From Octopus bimaculoides (lineage: Eukaryota), in the NCBI RefSeq assembly GCF_001194135.2, contig NC_068994.1, positions 12,203,930 through 12,267,929 on the forward strand: 64,000 bases of DNA. The letters are read 5' to 3'. Positions 1 through 64,000 of the stretch are shown here, piece by piece (within the stretch, counting starts at the first letter, position 1; every line of letters begins with the position of its first letter). The notes beneath the pieces were generated by a model. The model searched no databases and was not told the origin of the DNA. It was given only the letters and a program-made list of their open reading frames with translations. Both the position numbers and the translations under genes were made by a program.

Positions 1-955
1 TATCTCGCCAGAGCAGAAGTAGACCCAAAAGCAGAATGTATGAGAAGGGGTAACAATATCAACCATGTCCCTGTAGCAGTGGAATCAATTGTGTGTCCCC
101 ATTTATTTTTAATTGTAATATATATAAGAAAAAAAGCGGACAAGTCCACATTAAACTCACACTTGTCATGTTACTGGTAGTTTTTAATTACTTCGAGCGA
201 GGTCGTTGCCAGTGCCACCGGACTGGCTCCTGTGCAGGTGACACCTAAAAACACCATTTGAGCATGGCCGTTGAGCATGACTGGCCCTCATGCTGGTGGC
301 ACCATTTGAGCATGACTGACCCTCGTGCTGGTGGCACGTAAAAGCACCCACTACACTCTCAGAGAGGTTGGTGTTAGGAAGGGCATCCGGCTGTAGAAAC
401 TCTGCCAGATCAGATTGGAGCCTGGTGCAGCCATCTGGTTTGCCAGTCCTCAGTCAAATCGTCCAACCCATGCTAGCATGGAAAGCGGACATTAAACGAT
501 GATGATGATGACAGCATTTGTTATATATTCTTTAGGAGTTCAATACACGACAGTCACATCATAAAAATTTGAAAGCTATGTGATGATGCATGGTTGATTA
601 AAAACAATGTGAATGAAAGAGCATTTCATTTGACAGAATAATTTGAATGCTAAAGGGTCAAGTGGTTGAGGTTGCAAAACCCTTCATTGAACAGAATACC
701 AATCTGTCACAGAGTTTACTTCCCAGCAGTTGCTGGAACCCATTTACGGCTGAGTGGACTGGAGTAAAAGTACTTTGTTCAAGAACACAATGCACTGCCT
801 GATCCAGAAATCGAAACCCTGATTGTATAATTGTGAATGCAGCAACTTAACCACTATGATATGCATCTTTACGTTTTCATTTCTAGTCCAGTTTTACTTT
901 TTGCTGTGTTTCTTGTTCCTAAACAATTCCTATATTCTGTTATTGATTTCTTCAG

Positions 956-1015
956 GATCAACAGGCCCATCTCAAGGCAATGACATTTAAGCAGTTAGTG
1001 GTATCAGGTCGTGAG
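956..1015 (+). CDS. NUP155: NUP155 internal exon (first in window); 5' part of the gene lies outside the window
   Basis: ttcttcag|GATCAA...CGTGAG|gtaag; phase 0/0; DQQAHLKAMTFKQLVVSGRE resembles human [20 protein letters not shown]. Not in the ORF track. Confidence 0.85.
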
Positions 1016-1213
1016 GTAAGAAACCAGTTCATGTTTTCTTTCCATGCACACATAGAGTACACACACACACACACACATATATAGCACACACACACACACA
1101 CACACACATACGTAGCACACACACACACACACATGCTCTATATGCAATGCATTGTATTTTATTCTCCTTGCTTCAATAATGTAAATCCTTTCTTCTTGTT
1201 TTAATCTGAATTG

Positions 1214-1249
<36 letters not shown>

Positions 1250-1302
1250 GCGACTAAATGCCTCCTTCCTAATTGTTGTTATTTGTTTTTTTTCTTTCAT
1301 AG

Positions 1303-1434
1303 ATGTGTAATGCACTGATAACTAGTCTGATTGATCGCTACTTACATGACAACGCCACCATCGACGTCGTGAGTAGCACCTTAAGGAAGATATGTCCACG
1401 TCTCTACAGCACTGATGACGAGACTTGTTCAAAG
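1303..1434 (+). CDS. NUP155: NUP155 exon
   Basis: tttcatag|ATGTGT...TCAAAG|gttctg (weak donor); MCNALITSLIDRYLHDNATIDVVSSTLRKICPRLYSTDDETCSK resembles human [44 protein letters not shown]. Confidence 0.9.
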
Positions 1435-1439
1435 GTTCT

Positions 1440-1821
1440 GTTCGTCTTGTTTCTTTCCTTTTTTTCTTTTTTTCCCCCCCGACTCTTGTCGGCTCTTTAC
1501 AATCTCAGTTCAAATCCCACCGAGGCCAGCTTTGCCTTTTGTCCTTTTGGGGGTCAATAAAATGCAAGTATTGGGATCGATGTAACTGACTTGTTCCCTC
1601 CCCTCACAATTGCTGGCTTTCTGTCTAAATTAGAAACAGTTATGGGGCAAAACGCTAATTTCGGCATTTCGTCAGTCTTTGCCAGAAACCACCAAGGTTG
1701 ACTGAGCCTTTTATCCTTTTGGGGGTCAAAAAAATAAGTACCAGTTGAGCACTGGGGTTAATGTAACTGACTTGCCCCCTCCTCTCGAACTTACTGGCCT
1801 CATGCCAAAATTTGAAACCAG

Positions 1822-1861
<40 letters not shown>

Positions 1862-3500
1862 TACTGCCTGACGGGCCCTCGTGCCGGTGGAACGTAAAAG
1901 CACCCACTACACTCTCGGAGTAGTTGGCGTTATGGAGGGCATCCAGCTGTAGAAACTCTGCCAGATCAGATTGGAGCCTGGTGCAGCCATCTAGTTCGCC
2001 AGTCCTCAGTCAAATTGTCCAACCCATGCTAGCATGGAAAGCGGACGTTAAATGATGATGATGATGATGATGATGATGATTAAGGTGAGGAGCTGGCAGA
2101 ATTGTGAGCATGTAAGACAATGCTTAGCAGCATTTCTTCCGAGTCTTTATGATTTGAGTTCAAATTTTGCTGAGGTTGACTTTGCCTTTCATCCTCTCAT
2201 GGTCAGTAAAATAAGTGCCAGTCGAACACTGGGGTTAATGAAATTGATGGCAAAATTTCAGGCCTTGTGCTTCTGGAAGCATGCTGTTCCAAGTCTCACC
2301 TGGAGACCTCAAGTAATAGCAAGTTGGATGATTTGCAGTGGGTGTTTATATATGATTAGCAATGACATATTGCAGGGAAAGAAGACAAGATTCTGAAAAT
2401 TCAGATTTTATTAGATATGTATTATTTCCAATTTTTTAAAATTTACAACACTTTAGCATGAAATACAATATATATAAGAAATGTATGTATGTTAGGTGTG
2501 GAAAACTGCATCTTGTAAATTGCAAGAAAAAATATCCAATTAATAGACTAATTTATTAAAATTTCAAACCTCTTTGTGAGTTTTGTTCTAACCTGTAGAA
2601 TCATTACTGAAGTAGATAAAATGCTTAGTGGCATTTCTTCCAGTTCTTAGTTCAAATCCTACCAAAATCAACTTCGCCTTTCATTCTTTAAAGGGTAATA
2701 AAATAAGTGCCAGTTGAGCACTTGATTTGAAGTATTAGACTAACTCTTTCCCCTAATCTTTCAGGCCTTGTGCCTTTAGTGGAAAGGATTATTACTATTA
2801 TTAAAAAGGCTGTGAGTTGGCAGAATCGTTAGCACACTAGGCGAAATGCTTAGCAGTATTTTGTCTGTCGCTATATTCTGAGTTCAAATTCTGCTGAGGT
2901 TGACTTTTTGCCTTTCATCTTTTTGGGGTCAATAAATTAAGTACTAGTTGAACACTAGGGTAGATGTAATTGACACATCCCCTCCCCTAAAATGGCTACT
3001 CTTGAGGCAAAATTTGAAACCATTATTATTATTAAGGCAGTGAGCTGGCAAAATCTTTAGCATGCCGAAAGAAATACTTTGCGGCCTTTCAACCATCACT
3101 ATGTTCTGAGTTCAAATTCCACTCAGGTCAATTTTGCCTTTCATCCTTCTGGGGTCAATAAATTAAATATCAAATTTCAGGCCTTGTGCCTATAGTAGAA
3201 AGAATTATCATAATTATTTAAGATGGTGAGCTGGCAGAATCGTTAGCGCACTGGATGAAATGCTAAGTGATATTTTGCACTACATTCTGAGTTCAAATTC
3301 TACCAAGGTCAACTTTACCTTTCATCCTTTCAGGATTGATAGAATTAGTACCAGTCACGCACTGGGGTCGATGTAATCGACTTAATCCCTTCCCCCAAAT
3401 TTGAGGCCTTGTGCTTCCAGTAGAAAGGATTATTATTTAAAGGCGGTGCTCCAGCATGGCCGCAGCCAAAGGACTGAAACAAATAAAAGAGTAAAAGAGT
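1440..3500 (+). repeat. Head-to-tail chain of about 7 SINE-B copies, plus one family D element, in a NUP155 intron
   Basis: Recurrent ttctgagttcaaatt...ctttgcctttcatc...ggggtc...actggggtcgatgtaa units separated by (ATT)n-like linkers. Confidence 0.8.
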
Positions 3501-3568
3501 ATATGTAGTTATAAATGATTGTGTGTGTTTGTAGTTAGTACAACTGTTAAGATCTGTCTGTTTTCTAG

Positions 3569-3646
3569 GCTTTAGAGTTACTACAAGCTGCCAAGGTGAA
3601 TCCTGACCAAATAAAGAAGAAACAGCAGCTGGAAGAGGCCTTAATG
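3569..3646 (+). CDS. NUP155: NUP155 exon
   Basis: ttttctag|GCTTTA...TTAATG|gtaagt; ALELLQAAKVNPDQIKKKQQLEEALM; phase 0/0. Confidence 0.9.
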
Positions 3647-3738
3647 GTAAGTTGCTTGTGATTTCTTAATATTCCATCCTCTACATTATTTACACTATTT
3701 ACATTTGATGGATATTTGTTCTCATCTTGTTTGTTGTT

Positions 3739-3788
3739 AACACAACGTTTCGTCTGGCTGATATACTCCCCAGCTTTCTTCAAGTGTC
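3739..3788 (-). other. Decayed Penelope-type minimal hammerhead ribozyme motif
   Basis: Minus strand GACAC-TTGAAGA-AAGCTG-loop-CAGCC-agac-GAAAC-GTT-GTGTT: stem I, stem II and core order fit; C3 is changed to U and there is a 4-nt insertion. Confidence 0.45.
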
Positions 3789-4008
3789 CTGCGGAAATTT
3801 CGAACCTAGGTTCTCATTCCCAAGGTATTTTTTGGTAGAGGTGGTGGTAGCCTCCTCCTCCTCCTCCTCCTCAGGAAGCGGTTCAGCCTCTTAGGTCTAA
3901 CCAACAGTAGTATTATTCCCTTCAGGGGACTGTCACATTTAGTTGACAGCATACAACTACTTTATGTATGAATTTGTTACAAAATTCCTATTCACCATAT
4001 CTTTGCAG

Positions 4009-4205
4009 TTATACAAATCAGTGAGCCAGCCTCTTCAATTGTCTGCCGTGTGCAACCAGTTAAGCTCTGTGCAGTATTATGCAGGAATAGTAGACCTCTG
4101 CCTATGTATTGCACAAAAACGGGACCCTCAGAACTTTGCCCTCCACTTCCATAAAAACGGTGAGCCACCAGAAGATAACCAAGGCAAGCAAGCATATAAA
4201 GCCAG
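4009..4205 (+). CDS. NUP155: NUP155 exon
   Basis: ctttgcag|TTATAC...GCCAG|gtaagt; LYKSVSQPLQLSAVCNQ...KRDPQNFALHFHKNGEPPED (human [20 protein letters not shown]); ends in phase 2. Confidence 0.95.
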
Positions 4206-4619
4206 GTAAGTGGAAAGGTGTCAATGACCAGGTTGCCGTCAGAGCTTTGAAAATTTTGACACCAAGCTGTTTAACATTTTCACCATGGAAATCAGATATA
4301 TCCATTTAAAGATTTTATTAGTTTTTAACTGTGGAAAGCCATTCTATCTTTTAGTGGGGAATGTCATGTTTGAAACTACTTTTTGCTGTGATCTGTCAAG
4401 TTCTATGTTTTATTCTGACAGATTATATACAATGTGTTTTTATGCTTTTTTTTTTTAAGACTGTAGGGTGTGATATGAGGGTGATAAAGTTGCTATTTCT
4501 AGTGGGGTTAAATGATTACATAAAGAGAAAAGTTCCGTTGTGTATGTTGGATTTGTTGGTGTTAACAGAATGTGTAAGCAATCAGGTTGTTATATTGGTG
4601 GTGTTTGTTGTTTTTTCAG

Positions 4620-4770
4620 AATGGATTGTTATAAACACATCACAGAGACTCTGGTCTACCTGCTTTATGCTAGCGTTTCACATCCACAGTCACCCAGCAC
4701 ACCAAAGTCACCTGGTAAGCCCCTAGCTCCTGATCCAAACAGACTGTCACCATCAGAAGCTGAACTACAG
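4620..4770 (+). CDS. NUP155: NUP155 exon
   Basis: ttttcag|AATGGAT...CTACAG|gtaaag; MDCYKHITETLVYLLYASVSHPQSPSTPKSPGKP (human YKCITDTL...PQSPSVPKKPGPP). Confidence 0.95.
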
Positions 4771-5657
4771 GTAAAGTTCTTCAGTAAAATTTCATTGGCC
4801 TCTGTCCTGTATGTCTGGCTGTCTGTTACACACTCACACACACACACACACACACTCTCTCTTGCTTACTCCCTCTCTTCTGATCTGTCCATTTGATTCT
4901 ACTCTCTTGTATTGCTCTCTCACTTTTTCATCTTATCTCTAGTTTTATTTATATCTTAATGTCTCTCTTTCTCCTTGTTTTCCTCTCTTTTTCATTAAGT
5001 CTGACCCTTAGCCTTTCTCTATTGTCTTCCATGTCCTGAAATGCTGCCCTAAAAGAAATTTGAGGGGAGAGAGAGAGAGAGTGAGAAAGAACTCTGAATT
5101 TTCTTGCTGGTGAGATGGAAAAAGTAAACTGAATGAGAAAAAGATCACATTACAACTATATAAAACTCTCTCTCTCTCTCTCTCTCTCTAGTCATGCATA
5201 TTATGTTGTGTGTGTGTATATATATATATATACATACATATATATATATATATATNNNNNNNNNNNNNNNNNNNNNNNNNNNNNNNNNNNNNNNNNNNNN
5301 NNNNNNNNNNNNNNNNNNNNNNNNNNNNNNNNNNNNNNNNNNNNNNNNNNNNNNNNNNNNNNNNNNNNNNNNNNNNNNNNNNNNNNNNNNNNNNNNNNNN
5401 NNNNNNNNNNNNNNNNNNNNNNNNNNNNNNNNNNNNNNNNNNNNNNNNNNNNNNNNNNNNNNNNNNNNNNNNNNNNNNNNNNNNNNTGTTAAAACGGGGG
5501 TAGCTGATGAAGTAGAATGTTCTCTATGTGGCTTGTGTGTTTTCTCGTCTACGTTTTGTTTGCAATGTCCTGTACCCAGATATGCACCTATACATACAGG
5601 TGGATGTCTGTACGCACATACTTGTACGTATATATGCATATACTCATTTACTATTTG

Positions 5658-5694
<37 letters not shown>

Positions 5695-5917
5695 CATAAC
5701 AGCACCAGCAGTCATGTAATCATAACCAATCAGGGAAATATAATACATTACAATTTGATTTTCCACTTAAACATGCATTCGGTTAAAGAGAGCAAGGCTA
5801 AAATTCATGTGTGTGTGTGTGTATGTATTATATATATATATTGGTGTGTTTATGTGTATGAATATAAACACACATACCATTTTTAAATTGTGACATCATT
5901 TTGTTGTTTCCTTGCAG

Positions 5918-6022
5918 AAAGAGCAGGTATTTAAATTAGCTTTGAAGTCAGGCGACGAGTTATTTCATGTGGCGCTGTATGACTGGCTGTTGCAGAACAA
6001 TTTGAATGACAAACTCATTGAG
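5918..6022 (+). CDS. NUP155: NUP155 exon
   Basis: cttgcag|AAAGAG...ATTGAG|gtaaaa; [35 protein letters not shown] (human [25 protein letters not shown]). Confidence 0.95.
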
Positions 6023-7083
6023 GTAAAACAACACCTATTACCATTTCTAATACTCGAGAAAGGTCCTACTTTACATCACATACCCCCCNNNNNNNNNNNN
6101 NNNNNNNNNNNNNNNNNNNNNNNNNNNNNNNNNNNNNNNNNNNNNNNNNNNNNNNNNNNNNNNNNNNNNNNNNNNNNNNNNNNNNNNNNNNNNNNNNNNN
6201 NNNNNNNNNNNNNNNNNNNNNNNNNNNNNNNNNNNNNNNNNNNNNNNNNNNNNNNNNNNNNNNNNNNNNNNNNNNNNNNNNNNNNNNNNNNNNNNNNNNN
6301 NNNNNNNNNNNNNNNNNNNNNNNNNNNNNNNNNNNNNNNNNNNNNNNNNNNNNNNNNNNNNNNNNNNNNNNNNNNNNNNNNNNNNNNNNNNNNNNNNNNN
6401 NNNNNNNNNNNNNNNNNNNNNNNNNNNNNNNNNNNNNNNNNNNNNNNNNNNNNNNNNNNNNNNNNNNNNNNNNNNNNNNNNNNNNNNNNNNNNNNNNNNN
6501 NNNNNNNNNNNNNNNNNNNNNNNNNNNNNNNNNNNNNNNNNNNNNNNNNNNNNNNNNNNNNNNNNNNNNNNNNNNNNNNNNNNNNNNNNNNNNNNNNNNN
6601 NNNNNNNNNNNNNNNNNNNNNNNNNNNNNNNNNNNNNNNNNNNNNNNNNNNNNNNNNNNNNNNNNNNNNNNNNNNNNNNNNNNNNNNNNNNNNNNNNNNN
6701 NNNNNNNNNNNNNNNNNNNNNNNNNNNNNNNNNNNNNNNNNNNNNNNNNNNNNNNNNNNNNNNNNNNNNNNNNNNNNNNNNNNNNNNNNNNNNNNNNNNN
6801 NNNNNNNNNNNNNNNNNNNNNNNNNNNNNNNNNNNNNNNNACTTTTGACAGAATAATGTTGATGCTAAAGAGTTGATGTTTGAAAATCCATGCTTGCATG
6901 AATCAGGTTGAATTTGTTGTGGTGGATATTCTATGGCTGGATAGCCTTCCTGTCACCAACCATCACTGGTTTCCATAAATGGTAGCATTTTCTTGAAAAA
7001 AAAAGAGATTCCAAAATTTTTAAATGCAATAAATTCCAAAATTTAAAAAAACCGCGGGAACTCAGTTGCCAACCCAATATATC

Positions 7084-7117
<34 letters not shown>

Positions 7118-7411
7118 ATCATGCTGGCGTGCGGTTAGGCAGTTTGACCAGAGCTGGCAAGCCAGAGAACTACACCAGGCTCTAGTTGTCTGTCCTGGCT
7201 TGGTATCTATGGTTGGATGCCCTTCCTAATACCAACCATTCCACAGAGCATGGGTGCCTTTAACATGCCACCGGCACAGGTGCCCTGTGCCCACCTCTCA
7301 TTTAATGACCCTTAAGCATTACAAGATAGCCTGGACGTTCTTCTAGCATTTTGATCCCTAATTTTTGTTTTCTTGTTCATCTGATGAAACCTTTTTTTTT
7401 TACATATGCAG

Positions 7412-7569
7412 ATCAAGAGCCCGTTTTTGGAGACCTACCTGAAATGGAAGGCCAGCATTGTTCAAGACGACAAGACACTGATTCTTGATTTGCTGTGGAA
7501 GTTCTACCAGAAGAACAAAAACTTCCCTGCCGCTGCTCGTATCTTATCAAGGCTGGCAGAAAAACATGG
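7412..7569 (+). CDS. NUP155: NUP155 exon
   Basis: tatgcag|ATCAAG...CATGG|gtgagt; IKSPFLETYL...DLLWKFYQKNKNFPAAARILSRLAEKH (human [27 protein letters not shown]). Confidence 0.95.
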
Positions 7570-7647
7570 GTGAGTTCTTGAGTGTTTTATCTTTTGGTAT
7601 GAGGAACAAAGGGACGAGGTGGTTAGTATGTATATATGTAGGCATAG

Positions 7648-8038
7648 GGAGGTGCAATGGCCCAGTGGTTAGGGCAGCGGACTCGCGGTCATAGGATCGC
7701 GGTTTCGATTCCCAGACCGGGCGTTGTGAGTGTTTATTGAGCGAAAACACCTAAAAGCTCCACGAGGCTCCGGCAGGGGATGGTGGCAAACCCTGCTGTA
7801 CTCTTTCACCACAACTTTCTCTCACTCTTACTTCCTGTTTCTGTTGTGCCTGTAATTCAAAGGGTCAGACTTGTCACACTGTGTCACGCTGAATATCCCC
7901 GAGAGCTATGTTAAGGGTACACATGTCTGTGGAGTGCTCAGCCACTTGCACGTTAATTTCACGAGCAGGCTGTTCCGTTGATCGGATCAATTGGAACCCT
8001 AGACGTCGTAAGTGACGGAGTGTCAACAACAACAAACA
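7648..8038 (+). mobile_element. tRNA-derived SINE family A (about 390 bp, AAC tail), full length with TSD
   Basis: A box TGGCCCAGTGG, B box GGTTTCGATTCC; TSD ATGTAGGCATAG(G) at 7636 and 8039. Confidence 0.85.
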
Positions 8039-8831
8039 ATGTAGGCATAGGCATGGCTGTGTCATTGAAAAGATAACTTTGCAACCATATAGTGTCAGGT
8101 TCCATCCCACCGTTTGGTAAATTGGGTAAGAATCTTCGATTATAGCCTATGACTAGCAAATGCCTTGTAAGTGGATTTGGTAGATGGAAATAGAAAAAGC
8201 TATGTTCCTTGTAGCTGTGTGATCAAGAAGTTTGATTCATAACCACATGGTTTTGGGCTCAGTTCCCCTGCATGGTACCTTGGGCATGTGTCTTCTACTA
8301 TAGTCCCAGGCCAACCAAAGCCTTGAGTGGATTTGATAGAGGGAAACTGAAAGAAATCCATCGTATGTATATATGTATATATGTGTGTGCCACATAAAAA
8401 GTATTGGTGATGGTGCCATGTAAAAAGCACCCAGTACACTCTGTAAAGTGGTTGGTGTTAGGAAGGGCACCCAGCTGTAGAACTTGGTATGGCTCCTGGC
8501 CTTTGCTAGCTCTTGTCAAACCATCCAACCCATGCCAGCATGGAGAACGGACGAGAAATGATGATATGTGTGTTTAAGCGTGTTAGTGTCCCCTTGTTTC
8601 GACATAGTGTAATAGTTGTAAATGAGTATCACTGTCATATAAGCAGTGTACTTTGTTTCCAATCTTCTGTGAAGACCTGTCTAACTATGGGGGAAATTTA
8701 CCTTATTGGAAACAGATGAGGGTTGGCAACAGGAAGGGCATCCAGTCATTGTCAGATCTGCTCAACAAATTCCATCTGACCCATGTGAGATGGAAAAGGG
8801 GACATTAAGATGACGATAATGATCATACATA

Positions 8832-9046
8832 TTCTTTTACTCTTTTACTTGTTTCAGTCATTTGACTGTGGCCATGCTGGAGCACCGCCTTTAGTCGAGC
8901 AAATCGACCCCAGGAATTATTCTTTGGAAGCCTAGTACTTATTTTATTGGCCTCTTTTGCCAAACCGCTAAGTTACGAGGACGTAAACACACCAACATCG
9001 GTTGTCAAGCGATGGTGGGGGGACAAACACAGACACACAAACACAT

Positions 9047-9079
<33 letters not shown>

Positions 9080-9251
9080 CATATATATGATGGGCTTCTT
9101 TCAGTTTCCGTCTACCAAATCCACTCACAAGGCTTTGGTCGGCCCAAGGCTATAGTAGAAGACACTTGCCCAAGGTGCCACGCAGTGGGACTGTGTACTC
9201 AGAACCATGTGGTTGGTAAGCAAGCTACTTACCACACAGCCACTCCTGTGC
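8832..9251 (-). mobile_element. tRNA-derived SINE family C (about 420 bp, internal CA/TA microsatellite, AAAGAGT tail)
   Basis: Minus-strand head aggcgcaggagtggctgtgtggtaag...gggttcagtccc; copies at 19900-20250(+), 24342-24648(+), 25944-26515(-), 27000-27391(-), 37765-38125(+), 52764-53146(-), 57520-57850(-), 60665-61081(-). Confidence 0.85.
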
Positions 9252-9786
9252 CTATATATATATATGTTTGTTAATGAACTTGTTTACATATTTTTCTCAG
9301 TTATTCAAAAGTCATAAGGTTTGCACTGTGTTCTGTTGGCATTTTTCTAGTGAATAGATTGCTCACTCATTCGTTGCTTTGAACAGCCTATGGAATAAGA
9401 AATCCCTTACTTGAAAAACAGATAAGGATTAGTGGTAGGAAGAGTATCCAGATGTAAATCATGCCTTCATAACATATTCATCTAACCCATGCCAGCATGG
9501 AGAGAGACATAAAGGGATTATGCGTGTGTGAGGAAATGTGTGTGAATGTTGATATTCCCATACTTGTAAAACAGGCAACGGTTGGCAACAGGAAGAGCAC
9601 CCAGCTGTAAAATCCTGCCTCAAGTCCATCCCATTCTAATATGGTTAAAAAAAAAACAAACAAAAAAATGGAAGTTAAACAAATGCTGGTTTCACCAGTC
9701 GTCAGTCAAATCGTCCAACCCATGCTAGCATGGAAAGCGGACGTTAAACGATGATGATGATGATGATGTATGTGTTTGTATTTCAG

Positions 9787-9916
9787 GTCTGATCTCACCC
9801 TGTCACAGCGTGTTGAGTACTTATCTCGTGCTATAGCCTGTGCTAAAGGTTCGACATTGATGACCAGCGTAGCCACGGAAGGAGAATTCTTGCATGAACT
9901 GGAGGAGAAGATGGAT
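9787..9916 (+). CDS. NUP155: NUP155 exon
   Basis: tttcag|GTCTGAT...ATGGAT|gtaagt; SDLTLSQRVEYLSRAIACAKGST...EGEFLHELEEKMD (human DGEFLHELEEKME). Confidence 0.95.
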
Positions 9917-10409
9917 GTAAGTACATTACATCAGCCCTTGAGCATTTAAATCGGTCATATCCAGCCTAAGTATTCTATTTGTTTTATGTTAAATCCAGCC
10001 AGATCTGGCCTCTCACACCTACCTTACAATGTCGTTCTAAAATAACCAATTACATCATTGAAATCTCAAAGCAACAGGATAATGCATGATTAATTCAAAA
10101 CAGTGGTTCCCAAAGTGGGCGGTATCTCTCCCCAGGTGGGTGGGTGGAAAGTTTTAAGGTGGTGGGGGTTGAAGAAAAGTGGGGCAATAATGGGGTAGGG
10201 ATTTGTGTAAAAACAACAAAATAATGGTTTCATTAGGTTAAGTTTTATTTGTTAAATACACTTAAATGTTTGTATGTAGTCCTGCCAAATCCATGAACAT
10301 ATGACCAATAACTGTGTGTGTGTACGCACGTGCACACACACACACACACACACACAGAGTTTGTTTATGAAACTAATTTCCTTCCCACATGGTTTGTTCT
10401 CCGTTGCAG

Positions 10410-10511
10410 GTTGCTAAGTTACAGATGATGGTCTACAATGCTTTCTGCACTATGCAGTGCAACAGTGAAGTGTTGACTGCTTTGAATTCTGATCTTTTAG
10501 ATATTTCATCA
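10410..10511 (+). CDS. NUP155: NUP155 exon
   Basis: ttgcag|GTTGCT...TCATCA|gtaagt; VAKLQMMVYNAFCTMQCNSEVLTALNSDLLDISS. Confidence 0.9.
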
Positions 10512-10850
10512 GTAAGTCTCAGCTATTAATACACTCTTATGTCTCATTACCTCCTACTCTTTCTCAATCTCTCCCCTCCCCTTTCATTTGCACCCATTTT
10601 CTTTCTCTTTTTTTCCTTTCAATTCTCAGCTCACTCTCTCTCTTAACTATTCATTGTTCTTGCTCTCTCATTCATAGTTTTTGCTCTTTGCCTTTCTGTT
10701 TCTCTTGCCTCCCTCTCTCTCATTCGCACCTCTTTATCTCTTTCTTTCATCCACAGTTCTCCCTTATTCACAATCATCTCTCTCTCTCTCTCTCAGTCAT
10801 CTTTCTCTCTCTCATTCTCTCTAATACTTTTTATACCCTCTACCTTTCAG

Positions 10851-10971
10851 CTCTATGAAAAATTTGCCGATCCATACGGCCTGCATGAATGCAAGCTGGC
10901 TATTGTCCATTCTGCTGGCCTCTTTGACCCAGCTCTCATTGAAAATCTTTGGCAAAGTATTATAGATTCAG
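10851..10971 (+). CDS. NUP155: NUP155 exon
   Basis: ctttcag|CTCTAT...TCAG|gtaagt; LYEKFADPYGLHECKLAIVHSAGLFDPALIENLWQSIIDS (human [23 protein letters not shown]). Confidence 0.95.
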
Positions 10972-11065
10972 GTAAGTCCCAAGACACTGTCACCACCGAA
11001 CTGAGCCTGAGCCAATGAGGTGAACCTCAACATGACTGAACGATGCCTTTCATATGTATGTGTGT

Positions 11066-11448
11066 GGAGGTGCAATGGCCCAGTGGTTAGGGCAGCGGAC
11101 TCGTGGTCATAGGATCGCGGGTTTCGATTCCCAGACTGGGTGTTGTGAGTGTTTATTGAGCGAAAACACCTAAAGCTCCACGAGGCTCCGGCAGGGGATG
11201 GTGGCGAACCCTGCTGTACTCTTTCACCACAACTTTCTCTCACTCTTACTACCTGTTTCTGTTGTGCCTGTAATTCAAAGGGTCAGCCTTGTCACACTGT
11301 GTCAAGGCTGAATATCCCCGAGAACTACATTAAGGGTACATGTGTCTGTGGAGTGCTCAGCCACTTGCATGTTAATTTCACGAGCAGGCTGTTCCGTTGA
11401 TCGGATCAACTGGAACCTTCGACGTCGTAAGCGATGGAGTGCCAACAA
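11066..11448 (+). mobile_element. SINE family A copy
   Basis: Near-identical to 7648-8038 over its full length. Confidence 0.85.
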
Positions 11449-11659
11449 TTAGGTCTTTGAAAAGTGCAGTTCTTAATTCATTCCTAACTATAATGAAATG
11501 AATGTTTTTGTTTTTTAAAAATAATTAATTTTCAGTTTTAAACTTAGTTGTGAATAATTAATAATCAATTAAAGATGTGTCTTCTGTGTTATTAATTGTC
11601 AAATTGACAGATATATGGAGAAGTATTAACATGTGGTTTTTCTTTTTTTTTTTTTTCAG

Positions 11660-11770
11660 CGATAGATTCAGCCAAGAAAGCATCTAGTGTCATAAACCCT
11701 GTGAATATATCCAACCAGTTACTTCCAATTGGCAAACAATATGTGTCTGCTGACCGCTACTTTCCTCTTG
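11660..11770 (+). CDS. NUP155: NUP155 exon
   Basis: ttttcag|CGATAG...CTTG|gtaagt; IDSAKKASSVINPVNISNQLLPIGKQYVSADRYFPL (human GKIYAGTPRFFPL); phase 1/1. Confidence 0.92.
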
Positions 11771-12852
11771 GTAAGTTAAACTATGAAAACACTCCCTCAG
11801 TGTTTTTTTTGTATTTGAAGAAGTCTGGTGAATGTACTGTGGTAATATACTTTTAAACATATCTAAGATTGAATCTACTTTCACTCACACCTAAGTAATT
11901 TATTATTTTGTGGTGTATTTATCATCATCATCATCATTGTTTAACATCTGCCTTCCATGCTGGCATGGGTTGGACGGTTTGATAGGAGCTGGCCAAGTGG
12001 AAGACTACACCAGGCTACTCAGTTTTGGTATGGTTTTTACAGATGAATGCTCTTCCTAACACCAAGCACCCTGCCGAGTGGACTGAATGCTTGTCACATG
12101 GCACCAGCACAGGTGAGGTTAGTTCTGGCATTGCTTTTACAGCTGGATGCCCTTCATGTATGTTTATGTGTATGCTTTTATCTGATTTCTTCTGTAGACT
12201 AAGAAATGGCTGTGTGGTAAAGTTTTGCTTCCCAGCCATATGGTTTTGTGTTCAGTCTCATTGCATGACACCTTGGGCAAATGTCTTCTACTATAGACTT
12301 GTGAGTGGATTTGGTAAACAGAAACTTAAAGAACCCCATTGCATGTGTGTGTGTGTGTGTGTGTGTGCATGCACTCGTGCGTGTGCATGTGTTTATCTTT
12401 TCGTCTTGACATCTTGTGATATTTGTAAACGGGGACTGTCACCATTATACAAGCACGTCTGGTCATCAGGGGAACTATTACCTTGCTCAGAAACAGATGT
12501 AGGTTGGCAATTAGCATGGTATCTCGCTCTTGAAAATTTGCAACCATGGACATGCTGGCTCCCTGATGGCTAATTTGCCATGCAGTCATCTCTAGTATTT
12601 TGTTTCACAGACCATTATCCAGAAGTGGCCACTGTAAAGCTACTTTTAGACATAACTCACTATTGTAAATAAAGATTTAAACTGTGAAAGATAGTGATGA
12701 TGGTAGTTACAGTTGTTATTATTATTATTATTATTATTGCAAATGTCTAATTTCATTTAAAACAATTTCTTCTGTTGCTGTTTGTGTTCTGTGTCTGTTT
12801 TTTTTTCCTTTTTTTTAAAAATATTTGTCTTCCTTCCCATTCTATACAACAG

Positions 12853-12989
12853 CCTTCATCACAAAATACTTGGAGCAGTGCAGTTGTCAGCATGATCTGT
12901 CTCCAATCTGGGTCTTCAACACACTACTCGATTTCGGCGTGAAACCTACCAAGCTGCTACAGGTTTACGATTCCATCTTCAAATTTCGG
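12853..12989 (+). CDS. NUP155: NUP155 exon
   Basis: caacag|CCTTC...TTTCGG|gtgagc; FITKYLEQCSCQHDLSPIWVFNTLLDFGVKPTKLLQVYDSIFKFR. Confidence 0.93.
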
Positions 12990-13081
12990 GTGAGCCTCTT
13001 CACACTAGAATCTTGTGGGTAAAAAATGCCTATTTTGTGTTAACAGTTTGGCAAAAGTAAATAATGAAATAAGTGCTAGGT

Positions 13082-13310
13082 TTAATCCTTTAGCATTTAA
13101 ACTGGCCATATCTGGCCAAAGATATTTTACCTGTTTTATGTTCAAACTGACTGGATCTAGCTTTTCATACCTACCCTACAATGTCATTCTAAAAATATAC
13201 AATCACATCATTGAAATCTCAAAGCTACAAGATTATACATGATTAATTCAAAACAATGCAAATAAATAAGCAAAACATTTGACAGAGTAACCCGAATGCT
13301 AAAGGTTTAA
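13082..13310. mobile_element. piggyBac-type MITE, same family
   Basis: TTAA|tcctttagcatt...aatgctaaaggt|TTAA; shared internal core atcacatcattgaaatctcaaagctacaaga. Confidence 0.8.
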
Positions 13311-13431
13311 AAAATAAGTGGGGGGTGGGACGATTTGACTAAACCCTTTGAGACAGTGGCCCACCATGACTGGTTTCAAGTGAAATTCTGTGTAAATATA
13401 TTTACGTTGTTATCATCATTTGTTTCACTAG

Positions 13432-13538
13432 GGTCCAAGCTGGCAGAAATACCACAAACCATTACACATTCTCACAGTTTTATACCATCTTATTGATAAA
13501 TTAACGAACATGATCCACTTGATTCCAACAGCAGAACG
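13432..13538 (+). CDS. NUP155: NUP155 exon
   Basis: ttcactag|GGTCCA...GAACG|gtaagt; GPSWQKYHKPLHILTVLYHLI (human [21 protein letters not shown]). Confidence 0.92.
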
Positions 13539-13705
13539 GTAAGTTTAAACCTCTTTCTATCTGTCTGTCTGCCTACCTACCTATGCCTCTGTGTGTGTGT
13601 GTGCGCGTTTCTTTCAATTCTTCCTTTAAAGAATGGACTGGTTTCTAACATAATAATATACCTGGCTGTTGAACACAATATATGCCATTTCTAATGCCAA
13701 CCATT

Positions 13706-14054
13706 CTATAGAGCTGTGTTCCTCAACCTTTTTACCCTTGCATAATCCTTAAAATAAATTTCGTCTTGAGGAATCACCGCGCAAAAAAAATTATATTCCA
13801 TATCTTTCTCATATTTTTTTCATCCGTAGTTCATGTGGTAAATATTATATATATATGTGCCTCTCCGAGAGAGAGAGAGGGGGATGGTCGTTATATTTTT
13901 TTGATAACATAATAGGTTAGATAGGATGATGTCTATATTACAGTAACCAATAATATGTTGTGCATGAATAGTAATATTATGATCATGAAATTAGCATCAA
14001 CTTATCTCACTCTTTCTTGCGGAACCCCGGTTGAGAAACGCTGCTGCTATAGAG
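13706..14054. mobile_element. hAT (Charlie-like) MITE with 8-bp TSD
   Basis: TSD CTATAGAG at 13706-13713 and 14047-14054; TIRs ctgtgttcctcaacc / ggttgagaaacgctg. Confidence 0.75.
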
Positions 14055-14608
14055 GGCACCAGGGTACCAAGAGATTATTTTTGTTTTTGTTCTTTTTGTG
14101 TCACCAGCAGTGGTGAGGTCTCCATGTATCCCCTTCAATTGAATGGAGCTACAGTAAAGGGGGAAGCAGCTTTATGCTGGGTGATGAAAGGCTAAAGTAT
14201 GAAAGAAGGATCCAGAACAGATTTCTTGCTGAAGCAGAACTATGTGGCTACTTGCATTATGGCAGAGTGGGTGGAAGGAGTATGAAATTATAATTGGGGG
14301 AATGAGATTAAAAATGAAGATGAGAGAGAAATAAAGGAGGAGGATTAGTCTAGAGCGGGTGAAGAGGAAGTCTTGGGTGGTTTGATATCAAAAGAGTTAA
14401 TGATTTGTTTTTTTGCACCTACCCTTTTTTTTAATGGAATGTTCACTAAAATGTTTGACTGTTGTATATTGTAATGTTTGTGTTGATATTGCATTGTAAT
14501 TAAATATCAACATCATGATGATCATCATTGATAGCTATTATATGTTAAAATGAATGATATTTTACGACATCTGGTGTTTTTAACTTTCTTTCTTGATTCT
14601 GTTTGCAG

Positions 14609-14747
14609 GAGGCAGTTTTTCACTTATTGCCTTGATGCAGTGTCCAGCTACCAGGTGGAGCTACAAGCAATCAGCAGCACAGACCCTGAAGTGCGTCAAC
14701 TTGTAAACAAATACCGCTCAGTTCAGGCAAAACTGGAACGAATGTAA
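14609..14747 (+). CDS. NUP155: NUP155 terminal coding exon
   Basis: gtttgcag|GAGGCAG...ATGTAA; RQFFTYCLDAVSSYQVELQAIS...SVQAKLERM* (human [22 protein letters not shown]...SLQAKLERLH*). The 14 exons total 1728 nt, in frame throughout. Confidence 0.97.
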
Positions 14748-14752
14748 ATAAA
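14747..14752 (+). promoter_or_regulatory. Candidate polyadenylation signal overlapping the NUP155 stop codon
   Basis: ATG TAA ATAAAA: AATAAA begins on the last base of the stop. Confidence 0.3.
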
Positions 14753-14989
14753 ATTTCAGTGGAACATGCCGACCTCTGCTTATTTGTTGTTCACCAACAA
14801 CGATGATGGTCTTTCCCCCCCTCTACCTAGGGGGGGGGGGGGCTTACCGACCCAGCAGCTGATTTCTTGTTGAAGAGCCTCATCACTTTCCTTCTCATCT
14901 AAAGCCGACCTATTCATAAGGACTACTCTGTTGAAGTTGTTGGCCGTTAGTGGTAGCTAATGCCAACAATAATGAAAATAATAACTGCT

Positions 14990-15193
14990 TGTGTGTGTAA
15001 TTGTATATATTGGTATATACATTTAAAGATACAAATGGGAAAAAGAGTACTCAAAATGTGTGTGTATGTATGTCATATATGCATATATATATGTATACTG
15101 TATGTATGTATATGTGTGCATGTGTGTATGTATATGTTATGTATATATAAAATGTGTTTATATAAAATATGTATGCATGCATATATGTACGTT

Positions 15194-15248
<55 letters not shown>

Positions 15249-15305
15249 NNNNNNNNNNACAATATATGTATGTATGCATGTATATACAATATATATGTGT
15301 GTGTG

Positions 15306-15350
<45 letters not shown>

Positions 15351-15618
15351 GTATATGCATGTCGCTTGGTTCTGTTGTTAATATGTATGTATGCATGTAT
15401 ATACAATATATATGTGTATATGTATTATATGTAAGTATACGATATAGAGGTATACATAATAAATATATGTATCAGTATATGTGTGTACGTGCGTGTATAT
15501 ATATATATATATATATATATGTATTCTACACTTTACTATAGTAATTGAGTACTTTTTTCCTAGTCAAACTGCACCCCCCTCCACTCCACTCCACTCCACT
15601 CAACAATGTTACTCATAA

Positions 15619-15650
<32 letters not shown>

Positions 15651-15680
15651 AGATATTATACACATACATACACATTTGGT
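14990..15680. repeat. Compound TA/TG/CA microsatellite field downstream of the NUP155 stop
   Basis: Directly visible; source of several spurious YI/CV-repeat ORFs. Confidence 0.9.
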
Positions 15681-17511
15681 TGCACTACCATCAGCCAAAC
15701 ATTAGCTGCGTATTTTTTCGCTCTTGATATTTTACGAGACCGAAAAATTATCATTATTGTTATCTTGCTTTTATATTTTGTTTCTGCTTTTAAATATTTT
15801 TTTTCTCTTCAATATGGGTATAAATTTTGTTGTAATTTCACTGCGATTTAAAAAAAAAATTTTGTTTTTATTTTTCTTTGTCCTTTATTTGTCTGTCTGT
15901 CTGTCTTTTCCTTTCCCTCTCTTTTTTCTGTTTTTTTTTCTTTGTAGTTCTTTCTGCTGTTTTTTTCTTTTTTCTTAATTATTCCAGTAATTGTGAAGTT
16001 GAGTGGCCAAGTGGTTAGATGTTGGGCTCGTGATCATAAAGTTGAGGGTTCAATTCTTGAACAAGGTAGTGCACTGTGTCCTTGAGCAAGGCACTTCATA
16101 TCATTATCAACTCCAGTCTGTTTGGCTGATAAATGAGTACCAACCAGATACTGGTGCAGCTATTTTATTTGTAAAATCTAGTACTAATTTTATCAGTCAC
16201 GTTTGCTGAATCTCTAAGTTACAGAGGTAAACAAACTAATGTCAGTTGTCATTTGGTAAGGGTGGGCTAACACAGGTACTCATACACACACACACACACA
16301 CACTACAAGGTTTTATACAGTCTCCACTCTACCAAATTCACTCACAAGGCATTGGTTGAGCTGAGGCTTATAGTAGAAGACACTTGCACAAGATCCCGTG
16401 CATTGGAATTGAACCTAAAACCTTGTGGTTGCAAATTGAGCTTCTTAACTACATAGCCATGCCTTCCTCTGGATCACATTGGCCAGCTGGAAGTGGTTTT
16501 ATAATGATACTGAATATGGATACTCAACATCTAGTGTCTATATTTTTTATCTCTTATCTCAAAAGACTGCGCTTGTTAGTAGGTATGCTTCTGCCCGCCG
16601 CCACAGACAGCACGGTTTAACATATCTTGCCTCCCCATCCTCTTTCTTCAAATTAATTGATACTAATTGTACAAACATCAAACAATTTTTTTAATGACAG
16701 TGAGCTTCAGCTGCTGTGCAGCTACTGGATGTCTGCTACTGAAGAGACTGGGTAGGTCAAAATCAAGTGATCTGGCAGTTCTGGTGCCATTAGCAGACAA
16801 TTCTTGTCTGCCAACGATATAAATAGGGGTGCTTTTATGCACCATGTGTCCATATGAGAGATCCTTTCAAGGTAAATAATGCAATATTTAGTGTTCTGAC
16901 AAAGCATCCATGTTAAGTTGGATATAGAGATTGCCTTTTGGTATTAATATAGCTTTGTCACTAGTAATTATGTATGCACACACACACTGGACCATTGCGC
17001 CTCCCAATGTCCACCTCGGCGGGATTTGAACTCAGAACGTAAAGACGGATGAAATGCTGCTAAGCATTTTGCCTGGCGTGCTAATGATTCTGCTAGTTCG
17101 CCACCTTGGCCAGTTGACCATACAGAACAGTAAGGGCAAACCTGAGTCTTGTGTCAGCAGTGATGCCACATGGTTTTAGGTGATTCATGATGGGGCTTGC
17201 CAAAAAGAAGCAAAAAATCTCTCTACCATTTGATGTTAACAAAAGTCTGTCTATAAACATTTACATTGTCATAATCGTTTTTTAATGTCCACTTTTCCAT
17301 GTTTGCATGGGTTGGATGGAGTTTATTGAGGCAGATTTTCTACAGTCAGCTGCTCTTCCTGATTCCAACCCTTATCCGTTTCCAAGCAAGGTGATATTTC
17401 TCTATGGTCAGGTATGTTCTTGCAGAATATTGGAAATGTAAGATGATGACGATCATTTACAACTATCATGTGATGTCAAAACAAGTAGACACAAACCTTC
17501 ATATATTCATA

Positions 17512-18090
17512 CATCATCATCATCATCATCATCATCGTCGTTTCACGTATGCTTTCCATGCTAGCATGGGTTGGACGATTTGACTGAGGACTGGTGAAAC
17601 GAGATGGCTACACCAGGCTCCAATCTTATTTGGCAGAGTTTCTACAGCTGGATGCCCTTCCTAATGCCAACCACTCTGAGAGTGTAGTGGGTGCTTTTAC
17701 GTGCCACCCGCACAAAGGCCAGTCAGGCGGTACTGGCAACGGCCATGCTCAAATGGTGTATTTTATGTGCCACCCGCACAAGAGCCAGTCCAGGGGCACT
17801 GGCAACAATCTCGCTCGAAAGTCCTTACACATGCCACGGGCACAAGTGCCAGAAAGGCGACGCTGGGCACAGGTGCCAAACTGATTTCACTTTCGCTTGC
17901 CCCAATAAGTCTTCGCAAGCTGAGTTTCGTGTCCAATGAAGGAGACGACGTTGGCATGGGTGCCAGTCGTCAAATTTAGTTCGGTTTCGATTTCACTTGC
18001 CTCAACAGGTCTTCGCAAGCGGAGTTTAGTGTCCAAAGAAGGAAAGGTACGCATAAGTGGGCTGGCTACACCCCTGGCAGAGGCCTTGGA
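17512..18090 (-). mobile_element. Retroelement family D ((GAT)n tail; SINE or LINE 3' end), longest copy
   Basis: 3' end ...cagtcaaatcgtccaacccatgctagcatggaaagcggacgttaaacgatgatgatg; copies at 195-510, 1865-2079, 9696-9767, 26172-26357, 39123-39310, 43985-44313, 48164-48260. Confidence 0.8.
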
Positions 18091-18094
18091 TATA

Positions 18095-18130
<36 letters not shown>

Positions 18131-18483
18131 TATCAATAATAATAAAAGGATAAAATTAATTAATTAATAATTTTACCAAGTAGTTCGGTATGTTAAATAA
18201 CCTTTTTGGGTTATTTATATACAAATATTCTATAATTATAAGCATAATATAATCAGGGGTCTGCTAATTGCTTCACAAGAATGGCTCTTTAGTATCACAT
18301 CACACAGCCCTTACAATAAAGAGAAAATTGATAGTACCATTTACTTGCCAGATACAAAAAGAAACACAACCATGTAGAATGATTAAGAGAAGATTTATTG
18401 AAATGTTAACACGTGTGTGTGTGCATTATGTATACAGAATAATAGACAGGCCGCCATGAGAACAAAATGTATGTGTGTGTGTG

Positions 18484-18869
18484 TTTGTAGTTCACACGCC
18501 GTCGCTTACGACGTCGAGGGTTCCAGTTGATCCGATCAACGGAACAACCTGCTCGTGAAATTAACGTGCAAGTGGCTGAGCACTCCACAGACATGTGTAC
18601 CCTTAATGTAGTTCTCGGGGATATTCAGCGTGACACAGTGTGACAAGGCTGACCCTTTGAATTACAGGCACAACAGAAACAGGAAGTAAGAGTGAGAGAA
18701 AGTTGTGGTGAAAGAGTACAGCAGGGTTTGCCACCATCCCCTGCCGGAGCCTTGTGGAGCTTTTAGGTGTTTTCGCTCAATAAACACTCACAACGCCCGG
18801 TCTGGGAATTGAAACCGCAATCCTATGACCGCGAGTCCGCTACCCTAACCACTGGGCCATTGCACCTCC
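18484..18869 (-). mobile_element. SINE family A copy
   Basis: Reverse complement of 7648-8038. Another partial minus copy lies at 31401-31604, next to a gap. Confidence 0.85.
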
Positions 18870-18879
18870 ACTGTGTGTG

Positions 18880-19632
18880 TGTAAGCATAGATGTATGTGC
18901 ATGTTAAGAACATCTGAGGATGGCAATGAAGATGATGACTGAAAGAGTCTATAGCCATTGAAGTGAGAAGTAAGTTCATAGACACAAGAAAGATGAATAC
19001 CAGTTTGTAGCCAATAGTACACAGTAGTTGAAATACTGAATCAAGAAGTTGCCGCCATGATGCTGAGCTGGTTACAGGTACATGAAGTCGTGACTGATGC
19101 TGCTGCCTGGGTTATTTGATACAGGAGTTCATGCCGGTTGTATATTCGCTGTTGATCCAATGTGAAGTGTTGGAGCCTGGGTGAATTGCTTGCTGAGCTG
19201 TGCACGTAAAGAGATGATGTTGACGATGTTAAGGACATGATAGTGGAGAAGAAGACGGAGGTTGCCATAATGCTGATGGATGAAGTTGGTGTTGTCACTG
19301 GAACTGGCTGTCTTTGTGGTCAGTGGCTAGACCTTAAAAGGTCTGAAACCAAAGACACTGGAAAGAGGAAAAGCCGGGTTTTTATAAGGAACTGTAGGCT
19401 CAAAACTGGGTAGAGAACAGGCTGTCCCACGTGATTGTATTTAAGGCCTCCAAAAGGTAATATGCGGCAAGTTGGCGCAATCGAGTAAGAGACAAATTGT
19501 GCCAATACCAACCAATCAGAGTAGTGGACGCAATGGAATCCAAATAGCAGCCAAAGGCTAGCTGTTCCCTGCTACGTTCAAATGCACATATAATAAATGG
19601 GAGAGAGGAATTTCACCAGAGTCTACGCTACA
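18880..19632. mobile_element. Candidate solo LTR (753 bp)
   Basis: Unique GC-richer block with TG...CA ends (tgtaagcatagat / rc tgtagcgtagac) and AATAAA at 19592, 35 nt before the right end; no TSD found. Confidence 0.35.
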
Positions 19633-21049
19633 CATCTTTAAGTTCAGTGTTCAAATTTCACTGAGGTTGACTTTGACTTTCATCCTTTCAAGGTCGAAAA
19701 AATAAGAACCAGTTGAACACTGGGATCGATGTAATTGACTTACCCCTCCCACCAAATTGCAGGCCTTGTGCTAAAATTTGAGACCAATGATTGGTGTTAG
19801 CGTTGTACTTGCACTTTTAGAATGATGTCTTTCAGAGAAATTCTGAGAAAGGGTGGAATAGTCCTCAAAATTATTTTTTTCTCAACAAAATTTTTCAAAC
19901 TCTGAGGTGATGGGTTCAATCCCACTGTGTGACACCTTGGGCAAGCATCTCCTACTATAAGCTCCGGGCCGATCAATGCCTTGTGAGTGGATTTGGTAGA
20001 TGGAAACTATGTGGACGCCCTTTGTGTATATGTGTGTGTGTGTGTGTGTTTGTCCCCCCACCACCGCTTGACAGCTAGTGTTGGTTTGTTTACGCCACCG
20101 TAACCTAACAGTTTATCAGAGAGAGAGAGAGAGTATCAGACTTAAAAAATGAGTACAGCGGGGGGTGGGGGCGATTTGTTCGAATAAACCCTTCAAGGTA
20201 GTGCTCTAGCATGGCCGCAACACAAAGACTGAAACAAGTAAAAGAACAAATATGTTTCAGACTATTATTATAACGGAGAAAAAAAAGTGGGTGGAGCGGC
20301 TATTTCACACAACTTATAAAAACATGTCAGAAAATCCGACGCGCGATGCCACCCACAGTTTTCTTTTTTCACTTCAAACCCCGGCATAATCGTAATCTAT
20401 ACCATCTGAAGCATGTTTATAGAAAATTTTATAAAAAACGATCCGTTTTTCAGAAAGTTAATAAGAGTTGTGTGAATTATCCGAAATTCCTCTCCATCCA
20501 TCCGAAAAAGCTTTTCGTTACAAGTTTCAAAAATAACTTTAATTTACACTATCTAAAATGTATCTCTGGAAAATTATGTTAAAATTATATTCATTATTCA
20601 GAAAGTCATAATGAAACAAAATTGGTGGGTGGATGAGACAGAAAGGTACGCATCTGTAGTTTTAACTGCAAAATTAACTTCGGAGTGATTCGAACTTAGA
20701 ACCTTAGAAATTGAAACTAAATACTAACAAAGTGTAAAAGGGAGTAAAAGTAATTAAAGGGAAAATATTTTAAAGATATCTATAGAATACTCTATTCGTT
20801 AATTACAACCGTTGAAGGTTTTTTTTCTTCTAGGCAACAGTAACTAGAGGACGAGGAGAAATTTATAAAGCAATTATTGTACGGTACACTTGACATCTTA
20901 CAAATACAATTAGTACAATATGTTGGCTTGTTTTTATAAGAAGTGGATATTTTCACGAATATAAAGGAGAACTACTTTTCGAATTTCATTAACTGTTTTA
21001 TGTATTTATTTAATTTTTACTTTATTCACTTTTTGGTTTTATTTTTCAC

Positions 21050-21236
21050 ATACATGCGCGCGCACATACACACAATTATGCATTCGCGCACCTTCACTTA
21101 CTGTTACAATTACGAGTGTGTGGTTAGGAATCTGCGGTCAACTTTACCGTCAAGCCAAACAACCAATCGAAAGAGACGGCGTGTTCATTAAAAGACAAGG
21201 CAAGGAATTCCATTTATAGTGTGTCATTCCTTCACG
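21050..21236 (+). promoter_or_regulatory. Probable MESD core promoter / 5' UTR (CpG-enriched, CCAAT at 21163)
   Basis: Local CpG enrichment (gcgcgcgc, cattcgcgc, ctgcgg, gacggcgt) directly upstream of the ATG; TSS not determinable. Confidence 0.4.
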
Positions 21237-21416
21237 ATGTCCAAGATTGTCTGCTTCTATGTTTTGTGTCTGTTTTCGCTTTTACACAATGTTGCGGTGA
21301 CAGCAGAGAAATCCAAACTTAAGTCAAGTAATCCTGATAGCGCGGACAGCTGGAAAAAGAAAGACATCCGCGATTATAGCGAAGCTGACCTGGAGCGATT
21401 ATATGAACAGTGGGAG
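21237..21416 (+). CDS. MESD: MESD (LRP chaperone, boca/MESD family) exon 1 with signal peptide
   Basis: ATG at 21237; hydrophobic signal peptide MSKIVCFYVLCLFSLLHNVAVTA; KKKDIRDYSEADLERLYEQWE (human DIRDYNDADMARLLEQWE); donor GAG|gtgaga. Confidence 0.95.
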
Positions 21417-22412
21417 GTGAGAATATGTTTGTTTACTATTATTATTATTACAAATAATAGATGGTTGAATTGTCGACACGCTGGACAATAGATGGGTGAA
21501 TTGTTGACACGCTCGACAAAATGTATGGTGGCATTTCGTTCGTCTTTTATGTTCTGAGTGTAAAATTCCGCCGAGGTCAACCCTTGCCTTTCATCCTTTC
21601 GGGGGTCGATAGAATAAGTATCAGTGTAAATACTGGGGTGGATGTTAACAACTAACCGTCTCCTTCAAAACTGTGCCTGTAGTATAAAGAATTATTGTTA
21701 TTTATGGTAGGGCAGCGTGCTGGCAGAATCGTTAAAACGTCAGAAGAAATGTTCTGCAGTATTTCTTCCAGAGTTTATGTTCTGTGTCCAAAACCCGACG
21801 AGATCACATTCTTTTTTTCACGGTCGATAAAATAATATACCTTGTCAAATACTACGGTAGATGATATTGTGTACTTACTCTCCCCTTAAAATTTCAGGCC
21901 ATCGTTATTATCAATAGAAGTGGACGATGCTTTGGTAGGATCAAACAAAATGTTTTGAGGATTATTTTGACAATATTTCTGTTTAGGCACCGGTATTTCT
22001 TCTGACTCCTTATGTTCTGTATTCAAATTCTACTGATGTCAAACCTTGCTTTTCAACCCACTGGGGTCGATAAAATAAAGTAGCAATCTGTTACTAGAGT
22101 CAATTGTAATCGACTAACTTTTTCCCCTCGAAATTGTTAGCCTTGTGTCCAAATCGGGAACAATTATTATCCAAAGTGGGCGGTGCCCCGGCTGAATTGG
22201 ACGTAATCCCTTGCTGTATTTGTTCTAACTCTTGATATTCTGAGTTCAAATCCAGCAATGGTCAATTTTGCCTTTCATCTCTTGTGGAGTGATTAAGTAA
22301 AGTACCAGTAAAATAATGGGAATCGATGTAAATCAACCTTTTTGGCCTTGTGCATTCTTTATATTCTTTTACTTGTTTCAGTCGTTTACTTAATATCCTG
22401 TTGCTTATTTTG

Positions 22413-22454
<42 letters not shown>

Positions 22455-24401
22455 ATACAAATAATATATGAGTATATGAATATATAGGTACATGTATGTA
22501 CATACCTTCATCTACATGTATATATAGATGCATATCTGGGTACATGACGTTGCAAAAAAAACCTGGGCAAAATGATAAACAAGGTACAGAAAACACACAG
22601 GCCACATAGAGAACATTTCCTCCATCAGCTGCCACCATTATAACACTGGCTTTTCAAAGAGTTATGTATATATATTGTGTGTATGTATATATGTATGTAT
22701 ACAACAGGCTTCTTTCAGTTTCTGTTTACCAAGTCCACTTGCAAGGCTTTGGTCAGCTGGGTACTATAGTCGAAGGAACTTGCCTAAGGTGCCATGCAGT
22801 GGACTGAACCTGGAACCATATGGTTTGGAAGCGAACTTCTTACCACACAGCTAAGTCTGCACCTGTGTAAAATATTTTTATTGCTGGGGTCGATTTCTTT
22901 GACTAAAACCCCTTTCAGACAGTGCTCCAGCATGACTGTAGTCAAGTGACTGAAACCTGTAAAAGCATGTATTATATCTCACTCATTAGTTTCAGTCTTT
23001 AGATTAAAGCCTCTTTCTCTTATATACCCCCCCCCACACACACACACACATAGATATGTATAAACAACAGGCTTCCATTTACCAAATTCACTCGCAAGAC
23101 ATTGGTCAGCCTGGGACTATAGTAGACACTTGCCCAAGGTACTGTGGGACTGAACCACAAACCACATGGTTGCAAAGTGGCCATCTTAACCACACAGCCA
23201 TGCTTGCAATCAGATATTTTGAATTAATTGCCATAAAGTAATTATCTAGACATCCTTGGTAGATAAAAACGTATAATTTTACAGACATTTGATGATTATG
23301 AATATTTCTTGTTTGTTCCTTGTTTGTTGTTGTTGTTGTTGTTGTTGTCCACTTCTCTCTGTTGCTTCTCTTTCTTACTGTCTTCGATGCCTGGTACCAA
23401 GTTTCTCTTAAACCTTGCCTCTTGTGCCTGTCACCACCATCTCGGTTAATTAACTTGCATTTCACTTTTGTTACCCCCCCCCCACTCTTTTTTCTCATTC
23501 TTGGAACTCTATCTCTGTCTCTCTCTCTCTCACTCTCTTTGTCTGTCTGTCTCTCTCTACTTCCCCCTTCTCTCTACCACACTCTGCTCCCTTTCTCTCT
23601 CTCTCTCTCTCTCTGCCCCTCTCTCTCTCTGCCCCTCTCTTCCCTCTTATCTCCCTCTCTCCCCCTCGCTGTGTCCATGAAGTTTTATCAGATAGTATAC
23701 AGATCTTTTCTCTTATTTTCTTTTACTTCAGTCACTGGTTTGTGACCATGCTGGGGCACCACCTCGAAGGGTTTAGTCGAACAAACTGACCCTAGAAGTT
23801 ATCTTATCAATCCCTTTTGCTGAACAATTAAGGTATGGGAATGTAAACAAACCAGCAACGGGTATCAATTGGGCACAGGTTCTAAAAATAAACAGTCACA
23901 TCATCAAAATTTTATAGCTACAAGATTATGCATGAATAATTCAAAACAATGAATAAATAAGCTTTGCATTTGGCCGGTGCTCCACAACCTTTTTCCACTT
24001 GCGGTACACTTATATTCCTTTCAGAATTCAGTGGCACAGCTGAACTAAAAATATAACTAAAAGTATAGGGGAAAATATTACATTCAGGTTACACTGTGGC
24101 ATACATAGCATCGTCTTGTGGTACACTAGTGTGTTGCGGAATACCGGTTGCAGAGCACTGCATTTGACAGAGGGATTTGAATGCTAAAGGGTTAAATAAA
24201 GAAACTGTTANNNNNNNNNNNNNNNNNNNNNNNNNNNNNNNNNNNNNNNNNNNNNNNNNNNNNNNNNNNNNNNNNNNNNNNNNNNNNNNNNNNNNNNNNN
24301 NNNNNNNNNNNNNNNNNNNNNNNNNNNNNNNNNNNNNNNNNACCAAAGCCTTGTGAGTGGATTTGGTAGATGGAAACTGAAAGAAGCCTGTCGTATATAT
24401 G

Positions 24402-24432
<31 letters not shown>

Positions 24433-24675
24433 AAGTTTGTGTGTCTGTGTTTGTCCCCCAACATCGCTTGAGAACCGATGCTGGTGTGTATGTGTCCCCG
24501 TAACTTAGCGGTTCAGCAAAAGAGACCGATAGAATAAGTACTAGGTTTCCAAAGAATAAGTCCTGGGGTCGATTTACTCGACTAAAAAAGGTAGTGCTCC
24601 AGCATGGCCGCAGTCAAATGACTGAAACAAATAAAAGAGTAAAAGAGTATTAACCATTAGCGTTTGTTCCTGTAG

Positions 24676-24829
24676 GAAGGAGATGAAGAACTGGAACCAG
24701 ATGAACTTCCAGAATGGAAAAGAGAAGCACCAGCAGTTGATTTTTCCAAGTATGACTCCGGTAATCCTGAAGAACTTCTCATGATGAGCAAGAAAGGCAA
24801 AACTTTAATGATGTTTGTGTCAGTTTCTG
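24676..24829 (+). CDS. MESD: MESD exon 2
   Basis: ctgtag|GAAGGA...TCTG|gtaagt; EGDEELEPDELPEWKREAPAVDFSK...MSKKGKTLMMFVSVS (hallmark KKGKTLMMFV motif). Only partly covered by the ORF track. Confidence 0.95.
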
Positions 24830-26862
24830 GTAAGTATTCTTTATTTCCTTTTTCCATATTGGATATTGGGCTTTCTTTGGACAGTTCTAGTGGCATACAG
24901 TTTGTTAAGAGGTTGGCAACCTCTCACTCAGCCGTTCTCTATTTTTGGATAACGGGAGACGCTGTGAGCAGTTTCCCAGCAACTCTTCTTGCAGTGCAAA
25001 ATAGTCTGATTTAAACAGAGAGAGAAAAGGAAGAGAGAAAGAGAGAGAAGAATTACCCTTGTATTTTATTTAAAAAACCTCTACAGAATAAAAGGCAAAG
25101 TTGACCTTGGTGGAATTTGAACTTGAAAGTACAGGGAGCTGGAAGAAATACTGCAGGGCATTCTATCTGATTCTGTAACCAATCTACCAATTTACTGTCT
25201 TGCCTGGTAACATATTGCTTTATATTCCTTCTGAAGTTTTCTAGAGGTGACTTCAGAATTAACTATGATGATTTAGGTGTAATTCCTATTAGCAAATGAA
25301 ACACGTGTAATGGTGAACAAATAACAAAAAAAATTTCCTGTTGTGTGTGTGTGTGTAACTATTTTCTTACCTTGACAGTGCACAGTAGCTGTAAATGTGT
25401 GTCATCTTCATACAAGCAGTATCCTGTGGTTACAATCTTTCATGGAAACATGTCTGGTCATGGGGAAATATTACCTAACTTGGAAATAGGTGCAAGTTGC
25501 CAACAACAGGAAGAACATCTTACTATAGTAAAATTAATTCCAGCTAATTCCATTTGACCTCTGCAAGCATGGGAAAGTAGACTTTAAAATGATGATGTTG
25601 TTGTTGTTTCCACCCCTCCCCCTTGTTAATGAGTGAGTCTAACTATGTCTAAGGCAGACACTAGCGCATGTTGCAGTCCTTGGACTTATTGGAGCCTGTG
25701 AAACCGTCCAACCCATGCCAGCATGGGAGATGGATGTTAACCCATTACCTCCCATAATTCTATTAACTGGAATTTTTTAATGAAACTTTGATTTCTAGCA
25801 TAAAACAGCCTTAGAAACACGCTGAAATGATCAAAATAACATTTTAAATAGCAATAAGCGAGATATTGGGTGAAAAATTTGGAAACCTCATTTGAATATC
25901 AGAGAAATATACCTAGTAGATATAGCAAAAAGGTTAGATATACTCTTTTACCCTTTTACTTGTTTCAGTCTTTTGACTGTGGCCATGCTGGAGCACCGCC
26001 TTTAGTCGAGCAAATCGACCCCAGGACTTATTCTTTAGAAGCCTAGTACTTATTCTATCGGGCTCTATTGCCGAACCGCTAAGTTACGGGGACATAAACA
26101 CACCAGCATTGGTTGTCAAGCGATATTGGGGGGACACACAGACACACAAACATATACACACATACATATATATCATCATCATCATCATCATCATCGTTTA
26201 ACGTCCGCTTTCCATGCTAGCATGGGTTGGAGGATTTGACTGAGGACTGGTGAAACCGGATGGCAACACCAGGCTCCAGTCTGATTTGGCAGAGTTTCTA
26301 CAGCTGGATGCCCTTCCTAACGCCAACCACTCAGAGAGTGTAGTGGGTGCTTTTACGGGCTTCTTTCAGTTTCCATCTACCAAATCCACTCACAAGGCTT
26401 TGGTTGGCCCGAGGCTATAGTAGAAGACACTTGCCCAAGATGCCACGCAGTGGGACTGAACCCGGGACAATGTGGTTGGTAAGCAAGCTACTTACCACAC
26501 AGCCACTCCTACGCCTATGTGTAAATATTGACAGATAATTACGAAATTTGTAATTTTTAAGTGATCTCATATGAGATCCCTGGTAGGTAATGGGTTAAGT
26601 GATGACGACAATGATGAAGAGTCAATTTGTTTGACTGAAAAACTCTTTGAGGCAGCACTCCAGCATGACTGCAGTCCAATGACTGAAACAAGTAAAAGAT
26701 AAAAGATATTTTGAGTGACTATATAGAGGCTCCTGCTCTTGCTGGCTTTGTGTTATTGTTGATGTTGTTGCTGGTAGTGTTTATCCTCTCTCTCTAGTTA
26801 GCCTTGAATGTGCAAACCTGTCATCAAAGACATTCCAACCATGACCATCTTCTCACTAACAG

Positions 26863-26944
26863 GTGACCCACCACGGCACGAGACCGAAGAAATTACGTCA
26901 CTCTGGCAGAGCAGTTTATATAACGCAAACATAGATATTACACG
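26863..26944 (+). CDS. MESD: MESD exon 3
   Basis: ctaacag|GTGAC...ACACG|gtgagg; GDPPRHETEEITSLWQSSLYNANIDITR (human ETEEITSLWQGSLFNANYDVQR). Confidence 0.95.
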
Positions 26945-27498
26945 GTGAGGAAACAATCCATTTTCTCTTTGTTGTCATTTGTTTTTAATGTCTTTTAGGT
27001 TTTACTCTTTTTTACTCTTTTTAGTCATTTGACTGCGGCCATGCTGGAGCACCGCCTTTAGTCGAGCAAATCGACCCCAGGACTTATTCTTTGTAAGCCT
27101 AGTACTTATTCTATCGATCTCTTTTGCCGAACTGCTAAGTTATGGGGACGTAAACACACCAGTATCGGTTGTCAAGCGATGTTGGGGAGACAAACACAGA
27201 CACACACACACATATATATATATATATACGACGGGCTTCTTTCAGTTTCCGTCTACCAAATCCACTCACAAGGCTTTCGTCGGCCCGAGGCTATAGTAGA
27301 AGACACTTGCCCAAGGTGCCATGCAGAGGGAATTAACCCAGAACCATATGGTTGGTAAGCAAGCTACTTACCACACAGCCACTCCTGCGCCTCACGTGTA
27401 ACAAAATTATAAATGACCTTGGTTTTCAAGAAGCTCAAGCATGGGTTTTCTAAATCCTTAAATTCTATTATTAAAATATTCATTTTTGTGTATTGCAG

Positions 27499-27640
27499 AT
27501 ATTTAATCAGTGACAACCGAGCAATTTTCATGTTAAAAGATGGCTCAAAAGCATGGGAGATAAAGAACTTCCTTGTCCAGCAGGAACGATGTTTGTCAGT
27601 AACCATAGAGAACCAGGACTTCCCTGGCAAAGGATCACCT
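27499..27640 (+). CDS. MESD: MESD exon 4
   Basis: tattgcag|ATATTTA...TCACCT|gttagt; YLISDNRAIFMLKDGSKAWEIKNFLVQQERCLSVTIENQDFPGKGSP (human DRAIFMLRDGSYAWEIKDFL...YPGKG). Confidence 0.93.
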
Positions 27641-27795
27641 GTTAGTATAACATATTCATTTGTTAATTAATTAAATCTTTAATCAAAATTCGCCAAAACT
27701 TTCAGGTATGATTAAAAAAATAATTTCTCAATATTGAGAAATATCCAATCTAACAATGATTTCTTAGCGGAGTTACAATGTCTTGGTGGTGGGGT

Positions 27796-28022
27796 TTAAC
27801 TCTTTAACATTTAAACTGCCCATATATCCCATCTGCTTCATGTTCAAACAAGCTAGATTCGTCACTTACCCTTACCCTACATCACACTTACCCTACAATG
27901 TTATTCTAAAAATAACAATGACGTTGTTGAAATCTCAAAGCTACAACATAATGCATGATTAACTCGAAACAATGTGAATAAGCATTACAGTTGACAGAGC
28001 AATTTGAATGTGAAAGGGTTAA
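27796..28022. mobile_element. piggyBac-type MITE, same family (MESD intron 4)
   Basis: TTAA|ctctttaacatt...aatgtgaaaggg|TTAA; same core. Partial copies also lie near 540-660, 9940-10100 and 23890-23970. Confidence 0.75.
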
Positions 28023-28397
28023 AAGTATGAAGCAGATGTTGTGCTGTGTATGGGTCCACAAGTGGACTGTGAGTTTTTGAGGGCTTGTTGGGAAAGGCCA
28101 AGTAATTTAGAAAATGTGTTTTTAATGCCATGTACTAGTGCAACTGTATTTCTTTGCAGTGAAATTTATTACTTGTAGCACCCATCTCTGCTTTAAAACA
28201 ATTTTGATACTCATTTTACACACACACATTTATAGTCATCATCATATAATGTGTACCTTCTATGTGGGCATGGGTTGGACTGTGTGATAGGAGCTGGTGA
28301 GCCAAAGGATTGCAGCAAGCACTACTGTCTGCTTTGGCATGGTTTTTTTGGTTCAATTCCCTTCCTATAGCCAACCACTTTACAGAATGTATATATG

Positions 28398-28630
28398 GGC
28401 GGTGAGCCGGTAGAAACGTTAGCACGCCGGGCGAAATGCTTAGCAGTATTTCGTATGCCGTTACGTTCTGAGTTCAAATTCCGCCGAGGTGGACTTTGCC
28501 TTTCATCCTTTCGGGGTCGATAAATTAAGTACCAGTTACGCAATGGGGTCGATGTAATCGACTTAATCCCTTTGTCTGTCCTTGTTTGTCCCCTGTATGT
28601 TTAGCCCCTTGTGGGCAATAAAGAAATAAG
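28398..28630 (+). mobile_element. tRNA-derived SINE family B (ggcggtgagctggcagaa head; gcctttcatcctttcggggtcgataaattaagtacc core), best-preserved copy
   Basis: More than 15 related copies in the window (1440-3435 chain, 17026-17110, 21460-22350 chain, 37453-37629, 38410-38614, 39495-39699, 45960-46430). Confidence 0.85.
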
Positions 28631-29415
28631 AATGTATATGGTGTTCTTTACATGGCACCAGCATGAGTGAGGTCACCAAGTGGCTCACAAGAGGGTTGAG
28701 TAGTATTGAGGGAGGTGGCTTTGTGCTGGGTGATGAGAGGTAAAATTATGATAGAGGGATAAAAACAGGTGTCTTGCAGTAGAGGTGATACATGGCTGCT
28801 CCTGTTGTAAAAGGAGAGAAGTGTTATTGGATGCCATTTAACTTTTTAAAAGTTTACTTATATATATATATATAGCATTTAAAAAGTTATTAGTGTCCAA
28901 TAACACATGTACTTAATCCAGCTATGTAAATTTGATTTGCAATCATGGATCTAAAGTAAGTTGAAGTGGTAGGTACTATATATTAAAAAGGTTGCTGGTT
29001 CAACCATTATCAAAGTCCTTCATGTGTGTGTGTGTGTTTGAGCATCTACTTATGTTTAGTTCTATCTTTATTAAAAATACTTCCTCAAAGTTTAAAAAAC
29101 TGTTATTCTTAATCTATCTGCCTGTTAAACACCCTTTGGCGTCTTTAGAAGAATTCCTCTGTTCCAAGCCCTCACACTAGGTCTCCAGTTTGGAAATAAT
29201 TGCTTTCTTCCTTCATTAAAACTCTCAACCCATAATCTTGGAAGCCCTGAAAAAAATCAAGGGCATTGCCTTTCTGTTTTCTGACTAAATCTTTAAAACA
29301 ATTATTTTTATTGTAATTATAACATTTATTTTATTGTATCTGTAATACATATCTAATGTTTATCAACAAATATCTAATTATCTTTTATATATATATATAT
29401 ATATATTTATAACAG

Positions 29416-29433
29416 AAAAAAACTGAATTATGA
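29416..29433 (+). CDS. MESD: MESD exon 5: 18-nt coding terminal exon KKTEL* (ER-retrieval signal)
   Basis: ataacag|AAA AAA ACT GAA TTA TGA; phase 0 matches exon 4; CTAAT branch-like site at 29374; supplies the KDEL-type C-terminus expected for this family (human MESD ends REDL). Confidence 0.82.
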   Translation, partial: KKTEL

Positions 29434-32099
29434 GGTGGAAAAAGTCTCTAGTGTGGTCCTAAATTTCCTGAAGAAATAGATTACCAAAAAACCAAAGACA
29501 CAATGAAGAATCTTGAAGAATCTCTTTTCATCCCGACTAAGACGTATATATATATATATATAATATATATATATATAATATATATATATATATATCAATC
29601 AATCAAATGTATGTGCGTATTTTAAAAGGAATAATGATATAAAAAAATAATGGTTTTTTTACAATGAGTCTCCATCATTTATCATCATCATCATCTCCAA
29701 CATCAATGACTTTATAACCGTGACATCTAAATTGGTCTTTTAAACACAGACAGGATTAACTTTCCTCATTCTCTTCCTTTCTTTCCAGTCCCATTGCTCT
29801 GTAAGATATTGAACCCTTTATATCATAAATAAAAATATTAACTAAATGTTTCTATATTTTTATTATATAATATACTGGTTGTGTGGCTGAGAAGCTGGTT
29901 CCCAACCATGTAGTCTTTGGTTCAGTCCCACTGTGCAGCAGGACAAGTGCTTTCTATAGTACTTTGGGCAAATGTTTCCTATAGTACCCCTCTCAAGAAC
30001 TTGATTTGTTGCTACTCGAATCAGTTACCAACCACGTTTGGGCAGAGGTGTGACTGTTTGGTTAGGAAACTTGCTTCCTAGCCATATGGTCTCAGGTTCA
30101 ATCCCACTGGGTGGTAACTTGGGTGTCTTCTACTATAGCCCTGAGCCAACTAAAGCCTTGTGCGTTGATTCGGAAGCTAGAAGAAGCCCATTCTGTATTT
30201 GTGTGTACCCATGTCTTGACATGTGATGATTGTAAACAAATGTTACCATCGTATAAACAATGTTGTTCATTTTCAGTCTTCTGTGGAAAACATTTTCTGA
30301 CCTTATGGAGAAAGGTGAGGGTTAGTGACAGGAAGGACATCCAACTGTAGAAAAATTTGCTTCAACAAATTTCATCTGTCCCAAGCAAGTATGGAAAGTG
30401 GATGTTAAATGATGATGATGATGAAGAAGCTTTGCAGAGTGTACCGAGTGCTTTTTGGGGTACCACATCACTTATTGTTTGTTGACAAAGATACTCCATC
30501 TTCCCTCGTGATTAGTTTGGTATGTGGTTGTGAGAAGAGGAATCTAGTTTTCAGGACTGGCCCCTTCGCCTCAGAGATGTCTACAGACCGTCGACCAAAT
30601 TGCAAGTACCTTGTTTTTTCTACCCGATCGCTCTAAGGTCTGAAGTAACAATCACTGATGANNNNNNNNNNNNNNNNNNNNNNNNNNNNNNNNNNNNNNN
30701 NNNNNNNNNNNNNNNNNNNNNNNNNNNNNNNNNNNNNNNNNNNNNNNNNNNNNNNNNNNNNNNNNNNNNNNNNNNNNNNNNNNNNNNNNNNNNNNNNNNN
30801 NNNNNNNNNNNNNNNNNNNNNNNNNNNNNNNNNNNNNNNNNNNNNNNNNNNNNNNNNNNNNNNNNNNNNNNNNNNNNNNNNNNNNNNNNNNNNNNNNNNN
30901 NNNNNNNNNNNNNNNNNNNNNNNNNNNNNNNNNNNNNNNNNNNNNNNNNNNNNNNNNNNNNNNNNNNNNNNNNNNNNNNNNNNNNNNNNNNNNNNNNNNN
31001 NNNNNNNNNNNNNNNNNNNNNNNNNNNNNNNNNNNNNNNNNNNNNNNNNNNNNNNNNNNNNNNNNNNNNNNNNNNNNNNNNNNNNNNNNNNNNNNNNNNN
31101 NNNNNNNNNNNNNNNNNNNNNNNNNNNNNNNNNNNNNNNNNNNNNNNNNNNNNNNNNNNNNNNNNNNNNNNNNNNNNNNNNNNNNNNNNNNNNNNNNNNN
31201 NNNNNNNNNNNNNNNNNNNNNNNNNNNNNNNNNNNNNNNNNNNNNNNNNNNNNNNNNNNNNNNNNNNNNNNNNNNNNNNNNNNNNNNNNNNNNNNNNNNN
31301 NNNNNNNNNNNNNNNNNNNNNNNNNNNNNNNNNNNNNNNNNNNNNNNNNNNNNNNNNNNNNNNNNNNNNNNNNNNNNNNNNNNNNNNNNNNNNNNNNNNN
31401 GGCACAACAGAAACAGGAAGTAAGAGAGAGAGAGAAAGTTGTGGTGGAAGAGTACAGCAGGGTTCGCCACCATCCCCTGCCGGAGCCTCGTGGGGCTTTA
31501 GGTGTTTTCGCTCAATAAACACTCACAACGCCTGGTCTGGGAATCGAAACTACGATCCTATGACCGCGAGTCTGCTGCCCTAACCACTGGGCCATTGTGC
31601 CTCCACCCAGGTGATGTAGTGTAAGCAAAAAGGGACACACCTTATTTTTCCTCAGTGTCATCCAAAATACACTACATCTGAAAAAAACAAGGGTGAAGTG
31701 GTCACAACTGGAATGACTGTGATCATGACACTAAACAACAGCAACAGGAAGAACACATTAAATAATATAGTCTTAGGTAGACGATGTTTGAAAAAAAAAA
31801 TTAAGATGGGGTGGTCACAGCTGGAGTATATTTGGTCAGGAATGACTAACTTTATTAAAAAAATAAATTTTTAAAGTGATTCAAATTCAATAGGGTCGCC
31901 ATGCTGGTCCCTTCTCAGGTGCAACAGAGAAAAACAATATAACAAAGATCAATACCAGGGATATAACAAGATTCAACTGAAACATCACTTCCACAGTGTT
32001 ATTACATTATAATAAAACAATAATCTACATTTACTCCTATCACCACATTTACAATATGGTCATAATTCTTAATGAAAATGAGATCAAATGCTGTTATTG

Positions 32100-32440
32100 T
32101 TTTTTCACTATTAATTTTGTTTTTATTTCTTTCATTCATTATTTCTTTCTTTATTTTTCTTTCATCCTTCCAAATTTTCTTTATCATTTTTCTTTATTTC
32201 ATTATCATTTTTTCTTTCAATCTTCCAAATTTTCTTTATCACTTTTCTTTATTTCTTTATCATTTTCTTTCATTCTTCCAAATTTTTCTCTATCATTTTT
32301 CTTTATTTCATTATCATTTTTTCTTTCATTCTTCCAAATTTTTCTTTATTTCATTATCATTTTTTCTTTCAATCTTCCAAATTTTCTTTATTTTTCTTTA
32401 TTTCTTTATCATTTCTTCTTTCTTTTTTACTTCAATTTCT
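32100..32440. repeat. Degenerate ~50-60 bp tandem repeat just 3' of the LACTB exon 7b stop
   Basis: About 5 units of ttttctttcaatcttccaaatttttctttatcatttttctttatttcattatca; many AATAAA on the minus (sense) strand. Confidence 0.8.
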
Positions 32441-32485
32441 CTTTCGTTGTCTTTCGTCCAGTCAGTCAGTAACAACACCAAACTC

Positions 32486-33038
32486 CTATACCCGATCAAA
32501 CAGATCAGCTACAGACAAGGCCAATTTACGTAGACTAATATCACCAATATTGCAGATGGCAGTCACAACCACTCCTTTGGGAGGATTAGCCTCTGGCTGC
32601 AATGAATCTCGAGGTAACATAAGCAAAATGCTACTAGCACCAACAGCATTCCCAGTATGGAAAGCATAGAAACGGTTCTTCAAGCAATAAGCATGCTCAT
32701 GTTTGAAAGGAATTAGCTCCCACCCAAGTCCATAGTAAATATCATTAGCTTCAGAGACTTTGGCCCCTTCAACAGGTTTCCACAGATCCAACATTGTTTT
32801 GCGCTTTAGATAGCCCTTCAACCTGGCTTCATTGTTGTTCTCTTTGTTTTGCATACCTTGTCCTGTTTTTGTACTCAAAGGTGATACATTATCATCAAAT
32901 TGGAAGCTGTACAGCATTGCATTTCCAAATTTTATCAAGTCCTCAGCAGTTGAAAGGAATCCACCACCAGCCCACTTGTAAGAATTGTCAACGTAGGGAG
33001 CATTAACCACTTGTCCATTCTTTGAAACACTGTAGAAC
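32486..33038 (-). CDS. LACTB: LACTB terminal exon, distal duplicate 7b (gives 571 aa); intact
   Basis: ttcctctcag|GTTCTAC...GTATAG; FYSVSKNGQVVNAPYVDNSYKWAGGGFLST...HTGNAVGASSILL...DLFDRV*; same phase, no stops or frameshifts. Confidence 0.85.
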
Positions 33039-33084
33039 CTGAGAGGAATACATAAATAAACACAGGTATAAAGCAGGATTGATT

Positions 33085-33370
33085 GATTGATTGATGATTG
33101 ACAGATAGATGATTGGCTGGATAGATAGCAAGAAAGATAGAAAGGTAATAAATAGATAGATGGAGAGTTAGACAGACATATGGATAAAGAGTCAGACAAG
33201 TAAATAGATATAGACAGATAGATAGGGAGATGGAAAGATAAGTAGATAGATGGGGAAATAGATAAACAAGAGATGGAGAGAAAGACAGACTGAAATAGAC
33301 AAACAGAAAGATGTAGAGATAGACAGATTGATGATGGATAGATACTCAGACAGACAGACAGATAAGTAGT
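33085..33370. repeat. Degenerate (GATA/GACA)n satellite upstream of exon 7b
   Basis: Directly visible tetranucleotide mosaic. Confidence 0.85.
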
Positions 33371-33682
33371 GGTACATGGTAGATGCTGTCATAGCACTGA
33401 AACTCATATCCTGCCATAACTATAAACATACAAACTTTAAGCTATTTCTAAATATAAAGCAACTTCAGTCTGACTTTATTGTTGAATTTGTATTTGTATA
33501 ATTAGAGTTGGAGAAAAAGAAAAAGAAAATTGATACACTAAGAACAGAATTACTATAAACAATATTAACCATCTTTCATATGTGTGTGTGTTGCCTGATA
33601 TGCACAGAATATATTCTAATAAGAAGGCAGGAAGTTGACAAATAGAAGGAAAGATTGATAGATAAACTATTGAAAGAATGCT

Positions 33683-33754
<72 letters not shown>

Positions 33755-34143
33755 GAGTTAGGGGTTGGGGGTTCAACCCACTAAGGGATAGTATCTTTCA
33801 ACGGGATACACCGTCTACAAGTAGTTGGGTTCAGCATATTATCCTCCATTTTCTAATTGTTACACATATATATGTGTGTGTGTTTGTGTGTGTGTGTGCA
33901 CATATATATATATATATATACAGATATATATGAGAACAGAATAAAACAGGAAGTTTAGCTTATCTTTTTATTATAACATCATAAATTACAGAATCTTTAT
34001 ACGTGCTAGTGTGTTGTGTAGAAATTGGATAATGAACTTGAAACGCCAGATTTTCAGAAGAAAATGGTAATTTAATCCATTGTTAATTACCACCATAATT
34101 GATATGCAGTGCCAAAAGATATATATATATATATAGGTGCCTG

Positions 34144-34220
<77 letters not shown>

Positions 34221-34369
34221 CTATATATATATATCACTGTATAGTAAGAAGTTTGCTTTCCAACCACATGGTTCCAGGTTCAGCACCTTGGGCATGTATC
34301 TTCTACTATAGCCTCAGGTTGACCAAAGTCTTGTGAGTGGACCTGGTAGATAGAAACTGAAAGTAGGCC

Positions 34370-34408
<39 letters not shown>

Positions 34409-34415
34409 ACATACA

Positions 34416-34717
34416 CAGGGCGACCCCCAAAAAATCAGAACCCATAAAATTTTTATTAAATCCTACAAAGGTCCAGCTAATTTCTTCAAATTTGCTGGAC
34501 TTGAACTTTGGTCTGTGTACGGTCATTCCCTTTGCTTAAAAGTCATGTTCTTTTCAAAATATACTCCAAATGGCATACATTGCACAAAATTGTCAATTAC
34601 TCGAACACATTCCTCTTTGGGGATTTCCTTGATTTCTGCTGTGATTGTTGTCTTCAGTTCACCAATCGTTTGAGGTTTGTTCTGGTAAACATTATCCTTG
34701 AGATACCCCCCCCCCCC
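34416..34717 (-). mobile_element. Tc1/mariner-superfamily 3' fragment (rosa/maT-like C-terminus), cut by an assembly gap
   Basis: Minus-strand YLKDNVYQNKPQTIGELKTTITAEIKEIPKEECVRVIDNF; terminus cagggcgacccccaaaaaatcagaaccc next to TA repeats. Confidence 0.7.
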
Positions 34718-35042
34718 NNNNNNNNNNNNNNNNNNNNNNNNNNNNNNNNNNNNNNNNNNNNNNNNNNNNNNNNNNNNNNNNNNNNNNNNNNNNNNNNNNN
34801 NNNNNNNNNNNNNNNNNNNNNNNNNNNNNNNNNNNNNNNNNNNNNNNNNNNNNNNNNNNNNNNNNNNNNNNNNNNNNNNNNNNNNNNNNNNNNNNNNNNN
34901 NNNNNNNNNNNNNNNNNNNNNNNNNNNNNNNNNNNNNNNNNNNNNNNNNNNNNNNNNNNNNNNNNNNNNNNNNNNNNNNNNNNNNNNNNNNNNNNNNNNN
35001 NNNNNNNNNNNNNNNNNNNNNNNNNNNNNNNNNNNNNNNNNN
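34718..35042. other. Assembly gap between the two LACTB terminal exons (one of 13 N-runs)
   Basis: Other gaps: 5256-5486, 6089-6840, 15249-15258, 24211-24341, 30662-31400, 41954-42066, 44697-44705, 47362-47371, 48474-48650, 53737-54352, 56998-57260, 63288-63903. Confidence 0.99.
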
Positions 35043-35349
35043 GGGGTCACCCTGTGTGTGTGTGTCTGTGTTTGGGTCTGTTCCCCATCATTGCATGGCA
35101 ACCAGTGTTGGTGTGTTTATATCCCCTTAACTTAGCAATTCAGCAAAAAAGACTAATAGAATAAGTATCAGGCTGTTTTTTTAAATTTCTTTCTTTCAGC
35201 CTTTCGTTCATTATTTCTTTCTTACTGTTATTTACTTTTTCATTCGTTTAGATTTTCTTTCTTTCCTTCAAGTTTACTTTGTTTCTTCCAAATTTTCTTC
35301 TTGACTTCGATTTTCCTTTCATTAGTCTTTCAGTAACAACACCAAACTC

Positions 35350-35926
35350 CTATACCCGATCAAACAGATCAGCTACAGACAAGGCTAATTCACGTAAACT
35401 AATATCACCAATATTGCAGATGGCAGTCACTACCACTCCTTTGGGAGGATTAGCCTCTGACTGCAATGAATCTCGAGGTAACATAAGCAAAATACTACTA
35501 GAACCAATAGCACTCCCAGTATGGAAAGCATAGAAACGGTTCTTCAAGCAATAAGCATGATCATGCTTGAAAGGAATAATTTTCCAACCAAGGCCATAAT
35601 AAATATCAGTGGCCTTAGAAGTGTTGGTCCCTTCGACAGGTTTCCACAGATCCAACATTGTTTTGCGCTTCAGATAGCCCTTCAACCTGGCTTCATTGCT
35701 GTTCTTGTAAATGAAGTCTTTGTTTTGTGCACCTTGTCCTTCTGTTTTTGTATTCAGAGGAGATGTGCTATCACCAGAGTCATCAAACTGGAAGCTGTAC
35801 AGCATGGCATTTCCAAATTTTATCAAGTCCTCAGCAGTTGAAAGGAATCCACCACCAGCCCACTTGTAAGAATTATCAACGTAGGGAGCATTAACCACTT
35901 GTCCATTCTTTGAAATACTGTAGAAC
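35350..35926 (-). CDS. LACTB: LACTB terminal exon, proximal copy 7a (gives 579 aa)
   Basis: ttctgtcag|GTTCTAC...GTATAG; FYSISKNGQVVNAPYVDNSYKWAGGGFLSTAEDLIKFGNAML...HTGSAIGSSSILL...PPKGVVV...DLFDRV*; phase 2 matches exon 6. Confidence 0.93.
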
Positions 35927-36052
35927 CTGACAGAAATACATAAATAAACACAAGTATAAAGCAGGATTGATATAATAGATAGATAGAAGGGTAGGTTAAG
36001 AAGTGGTGGCTGTCACAGAGTGTGCTAATTGCTGAAACTACAACACTGGTAT

Positions 36053-36394
36053 TGCTGAGACCCCCTTCGGTCATGACTGACCATGAGATTGCACCTAGAA
36101 AGTTACCCTCCGAAGTACAAGTCCGGGCAAGATTGCTCATGGAAGACCAGCAGTCGCCCATGCATACCGGCCTCCCCTCTCCACGCCACCAGTGTTATCC
36201 AAGGGAAAGGCAAAGGGGCCAATACAGCTTGGCACCTGTGACGTCGCAACTCATTTCTACAGCTGAGTGAACTGGAGCAACGCGAAATAAAGTGTCTTGC
36301 TCAAGAATACAACACACAGCCCGGTTCGGGATTCGAACTCACAACCTCGCAATCGTAAGCTCGACACTCTAACCACTGAGCCATGCACCTTCAC
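36053..36394 (-). mobile_element. tRNA-derived SINE family E with TSD
   Basis: Minus head gtgaaggtgcatggctcagtggttagag...gagttcgaatcccg; 9-bp TSD CACTGGTAT at 36044 and 36392. Confidence 0.85.
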
Positions 36395-36466
36395 TGGTAT
36401 ATGTATATACATATACACATACATACCTATCTTTTATATATATATATATATGTATATGTATATATA

Positions 36467-37710
36467 TAAAAGGGTTGGACTAAATAATGGAAACACATAG
36501 CATCATAATTTTGAAATATCTATAAAACAATCAAAAGCTTGTTTATTTTTATGTTCTTTTGATTTATTATTAGTGTTGCTTAATATGTTTTGCTAAAATT
36601 GCTGTTTTTTTTTCAGATATCAGAAAAAGGTAATTAAAATTTATTAAAATGACAGATCTATCGGACTTTCAAAGAGGTCAAATTGATAGAGCTCGCATGG
36701 CAGGCACTAGTATAATGAAGAAGTACTGTCTTGAAAGTAATGACAGCTTTTGAGAAAGAGGGAAAAACCTCCTCATCGAAACAAAACTCCGGAAGAAAAC
36801 CAAAACTTTCAGACAGGAACCGTTGGACTCTTATGTGAATTATTAGAAAGGATCACAAAAGTACAGCTCCCAAAATCACTACAGAGCTTAATGACCACCT
36901 CGAGAACCCAGTTTCCACAAAAACTGTTCACTGGAAGCTGCACAAAGCCAGATTTCATGGGATGGCTGCAACCAGAAAACCACTACTTTCAAAACAAATG
37001 TTGCAAAGTATTTAGAGTGGAGTAAAAACCTACAGAATTGGTCCCTAGAGTAGTTGAAGAATGTTATTTTCTCAGATGAGTCATCCCTTACCTTATTTCT
37101 GACCACCAGCCGAGTATACATGTGGAGACAGCCAAAAGAAGCATTTGACCCAGACTGCCCTCTTCCAACTGTTAAACGTGGATCTGGGGGGGTGCTATAT
37201 CTTGGAAATCCACCAGTCCAATGGTTTCCCTTCATGGCAGAATTAATAGTGAAGACTATTTAAGCACTTTATCAGCTCAAATTCATCCTATAGTTGCAGA
37301 ACTGTTTCTGGAAGGAAATGCAATCTTTCAAGATGACAATGCTTCAATTCACACAACTAAAGTTGTTACTGAATGGCATGAGGAACATTCTAGTGAAGTT
37401 GAACATCTTATCTGGCCACTACAGTCCCCAGATCCCGATATTATTGAACATTCAGGGTAGTGAGCTGGCAGAATCATTAGCACGCTGGGTGAAATGCTTA
37501 GCGCTATTTTGTCTGTCATTGCATTCTGAGTTCAGTTCTGCTGAGGTCGACTTTGCCTTTCATCCTTTCGGGGTCAATTAAATTAAATCAACTTAATCCC
37601 TTTGTCTGTCCTTGTTTGTTCCCTCTATAATTATTGAACATTTATGGTGCATTTTAGAAAAACAAGTAAGGAGTTGATGTCCTCCACCATCATCACTACA
37701 AGAACTACTT
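36467..37710 (+). mobile_element. Tc1-like DNA transposon fossil, DD36E spacing, interrupted by a SINE and 3'-truncated
   Basis: TIR-like agggttggactaaataatggaaacac; frameshifted transposase KNVIFSDES (D 37075), IFQDDNA (D 37335), WPLQSPDPDIIEH (E 37446), continuing after the SINE as LWCILEKQVRS. Confidence 0.88.
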
Positions 37711-38195
37711 ATTTCTCGCTCAGAGATTTAAAACTAATCGTTTTTCTCCTAACAAGATCAGTGACTGTGTGGCTTGGAGTTCAGTCCTACTGCATGGCAG
37801 GATCCTGGGCAAGTGTCTTCTACTATAGCCCTAGGCTAACCAAAGCCTTGTGAGTAGATTTGGTAGAAGGAAACTGAAAAAAAACCCCCAATACATTGAT
37901 ATATAGGTGTGTGTGTTTGTATTTCATTTGCACCCCATCACTGTTTGACAACCAGTGTTTGTTTGTTTACATCCCCGTAATCTACAAGTTTGGCAAAAGA
38001 GACCACTAGAATAAATACTAAGCTAAAGAAAAAATAAAATAACTCCTGGGATCAATTTGTTTGAGTAAAACCCTTGAAGGCAGTGACCCAGCATGGCCGC
38101 AGTCCAATGACTGAAAAAAGTGAAAAAAGATTTTTAAAAAAAGTGATAAAAATTCCATAATAATAATTAAGTAATAAGGAAGAGTTTCTCCTCAC

Positions 38196-38361
38196 CTGGA
38201 TCTGTTATATATGATGGGTTTATTCCTGTCCAGGTAGGTGTTGTGAAGTCCGAGCTCTCTGAACACTGAGGGCATCATCTTTGTTAAAGATATATTTGAA
38301 GATTTCTCCAAGACAGCACTCACCAATGTCCAGCCGTGTGTTGTATACAGAAACTTACTGC
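38196..38361 (-). CDS. LACTB: LACTB exon 6 (second active-site motif YTT)
   Basis: catctag|GCAGT...TCCAG|gtgagg; GSKFLYTTHGWTLVSAVLE...NKPIIYNRSR (human GSQFLYSTFGYTLLAAIVE...EPVIYNRAR). Confidence 0.95.
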
Positions 38362-38815
38362 CTAGATGAACGACAGGAGATAACAGTAATGTAAAACCCA
38401 GAAGAATTGCTGCCAAGCATTTTGTCTGGTGTGCTAACGACTCTGCCAGCTTACCATTGTAATAATCCTTTCTATTATAGGCACAAAACCTGAAGATTTT
38501 TGTGGGGAGGGGACGAGTCTATTACATCGACCCCAGTGTGTAACTGGTACTTAATTTATCGATCCTGGAAAGATGAAAGGCAAAGTTGACCCCGGCAGCA
38601 TTTGAACTCAGAACAAATTAAAAAGAAGAAAAAAATGAAGAAAAAAAAAACACAAAAGAAGAACTGTGCTAGGTTTTTATGAACAAACTATAAAAAGTAA
38701 AAGCTTCTCTGAATTATAAACCAAGAACTGTGACAGTTTCTTTGAACGAATAAAAGATTTTTAAGACATTTTTCAAGCAACATACAACAGAATATTTTAA
38801 AAACAATCAAATTAC

Positions 38816-39047
38816 CTGGTTTGTGAACAAGAGGATCGTCTTTGAAGAGCGTTAGGGCTTCGTCAACATTTTTGAAGGACTTTTTCAGATACATTTCCTC
38901 CATTTTGTAGTCGCTGTTGTTTGAAGATTCAGATAGTTTAACAAGTTCCTTGCTGTTGTTGTTGTTGTTAGTGTTGTTGTTGTTGTTGGTAGAGGCATTG
39001 TTGTTGTTGTTCTTGGTGGTGGTGTTATCGGCACTCTTTGAATCATC
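38816..39047 (-). CDS. LACTB: LACTB exon 5 (poly-Asn loop plus EEMYLK...FKDDPLVHKP)
   Basis: ttttactag|GATGAT...CCAG|gtaatt; DDSKSADNTTTKNNNNNASTNNNNNTNNNNNSKELVK...MEEMYLKKSFKNVDEALTLFKDDPLVHKP; phase 0 in, phase 1 out, consistent with both neighbours. Confidence 0.92.
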
Positions 39048-39699
39048 CTAGTAAAAGAGAAACACAGACACAAAACATAAAAAAACGAAAAAAAAAACCC
39101 AACAAAAACATCAAAACAAGTAATCATCATCATCATCATCATTTAACGTCCATTTTCCATGCTTGAATGGGTTGGACAGTTTGACCAGAGCTGGTAAAGT
39201 CAGAAGTCACACCAGGCTCCATTATCTTTTCTGGCACAATTTCTACAGTTGGATGCTCTTCCTAATGCCAACCACTCAACTGAGTGTACCAGGCGCTTTT
39301 TATGTGGCACCAGTATCAATTCTGCTGTGGCAGACAGGTCTAATAAATACAATGTCACAGGTGTAGTTATATGGATAAAGCTGTTTTCAAGTTGTTTCAC
39401 TGTGAAGTACCTCGGGGAAAGTGACTTCTACTACAGCAACTAAGCTGGCCAATGTCTTGTGAATAAATTTGGTAGAAAGAAATTGTGTAGAAGTGGCGAG
39501 CTGGCAGAAACATTAGCACACCGGGCGAAATGCTTAGTGGTATGTCGTCTGCCGTTACATTCTGAGTTCAAATTCCGCCGAGGTCGACTTTGCCTTTCAT
39601 CCTTTCGGGGTCGATAAATTAAGTACCAGTTACACACTAAACATAGAGGGGACAAACAAAGACAGACAAAGGGATTAAGTCGATTATATCGATCCCAGT

Positions 39700-40316
39700 A
39701 CAATGTTTCGAGTGGCATGGGTGCTTCAAAAGTGGAAGAATATCCCCGGAAGATGATGAATGATCTGGAAGACCTGCCACAAGCATCACCCCCGGAAATG
39801 TGGTATTGTGCATTAAGAATTCATGCCACAGGGCCAGACCATCAATCAAGAGTTCTACTGTGAAGTTTTGAAGCATTTGGGGGAGGACATTTGGCAAAAG
39901 TGACAGGATCTGTGGAGCATGAAGAACTGGATTCTTCATGACAACAATGCATCCTGTCACTGAGCTCTCCTCACTCATGAATTTCTCACCGAAAACAACA
40001 TGGTGTCACTTCCACACCTGCCCTATTCGCCAGATTTAGCACCTGCTGACTTCCGTCTCTTCCTCAAGATGAAAATGCAGTTCAAAAGTTGCCGTTTTAA
40101 CACCGTTGTCAAGATCCAGAGTGAATTGCAGAAGCTCCTTGGCTTGCTTGTAGAAAACAATTTCCAGGCTGGATTCCAAAAGTGGCAGAAACACTGGGAC
40201 GGGTTTATTGCTGTGCAAGGTGACTGTTTCAAAGGAAATCATGTTAAACCTTAGGCAAATAAGTAATTTTTTTATTAAACATAACTAGTCCAGGAACCTT
40301 TTGATACTGCCTCGTA
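39700..40316 (+). mobile_element. mariner (DD34D-type) fossil, internally deleted, right TIR present
   Basis: FEWH..FKSGR..EDDE.SGRP fragment fused to GIVH.EFMPQGQTINQEFYCEVL; LHD.NA...HLPYSPDLAPADFRLF; in-frame TGA; right TIR ccaggaaccttttgatactgcctcg followed by TA. Confidence 0.9.
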
Positions 40317-40912
40317 TACATGAAATGAATTGCTTCCTGGATTCTTCGCCAGGAATAGAAACCTAGACTAGATTTTTCAATGAGTTCATTCCTATTGTTT
40401 TCAGTATTAGCACTTGGAAATTTATGAAAATCAGCTGTCATATATAGATAAGTTCTATTCTTTAACTAACCATTTTTCAGTCACCAACAGTTCAAACCAG
40501 ATAAAAGACCTAATTTAAACAGGAACATATTATGAATACATGGAAGAACACCTCTCTTTCTCTCTTCACTAATGGCTTCTCAAGATGTAATCATACAACC
40601 TCCACCTTCTCTACTCATCAACCTAGAGAGGTAAGTTCTCTTACTCTTTTTAATTATATCAACCCCCCCTATATTTGACTGGTATTTATTTTATGAACCC
40701 CAGAGGGATGAAAGCAAAATTAACCTCGGTCAGCTTTGAACTCAGAACGTAATGAGTCAGAAGAAATACTGTAAAGCATTTTCCCTGCACTCTCATGAAT
40801 CTGCTGTCTTTAACTCCAGTTTAATAATATTTTCTACTATAGGCACAAGTCTAGAAATTTTGGGGGAGGGGTCTGACTGATACTTAATTTATTGACCCCT
40901 TTAGGATTTTTC

Positions 40913-40954
<42 letters not shown>

Positions 40955-41131
40955 ATTTGATGGCGTATAAAACACATTTTAAAGAAATAGTTTCAAAATT
41001 TCACCCCAGGTCCTGCATGTAAAGTTGGGTCTCCCATAAGCTAATTTTGTTCCTGGTTCTCTTATTTCCAAATATACACAGCTGAAATTGGGGCTCATCT
41101 AATAATGCCCATGCATCTTTTCAACCACCCA

Positions 41132-41163
<32 letters not shown>

Positions 41164-41226
41164 GTGTGTGTGTGTGTATAAAAAATTAGAAAGCAATCGT
41201 GACTCTTTAAGGAATCCAGTCCTCAC

Positions 41227-41334
41227 CTTAGAATTATCGTTACTATTTTTATCAGCATCCTTATCTATATACGTCCTGTTGTAGTGACGAATACCACCCA
41301 TGTGAGACAGCAAATGACGGACAGTTAGTGTCAC
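41227..41334 (-). CDS. LACTB: LACTB exon 4
   Basis: ttttag|GTGACA...TCTAAG|gtgagg; VTLTVRHLLSHMGGIRHYNR (human VSVTTRLLISHLSGIRHYEK). Confidence 0.95.
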
Positions 41335-41357
41335 CTAAAAAAAAATTAAAACCAACA

Positions 41358-41411
<54 letters not shown>

Positions 41412-41573
41412 ACAAAATAAGACAAAAATAATTTCAAAATAAAAGGCAACTGACAAAAATGAATGATAGGGGCATTTTTTATGTCAGCAATTCCCAACTT
41501 GGTGGTTCATAGACCCCTGGAGGTCAAGAAAGGATATTATTGGGGATCCATGAATTTTTATCAAAATTGCACC

Positions 41574-41915
41574 TGCTGAGACCCCCTTCGATCATGACTG
41601 ACCATGGGATTGCACCTAGAAAGTTACCCTCCCAGGCACAAGTCCGGGCAAGGTTGTTTATGGAAGACCAGCAGTCGTCCATGCAAACCAGCCTCCCCTC
41701 TCCACACCACTGATGTTATCCAAGGCAAAGGCAAAGGGGCCAATACGGCTTGGCACCTGTGACATCGCAACTCATTTCTACAGCTGAGTGAACTGGAGTA
41801 ACGTGAAATAAAGTGTCTTGCTCAAGAACACAACAAGCAGCCCGGTACGGGATTCGATCTCACAACCTCACGATTGTAAGCTCAACGCTCTAACCACTGA
41901 GCCATGCACCCTCAC
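41574..41915 (-). mobile_element. SINE family E copy with TSD
   Basis: Highly similar to 36053-36394; TSD AAAATTGCACC(T) at 41563 and 41918. Confidence 0.85.
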
Positions 41916-42161
41916 TGAAAATTGCACCTCTATATAGGTGCATGAACTCATCANNNNNNNNNNNNNNNNNNNNNNNNNNNNNNNNNNNNNNNNNNNNNNN
42001 NNNNNNNNNNNNNNNNNNNNNNNNNNNNNNNNNNNNNNNNNNNNNNNNNNNNNNNNNNNNNNNNNNCACTGTCACATATAGAAAAACTTAATTTAATTTT
42101 AATTTTTAATAAATTGAATTTAATTGAGTTTTTACCTGTAAAGTTGGATTTTTATCCCTAA

Positions 42162-42195
<34 letters not shown>

Positions 42196-42284
42196 TATAT
42201 TGTTGTATTTGGGGATGGTCATGTTGCCAGTTTAGCCAATAAAAAAACACGTACTATATTTCACATCAAGAATCTTGCAAAACG

Positions 42285-42321
<37 letters not shown>

Positions 42322-43025
42322 AGGTAATGTGGCTGATGCTGGTGTTGTGGAAACTAGCAATCATGCCAGTGGCACACAAAAAGCACCTTTCAAGCGCTGG
42401 GCCTCAGAGAGCAAAGGACAAAGGACAAAGACCTTGCTGTGCTTGAGAAGGAAGATCCATAAAGCTGAGTGAAATTATAGTTGTGACAGATACTGGTGTC
42501 ATGAAACTGGCACATAAAAGCACCCTTTACACTCTTGGAGTTGTTGGCACCAGGAAGGGCATCCAGTCATAGGAAACATGCCATATTAGACTGGAATCTA
42601 GTGCAAAACATCAGCTTACCAGCCCTCGTTAAACTGTCCAACCTATGTCAGCAGAGACAATTGATGTTAAATGATGATGATGATGGTATATATATGTACA
42701 TGACAACAGCACAAGTGCTTTTTACATGGCACCAAGTCTCCATATTTGGGTTCATTCATTCAGTCATTCTTCTGAGACAGGTCTTGTTTTTGTTTTGCTA
42801 GGTTTCTACCAACCCTCTTCACTAAGCAAGCATGGTGGTGTACTAGTTAAGTCATTGATGACCCAACCATGTAACATGTTGTGCCAAACTTCATGTTACT
42901 TATAGCACTCATTACACTGGAATTATTCCTTATTGTTGTCCCTTCCATGCAGCTATGAAGCTCCAAAGTATAAAAGAAATGGTAAATGTACATCCTAATA
43001 TTCATGTTATTTGTGGTTCCAGCAA

Positions 43026-43529
43026 TGACCACCTAGGGCCAGATTTACATATGGGCCAAACATGGCCTAGGCACCCACAAGCACTGGGGGCCTCTGACCA
43101 CCCAGGGCCAGATTTACATATGGGCCAAACATGGCCTAGGCACCCACAAGCACTGGGGGCCTCTTTTAACTTAAAGAAGCCTAAAACTTAGCATTTAAAT
43201 TAAATACATTTATAAATAATTTGCAATTTCTTTTTATTACTTATTTAATTTTTTTATTGATCCAATAGAGTTCCTTTAAAATCATGGAGTCCTCTTTTGA
43301 TTAATTGGGCCCTTTAAGATTAAAAAAAACCCCATTAAATTTAACTTAACCCCTCTGAATCTACTGAGGCTCTTCTCAGTTTTGGGACTTCTTCAAAATG
43401 TTTGGAGCCCTTGGATTTAACAGCCTTCTGTATTATCTTATTATGCTTTAAATTAGCAAATTCATAAGGGCCACCAGAACCTATTGGCCCAGGGACCCTA
43501 CAAAGTGTAAATCCAGTCCTATGACCACC
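43026..43529. mobile_element. hAT-like MITE with 8-bp TSD and a duplicated left end
   Basis: TSD TGACCACC at 43026-43033 and 43522-43529; TIRs TAGGGCCAGATTTACA / rc TAGGACTGGATTTACA; 69-bp tandem duplication 43026-43163. Confidence 0.75.
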
Positions 43530-45479
43530 TCAACTATTTTTCAGTCAGTATGCATCTACGACCACATTATCTAGTGTCTTTCCATTATTTGCATACAGTA
43601 GTATGTTATTTAAAAAAAGAGATCTTTCTAGCTGGTTGATTGTCTATACATAGGCTCCCTATTGACATGTAAAAATAATATAAACACAAAAAGAACAAAA
43701 CATAAAAATATAAATAAACGTAAAAAAAAAAGAATTCCACCAAACTGTCAAATAACAAAAGGAAAACAATAAATAGTTAGAAAAAAGGATAAATAACCTG
43801 GAATACTAAGGCTATACATGTCTCTTCATAATATTTGTCATTGCCTTGAGTGGCCTTAAATTACATTCGCAATGTAATATGATAACCTTCACTACCACCA
43901 GCACCTTCATGACCTTTACTCTCTCTCTCCACCACTACTGCTATAAAGATTACCACCACTGATACCAATATTAATAACACACAAACCATTTTGAGCGTGG
44001 CCGTTGCCAGTGCCGCCTGACTGGCTCCCGTAGGATTTTCGAGCGAGATCGTTGCCAGTGCCCCTGGACTGGCTTGTGCGGGTGGCACATAAAAGACACC
44101 ATTTCGAGCGTGGCCGTTTTCGTGCGGGTGACACGTAGAAGCAGCCACTACACTCTCTGAGTGGTTGGCGTTAGGAAGGGCATCCAGCTGTAGAAACTCT
44201 GCCAAATTAGATTGGAGCCTGGTGTTGCCATCCGGTTTCACCAGTCCTCAGTCAAATCGTCCAACCCATGCTAGCATGGAAAGCGGACGTTAAACGATGA
44301 TGATGATGATGATGAAGGCAGCAAGCTGGCAAAGTCACTAGCACAACAGACAAACTATCCTTATCTTTATGTTGAGCTCAAATTCCACCAGTGGAGGCGC
44401 AATGGCCCAGTGGTTAGGGCAGCGGACTTGTGGTTGGAGGATCGTGGTTTCGGTTCCCAGACCAGGTGTGTGTGTTTATTGAGCAAAAACACCTAAAGCT
44501 CCACGAGGCTCCGGCAGGGGGGTGGGTGGCGACCCCTGTTGTACTCTTTCACCCCAATTTTCTTTCACTCTTTCTTGAGTAACACTGCAATGGACTGGCG
44601 TCCTGTCCAGCTGGGGGGAACACATATGCCATAGAAACTGGGAAACTGGGCCCATGAGCCTGGCTAGGCTTTAAAAAAGGAGCATAAATAAAAAANNNNN
44701 NNNNNTCAACACATTCCCTTCCCTGAACATGCTGGCCATTTCAACATTTCTCTGTAAGCTGTAGTGTAATCTAGATGGTGCCTAAAGCCAGTTACCATAT
44801 TTATGAACTTTAGCTTTTCTTGTTATCAACTGCAGAATCCAGTTTGTTGGCAAATCCAATACATCCAACCATACAGTTAGTTAGTCTCTTGTGAAGTCAT
44901 AAACCACCTCATTGGCAAAATGTCAGTAATCATCTTATCGCAGTTCAAAAGAAAAATGATATAAAAATTCTGAAGAATTACAGCAAAGATTTTAACAAAA
45001 AGAACAAAAAAAAAAAAAAATGCATTGTAACTTTGTTTCTGATAAATAGGTATAGGCATCTTTGAGACTGAGTTGGAATATTAAGTTAAGGAAATGGATT
45101 TATTTATTTATTTCTCAAAAAGAAAGTGACAAAAGAGATTTTATTTGTTTCAAAAGTATCTTTTAAAAGATAATATTCTCATATCTCAAACTGACAATAA
45201 GAAGATAATATGGAAAAATGCAGTCGACTACTGGCATTCATTTGTGTTGGTATATTTGTGAATTGTTGTCTTGTTTTGGAACAAACCTACTGTCATGAAC
45301 CAACATTTTCATAACTTGGTAAGCAATTCTCCAGCTAACCTTGGCTAAAACCTGCTTAAAGGAACCAATCAGATTTAATGGATGCAGTCATGTCACAGGA
45401 AGAAGAGAAAATTTAATGGTTGTGATGGTCTGTCAGAAGGTAGTTATGGATTACATTCTTTTAAAGGAAAATTATCCGA

Positions 45480-45790
45480 GTTCATAATGCACTGATTCAC
45501 TTTGGCTAATGTTATTCGAACTTAGTATGAAGAGCATAAAAATGAATTAAACCATTTGGATTGCTCCCACTTCTCCACAATCACCAGATCTCAATATAAT
45601 AAAATATTTATGCTGCATTTTGGAGCAGCAAGTGAAGGACTGCTTCCTTCAACCATTGTTGTTGAAAGGGCAAAAACAGGTTTTTATTTGAAGAGTGGCT
45701 CAAAATTCCCTTAACAACCATTCAGAACTTGTATAAACCAATTTCACAATGTATTAACAATGTGATTGATGCCAAGGGTGAACCAATTCT
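45480..45790 (+). mobile_element. Older, degenerate Tc1-like transposase fragment related to the 36.5-37.7 kb element
   Basis: With frameshifts: NALIH..ANVIRT*YEEHKNELNHL..PQSPDLNIIKYLCCILEQQVK...FEEWLKIPLTTIQNLYKPI...VIDAKG. Confidence 0.7.
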
Positions 45791-46421
45791 TATATTATAT
45801 AATAAAGTTCTATTTAACAAGGCGTTTCCATTCATTTGCAAGGAGCAACTGTTCTCTAATGATGAAACACAACAGCAATTAACACACTGACATTCAAATC
45901 TGCCAGAATGTTATCAAGAATAAATATACAAGTCATTGTTCTGACTTATCATTATTAGTTGGCAGATATCAGAACATATCAGCTAATAATTTTTTGCTGA
46001 AAGCATTTCTTCCAGTTTTTTTTTTCTATTCTGAGTTCAAATCCCACTGAAGTCAGCTTTGTCTTTCATCCTTTCAGGGTCAATAAAATAAGTAAGTACC
46101 AGTTGTGTACTGGGATCGATGAAATTGACTAGCCCCAAATTTCAGGTCTTGTGCCTATAGTTGAAAGGATTCTTCTTCTATTATTATTATTATTATTATT
46201 ATTATTAAGACAGCGAGCTGGCAGAATCATTAGCACACAGGGCAAAATGTTTAGTAGTATTTTGTCTGCCGCTCTGTTCTCAGTTCAAATTCTGCCAGGG
46301 TCGACTTTGCCTTTCATCCTTTTGGAGTCGATTACATAAGTACCAGCTATGCACTGGGGTCGATGTAATTGACTTAATCCCTTTCTTCAAATTTGATGTC
46401 TTGTGCTTCCAGTAGAAAGGC

Positions 46422-46461
<40 letters not shown>

Positions 46462-47108
46462 CATCATCATCTTTGTTGTTGTTAGTTTTATAAAAGTGGC
46501 TGGCAGGTCCAATGTCCAATTCTAGTTTCCCTGAGGACTGAAGTATGATATTTGATGGGAATGGGTAGATTCTGCATTGCTAATTAACAAAACATTAATT
46601 TAACAGTGCTCCTGCTGTTGCTGCTAACGATATAAACAACAAAAGTGAATTATACTTCACCATAGATCAAACTCGTGTCTACTCATACCCTCTGTGGTTG
46701 CTAGACTTACTAAAAATAGTAGCCAATTTTATAGCAGATCATACACTATCCAGTTTCAAAATGAAAAAATAAATAAATAAATATAAAGACATATTAAATA
46801 ATGTACATCTAGATATACCATGCCTGAAAAAAAGAGACGAAGTGGTCATGTCTAGAATTCTTTTGATCATAGATCCACTTGATCTGGGTTGGCCATGGGC
46901 TAAACCACATTTTCACACAAATATGTACCGGTACAGCTGCGTCTTTAAGAAGTCTACATTGCAACCACAAGGTTCTGGGTTTGGCTCCACTGCATGGCAC
47001 CTCTGGCTAATGGTTTCTAATATAGCATTAGGCCAAGCGGTAGCTTATAAGTGAATTAAATACATGGCAGAAACTGCATACACACACACAGAGGCAAATA
47101 CATTCTCA

Positions 47109-47274
47109 ACCACACATACTTAATGTCTGTGTTTTGCTTGTTTGTCAGTTTGCTGCAATATAGTGCTCTGGGAATGACTGCCCCATAGCACTGGGTGTAA
47201 AGGAGTCATCTTCAGAACCCTGTTCCGTAGTGAAACAGTAATCAAGCAAAACACACATATTGAATATGTGTGGT
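47109..47274. repeat. 166-bp inverted-repeat element with 32-bp arms (28/32 complementary)
   Basis: accacacatacttaatgtctgtgttttgcttg (47109-47140) vs rc of 47243-47274 accacacatattcaatatgtgtgttttgcttg. Confidence 0.7.
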
Positions 47275-47325
47275 CACTAATGTTTACAACACTAGCAGTG
47301 CTTTTAATTCATAATTGAATACACA

Positions 47326-47361
<36 letters not shown>

Positions 47362-47812
47362 NNNNNNNNNNTACATTACATGGAAAAATGTGAGCAAGAG
47401 AAATAATATTCTTAAGATTATAAACCTAGAAAATTACAGGACAAGTTATTATACTTGGAAACTTTCAGGACAGCTTATTACATCTGGTAAAGCACAGAAT
47501 GAGAAAATTTTTACTTAAAATATTGCAGCTGAGGATAAAATTTCAAATAAAATATTTAGATTTAGAAAATATTAGCTTTTATTAAAGCTAAAAATTTTAT
47601 TACAAGTTATTACTTCTATACACACATATGTGCATATGCGTGCACACACACACACACACACACAAACACATGTATATATACAAAACCCACTTACAAGACT
47701 TTGGTTGGTCTAGGGCTATATAAGAAGACACTTGCTCAAAGTGCCAAGTAGTGGGACTGAACCCAAAACCTTGTGGTAGGAAGCATACAAAATGATACTT
47801 CTGCGAACATAC

Positions 47813-48003
47813 CTTTTCCCCATCTACTTCTTTCTCAGGGAAGGATGGTACATAGTGCTGGACTGGTTTGTTAAGATCAAGCAGTCCATTCTCCCACATT
47901 TTGGCTACTGCTGCCATGGTGATGGATTTACTAATGCTGGCAATCCTGGTCACGGTGGATGGGGTGTATGGAATTCGATTCTCCAGGTCAGCATAGCCGA
48001 ACC
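47813..48003 (-). CDS. LACTB: LACTB exon 3 with catalytic SxxK (SISK, 47927-47938)
   Basis: cttacag|GGTTC...GAAAAG|gtatgt; FGYADLENRIPYTPSTVTRIASISKSITM...PVQHYVPSFPEKEVDGEK (human GYADVENRVP...RIASISKSLTM). Confidence 0.97.
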
Positions 48004-49519
48004 CTGTAAGGAACCAATCAGAATTAATGAATATAATCATGTGATAGGAAAAGAAGAATGCAAGTTAGAATGTAATTAGATTAGAGGTGAGAAAAAAAAG
48101 TTAATAATGAAGATAAAACATTCATAGAAATACAATTATACATACATATATATGTATGTATATCATCATCATCATCATCATTTAACGTCCGCTTTCCATG
48201 CTAGCATGGGTTGGACAATTTGACTGAGGACTGGTGAAACCGGATGGCAACACCAGGCTTCAAAGTTATTTTATTCCACATAGGTAGAGGTAGAAATACT
48301 GAAAAAGAAGTTGAAAATGCACTGGGAGTCATTTAAATGGTTTGCTTTGAAGGGCTTAACCACTTTCACAGATATTTCTGATTTTCAAAGGTTAAATGAC
48401 ATAGAAAGATGTGGAGCCGAAGCATAGCCCCGCGTCTTTCTACTGTATCTCACTTATCTTTTGAAAATCAGAANNNNNNNNNNNNNNNNNNNNNNNNNNN
48501 NNNNNNNNNNNNNNNNNNNNNNNNNNNNNNNNNNNNNNNNNNNNNNNNNNNNNNNNNNNNNNNNNNNNNNNNNNNNNNNNNNNNNNNNNNNNNNNNNNNN
48601 NNNNNNNNNNNNNNNNNNNNNNNNNNNNNNNNNNNNNNNNNNNNNNNNNNAATAAAGAAAACAAGTGATCAAATGTTATATTTAATTGAAATTTAATCAT
48701 CAATGTACTTTCCCTGATTATCTATGACTTCTTTCCATCTATTTACAAGCTTTTTAATCCCATCAATGTAAAACTCTTTTGATTTCAAAGTGAAGAACTC
48801 TGAAATGTCAGTTTTGAGGCACAGGCATGACTATCTGGTATGAACCTTGCTTCCCAACCACATGGTTCTGGGTTCAGTCCCACTGCATGGCACCTTGGGC
48901 AAATGTCTTCTAGTATAGCCTTGGGCCATCCAAGCCATGCCAGCATGGAAAATAGACATTTAATGATGATGTTGATGATGGTGGTGATGTGCTGTATCTT
49001 CTCAGACTAACTGTTACAATTAGGTCCTCACAAATGCTGCTCTGATATTATATTGGCCCCCAGATGTGCTGTAACTTCTCAGAATGATTAGGTACTCACA
49101 AACCTTCTACAATTAGGTACTCACAAACACAATGTGAATTTGACCACAAGAGTGCTCTATCTTCTTAGAATAGCCCTTACAAAAGGTTTGATTCTCAGTA
49201 AACTTCTGTTTTATATTAACTTCATCTTAGTGAGTGGATGTAACAGAAGAATAGGGGCAAATGGTGACGGGGAACTAAATACTAAATGTTGAGCCAAAAG
49301 GGTCATTGAAGATTAAGGTGCCGAGAGGTGGTAGTAGGGAACTAGGGTTGAAGTCCGGAATCAGTGGTGGATGACTGGGGAGCATAAAACCAAGGATAGA
49401 AGAGGGAGTCTGTGGCTAAGATGTAGAGGCAAGATGGGTGTGGACTGAAAAAAAAAAAAAGAGCGTTGGTAATTCTTGTAATAAAGTACGATATTAGTAA
49501 ATAGTTTCAAATGAGATAC

Positions 49520-49586
49520 CTTCGCTCCAGACAAGTTCTCCATCAATGCTGACTGCAATAACCAAGCCAGGGGCACTACATTCAGC
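49520..49586 (-). CDS. LACTB: LACTB exon 2
   Basis: ttttcag|GCTGAA...GAAG|gtatct; AECSAPGLVIAVSIDGELVWSE(G) (human EVGAPGIVVGVSVDGKEVWSEG). Confidence 0.93.
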
Positions 49587-49717
49587 CTGAAAAAGGAAAA
49601 TTATGGAAAGAAATATATTTCTACTAATAATCATGTTTGAGATTGAAATCAGAGAGTAGAGGTTAGGTCGATATACAATTAGGGCAAACACAAAAAAATA
49701 CATTGCAATACTTATTT

Positions 49718-49814
49718 TCAGATAGCATTATACACATATATAATGCTATCTGATGATGTACACATATATAATGCTATCTGATGATATACACATAAATAAT
49801 GCTATCTGATGATA
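49718..49814. repeat. 3 x 28-bp tandem repeat preceded by an inverted copy (15-bp hairpin)
   Basis: tacacatatataatgctatctgatgat at 49731, 49759 and 49787; tcagatagcattata (49718-49732) pairs with 49739-49753. Confidence 0.8.
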
Positions 49815-50419
49815 AATACTGCAATACTTTTTTTTCTTGTACTTACACGTAATAAACACAGTACGTTTTTCTATTTATACATACATACAAACATACACAA
49901 ACACATGTATAACTAAATGTTTGTACTTACACACACACACTATGTCTTTGTATTTGCACAAACATATAAACACACACGTACTACATACTGAGTTTTTGTA
50001 TTTGCAGACAGGCAGACAGACACACACACACTATATACTGAATGTTTGTACTGACACATGCACTAAATACTAAGCTCTTGTACACACACATAACACACAC
50101 ACACACACACACACTGGTATTCATGTCAGTGAACATCATTGCATATCCATGGGGTTTTAAGCAGGCACAGATTATGACCTGCTTGGAGGAAGCAGCACAG
50201 AGGATGACCTGTTTTGCAGTGGTTAAAGAAATAACTTGGGTAATATGTAAAAGATACTTGCATTGCACCATTTTTGTAACTATTAAAAAAAAAAAATCTC
50301 CACACTCCTTTATCTGCAAATAATATTACACAGATGCACAAAAATTAAGTTCTTCTACAACCTCTCCCACATAAAATTTAGCTGTTCTTTTTTAATTTTG
50401 CATGCTTGCTTCTTTTTTC

Positions 50420-50810
50420 TTACACACATGCATTTAAGTTTTTGTACACAAACACACACACATATATACACACTATTAAGTTTTTGTATACAGATACACA
50501 TACACAATTAAATTTTTGTATACCACACACAGACACTTAAGCTTTAGTACACAAACACATATACTATTAAATTTCGACACACACACACACACACACACGC
50601 TATTAAGTTTTGTATACACACACAAATATATTCATACAGACTTTTAAAATTTTGTACACATACATAACACTATTAAGTTTTGCACACACACACATATTAT
50701 TAAGTTTTGTACACATACACACTATTACATTTTTGTACACACACATACATACACACACTTAAATCTTTGTTAAAATATACACATGCATACAACTTGGTTT
50801 TTGTACACCA
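50420..50810. repeat. Degenerate minisatellite (about 12 units of ctattaagtttttgtacac(ac)n)
   Basis: Recurrent ttaagttttgtacac motif about every 30-35 bp in LACTB intron 1. Confidence 0.75.
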
Positions 50811-51438
50811 CCCGTTGTTCGTATCTTAAGAAAAAAAAAAAAGAAGGAAGGACACATTGGATTATGCAGTCCGAAAGGATTATGCAAGTCTGAAAGAGGA
50901 TAGATCTAAATGGTAATTGTTAAAATGCTTCTGGTCAAAGGCTGACTCGGTCAAGGCTTATCTGGGGTTAAACGCATCGCTACAAACGTACTAATAGCGT
51001 AAGCTTTGAGTCATTGCTTGACTTGCTAGAAATACCAACGAAATCTTCCTTAAAACACTCTTTTAATGTTTATAAAAAAGAAGAGCACATGAGATATTAT
51101 GTTTGAAGAAATAAAGACATGTTGGTCACAGCTGGAGCGCCTATAATCATAGATCTATTCGATTAGGGTTGATATGGAGCTAAACGGAAGCTTCTACATG
51201 GTCGGTAGATCTGTTAGATATAGTAATCAAATAGCGATCATATGAAACTTTATCGTGTTAAAAATTGCAGGTCAAATAAGGTGGGCTTGAGTTACCTGCA
51301 CAAAAGAAAAGACACTGGGTGGATTCAGTTGGAACGACACAGGTCTGCTGGATCAGGGCCAATTTGGAGTTTAACAACGACACAAATCACAGCTACAGAC
51401 AACGTTAGAGATGTCCAACAGTAATCTTGCTTATTTAC

Positions 51439-51837
51439 CTTTTTGCATTCGGCGAGATCTTTAGCTACGACTATAGCTTCTTCTAATGTAAGTTTTTCTG
51501 ATGTGGGTAGCTTCACGAGTCGCTGTGGCACTGGGGGTTGCCGGCATTCTGCAACAGTAGATAGTGTTTGCCTGTTGCCACCCCCGCCGTCGTACAAGTA
51601 ACTACCGACGAGGAGAACAGCCGCGCTGCCGGCTCCTAGTCGAAGAAGTAGACTTTTGAAAATATTCTTTAGGTTTCGTGGTGTTTGTTCTTCACGGAAT
51701 GACGATCGAAACCTGGAAAAAGAACTGGAATACTGTTTGAAGCAGAACTGAGGGGTAACGTGTTGTCTCGTAGACCATGTCGAACGTTGAAGAAGCGATC
51801 GCAGGCAACATAAACGGTTGTTGGCCAATGCAGTCAT
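51439..51837 (-). CDS. LACTB: LACTB exon 1 (mitochondrial presequence plus hydrophobic sorting segment)
   Basis: ATG at 51837; R/S/L-rich N-terminus, hydrophobic LLLRLGAGSAAVLLVGSYLY, then LEEAIVVAKDLAECKK|gtaaat; 133 aa. Confidence 0.9.
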
Positions 51838-54483
51838 TGTTGATGTCTTGTTTACTTACGTGAGACGTCTAAATATAATCAAATATTTATATATAGATAT
51901 ATTCTCTCGCTCACCAAACAGAAAGATCGATGTAATATATAATATTGTAGAAATAATAAGGCAATGTAATGAATGTGATTTTCAAGTCTGCGAGTCACTC
52001 TGAAGATGAAAAAAAAAAGCCTCGGTTTGAAACGGTGCTACATGAGTTTTAATGTTGATTTCCTTTTTCATTTGTCCTTCTTTATATTATTTCCTTAATC
52101 TAAAAAGGTAAAATTCTTGCCTGTTACTCATATTTTTAGTTCAGAAAGATCAAATTGAGTAACAATGCATTTACTGTTTGAATATAAATAACAACAGGTA
52201 AGCGGTAGGTGAGAGAAACACAATACGATGAATTTAGGAGAAGAGTGCTAGGGAGAAGAATATAGGTAGTGCGAGATAGTTGTGTTTTTTTTAATTCTTT
52301 ATTAATGACCCTTGTATATTTCAGATGGGTAATAATAAATGTGTTAGGTTAAATTAAATTGTTGTCTGATCGTCGTTCCAGCCGTGACCATCGTGTTTTT
52401 TTCCCCCCAAGGCAAAGTATTCCATAGACTACACTATCGGATGTGTCCATTATTTTTTAGGGCACTAGGATTTAATTAAGAGAGATTTGGCTGCTATTTC
52501 TAGCAGGCCAGGTGACGCTGATGTTATTTAGCTAAACCAGATCAGACCTGCTCTAGTCGAACAGACATGTTAGCAAGACAATCTAACCATGAGCATCCTG
52601 TCTCTATAAGGAGAGTTTTGCTAAGATTATGTTATCCAAACATGTTCTTAATGGGAGAAAGTGAATTGGAAGAGGTTCGGCAACTAATTCTATCAGACCG
52701 AGTAACGAGATTAGTCTCCCTTATTGGTTCGTGTACTTTGAAGGGTTGCCAGATGGTGCATAATTACTCTCTTTACTCTTTTACTTGTTTCAGTCATTTG
52801 ACTGCGGCCATGCTGGAGCACCGCCTTCAGTCGAATCAAATCGACCCCAGGACTTATTATATCGGTCTCTTTTTGCCGAACCGCTAAGTTACGGGGACGT
52901 AAACACACCACCATCGGTTGTCAAGCGATGGTGGGGGGACAAACACAGACACACAAACATATATATATATATATATACATACATATATACGACGGGCCTC
53001 TTTCAGTTTCCGTCTACCAAATCCACTCACAAGGCTTTGGTCGGCCCGAGGCTATAGTAGAAGACACTTGCCCAAGGTGCCACGCAGTGGGACTGAACAC
53101 GGAACCATGTGGTTGATAAGCAAACTACTTACCACACAGCCACTCCGAAGAGTTCAAAAAGTGTATATAAACATTAAATCCAAGGAGAAAAAAAGTTTTA
53201 AAAATCTCAGGAGAACTTCAGTAAAAGACATATTGGTTAAAGATTACTGTGGACGGGTGTTAAAGTAAACATTAACTGACATATTTAATGGGGTTTATTT
53301 TCTATTTCATTGTTTTAAGATATTGGGGGTGGAGGAGCACGCTTGTAATATCATTATAACTTCTGCTGCCGACAAAAAATAAGCAATATATATAAGAGCA
53401 GGTACGGATGTATGGGTCAGGAGTTCGCTTCCCAATTACATGGTGTTGTGCGCAGTCCCATTGCATAGTACATTGGGCAAGTGTTTTCAACTACAGTCCC
53501 AGGCTGATCAATACCTTTTGAGAGAATTGGTTGACAAAAATATATACACCGGGCTTCACACAGTTTATCCTCACCAGACCTTATACATGCAAACAGAAAT
53601 TTTTCTGTCACATGGTTTCGGGTTCAGTCCCACTGTGTGGCACCTTGGGCAAGTGTCTTCTACTATAGCAGCGGGCCGACGAAAGCCTTGTAAGTGGATT
53701 TGGTAGACGGAAACTGAAAGAAGCCTGTCGTATATANNNNNNNNNNNNNNNNNNNNNNNNNNNNNNNNNNNNNNNNNNNNNNNNNNNNNNNNNNNNNNNN
53801 NNNNNNNNNNNNNNNNNNNNNNNNNNNNNNNNNNNNNNNNNNNNNNNNNNNNNNNNNNNNNNNNNNNNNNNNNNNNNNNNNNNNNNNNNNNNNNNNNNNN
53901 NNNNNNNNNNNNNNNNNNNNNNNNNNNNNNNNNNNNNNNNNNNNNNNNNNNNNNNNNNNNNNNNNNNNNNNNNNNNNNNNNNNNNNNNNNNNNNNNNNNN
54001 NNNNNNNNNNNNNNNNNNNNNNNNNNNNNNNNNNNNNNNNNNNNNNNNNNNNNNNNNNNNNNNNNNNNNNNNNNNNNNNNNNNNNNNNNNNNNNNNNNNN
54101 NNNNNNNNNNNNNNNNNNNNNNNNNNNNNNNNNNNNNNNNNNNNNNNNNNNNNNNNNNNNNNNNNNNNNNNNNNNNNNNNNNNNNNNNNNNNNNNNNNNN
54201 NNNNNNNNNNNNNNNNNNNNNNNNNNNNNNNNNNNNNNNNNNNNNNNNNNNNNNNNNNNNNNNNNNNNNNNNNNNNNNNNNNNNNNNNNNNNNNNNNNNN
54301 NNNNNNNNNNNNNNNNNNNNNNNNNNNNNNNNNNNNNNNNNNNNNNNNNNNNGTGAAAGAGAGAGAGAGATGCCAGAGCAGCCAAAATAGATTGGGAAGA
54401 TTAAAGGTAAAGTAAAATGTAATAGCTAGAGAACAATATTTCAAACATACAGATCCACGTTCGAATGTGATTATATTATTATA

Positions 54484-54527
<44 letters not shown>

Positions 54528-54969
54528 ATTCCTGCGTGTGCTTTATACACACACACATATACATACATACATACATATATAAATATATTCCTGTGTGTGT
54601 TTGTTTATATGTATGTAAAGGTCCAATCATTGATTTATTTTAATTGACGCACATACGTCGCAGAATTGAAAGCTCGTCACATACACACACACACATACAC
54701 ACTTAGTGTATTCAATATTTTGTAGAAAGAATGTATTAGGAAGAAGGCATTAAATTATTCCGTCGCCACTCAAATTTTCTCGATATGGACAATTGTTCGT
54801 TCAGGCGACACTTCCCTCCTGACGCACATAGCAAAGTATCGAATAACTCTATGCAGTCGCTTATCCAAACACACACGCGACTGATTTTCGTCATTAGAAT
54901 GCAAAACTACACCAGAACAACATATTTTAAAAATAATCTAGTGAAAAGTTTGTTTGGAAGAAATTTATC

Positions 54970-54973
<4 letters not shown>

Positions 54974-55062
<89 letters not shown>
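54974..55062. repeat. Long (TC)n followed by (CA)n microsatellite
   Basis: Directly visible, about 38 TC units. Confidence 0.95.
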
Positions 55063-56789
55063 AGTATGTGTGTATGTTTGTGTGTATATATATGTGTAAG
55101 AATGTATGTGTATATATATATACATGCGTGTAAGTATGTGTGTATTTGTTGCTTAGTACAAGTGTTTGGTGGCCACAGAAGAAATTTGGGGAAGAACAAA
55201 TCCAAAATATAAATAAACAATACCAGATCATATTGTTTACAAATAATAATGATATGGCGATGTTTCGATATGACTCGCAGAAACTTTCAAATACTCGATA
55301 ACCACAATACTCATTTGTAATTGCATCATAACTACTGAAATACTTTCTATTATTGAAATGAAGAATTTGCTTTGTTTGTATTGCAAAGAAGAAAAAATGC
55401 GTAATTGGTATCTATTTATATATTTTATTATTCTTAATTAAGAGAGGTACAAAGAGGCTAAAAGGCCAAGCATGCACGAAACTTTGTAACTCCTACTGAT
55501 TAAAAATAATACATACATTATCTTGTATTGAGTTTTATCTATTCTGTTATCAGTAACAGGCCTCTGTGTGTGTCGATATTAATAATACAGTGAGTGTGTA
55601 TGTATGTAGTCTCATAATAGCAAATTAACAATTGGTAATTTGAGAACTAATTGCGTAACATACATGCGAGATATATATTACGTAGTTTCAATTCAGCAAA
55701 TGAGTCTGTGTTGTCATTCGACGTACTAAAAAATAGCAGCCAAATCTCCATCAAATTGCTCTCTAATATGAGGATCTAACGCGTTGAATAATGTTGTAGT
55801 ATAATAATGACACTTACAACGACAACTTTGTGTTGTCAACGACCAGCTCAGGCTCCGCTGCTCGTCAGGTTGAGAGAAAAAAAAAACTGTCACTATATCG
55901 ATGGCTCTTTGACAGATTATGGTTGAGTCTATGGCAGTTGAGACCTCTGACTTTCTTTGTACTCGTTGTCGGCGCAGAAATTGCTGTCCGCAAGTGCCAA
56001 CCCCGCGAGTTACAGTGGATCCGGGGCAACGTCTTCATTTTATCTGCTGGTACCTGGAGAAATGTTTTGATATTGAGGGGCAAGATTCTCCGTATTCGAG
56101 TAATACAACGTCTCTGTTACCTTAATACTGTGTTCTATCTATTTGCAGGGTTTTTAGGATACGTTGTAGAAGTTTCGTAAATAGTTCATTTTAATCCATT
56201 GTACTTCTCAGAAGATATGACTTTAGACATTATCAAAATATTGCCACCAGTAAAATTGTCGGTCTTATCAATATGGATGGAAAGATGTAGTCGTATATGC
56301 CCCTTAAATGTTGGGTTAAAATATCTTTGAGGGGTAAATGATGGGTTAAAATATCTTTGATTTTAGATCTGCTCAATCAGGATTAACTGTTAGTTAAACA
56401 ACAAGCGATGGGCGTTGTTTCAAGTCACATAGAGCGTAATCACCAGTGTGACCGTACCCACTTATTATACACTTATGTTGGTGCATATTGTCGAAGGTAA
56501 TGTACGATTAAATGAACTTGTTTATGAAATATATATAAAAAAATTTTAAACAGTGTTGAAGGGGCAAGTTAGGGTTTATATTTAAGAAAAAGAGTTTTCG
56601 AAGGAGAAAAACAAACAAAAGCTTAACTAATGTGGTTAAAACGATTAATAGTTACAGGCTAGGAGCACTAGCGTAGCTAGAGTGTGTGCCGCTCGGGAAG
56701 ACCCTTGCGTTTGCCGGCCCCGGACCCCATAAAAAACACATATTGCCTACAGCAATAACCTACAGCGTTAATGGGGTCAATATAAAGAT

Positions 56790-57736
56790 CCTCACCTGGG
56801 AACAAAAAAAGAAAAAAATAATAAATAACCAGCCGGCGGGGGGTGGGGTGTTAAGAAGTATGTGGAAAACGAATATAAAAAAAAAAAAAAACGCGCGCCG
56901 ACGACCCTGGGGTGGGGAGAGGACTTTCGGAAAATTCACAAAATCCGATTTTTCCGTCATAACTTCCGGTAAAATGGATATATATTGATTTTTTTTTNNN
57001 NNNNNNNNNNNNNNNNNNNNNNNNNNNNNNNNNNNNNNNNNNNNNNNNNNNNNNNNNNNNNNNNNNNNNNNNNNNNNNNNNNNNNNNNNNNNNNNNNNNN
57101 NNNNNNNNNNNNNNNNNNNNNNNNNNNNNNNNNNNNNNNNNNNNNNNNNNNNNNNNNNNNNNNNNNNNNNNNNNNNNNNNNNNNNNNNNNNNNNNNNNNN
57201 NNNNNNNNNNNNNNNNNNNNNNNNNNNNNNNNNNNNNNNNNNNNNNNNNNNNNNNNNNNNTTTGAATTTGTTTTAATTTTTTCCATATTCTTAATCTCCG
57301 TGTTTTCCCACGTAGATTGTTGGAAAAAAAAATTCGAAAAAAAAATTTTTGAAGAAAGTTTAAAAAAGAAAGTTTGTTATATTACTGCGGGAAATTACTC
57401 TGAAAGAAATCTTTGCAGAAAGGTGAGTAGATTGATTGCATTATGTCATCGCAGTTTTGTGAGATTTGGCTGTTATTTCTAGCATATGGATAGCCTGCTC
57501 GAAGGCCTGAGGGTATATGTATTCTTTTACTTGTTTCAATCATTTGACTGCGGCCATGCTGGAGCACCACCTTTTAGTCGAGCAAATCGACCCCAAGACT
57601 TATTCTTTGTAAGCCTAGTACTTATTCTATCGGTCATTTTTGCTGAACCTCTAAGTTACGGGCACGTAAACACACCAGCATCGGTTGTCAAGCGATTGTT
57701 GGGGGGGGGGGGACAAACACAGACACACAAACATAT

Positions 57737-57767
<31 letters not shown>

Positions 57768-58120
57768 CATATATATGACGGGCTTCTTTCAGTTCCCGTT
57801 TACCAAATCCACTCACAAGGCTTTGGTCAGCCCAAGGCTATAGAAGACACTAAATTTTGAAAATGCGATTTTTTGAAAATATTTTTTGGGGGAATCGGAC
57901 TCTCCATAACCAAAAATGTGGGATTCCGTAAAAAAGATCAATATATATCTACCTTACCGGAAGTTATAACGGAAAAATCCGATCTTGTGAATTCTCCGAA
58001 AGTCCCCTTCCCACCCACAGGGTCATTAGCGTGCATTTTTTTTCCATATCCATTTTCCACATACTTGTTAACACACCCCAGGCTAGTTAATTTTATTTTT
58101 TGTTTCTTGTTAGGAGGATA
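56790..58120. mobile_element. Foldback-type element with about 200-bp inverted arms, enclosing a gap and a truncated SINE
   Basis: Left arm ...gtgttaagaagtatgtggaaaac...ggactttcggaaaattcacaaaatccgatttttccgtcataacttccggtaa (to 56997) is the reverse complement of 57925-58120 ...ttaccggaagttataacggaaaaatccgatcttgtgaattctccgaaagtcc...ttttccacatacttgttaacac. Confidence 0.75.
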
Positions 58121-58371
58121 AGATGGTTTACTCTTTTATCATCTTCAGAATATTCTAACTTTTTGAGCCATCTTGCTAGAAATAACAGCCAGATATCACT
58201 AAAATTACACAGTAGTGTCTTGAGAGCGGTTGATTGATGAACTTAGTGTTGAGTTGATGATTTTTTTTCTTTCTTTTTTCTTCGCTTATGATTATATTTT
58301 TGGATTTGTATTTCAATGTGGAATATTTATGCAATTATGTATGGTGTAACAATAAATTCATGTTTTTCTTT

Positions 58372-58599
58372 TTAACCCTTTAGTGTTTAAACTGGCCATA
58401 TCTGGCCCAAATATTCTACATGTTTTACATTCAAACTGGCCATATCTAGCCTCTCACACCTAACCTACATTGACATTCTAAAAACAAACAATCACATCAT
58501 TGAAACCTCAAAGCTATAAGATAATGCATAATTAATTCAAAGCAATTTGAGTGAAAAAGTATTACATTTAACAGAGTAATCTGAACACTAAAGGGTTAA
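58372..58599. mobile_element. piggyBac-type MITE (about 220 bp) with TTAA TSD
   Basis: TTAA|CCCTTTAGTGTT...AACACTAAAGGG|TTAA; perfect 12-bp TIR; about 110 bp upstream of the ITIH-like ATG. Confidence 0.85.
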
Positions 58600-58705
58600 A
58601 AAATGTTTCTTTTGAAGATAGTAATCCTCTAAATTTTACCATTTTAAAAAAAAAATAGATTTCATTTCTTTTACATTTCAGTTACTCGTGTTTAGAAGGA
58701 ATAAA

Positions 58706-60643
58706 ATGGTGAAGGATATCAAAAATAATATGTTTATTTTCCAACTTTTATTGCTTGGGTTTGTTCTTGTATCTGAAGTTGTTGCGGACAATTCTTCACT
58801 CGACATTCATTCCTTTTCTGTCATAAGTGACGTCAAGTTTCGCTATGCAACCACAAGACTGGAAACTGTATTCAAGAACACACGTAAATCTGCAGCGTTG
58901 GCCATATTTCACGTCAACATTCCAGAAAATGCATTTGTTTCAAATTTTACCATGGCGGTTAATGGTTCTGTATTCGTGGGAGAAGTTCTAGAGAAAAAGG
59001 AAGCCAGGGAAATTTACAACAAAGCTGCGCAAAGAGGTGAGACAGCAGCTTACGTCGGCACTGAACATAGGTACTCAAACACATTCCATGTGATGGTCAG
59101 TGTAGAGGCACAGCAAACAGCTGTGTTCACACTCACATACCAAGAGCTATTACAAAGGTCATTCGGGAAATACAGACATGTTATTCATTTAACCAACGAA
59201 CAAATCATTGAGAACTTTAAAATAGAAGTCTTTATATCAGATCTTCAAGGCATTGAACTTAAGCAAGTGAGTCTTGAGAAAAATGATATTGAAACAAGTA
59301 GGGAGACGAAACAAGTAGGGAGCGTAGACTACATAAGCAATAAACAACTTTATATAAACTATGAACCCAGTGTGTCTGACCAGAAGGCCTTCTCTTCTCA
59401 GGGAATCACAGGACTGTTTGAAGTAAACTATGATGTTGACTGGAAAGTATCTTCAAACATGGTTTATGCTATCGATGGATACTTTGTACATTTTTATGCT
59501 CCTGATTCTTTCCCCTCACTTCAGAAGAAGATAGTTTTCATATTAGATGTGAGTGGTTCAATGAATGGCCATAAAATAAAACAAATGAAAAATGCAATGA
59601 AAGGTATCCTTCATTCTTTGAAACAAGCTCTGGACACATTCATGATTGGAATATTTAGTGAAAGCACCAAATGGATGACTGATGGTTTTTTGCCAGCAAG
59701 TAAGGAGAATATTGATGTTGCTTTAAACTATATTGATAAATTAGCAGCAGATGGAGGAACAAACATTAATGAAGCTCTTCTTACTAGCCTGAATAAATTT
59801 GATAATCAGAAGTCCAGTGAGACTAAAAATTTAGTCTTTTTCCTGACTGATGGCCAACCAACTAATGGTGTCAGCAACTTGAATAGTATTATGAAAAATG
59901 TGAAAGAAGCCAATAGTGACACTTCTACTTCTATTTTCACATTGGGCTTTGGTGAAGGTAGTGACATGGATTTCTTGAAACAACTTGCTGGTGAAAATGG
60001 TGGATTTAGTCGTAAGATTTATGTAGCAGCTGACAGTCGAATGCAAATCTTAAACTTATATTCAGAAATTTCTCGCATCCTTTTGAAAAACATTGATATA
60101 GTTTACCTAGATGATGCTATCAATCGTACAACCTTAACAAAAAATTCATTTAGCTATTACTTCAAAGGATCAGAGATAGTTATTGCTGGTACCACATCAG
60201 AACAATTGAAAGAAGACATAAGCATTTTGCTCACAATGGACACTTCTTCTGGTTTGAAATCTGAAAAAGTAAAGCTGCCTGTTGAAAATCTTGATGATGA
60301 ATTTCCATTAGGTCTTGAATCCATTCCACAGAATCCCAGACTGACTACACTTCAGTCTCTTCATACTATAACTCGCAACACATGGGTCCAGCTCACTTTA
60401 AAGAGGCTATTAAATTTAGAAAGAACTCCAGAAGTTCAAAAACGGATAATCACAATAGCACTCAAATATGGCTTTGTTACGCCTCTGACTTCAATGGTGG
60501 TTGTACAAAACAGGGAAATGAAAATGGTTAGGGAAGCTTACCATCGACGTACTTATGCTCTTAAGGCAAGTCATGCACTTGCATGTGGAAATACCTGCTG
60601 CTTTTCCTTTTACCTACTGTTGGTTATCGGTTGCCTCCAAATG
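58706..60643 (+). CDS. Inter-alpha-trypsin inhibitor heavy chain-like protein (signal peptide, VIT, vWA with intact MIDAS), main coding exon, 646 codons
   Basis: Long ORF; ATG at 58706 (alternative 58730); hydrophobic signal FIFQLLLLGFVLVSEVVA; VIT-like DVKFRYATT...IPENAFVSNFTM...TFHVMVSVEA...FTLTYQELL; DGYFVHFYAP; MIDAS DVSGS...GGTNI...FLTDG; KYGFVTPLTSMVVV; donor ATG|gtaaga at 60644. Specific ITIH orthology cannot be assigned. Confidence 0.92.
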
Positions 60644-60664
60644 GTAAGAATTACTTATTATTAT

Positions 60665-61081
60665 TATACTCTTTACTCTTACTCTCTCTTTTACTTGTTT
60701 CAGTCATTTGACTGCGGCCATGCTGGAGCACCGCCTTTAGTCGAGCAAATCGACCCCAGGACTTATTCTTTGGAAGCCTTGTATTTATTCTATCGGTCTC
60801 TTTTGCCGAACCACTAAGTTACAGGGACGTAAACACACCAGCATCGGTTATCAAGCGATGGTGGGGGGACAAACACAGACACACAAACACACATATATAT
60901 ATATATACATACATATACGATGGGCTTCTTTCAGTTTCCATCTACCAAATCCACTCACAAGGCTTTGGTTGACCCGAGGCTATAGTAGAAGACACTTGTC
61001 CAAGGTGCCACACAGTGGGACTGAACCCGGAACCATGTGATTGGTAAACAAGCTACTTACCACACAGCCACTCCTGCGCCT
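60665..61081 (-). mobile_element. SINE family C copy filling most of the last intron of the ITIH-like gene
   Basis: Full-length match to 8832-9251; it provides the apparent C-terminal ~45 codons and the TAA of the ORF-track call 58688-60817. Confidence 0.88.
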
Positions 61082-61205
61082 ATATTATCATTATTTATTG
61101 TTCAACATTAAAGTAGTTACTGAATATCTCTCTTTGAGAGATTTCTGCGAAAAGAAACAGTAACATTCTTAGTTTTTTTTTTTCTTTCTTTCTCTTTCTT
61201 TTCAG

Positions 61206-61223
61206 TATTTTCATAATTGGTAG
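61206..61223 (+). CDS. Probable terminal coding micro-exon of the ITIH-like gene (YFHNW*)
   Basis: About 30-nt pure pyrimidine tract (61172-61203) plus CAG, TAAC branch-like site at 61161; TAT TTT CAT AAT TGG TAG in phase 0, matching the 60644 donor. Confidence 0.65.
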   Translation, partial: YFHNW

Positions 61224-63230
61224 AAAATCTTGTCTGCACTTGACATCAAGGAAATTCTGTTGAAGAGAATTCATGAAGAAAATTCTGATATTTGCTTCAA
61301 TGACACTCATAAAGTTTTGAAACAAGCTCCAACAGCAACATTTGGTAACAACTGTATCACCACAAATGATTTTAAGGAAGCTAAATAGTGGACACTATAC
61401 AATATGAGAAAAATCTAGTAAGAATACAAAATAGAGGTAGATATCTGAATTATATGATAAAGATATTGCATATGTGTGTGTGTGTCATTTTAACAGAATA
61501 TGATGGATATGCATAATGATGAATGGAATGCTATTAAGTTTTTTTTTTTAAATGTTAGAGGATATAATGTCAAAGGTAGCCTATAGAAAGAGGAGGGGAA
61601 AAGGAAAGAAAAATATCAGAAACCAAATAAATGAGGAAGGGAGGTAATCCTTATTTAAACCCCTTTTTTCATTCTAAAGGTAAATCAATATCTTTTAAAG
61701 ATAGTTACACTAAAAATAAGGCAACTAATAGTAAAACTATTTGGTTGATTATTCCTTATGGGAGGCAAATTAAATCTAATCTTCCTTTTCAGTTTTGGGA
61801 AGCTATTATTAGGAATTTTCCAAATTCTTTTTTCTAAAAATCCCCTTGTAAACACGCTTAAAGAGCATGCTTACTGATGTAAATATTGGCAGAAACACAC
61901 CTTTAGTTCATATAAGTGATATCTACCATTATATATAATTTAAACTTTGATTTTCTTCTTACATTTCACTTCCACTAGATATATCTTGTTCTAAGACTTT
62001 AGGGTTTAATTTAATTTACATATCGTTCTATACTTCTCATTTATTTGGTTTCTGATTTTTTCTTTCTTTTACCCCTCCTACTTTTGACGTTATATCCTCT
62101 AATGTTTTTTAAAAAAAAATCTTAATAATGTTCCATTCATCATGATACATATCCATCATATTCTGTTAAAATGTGTTATTGATGAGTTTTATTTCTTCAT
62201 TTCCCTGAAGAGAGGATTACATTGTTTTACACCATTTTATTCCTTTGGAATAATACCAATGATATCTTTGAAACATGTGTCGGAAGTAAAAGAATTTATT
62301 TATATATATATGTTTTGCATATTTTAATTCTACATAGAAAGTTTAATATTTGTGGTCACAAATAAACGCCATTTTGTCACATGATACACATTGTATAAAT
62401 TCTATGCCTCATGGGTAATACTACAGTCAACAAAGAATCTTCGATAAGATAAGTGATGTTGTTCTTTTTATTAATACTGTTGACCATCCGAATTCATTTA
62501 ATAGTTAATAACACTATCTTTTTATGTTTTCCTATTCTTAATCTCCAGAAAGTATTTCTTCATTATACGATATATGCCTTTAACTTGACAGATGATCATT
62601 ATTATAAAACCTTGACACTTTATATATTGTACTAATAATTGCTTAAACGTACAGATATTTCTACTTTTTCCTATTTTATTTTATTGCATTTCTATATATT
62701 AGGATACGTTTTTTTGAAATTATAAGACCTGAAGTGTGCCCTCATTCTGAGTGGAACTTATCTTTATCGATTTATTGTAAATTGCCCAGATCTTTTCCAC
62801 TTTTATGTGGCCATGAAACACGCGTAGTCTATTATTCACTTTCGTTTTTATAAATTTAATAAACTGAATTAAATTTTTAATCTAATATTTTATAGATTTT
62901 ATGGATTATAAATTTTCTTTTGGATTTTTGAGTTTTATAAATTAGTATTTTGAAGAGTACGCTTTTCTTGGTGGTGTCTGTTCTCCTTCATTGTTTGAGT
63001 TGCATCTTGGTGGTTCTTCTCTATATTATCAATATATTTTTCATTATATAATTCAATTTGATATTATTAAATTGAATATCCTTGTAAGTTCAGATTTTGA
63101 CATTCCCTAACATTATAATATAGATAGATAGATAGATAGATACACCCGTGTGTATGTATGTATGTATGTATATATATACAGTAGTACCCCGGTTTTCGTA
63201 CAACTCTGATAACAAATAAATCGTGCTTTG

Positions 63231-63287
<57 letters not shown>

Positions 63288-64000
63288 NNNNNNNNNNNNN
63301 NNNNNNNNNNNNNNNNNNNNNNNNNNNNNNNNNNNNNNNNNNNNNNNNNNNNNNNNNNNNNNNNNNNNNNNNNNNNNNNNNNNNNNNNNNNNNNNNNNNN
63401 NNNNNNNNNNNNNNNNNNNNNNNNNNNNNNNNNNNNNNNNNNNNNNNNNNNNNNNNNNNNNNNNNNNNNNNNNNNNNNNNNNNNNNNNNNNNNNNNNNNN
63501 NNNNNNNNNNNNNNNNNNNNNNNNNNNNNNNNNNNNNNNNNNNNNNNNNNNNNNNNNNNNNNNNNNNNNNNNNNNNNNNNNNNNNNNNNNNNNNNNNNNN
63601 NNNNNNNNNNNNNNNNNNNNNNNNNNNNNNNNNNNNNNNNNNNNNNNNNNNNNNNNNNNNNNNNNNNNNNNNNNNNNNNNNNNNNNNNNNNNNNNNNNNN
63701 NNNNNNNNNNNNNNNNNNNNNNNNNNNNNNNNNNNNNNNNNNNNNNNNNNNNNNNNNNNNNNNNNNNNNNNNNNNNNNNNNNNNNNNNNNNNNNNNNNNN
63801 NNNNNNNNNNNNNNNNNNNNNNNNNNNNNNNNNNNNNNNNNNNNNNNNNNNNNNNNNNNNNNNNNNNNNNNNNNNNNNNNNNNNNNNNNNNNNNNNNNNN
63901 NNNATATATAATTATTACAAATTAAAAGGGTAAAGGATTATCAATTTATTAATTAATAAATCAATTAACAATTAACAATTTTTACCAAGCCCATCGGTAT

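Follow-up and report, generated by a model that had tools for sequence, protein, structure and literature searches.

LACTB, a mitochondrial protease that forms filaments and suppresses tumours, and whose natural substrates and link between polymerisation and catalysis are still under study, is encoded on the minus strand of the window, by which we mean the whole stretch of 64,000 nucleotides that was analysed. Six upstream exons run from 51837 to 38196 and are followed by two copies of the terminal coding exon, here called 7a and 7b; all of these exons lie on the minus strand, and a caret marks a splice boundary. Exon 1 (51439..51837) begins with the ATG at 51837, encodes a presequence-like N-terminal region in an open frame and ends at the GT donor GCAAAAAG^GTAAAT. 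It is followed by exon 2 (49520..49586; cag^GCTGAA ... GAAG^GTATCT), which is translated as AECSAPGLVIAVSIDGELVWSE(G), and by exon 3 (47813..48003), which has AG/GT boundaries and encodes ...TRIASISKSITMAAVAK... with the catalytic S-I-S-K. Exon 4 (41227..41334) is delimited by tag^GTGACA and TCTAAG^GTGAGG. Exon 5 (38816..39047) carries an Asn-rich flexible loop and has tblastn matches at 38915-38757; its acceptor is the least secure boundary in the LACTB model. Exon 6 (38196..38361), which also has tblastn matches, contains the Y-T-T motif and ends in ...AGATCCAG^GTGAGG. The original prediction had placed SxxK in exon 3 and Y-x-T in exon 6, which is where SISK and YTT were found; HTG is present in both 7a and 7b. 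The spliced model yields a complete protein of 579 residues with 7a or 571 residues with 7b, and both forms match PF00144 (Beta-lactamase) far above the cut-off of 27 bits (161.6 bits, E = 3.6e-47 for the 7a form; 163.0 bits, E = 1.3e-47 for the 7b form). The named matches in the protein database are vertebrate LACTB, and when copy 7b was compared with solved structures the best matches were human LACTB chains only, over the full length of the copy (E about 1e-42).

Copy 7a occupies 35350..35926 (577 nt including the stop; 191 codons plus stop) and reads HTGSAIGSSS at the active site, and copy 7b occupies 32486..33038 (553 nt; 183 codons plus stop) and reads HTGNAVGASS. Both are open in a single frame, finish with the common end ...DLFDRV* and are preceded by an intact acceptor (7a, ...tatttctgtcag^GTTCTAC; 7b, ...tattcctctcag^GTTCTAC). 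The intron segments before the acceptors, 35927..35984 with the branch-point and pyrimidine-tract region for 7a and 33039..33095 for 7b, are common to both copies; the last 45 intron nucleotides are identical at 42 positions (93%), and the upstream similarity stops at a (CTAT)n-type microsatellite. With pyrimidine counts of 14/20 and 15/20, the two tracts fall within the range of the other LACTB acceptors in a sequence-level test. Exon 6 ends at 38196 with ...AACAGATCCAG^GTGAGG, its donor GT being 38195-38194, and leaves two bases of a codon, so that the first G of either copy completes AG^G (Arg), followed by F-Y; these junction residues agree with human ...IYNRAR^FYVY. Thus the acceptors, phase, open frames and DLFDRV* end of two intact but diverged terminal exons, as first read from the letters, all held on analysis.

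The two copies differ at 45 of 549 aligned nucleotides (91.8% identity), and 163 of 183 aligned residues are identical (89.1%). The three indels of 9, 3 and 12 nt that had been noted earlier were recovered in the alignment; all are in frame, which has a chance of 1/27. The variable strings described before (HTGSAIGSSS against HTGNAVGASS, and GTNTSKATD..WKII against GAKVSEAND..WELI) are likewise present in the translations, and the peptides that tell the copies apart include ...PVEGTNTSK and ...PVEGAK/VSEANDIYYGLGWELIPFK, together with HTGS and HTGN. Self-blastn delimits the duplicated unit to 32317-33095 and 35187-35984 (E = 0), a segment of about 800 bp on the same strand in copies 2.9 kb apart, with 83.5% identity when indels are counted (16.5% difference). 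In agreement with the original prediction, tblastn and self-blastn found no duplicate of any other LACTB exon in the 64-kb window. They also found no further LACTB exon between or after the copies in the window, and exon 6 is therefore the sole phase-compatible partner for 7b within it.

The start of the 3' UTR after 7a (35187..35349, minus strand) is homologous to the sequence after 7b. It lacks both AATAAA and ATTAAA; AGTAAA alone occurs, at +72 and +114. In the 3' UTR after 7b (32126..32485, minus strand), homology to the 7a UTR extends over the first ~170 nt, and an A-rich tandem repeat with a period of 55/109 follows the homologous part. Nine canonical AATAAA signals are found after 7b: eight lie in 32126..32485, the first 84 nt past the stop, and the ninth at 31856. 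The clustering of canonical poly(A) signals behind 7b, together with the slightly closer relation of this copy to the outgroups, makes 7b the probable original terminus of the gene, with 7a as a copy now placed in its last intron.

The duplication appears to be a lineage-specific event (dS about 0.15-0.2), as judged from sequence comparison. The nearest protein matches reach at best 54% identity in the protein search and 48% in the metagenome scan. In the only relative with genomic context (L001; 85% identity in exon 5 and 73% in exon 6), no second terminal exon was found within 10 kb, and none of the 81 loci examined shows a second copy, about 35 of these having animal-type LACTB terminal exons, most with short flanks; the pair is thus not known from any other species.

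An assembly gap lies between the copies at 34718-35042, as had been cautioned from the start. Being located 308 nt 3' of the 7a stop and outside the coding sequence, it raises no issue for the reading frame. The gap is held within a DNA-transposon remnant (34409..35061) with 19-nt terminal inverted repeats at 34409-34427 and 35043-35061, which are 89% complementary in the repeat search and of which the right arm abuts the gap. The remnant also contains a transposase-like C-terminal frame of 58 aa (34705-34532, minus strand), which gave no Pfam match and which, from reading the sequence, we take to be mariner-like. The transposon in turn interrupts a SINE-like dispersed repeat on the minus strand, with its first half at 35053..35174 and its second half at 34237..34406 on the far side of the gap. 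Read across the gap, these halves line up collinearly with five or more intact copies at other places in the window (about 8.9-9.2k, 27.1-27.4k, 52.9-53.1k, 57.6-57.8k and 60.8-61.1k). Because the gap is thus bracketed by one transposon nested in one collinear SINE-like element, the join across it is very probably genuine, and the earlier caveat is answered to the extent that the nested repeats support continuity.

It could still be argued that the tandem order is an assembly artefact, in which alleles of an uncollapsed haplotype were placed in tandem or the 7b contig was wrongly scaffolded from another locus. The gap does separate the copies, 7b sits on a short contig of 3.3 kb (31401-34717) with a gap on each side, and the assembly is fragmented (13 gaps in 64 kb). 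However, the similarity is confined to the ~800-bp unit, no alignable flank similarity was found beyond it even at a word size of 7, and a divergence that includes 20 replacements and three in-frame indels is far from allelic, which makes tandem alleles very unlikely. The nesting of the transposon in the SINE-like element across the gap renders a mis-scaffolded contig unlikely, and there are no other LACTB exons pointing to a second gene. Taken as a whole, we regard an artefact as improbable.

A more serious alternative is that one copy is used and the other is a silent relic, which would lie in the last intron if it is 7a and within the 3' UTR or past it if it is 7b, and which is either not yet visibly disabled or only recently dropped from use. 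The dN/dS check proposed in the original prediction gave values below 1 (dN 0.056-0.062, dS 0.155-0.21, omega 0.27-0.40), and omega = 1 was rejected (P = 0.003). However, this check alone is not decisive, and we dropped it as the deciding test: a mean omega of about 0.5, expected for one neutral and one constrained copy, fits at P = 0.03-0.2. The relic reading is also favoured by the single copy in the relative with genomic context, and by the expectation, under a simple model, that an equally good proximal acceptor would tend to take all the splicing. We therefore relied on replacements at codons called conserved from outgroups only, combined with simulation. At the 55-61 codons conserved in 120 LACTB homologues and in the nearest outgroup, the copies show 7-8 synonymous differences (pS about 0.19), as frequent as elsewhere in the exon, and only 0-1 private amino-acid changes in either copy, whereas a neutral branch would be expected to carry 8-9 by simulation, or about 12-13 by a cruder Poisson estimate. 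On the simulated neutral branch, the probability of no change was 0.0004-0.0014 and that of at most one change 0.003-0.01. A neutral copy acquired a stop codon in about 74% of the runs, and neither 7a nor 7b has one; no indel of the three shifts the frame. The outgroup-polarised amino-acid changes are balanced, six private to 7a and four to 7b, a split unlike the roughly 10:1 expected with one dead copy (P = 0.009), and the 93% identity of the acceptor-proximal intron in the two copies also counts against a relic. These tests presuppose neutral synonymous sites and equal branch lengths, and a recent loss of use would escape them; on balance we consider a silent copy rather unlikely. The frames might also have been preserved if the used copy recurrently repaired the unused one by gene conversion, with no selection on both, and identical stretches of up to 68 nt do occur in its first and last thirds of coding sequence. 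However, these stretches fall on the most conserved protein segments. Conversion would wipe out synonymous differences along with replacements, so that the even spread of synonymous differences along the exon (KS P = 0.83) and a pS in the conserved codons equal to that overall speak against it and leave this explanation very improbable. It looks, as far as sequence evolution can tell, as though purifying selection has preserved 7a and 7b alike as protein-coding sequence ever since they were duplicated. The proposal that both are functional coding exons thus gains real support from the lack of stops, frameshifts and amino-acid decay at the observed synonymous divergence.

We suggest, with moderate confidence, that 7a and 7b are alternative terminal exons of LACTB that give rise to two isoenzymes, their usage being deduced from the sequence. 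According to this model, an intragenic duplication of about 800 bp copied the last coding exon together with its acceptor, some 57 nt of the preceding intron and the beginning of the 3' UTR, and the exon 6 donor (38195) would join either the proximal acceptor (7a, 35926) or the distal acceptor (7b, 33038), making the two exons mutually exclusive. The isoforms would have the presequence, the SISK nucleophile and the YTT motif in common, and would differ in the last third of the protein, where the HTG strand, a portion of the substrate cavity and the majority of the contacts for filament formation reside; the two products may therefore differ in substrate preference, in filament assembly or in both. 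We also asked whether the conserved 57 nt before both acceptors could pair with intron 6 as a docking/selector system. No such pairing was found, and the candidate was rejected: the most stable duplexes (-24.9 and -26.2 kcal/mol) were no better than those of shuffled controls (mean -25.6, sd 2.9).

The differences between the copies were placed by residue mapping onto the published structure of human LACTB. The motifs of the human enzyme are 164-SISK, 323-YST and 485-HTG, and the region matching exon 7 includes the HTG strand and the bulk of polymer interface 2 and contributes K394, W454 and Y460 to the substrate cavity; activity is lost when these contacts are broken (PMC9815587). A K (7a) or E (7b) sits at the position of human W454, which lines the catalytic cavity in the cryo-EM structure (PMC9815587), and three further differences fall at +1, +3 and +5 after HTG. 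These positions support, on the human mapping, the earlier statement of differences around the substrate site. The segment equivalent to the human L15 loop is ungapped in both copies. The octopus protein shares SISK, Y-x-T and HTG with human LACTB (PDB 7ULW, 7V1Y, 7V21), and 7b aligns with it over its whole length. However, descriptions of human LACTB give it only one C-terminal region, and it has W454 where K or E is found here; in the octopus protein, the loop that corresponds to human 420-431, probably L12, is longer and rich in indels, and an Asn-rich loop takes the position of the basic membrane-binding loop at human 243-290. The charge swap at the W454 position, together with the residues after HTG, might give the isoforms differing substrate preferences, and they would also differ in filament-contact loops, namely at the Y377-equivalent residue, in the human 420-431 loop, in the stretch before E457 and in the L15 flanks. 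It is possible, although we propose it only tentatively, that the choice between the duplicated terminal exons provides two LACTB isoenzymes with distinct substrate preferences that form separate or mixed filaments.

If both versions are under selection, they would be paired natural variants with which the residues for substrate choice could be separated from those for filament compatibility, a natural experiment on the coupling of filament interfaces and catalysis in LACTB. If only one copy is used, the locus would be a young intragenic exon duplicate of little broader interest.

A literature search on LACTB and octopus found nothing. The original prediction knew of no description of such an arrangement; this stands for LACTB, but the class of mechanism was already well known. 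Duplicated alternative terminal exons are an established class, and the LACTB case would be new to it. In Drosophila pipe, the alternatives encode versions of a catalytic sulfotransferase domain. By analogy, pipe is the closest parallel to the alternative catalytic halves considered here. Duplicated terminal exons that exclude one another are grouped in clusters in this gene, and in both pipe and the 3' variable regions of PGRP-LC, duplicated 3' terminal exons are picked singly (PMC9013439), as proposed for LACTB. However, pipe has eight clusters against the two copies in octopus LACTB, and the choice in PGRP-LC is made by competing RNA structures, of which no sign was found in octopus LACTB.

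In humans, 77 of 236 tandem-duplicated exon substitution events swap C-termini, which is the enriched class, and duplicated alternative terminal exons mostly exchange tails, anchors or disordered ends (PMC9741552). Homologous neighbour exons are used singly, and the isoforms differ in one homologous segment, as they would in octopus LACTB. However, the human events are supported by transcripts, in many cases by proteomic data as well, and are mostly ancient and vertebrate-wide (PMC9741552), whereas the usage of the octopus exons is deduced from selection only. LACTB is not discussed among the human cases in the available part of the survey (PMC9741552).

Octopus LACTB would also differ from the familiar examples in what is exchanged. 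Exons 9A/B/C of LAMP2 and exons 7-8 of GNAO1 are tandem duplicated 3' exons that encode homologous C-termini. The 3' exon sets of tropomyosin (TPM1, Tm1, lev-11) are of the same kind (PMC9741552). These genes exchange coiled-coil tails, membrane anchors and G-protein receptor-coupling regions, whereas octopus LACTB would swap one third of an enzyme fold, including the active-site strand, and, if the reading as alternative terminal exons is true, would bring an enzyme-core example into the class of duplicated alternative terminal exons.

The minus strand of the window carries a complete LACTB gene. We located its six upstream exons through open frames, similarity and canonical AG/GT boundaries, at 51837-51439 (exon 1), 49586-49520 (exon 2), 48003-47813 (exon 3, with the catalytic SISK motif), 41334-41227 (exon 4), 39047-38816 (exon 5, whose acceptor is the least certain boundary of the model) and 38361-38196 (exon 6, with the Y-T-T motif). 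Exon 6 ends in ...TCCAG/GTGAGG and carries two codon bases over into the next exon, which is present on the same strand in two copies: 7a of 577 nt (35926-35350) and 7b of 553 nt (33038-32486). Both begin G/TTC TAC behind a ...tcag acceptor, contain the HTG motif and remain open to an identical ...DLFDRV stop. Spliced to exon 6, they give models of 579 (7a) and 571 (7b) residues that match the Pfam Beta-lactamase family equally well (161.6 and 163.0 bits), and the predicted protein belongs to the LACTB family on every sequence criterion tested. The sequence statements of the original prediction, which had proposed alternative terminal exons for LACTB, are all correct, down to the sizes of the three indels (9, 3 and 12 nt). 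Where human LACTB has its basic, cardiolipin-binding flexible loop (243-290), exon 5 codes for a low-complexity loop rich in Asn, Asp and Ser (…NNNNNASTNNNNNTNNNNN…), so membrane binding by this LACTB may differ from that of the human enzyme.

The neighboring genes lie on the opposite strand. Downstream of LACTB is an exon of a MESD-like chaperone gene (24676-24840, plus strand; Pfam Mesd, E = 3e-20), and upstream is an uninterrupted open frame of 730 codons (58625-60814, plus strand) with VIT and von Willebrand A domains, which resembles an inter-alpha-trypsin-inhibitor heavy chain.

Self-comparison of the window returned the duplication as one pair, 32317-33095 against 35187-35984, which align over 814 columns at 83.5% identity, gaps counted. 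Besides the exon, the duplicated unit takes in about 57 nt of the intron before it, where 7a and 7b match at 42 of the final 45 nt, and about 165 nt of 3' UTR; the flanks outside it gave no alignment, even at a word size of 7. Over the exon itself, 45 of 549 nt differ between the copies (91.8% DNA identity) and the protein identity is 89.1%; no duplicate of any other LACTB exon was found within the window.

The original prediction cautioned that an assembly gap separates the copies, as it does. The gap (34718-35042) lies 308 nt 3' of the 7a stop, clear of coding sequence, so that the question is not the reading frame across it but the true adjacency of the two contigs. The 19 nt that border it towards 7a (35043-35061) are an inverted copy, 89% complementary, of 34409-34427 in the 7b contig, and this pair of terminal inverted repeats flanks the gap and delimits a DNA-transposon remnant (34409-35061). 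A transposase-like C-terminal frame of 58 codons (34705-34532, minus strand), for which a Pfam search gave no match, adjoins the inner arm. Outside the two arms are the halves of a SINE-like element (35174-35053 and 34406-34237), oriented and ordered as in at least five uninterrupted copies in the window, in which they are separated only by a few bases of microsatellite; the transposon insertion point is this central microsatellite. Because the inverted repeats, the transposase-like frame and the collinear SINE halves bracket the gap, it very probably conceals the interior of a transposon inserted in a SINE, and the contigs are very probably true neighbors, which largely answers the concern about the assembly. 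A wrong join of the contigs is unlikely, since such a nested structure would not arise from one. The reading of 7a and 7b as haplotypes of a single exon also fails: alleles share their flanks and would not be expected to carry 20 replacements and three in-frame indels.

Other repeats were seen in the region. The SINE-like family is about 330 nt long, has an internal (CA)n(TA)n tract and is present in at least 10 copies in the 64 kb with mutual identities of 70-85% (for example, 8929-9239, 27096-27378, 52852-53139, 57612-57847, 60775-61067, 24342-24540 and 37779-38130), one copy lying shortly after the exon 6 donor. A 344-nt segment, probably a young interspersed repeat, occurs twice on the same strand with 91% identity, in LACTB intron 6 (36053-36396) and intron 3 (41574-41917), these being its only two copies within the window. 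A run of 12 G at the gap edge (34706-34717) resembles a sequencing or gap-closing artefact.

Pairwise comparison of 7a and 7b gave a dN of 0.056-0.062, a dS of 0.155-0.21 and an omega of 0.27-0.40. This check, suggested in the original prediction, rejected neutrality of both branches (P = 0.003) but was still compatible with a dead copy beside a constrained one (P = 0.03-0.2). Conserved codons were picked from 120 LACTB homologues and the nearest outgroup, blind to 7a and 7b. These 55-61 codons hold 7-8 synonymous differences between the copies (pS ~0.19, the same as elsewhere) and only 0-1 private amino-acid changes per copy, whereas neutral simulation of either copy, over half the observed synonymous distance, expects 8-9 changes there (probability of none, 0.0004-0.0014; of at most one, 0.003-0.01). 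In the simulation, about 74% of runs also acquired a stop codon, and that one branch alone accumulated about 28 replacements, against 20 observed in total. All three indels keep the frame (1/27 by chance), and the outgroup-polarised replacements fall on the two copies in similar numbers (6 private to 7a, 4 to 7b), whereas a model with one dead copy expects about 10:1 (P = 0.009). Gene conversion might be invoked as the cause of the conservation, but the synonymous differences are evenly spaced along the exon (KS P = 0.83), which argues against it. Given the few changes at conserved codons, the in-frame indels and the balanced replacements, both copies have, on this substitution pattern, been constrained at the protein level during most of the period after the duplication, although one of them may recently have gone out of use.

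The differences were mapped by alignment on human LACTB numbering, with the exon starting at F374 and residue roles taken from the cryo-EM paper PMC9815587. In the human enzyme, HTG is at 485-487, and K394, W454 and Y460 are near the catalytic site; polymer interface 1 includes Y377, R382, L383 and S527, and in interface 2, which also has an H352-E457 salt bridge, the L15 loop (467-482) docks in a pocket with A413, Y416, P432, Y434 and the L12 loop (PMC9815587). At Y377, 7a has I and 7b has V. All three indels and seven replacements fall in the loop at 420-431, which is probably L12. The stretch 450-456 differs by T/A, N/K, T/V, K/E and T/N (7a/7b), the K/E charge swap being at W454, just before the conserved Asp equivalent to E457. 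Further differences are K/E, I/L and D/E at 465, 466 and 472, flanking and inside L15, and S/N, I/V and S/A at 488, 490 and 492, directly after HTG. By outgroup comparison, 7a is derived in the 450-456 stretch, and 7b at the position immediately following HTG and at the second one beyond that. The differences are thus concentrated at the predicted substrate cavity and filament contacts, a location that does not by itself prove adaptive divergence because these surfaces are less conserved in the family.

A terminal exon can be selected as coding sequence only if it is spliced into mRNA, and exon 6 is the sole phase-compatible partner in the window; alternative acceptor choice is therefore the most likely mechanism. 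The exon 6 donor would be joined to either the proximal (7a) or the distal (7b) acceptor, and this choice would yield two mutually exclusive C-terminal thirds. The evolutionary evidence favors two functional alternative terminal exons, whose usage we infer. A search for docking/selector RNA pairing able to enforce exclusivity found none. The 307 nt from the 7a stop to the gap contain AGTAAA only, with no AATAAA or ATTAAA, and the next canonical hexamers past this stop are at 893 nt (AATAAA), 1274 nt (ATTAAA) and 1378 nt (AATAAA). There are nine AATAAA in the 630 nt 3' of 7b, the first at +84, the signal being multiplied eight-fold by an A-rich tandem repeat in its 3' UTR (32126-32422; period 55/109, ~3 copies, 81-90% matches). 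The clustering of poly(A) signals behind 7b and its slightly greater nearness to outgroups (56.3% identity, against 54.6% for 7a, to L001, the nearest relative locus with genomic context) suggest that the gene originally ended with 7b and that 7a is a copy, now within the last intron.

In L001 (5512-10543 of an invertebrate contig), identity to the window is 85% for exon 5, 73% for exon 6 and only 55-56% for the terminal exon, so the last exon has, by these identities, diverged much faster than exons 5 and 6 between the two lineages. At this locus there is one terminal exon only, and no further copy lies within 10 kb. The search for the exon pair beyond the window, also raised in the original prediction, was run on 81 loci, most with short flanks, and 0 of the 81 had a second copy. 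Our literature search likewise found nothing linking LACTB to duplicated alternative terminal exons, in agreement with the earlier statement that no description was known. Duplicated alternative terminal exons are, however, a known class of arrangement. Among 236 human tandem-duplicated exon substitution events, 77 are swaps between homologous C-termini, and such swaps are enriched (PMC9741552); in Drosophila, pipe carries duplicated terminal exons in clusters, used in a mutually exclusive way, and PGRP-LC picks among 3' variable regions (PMC9013439). LACTB 7a and 7b would be of the same class as these human events, pipe and PGRP-LC.
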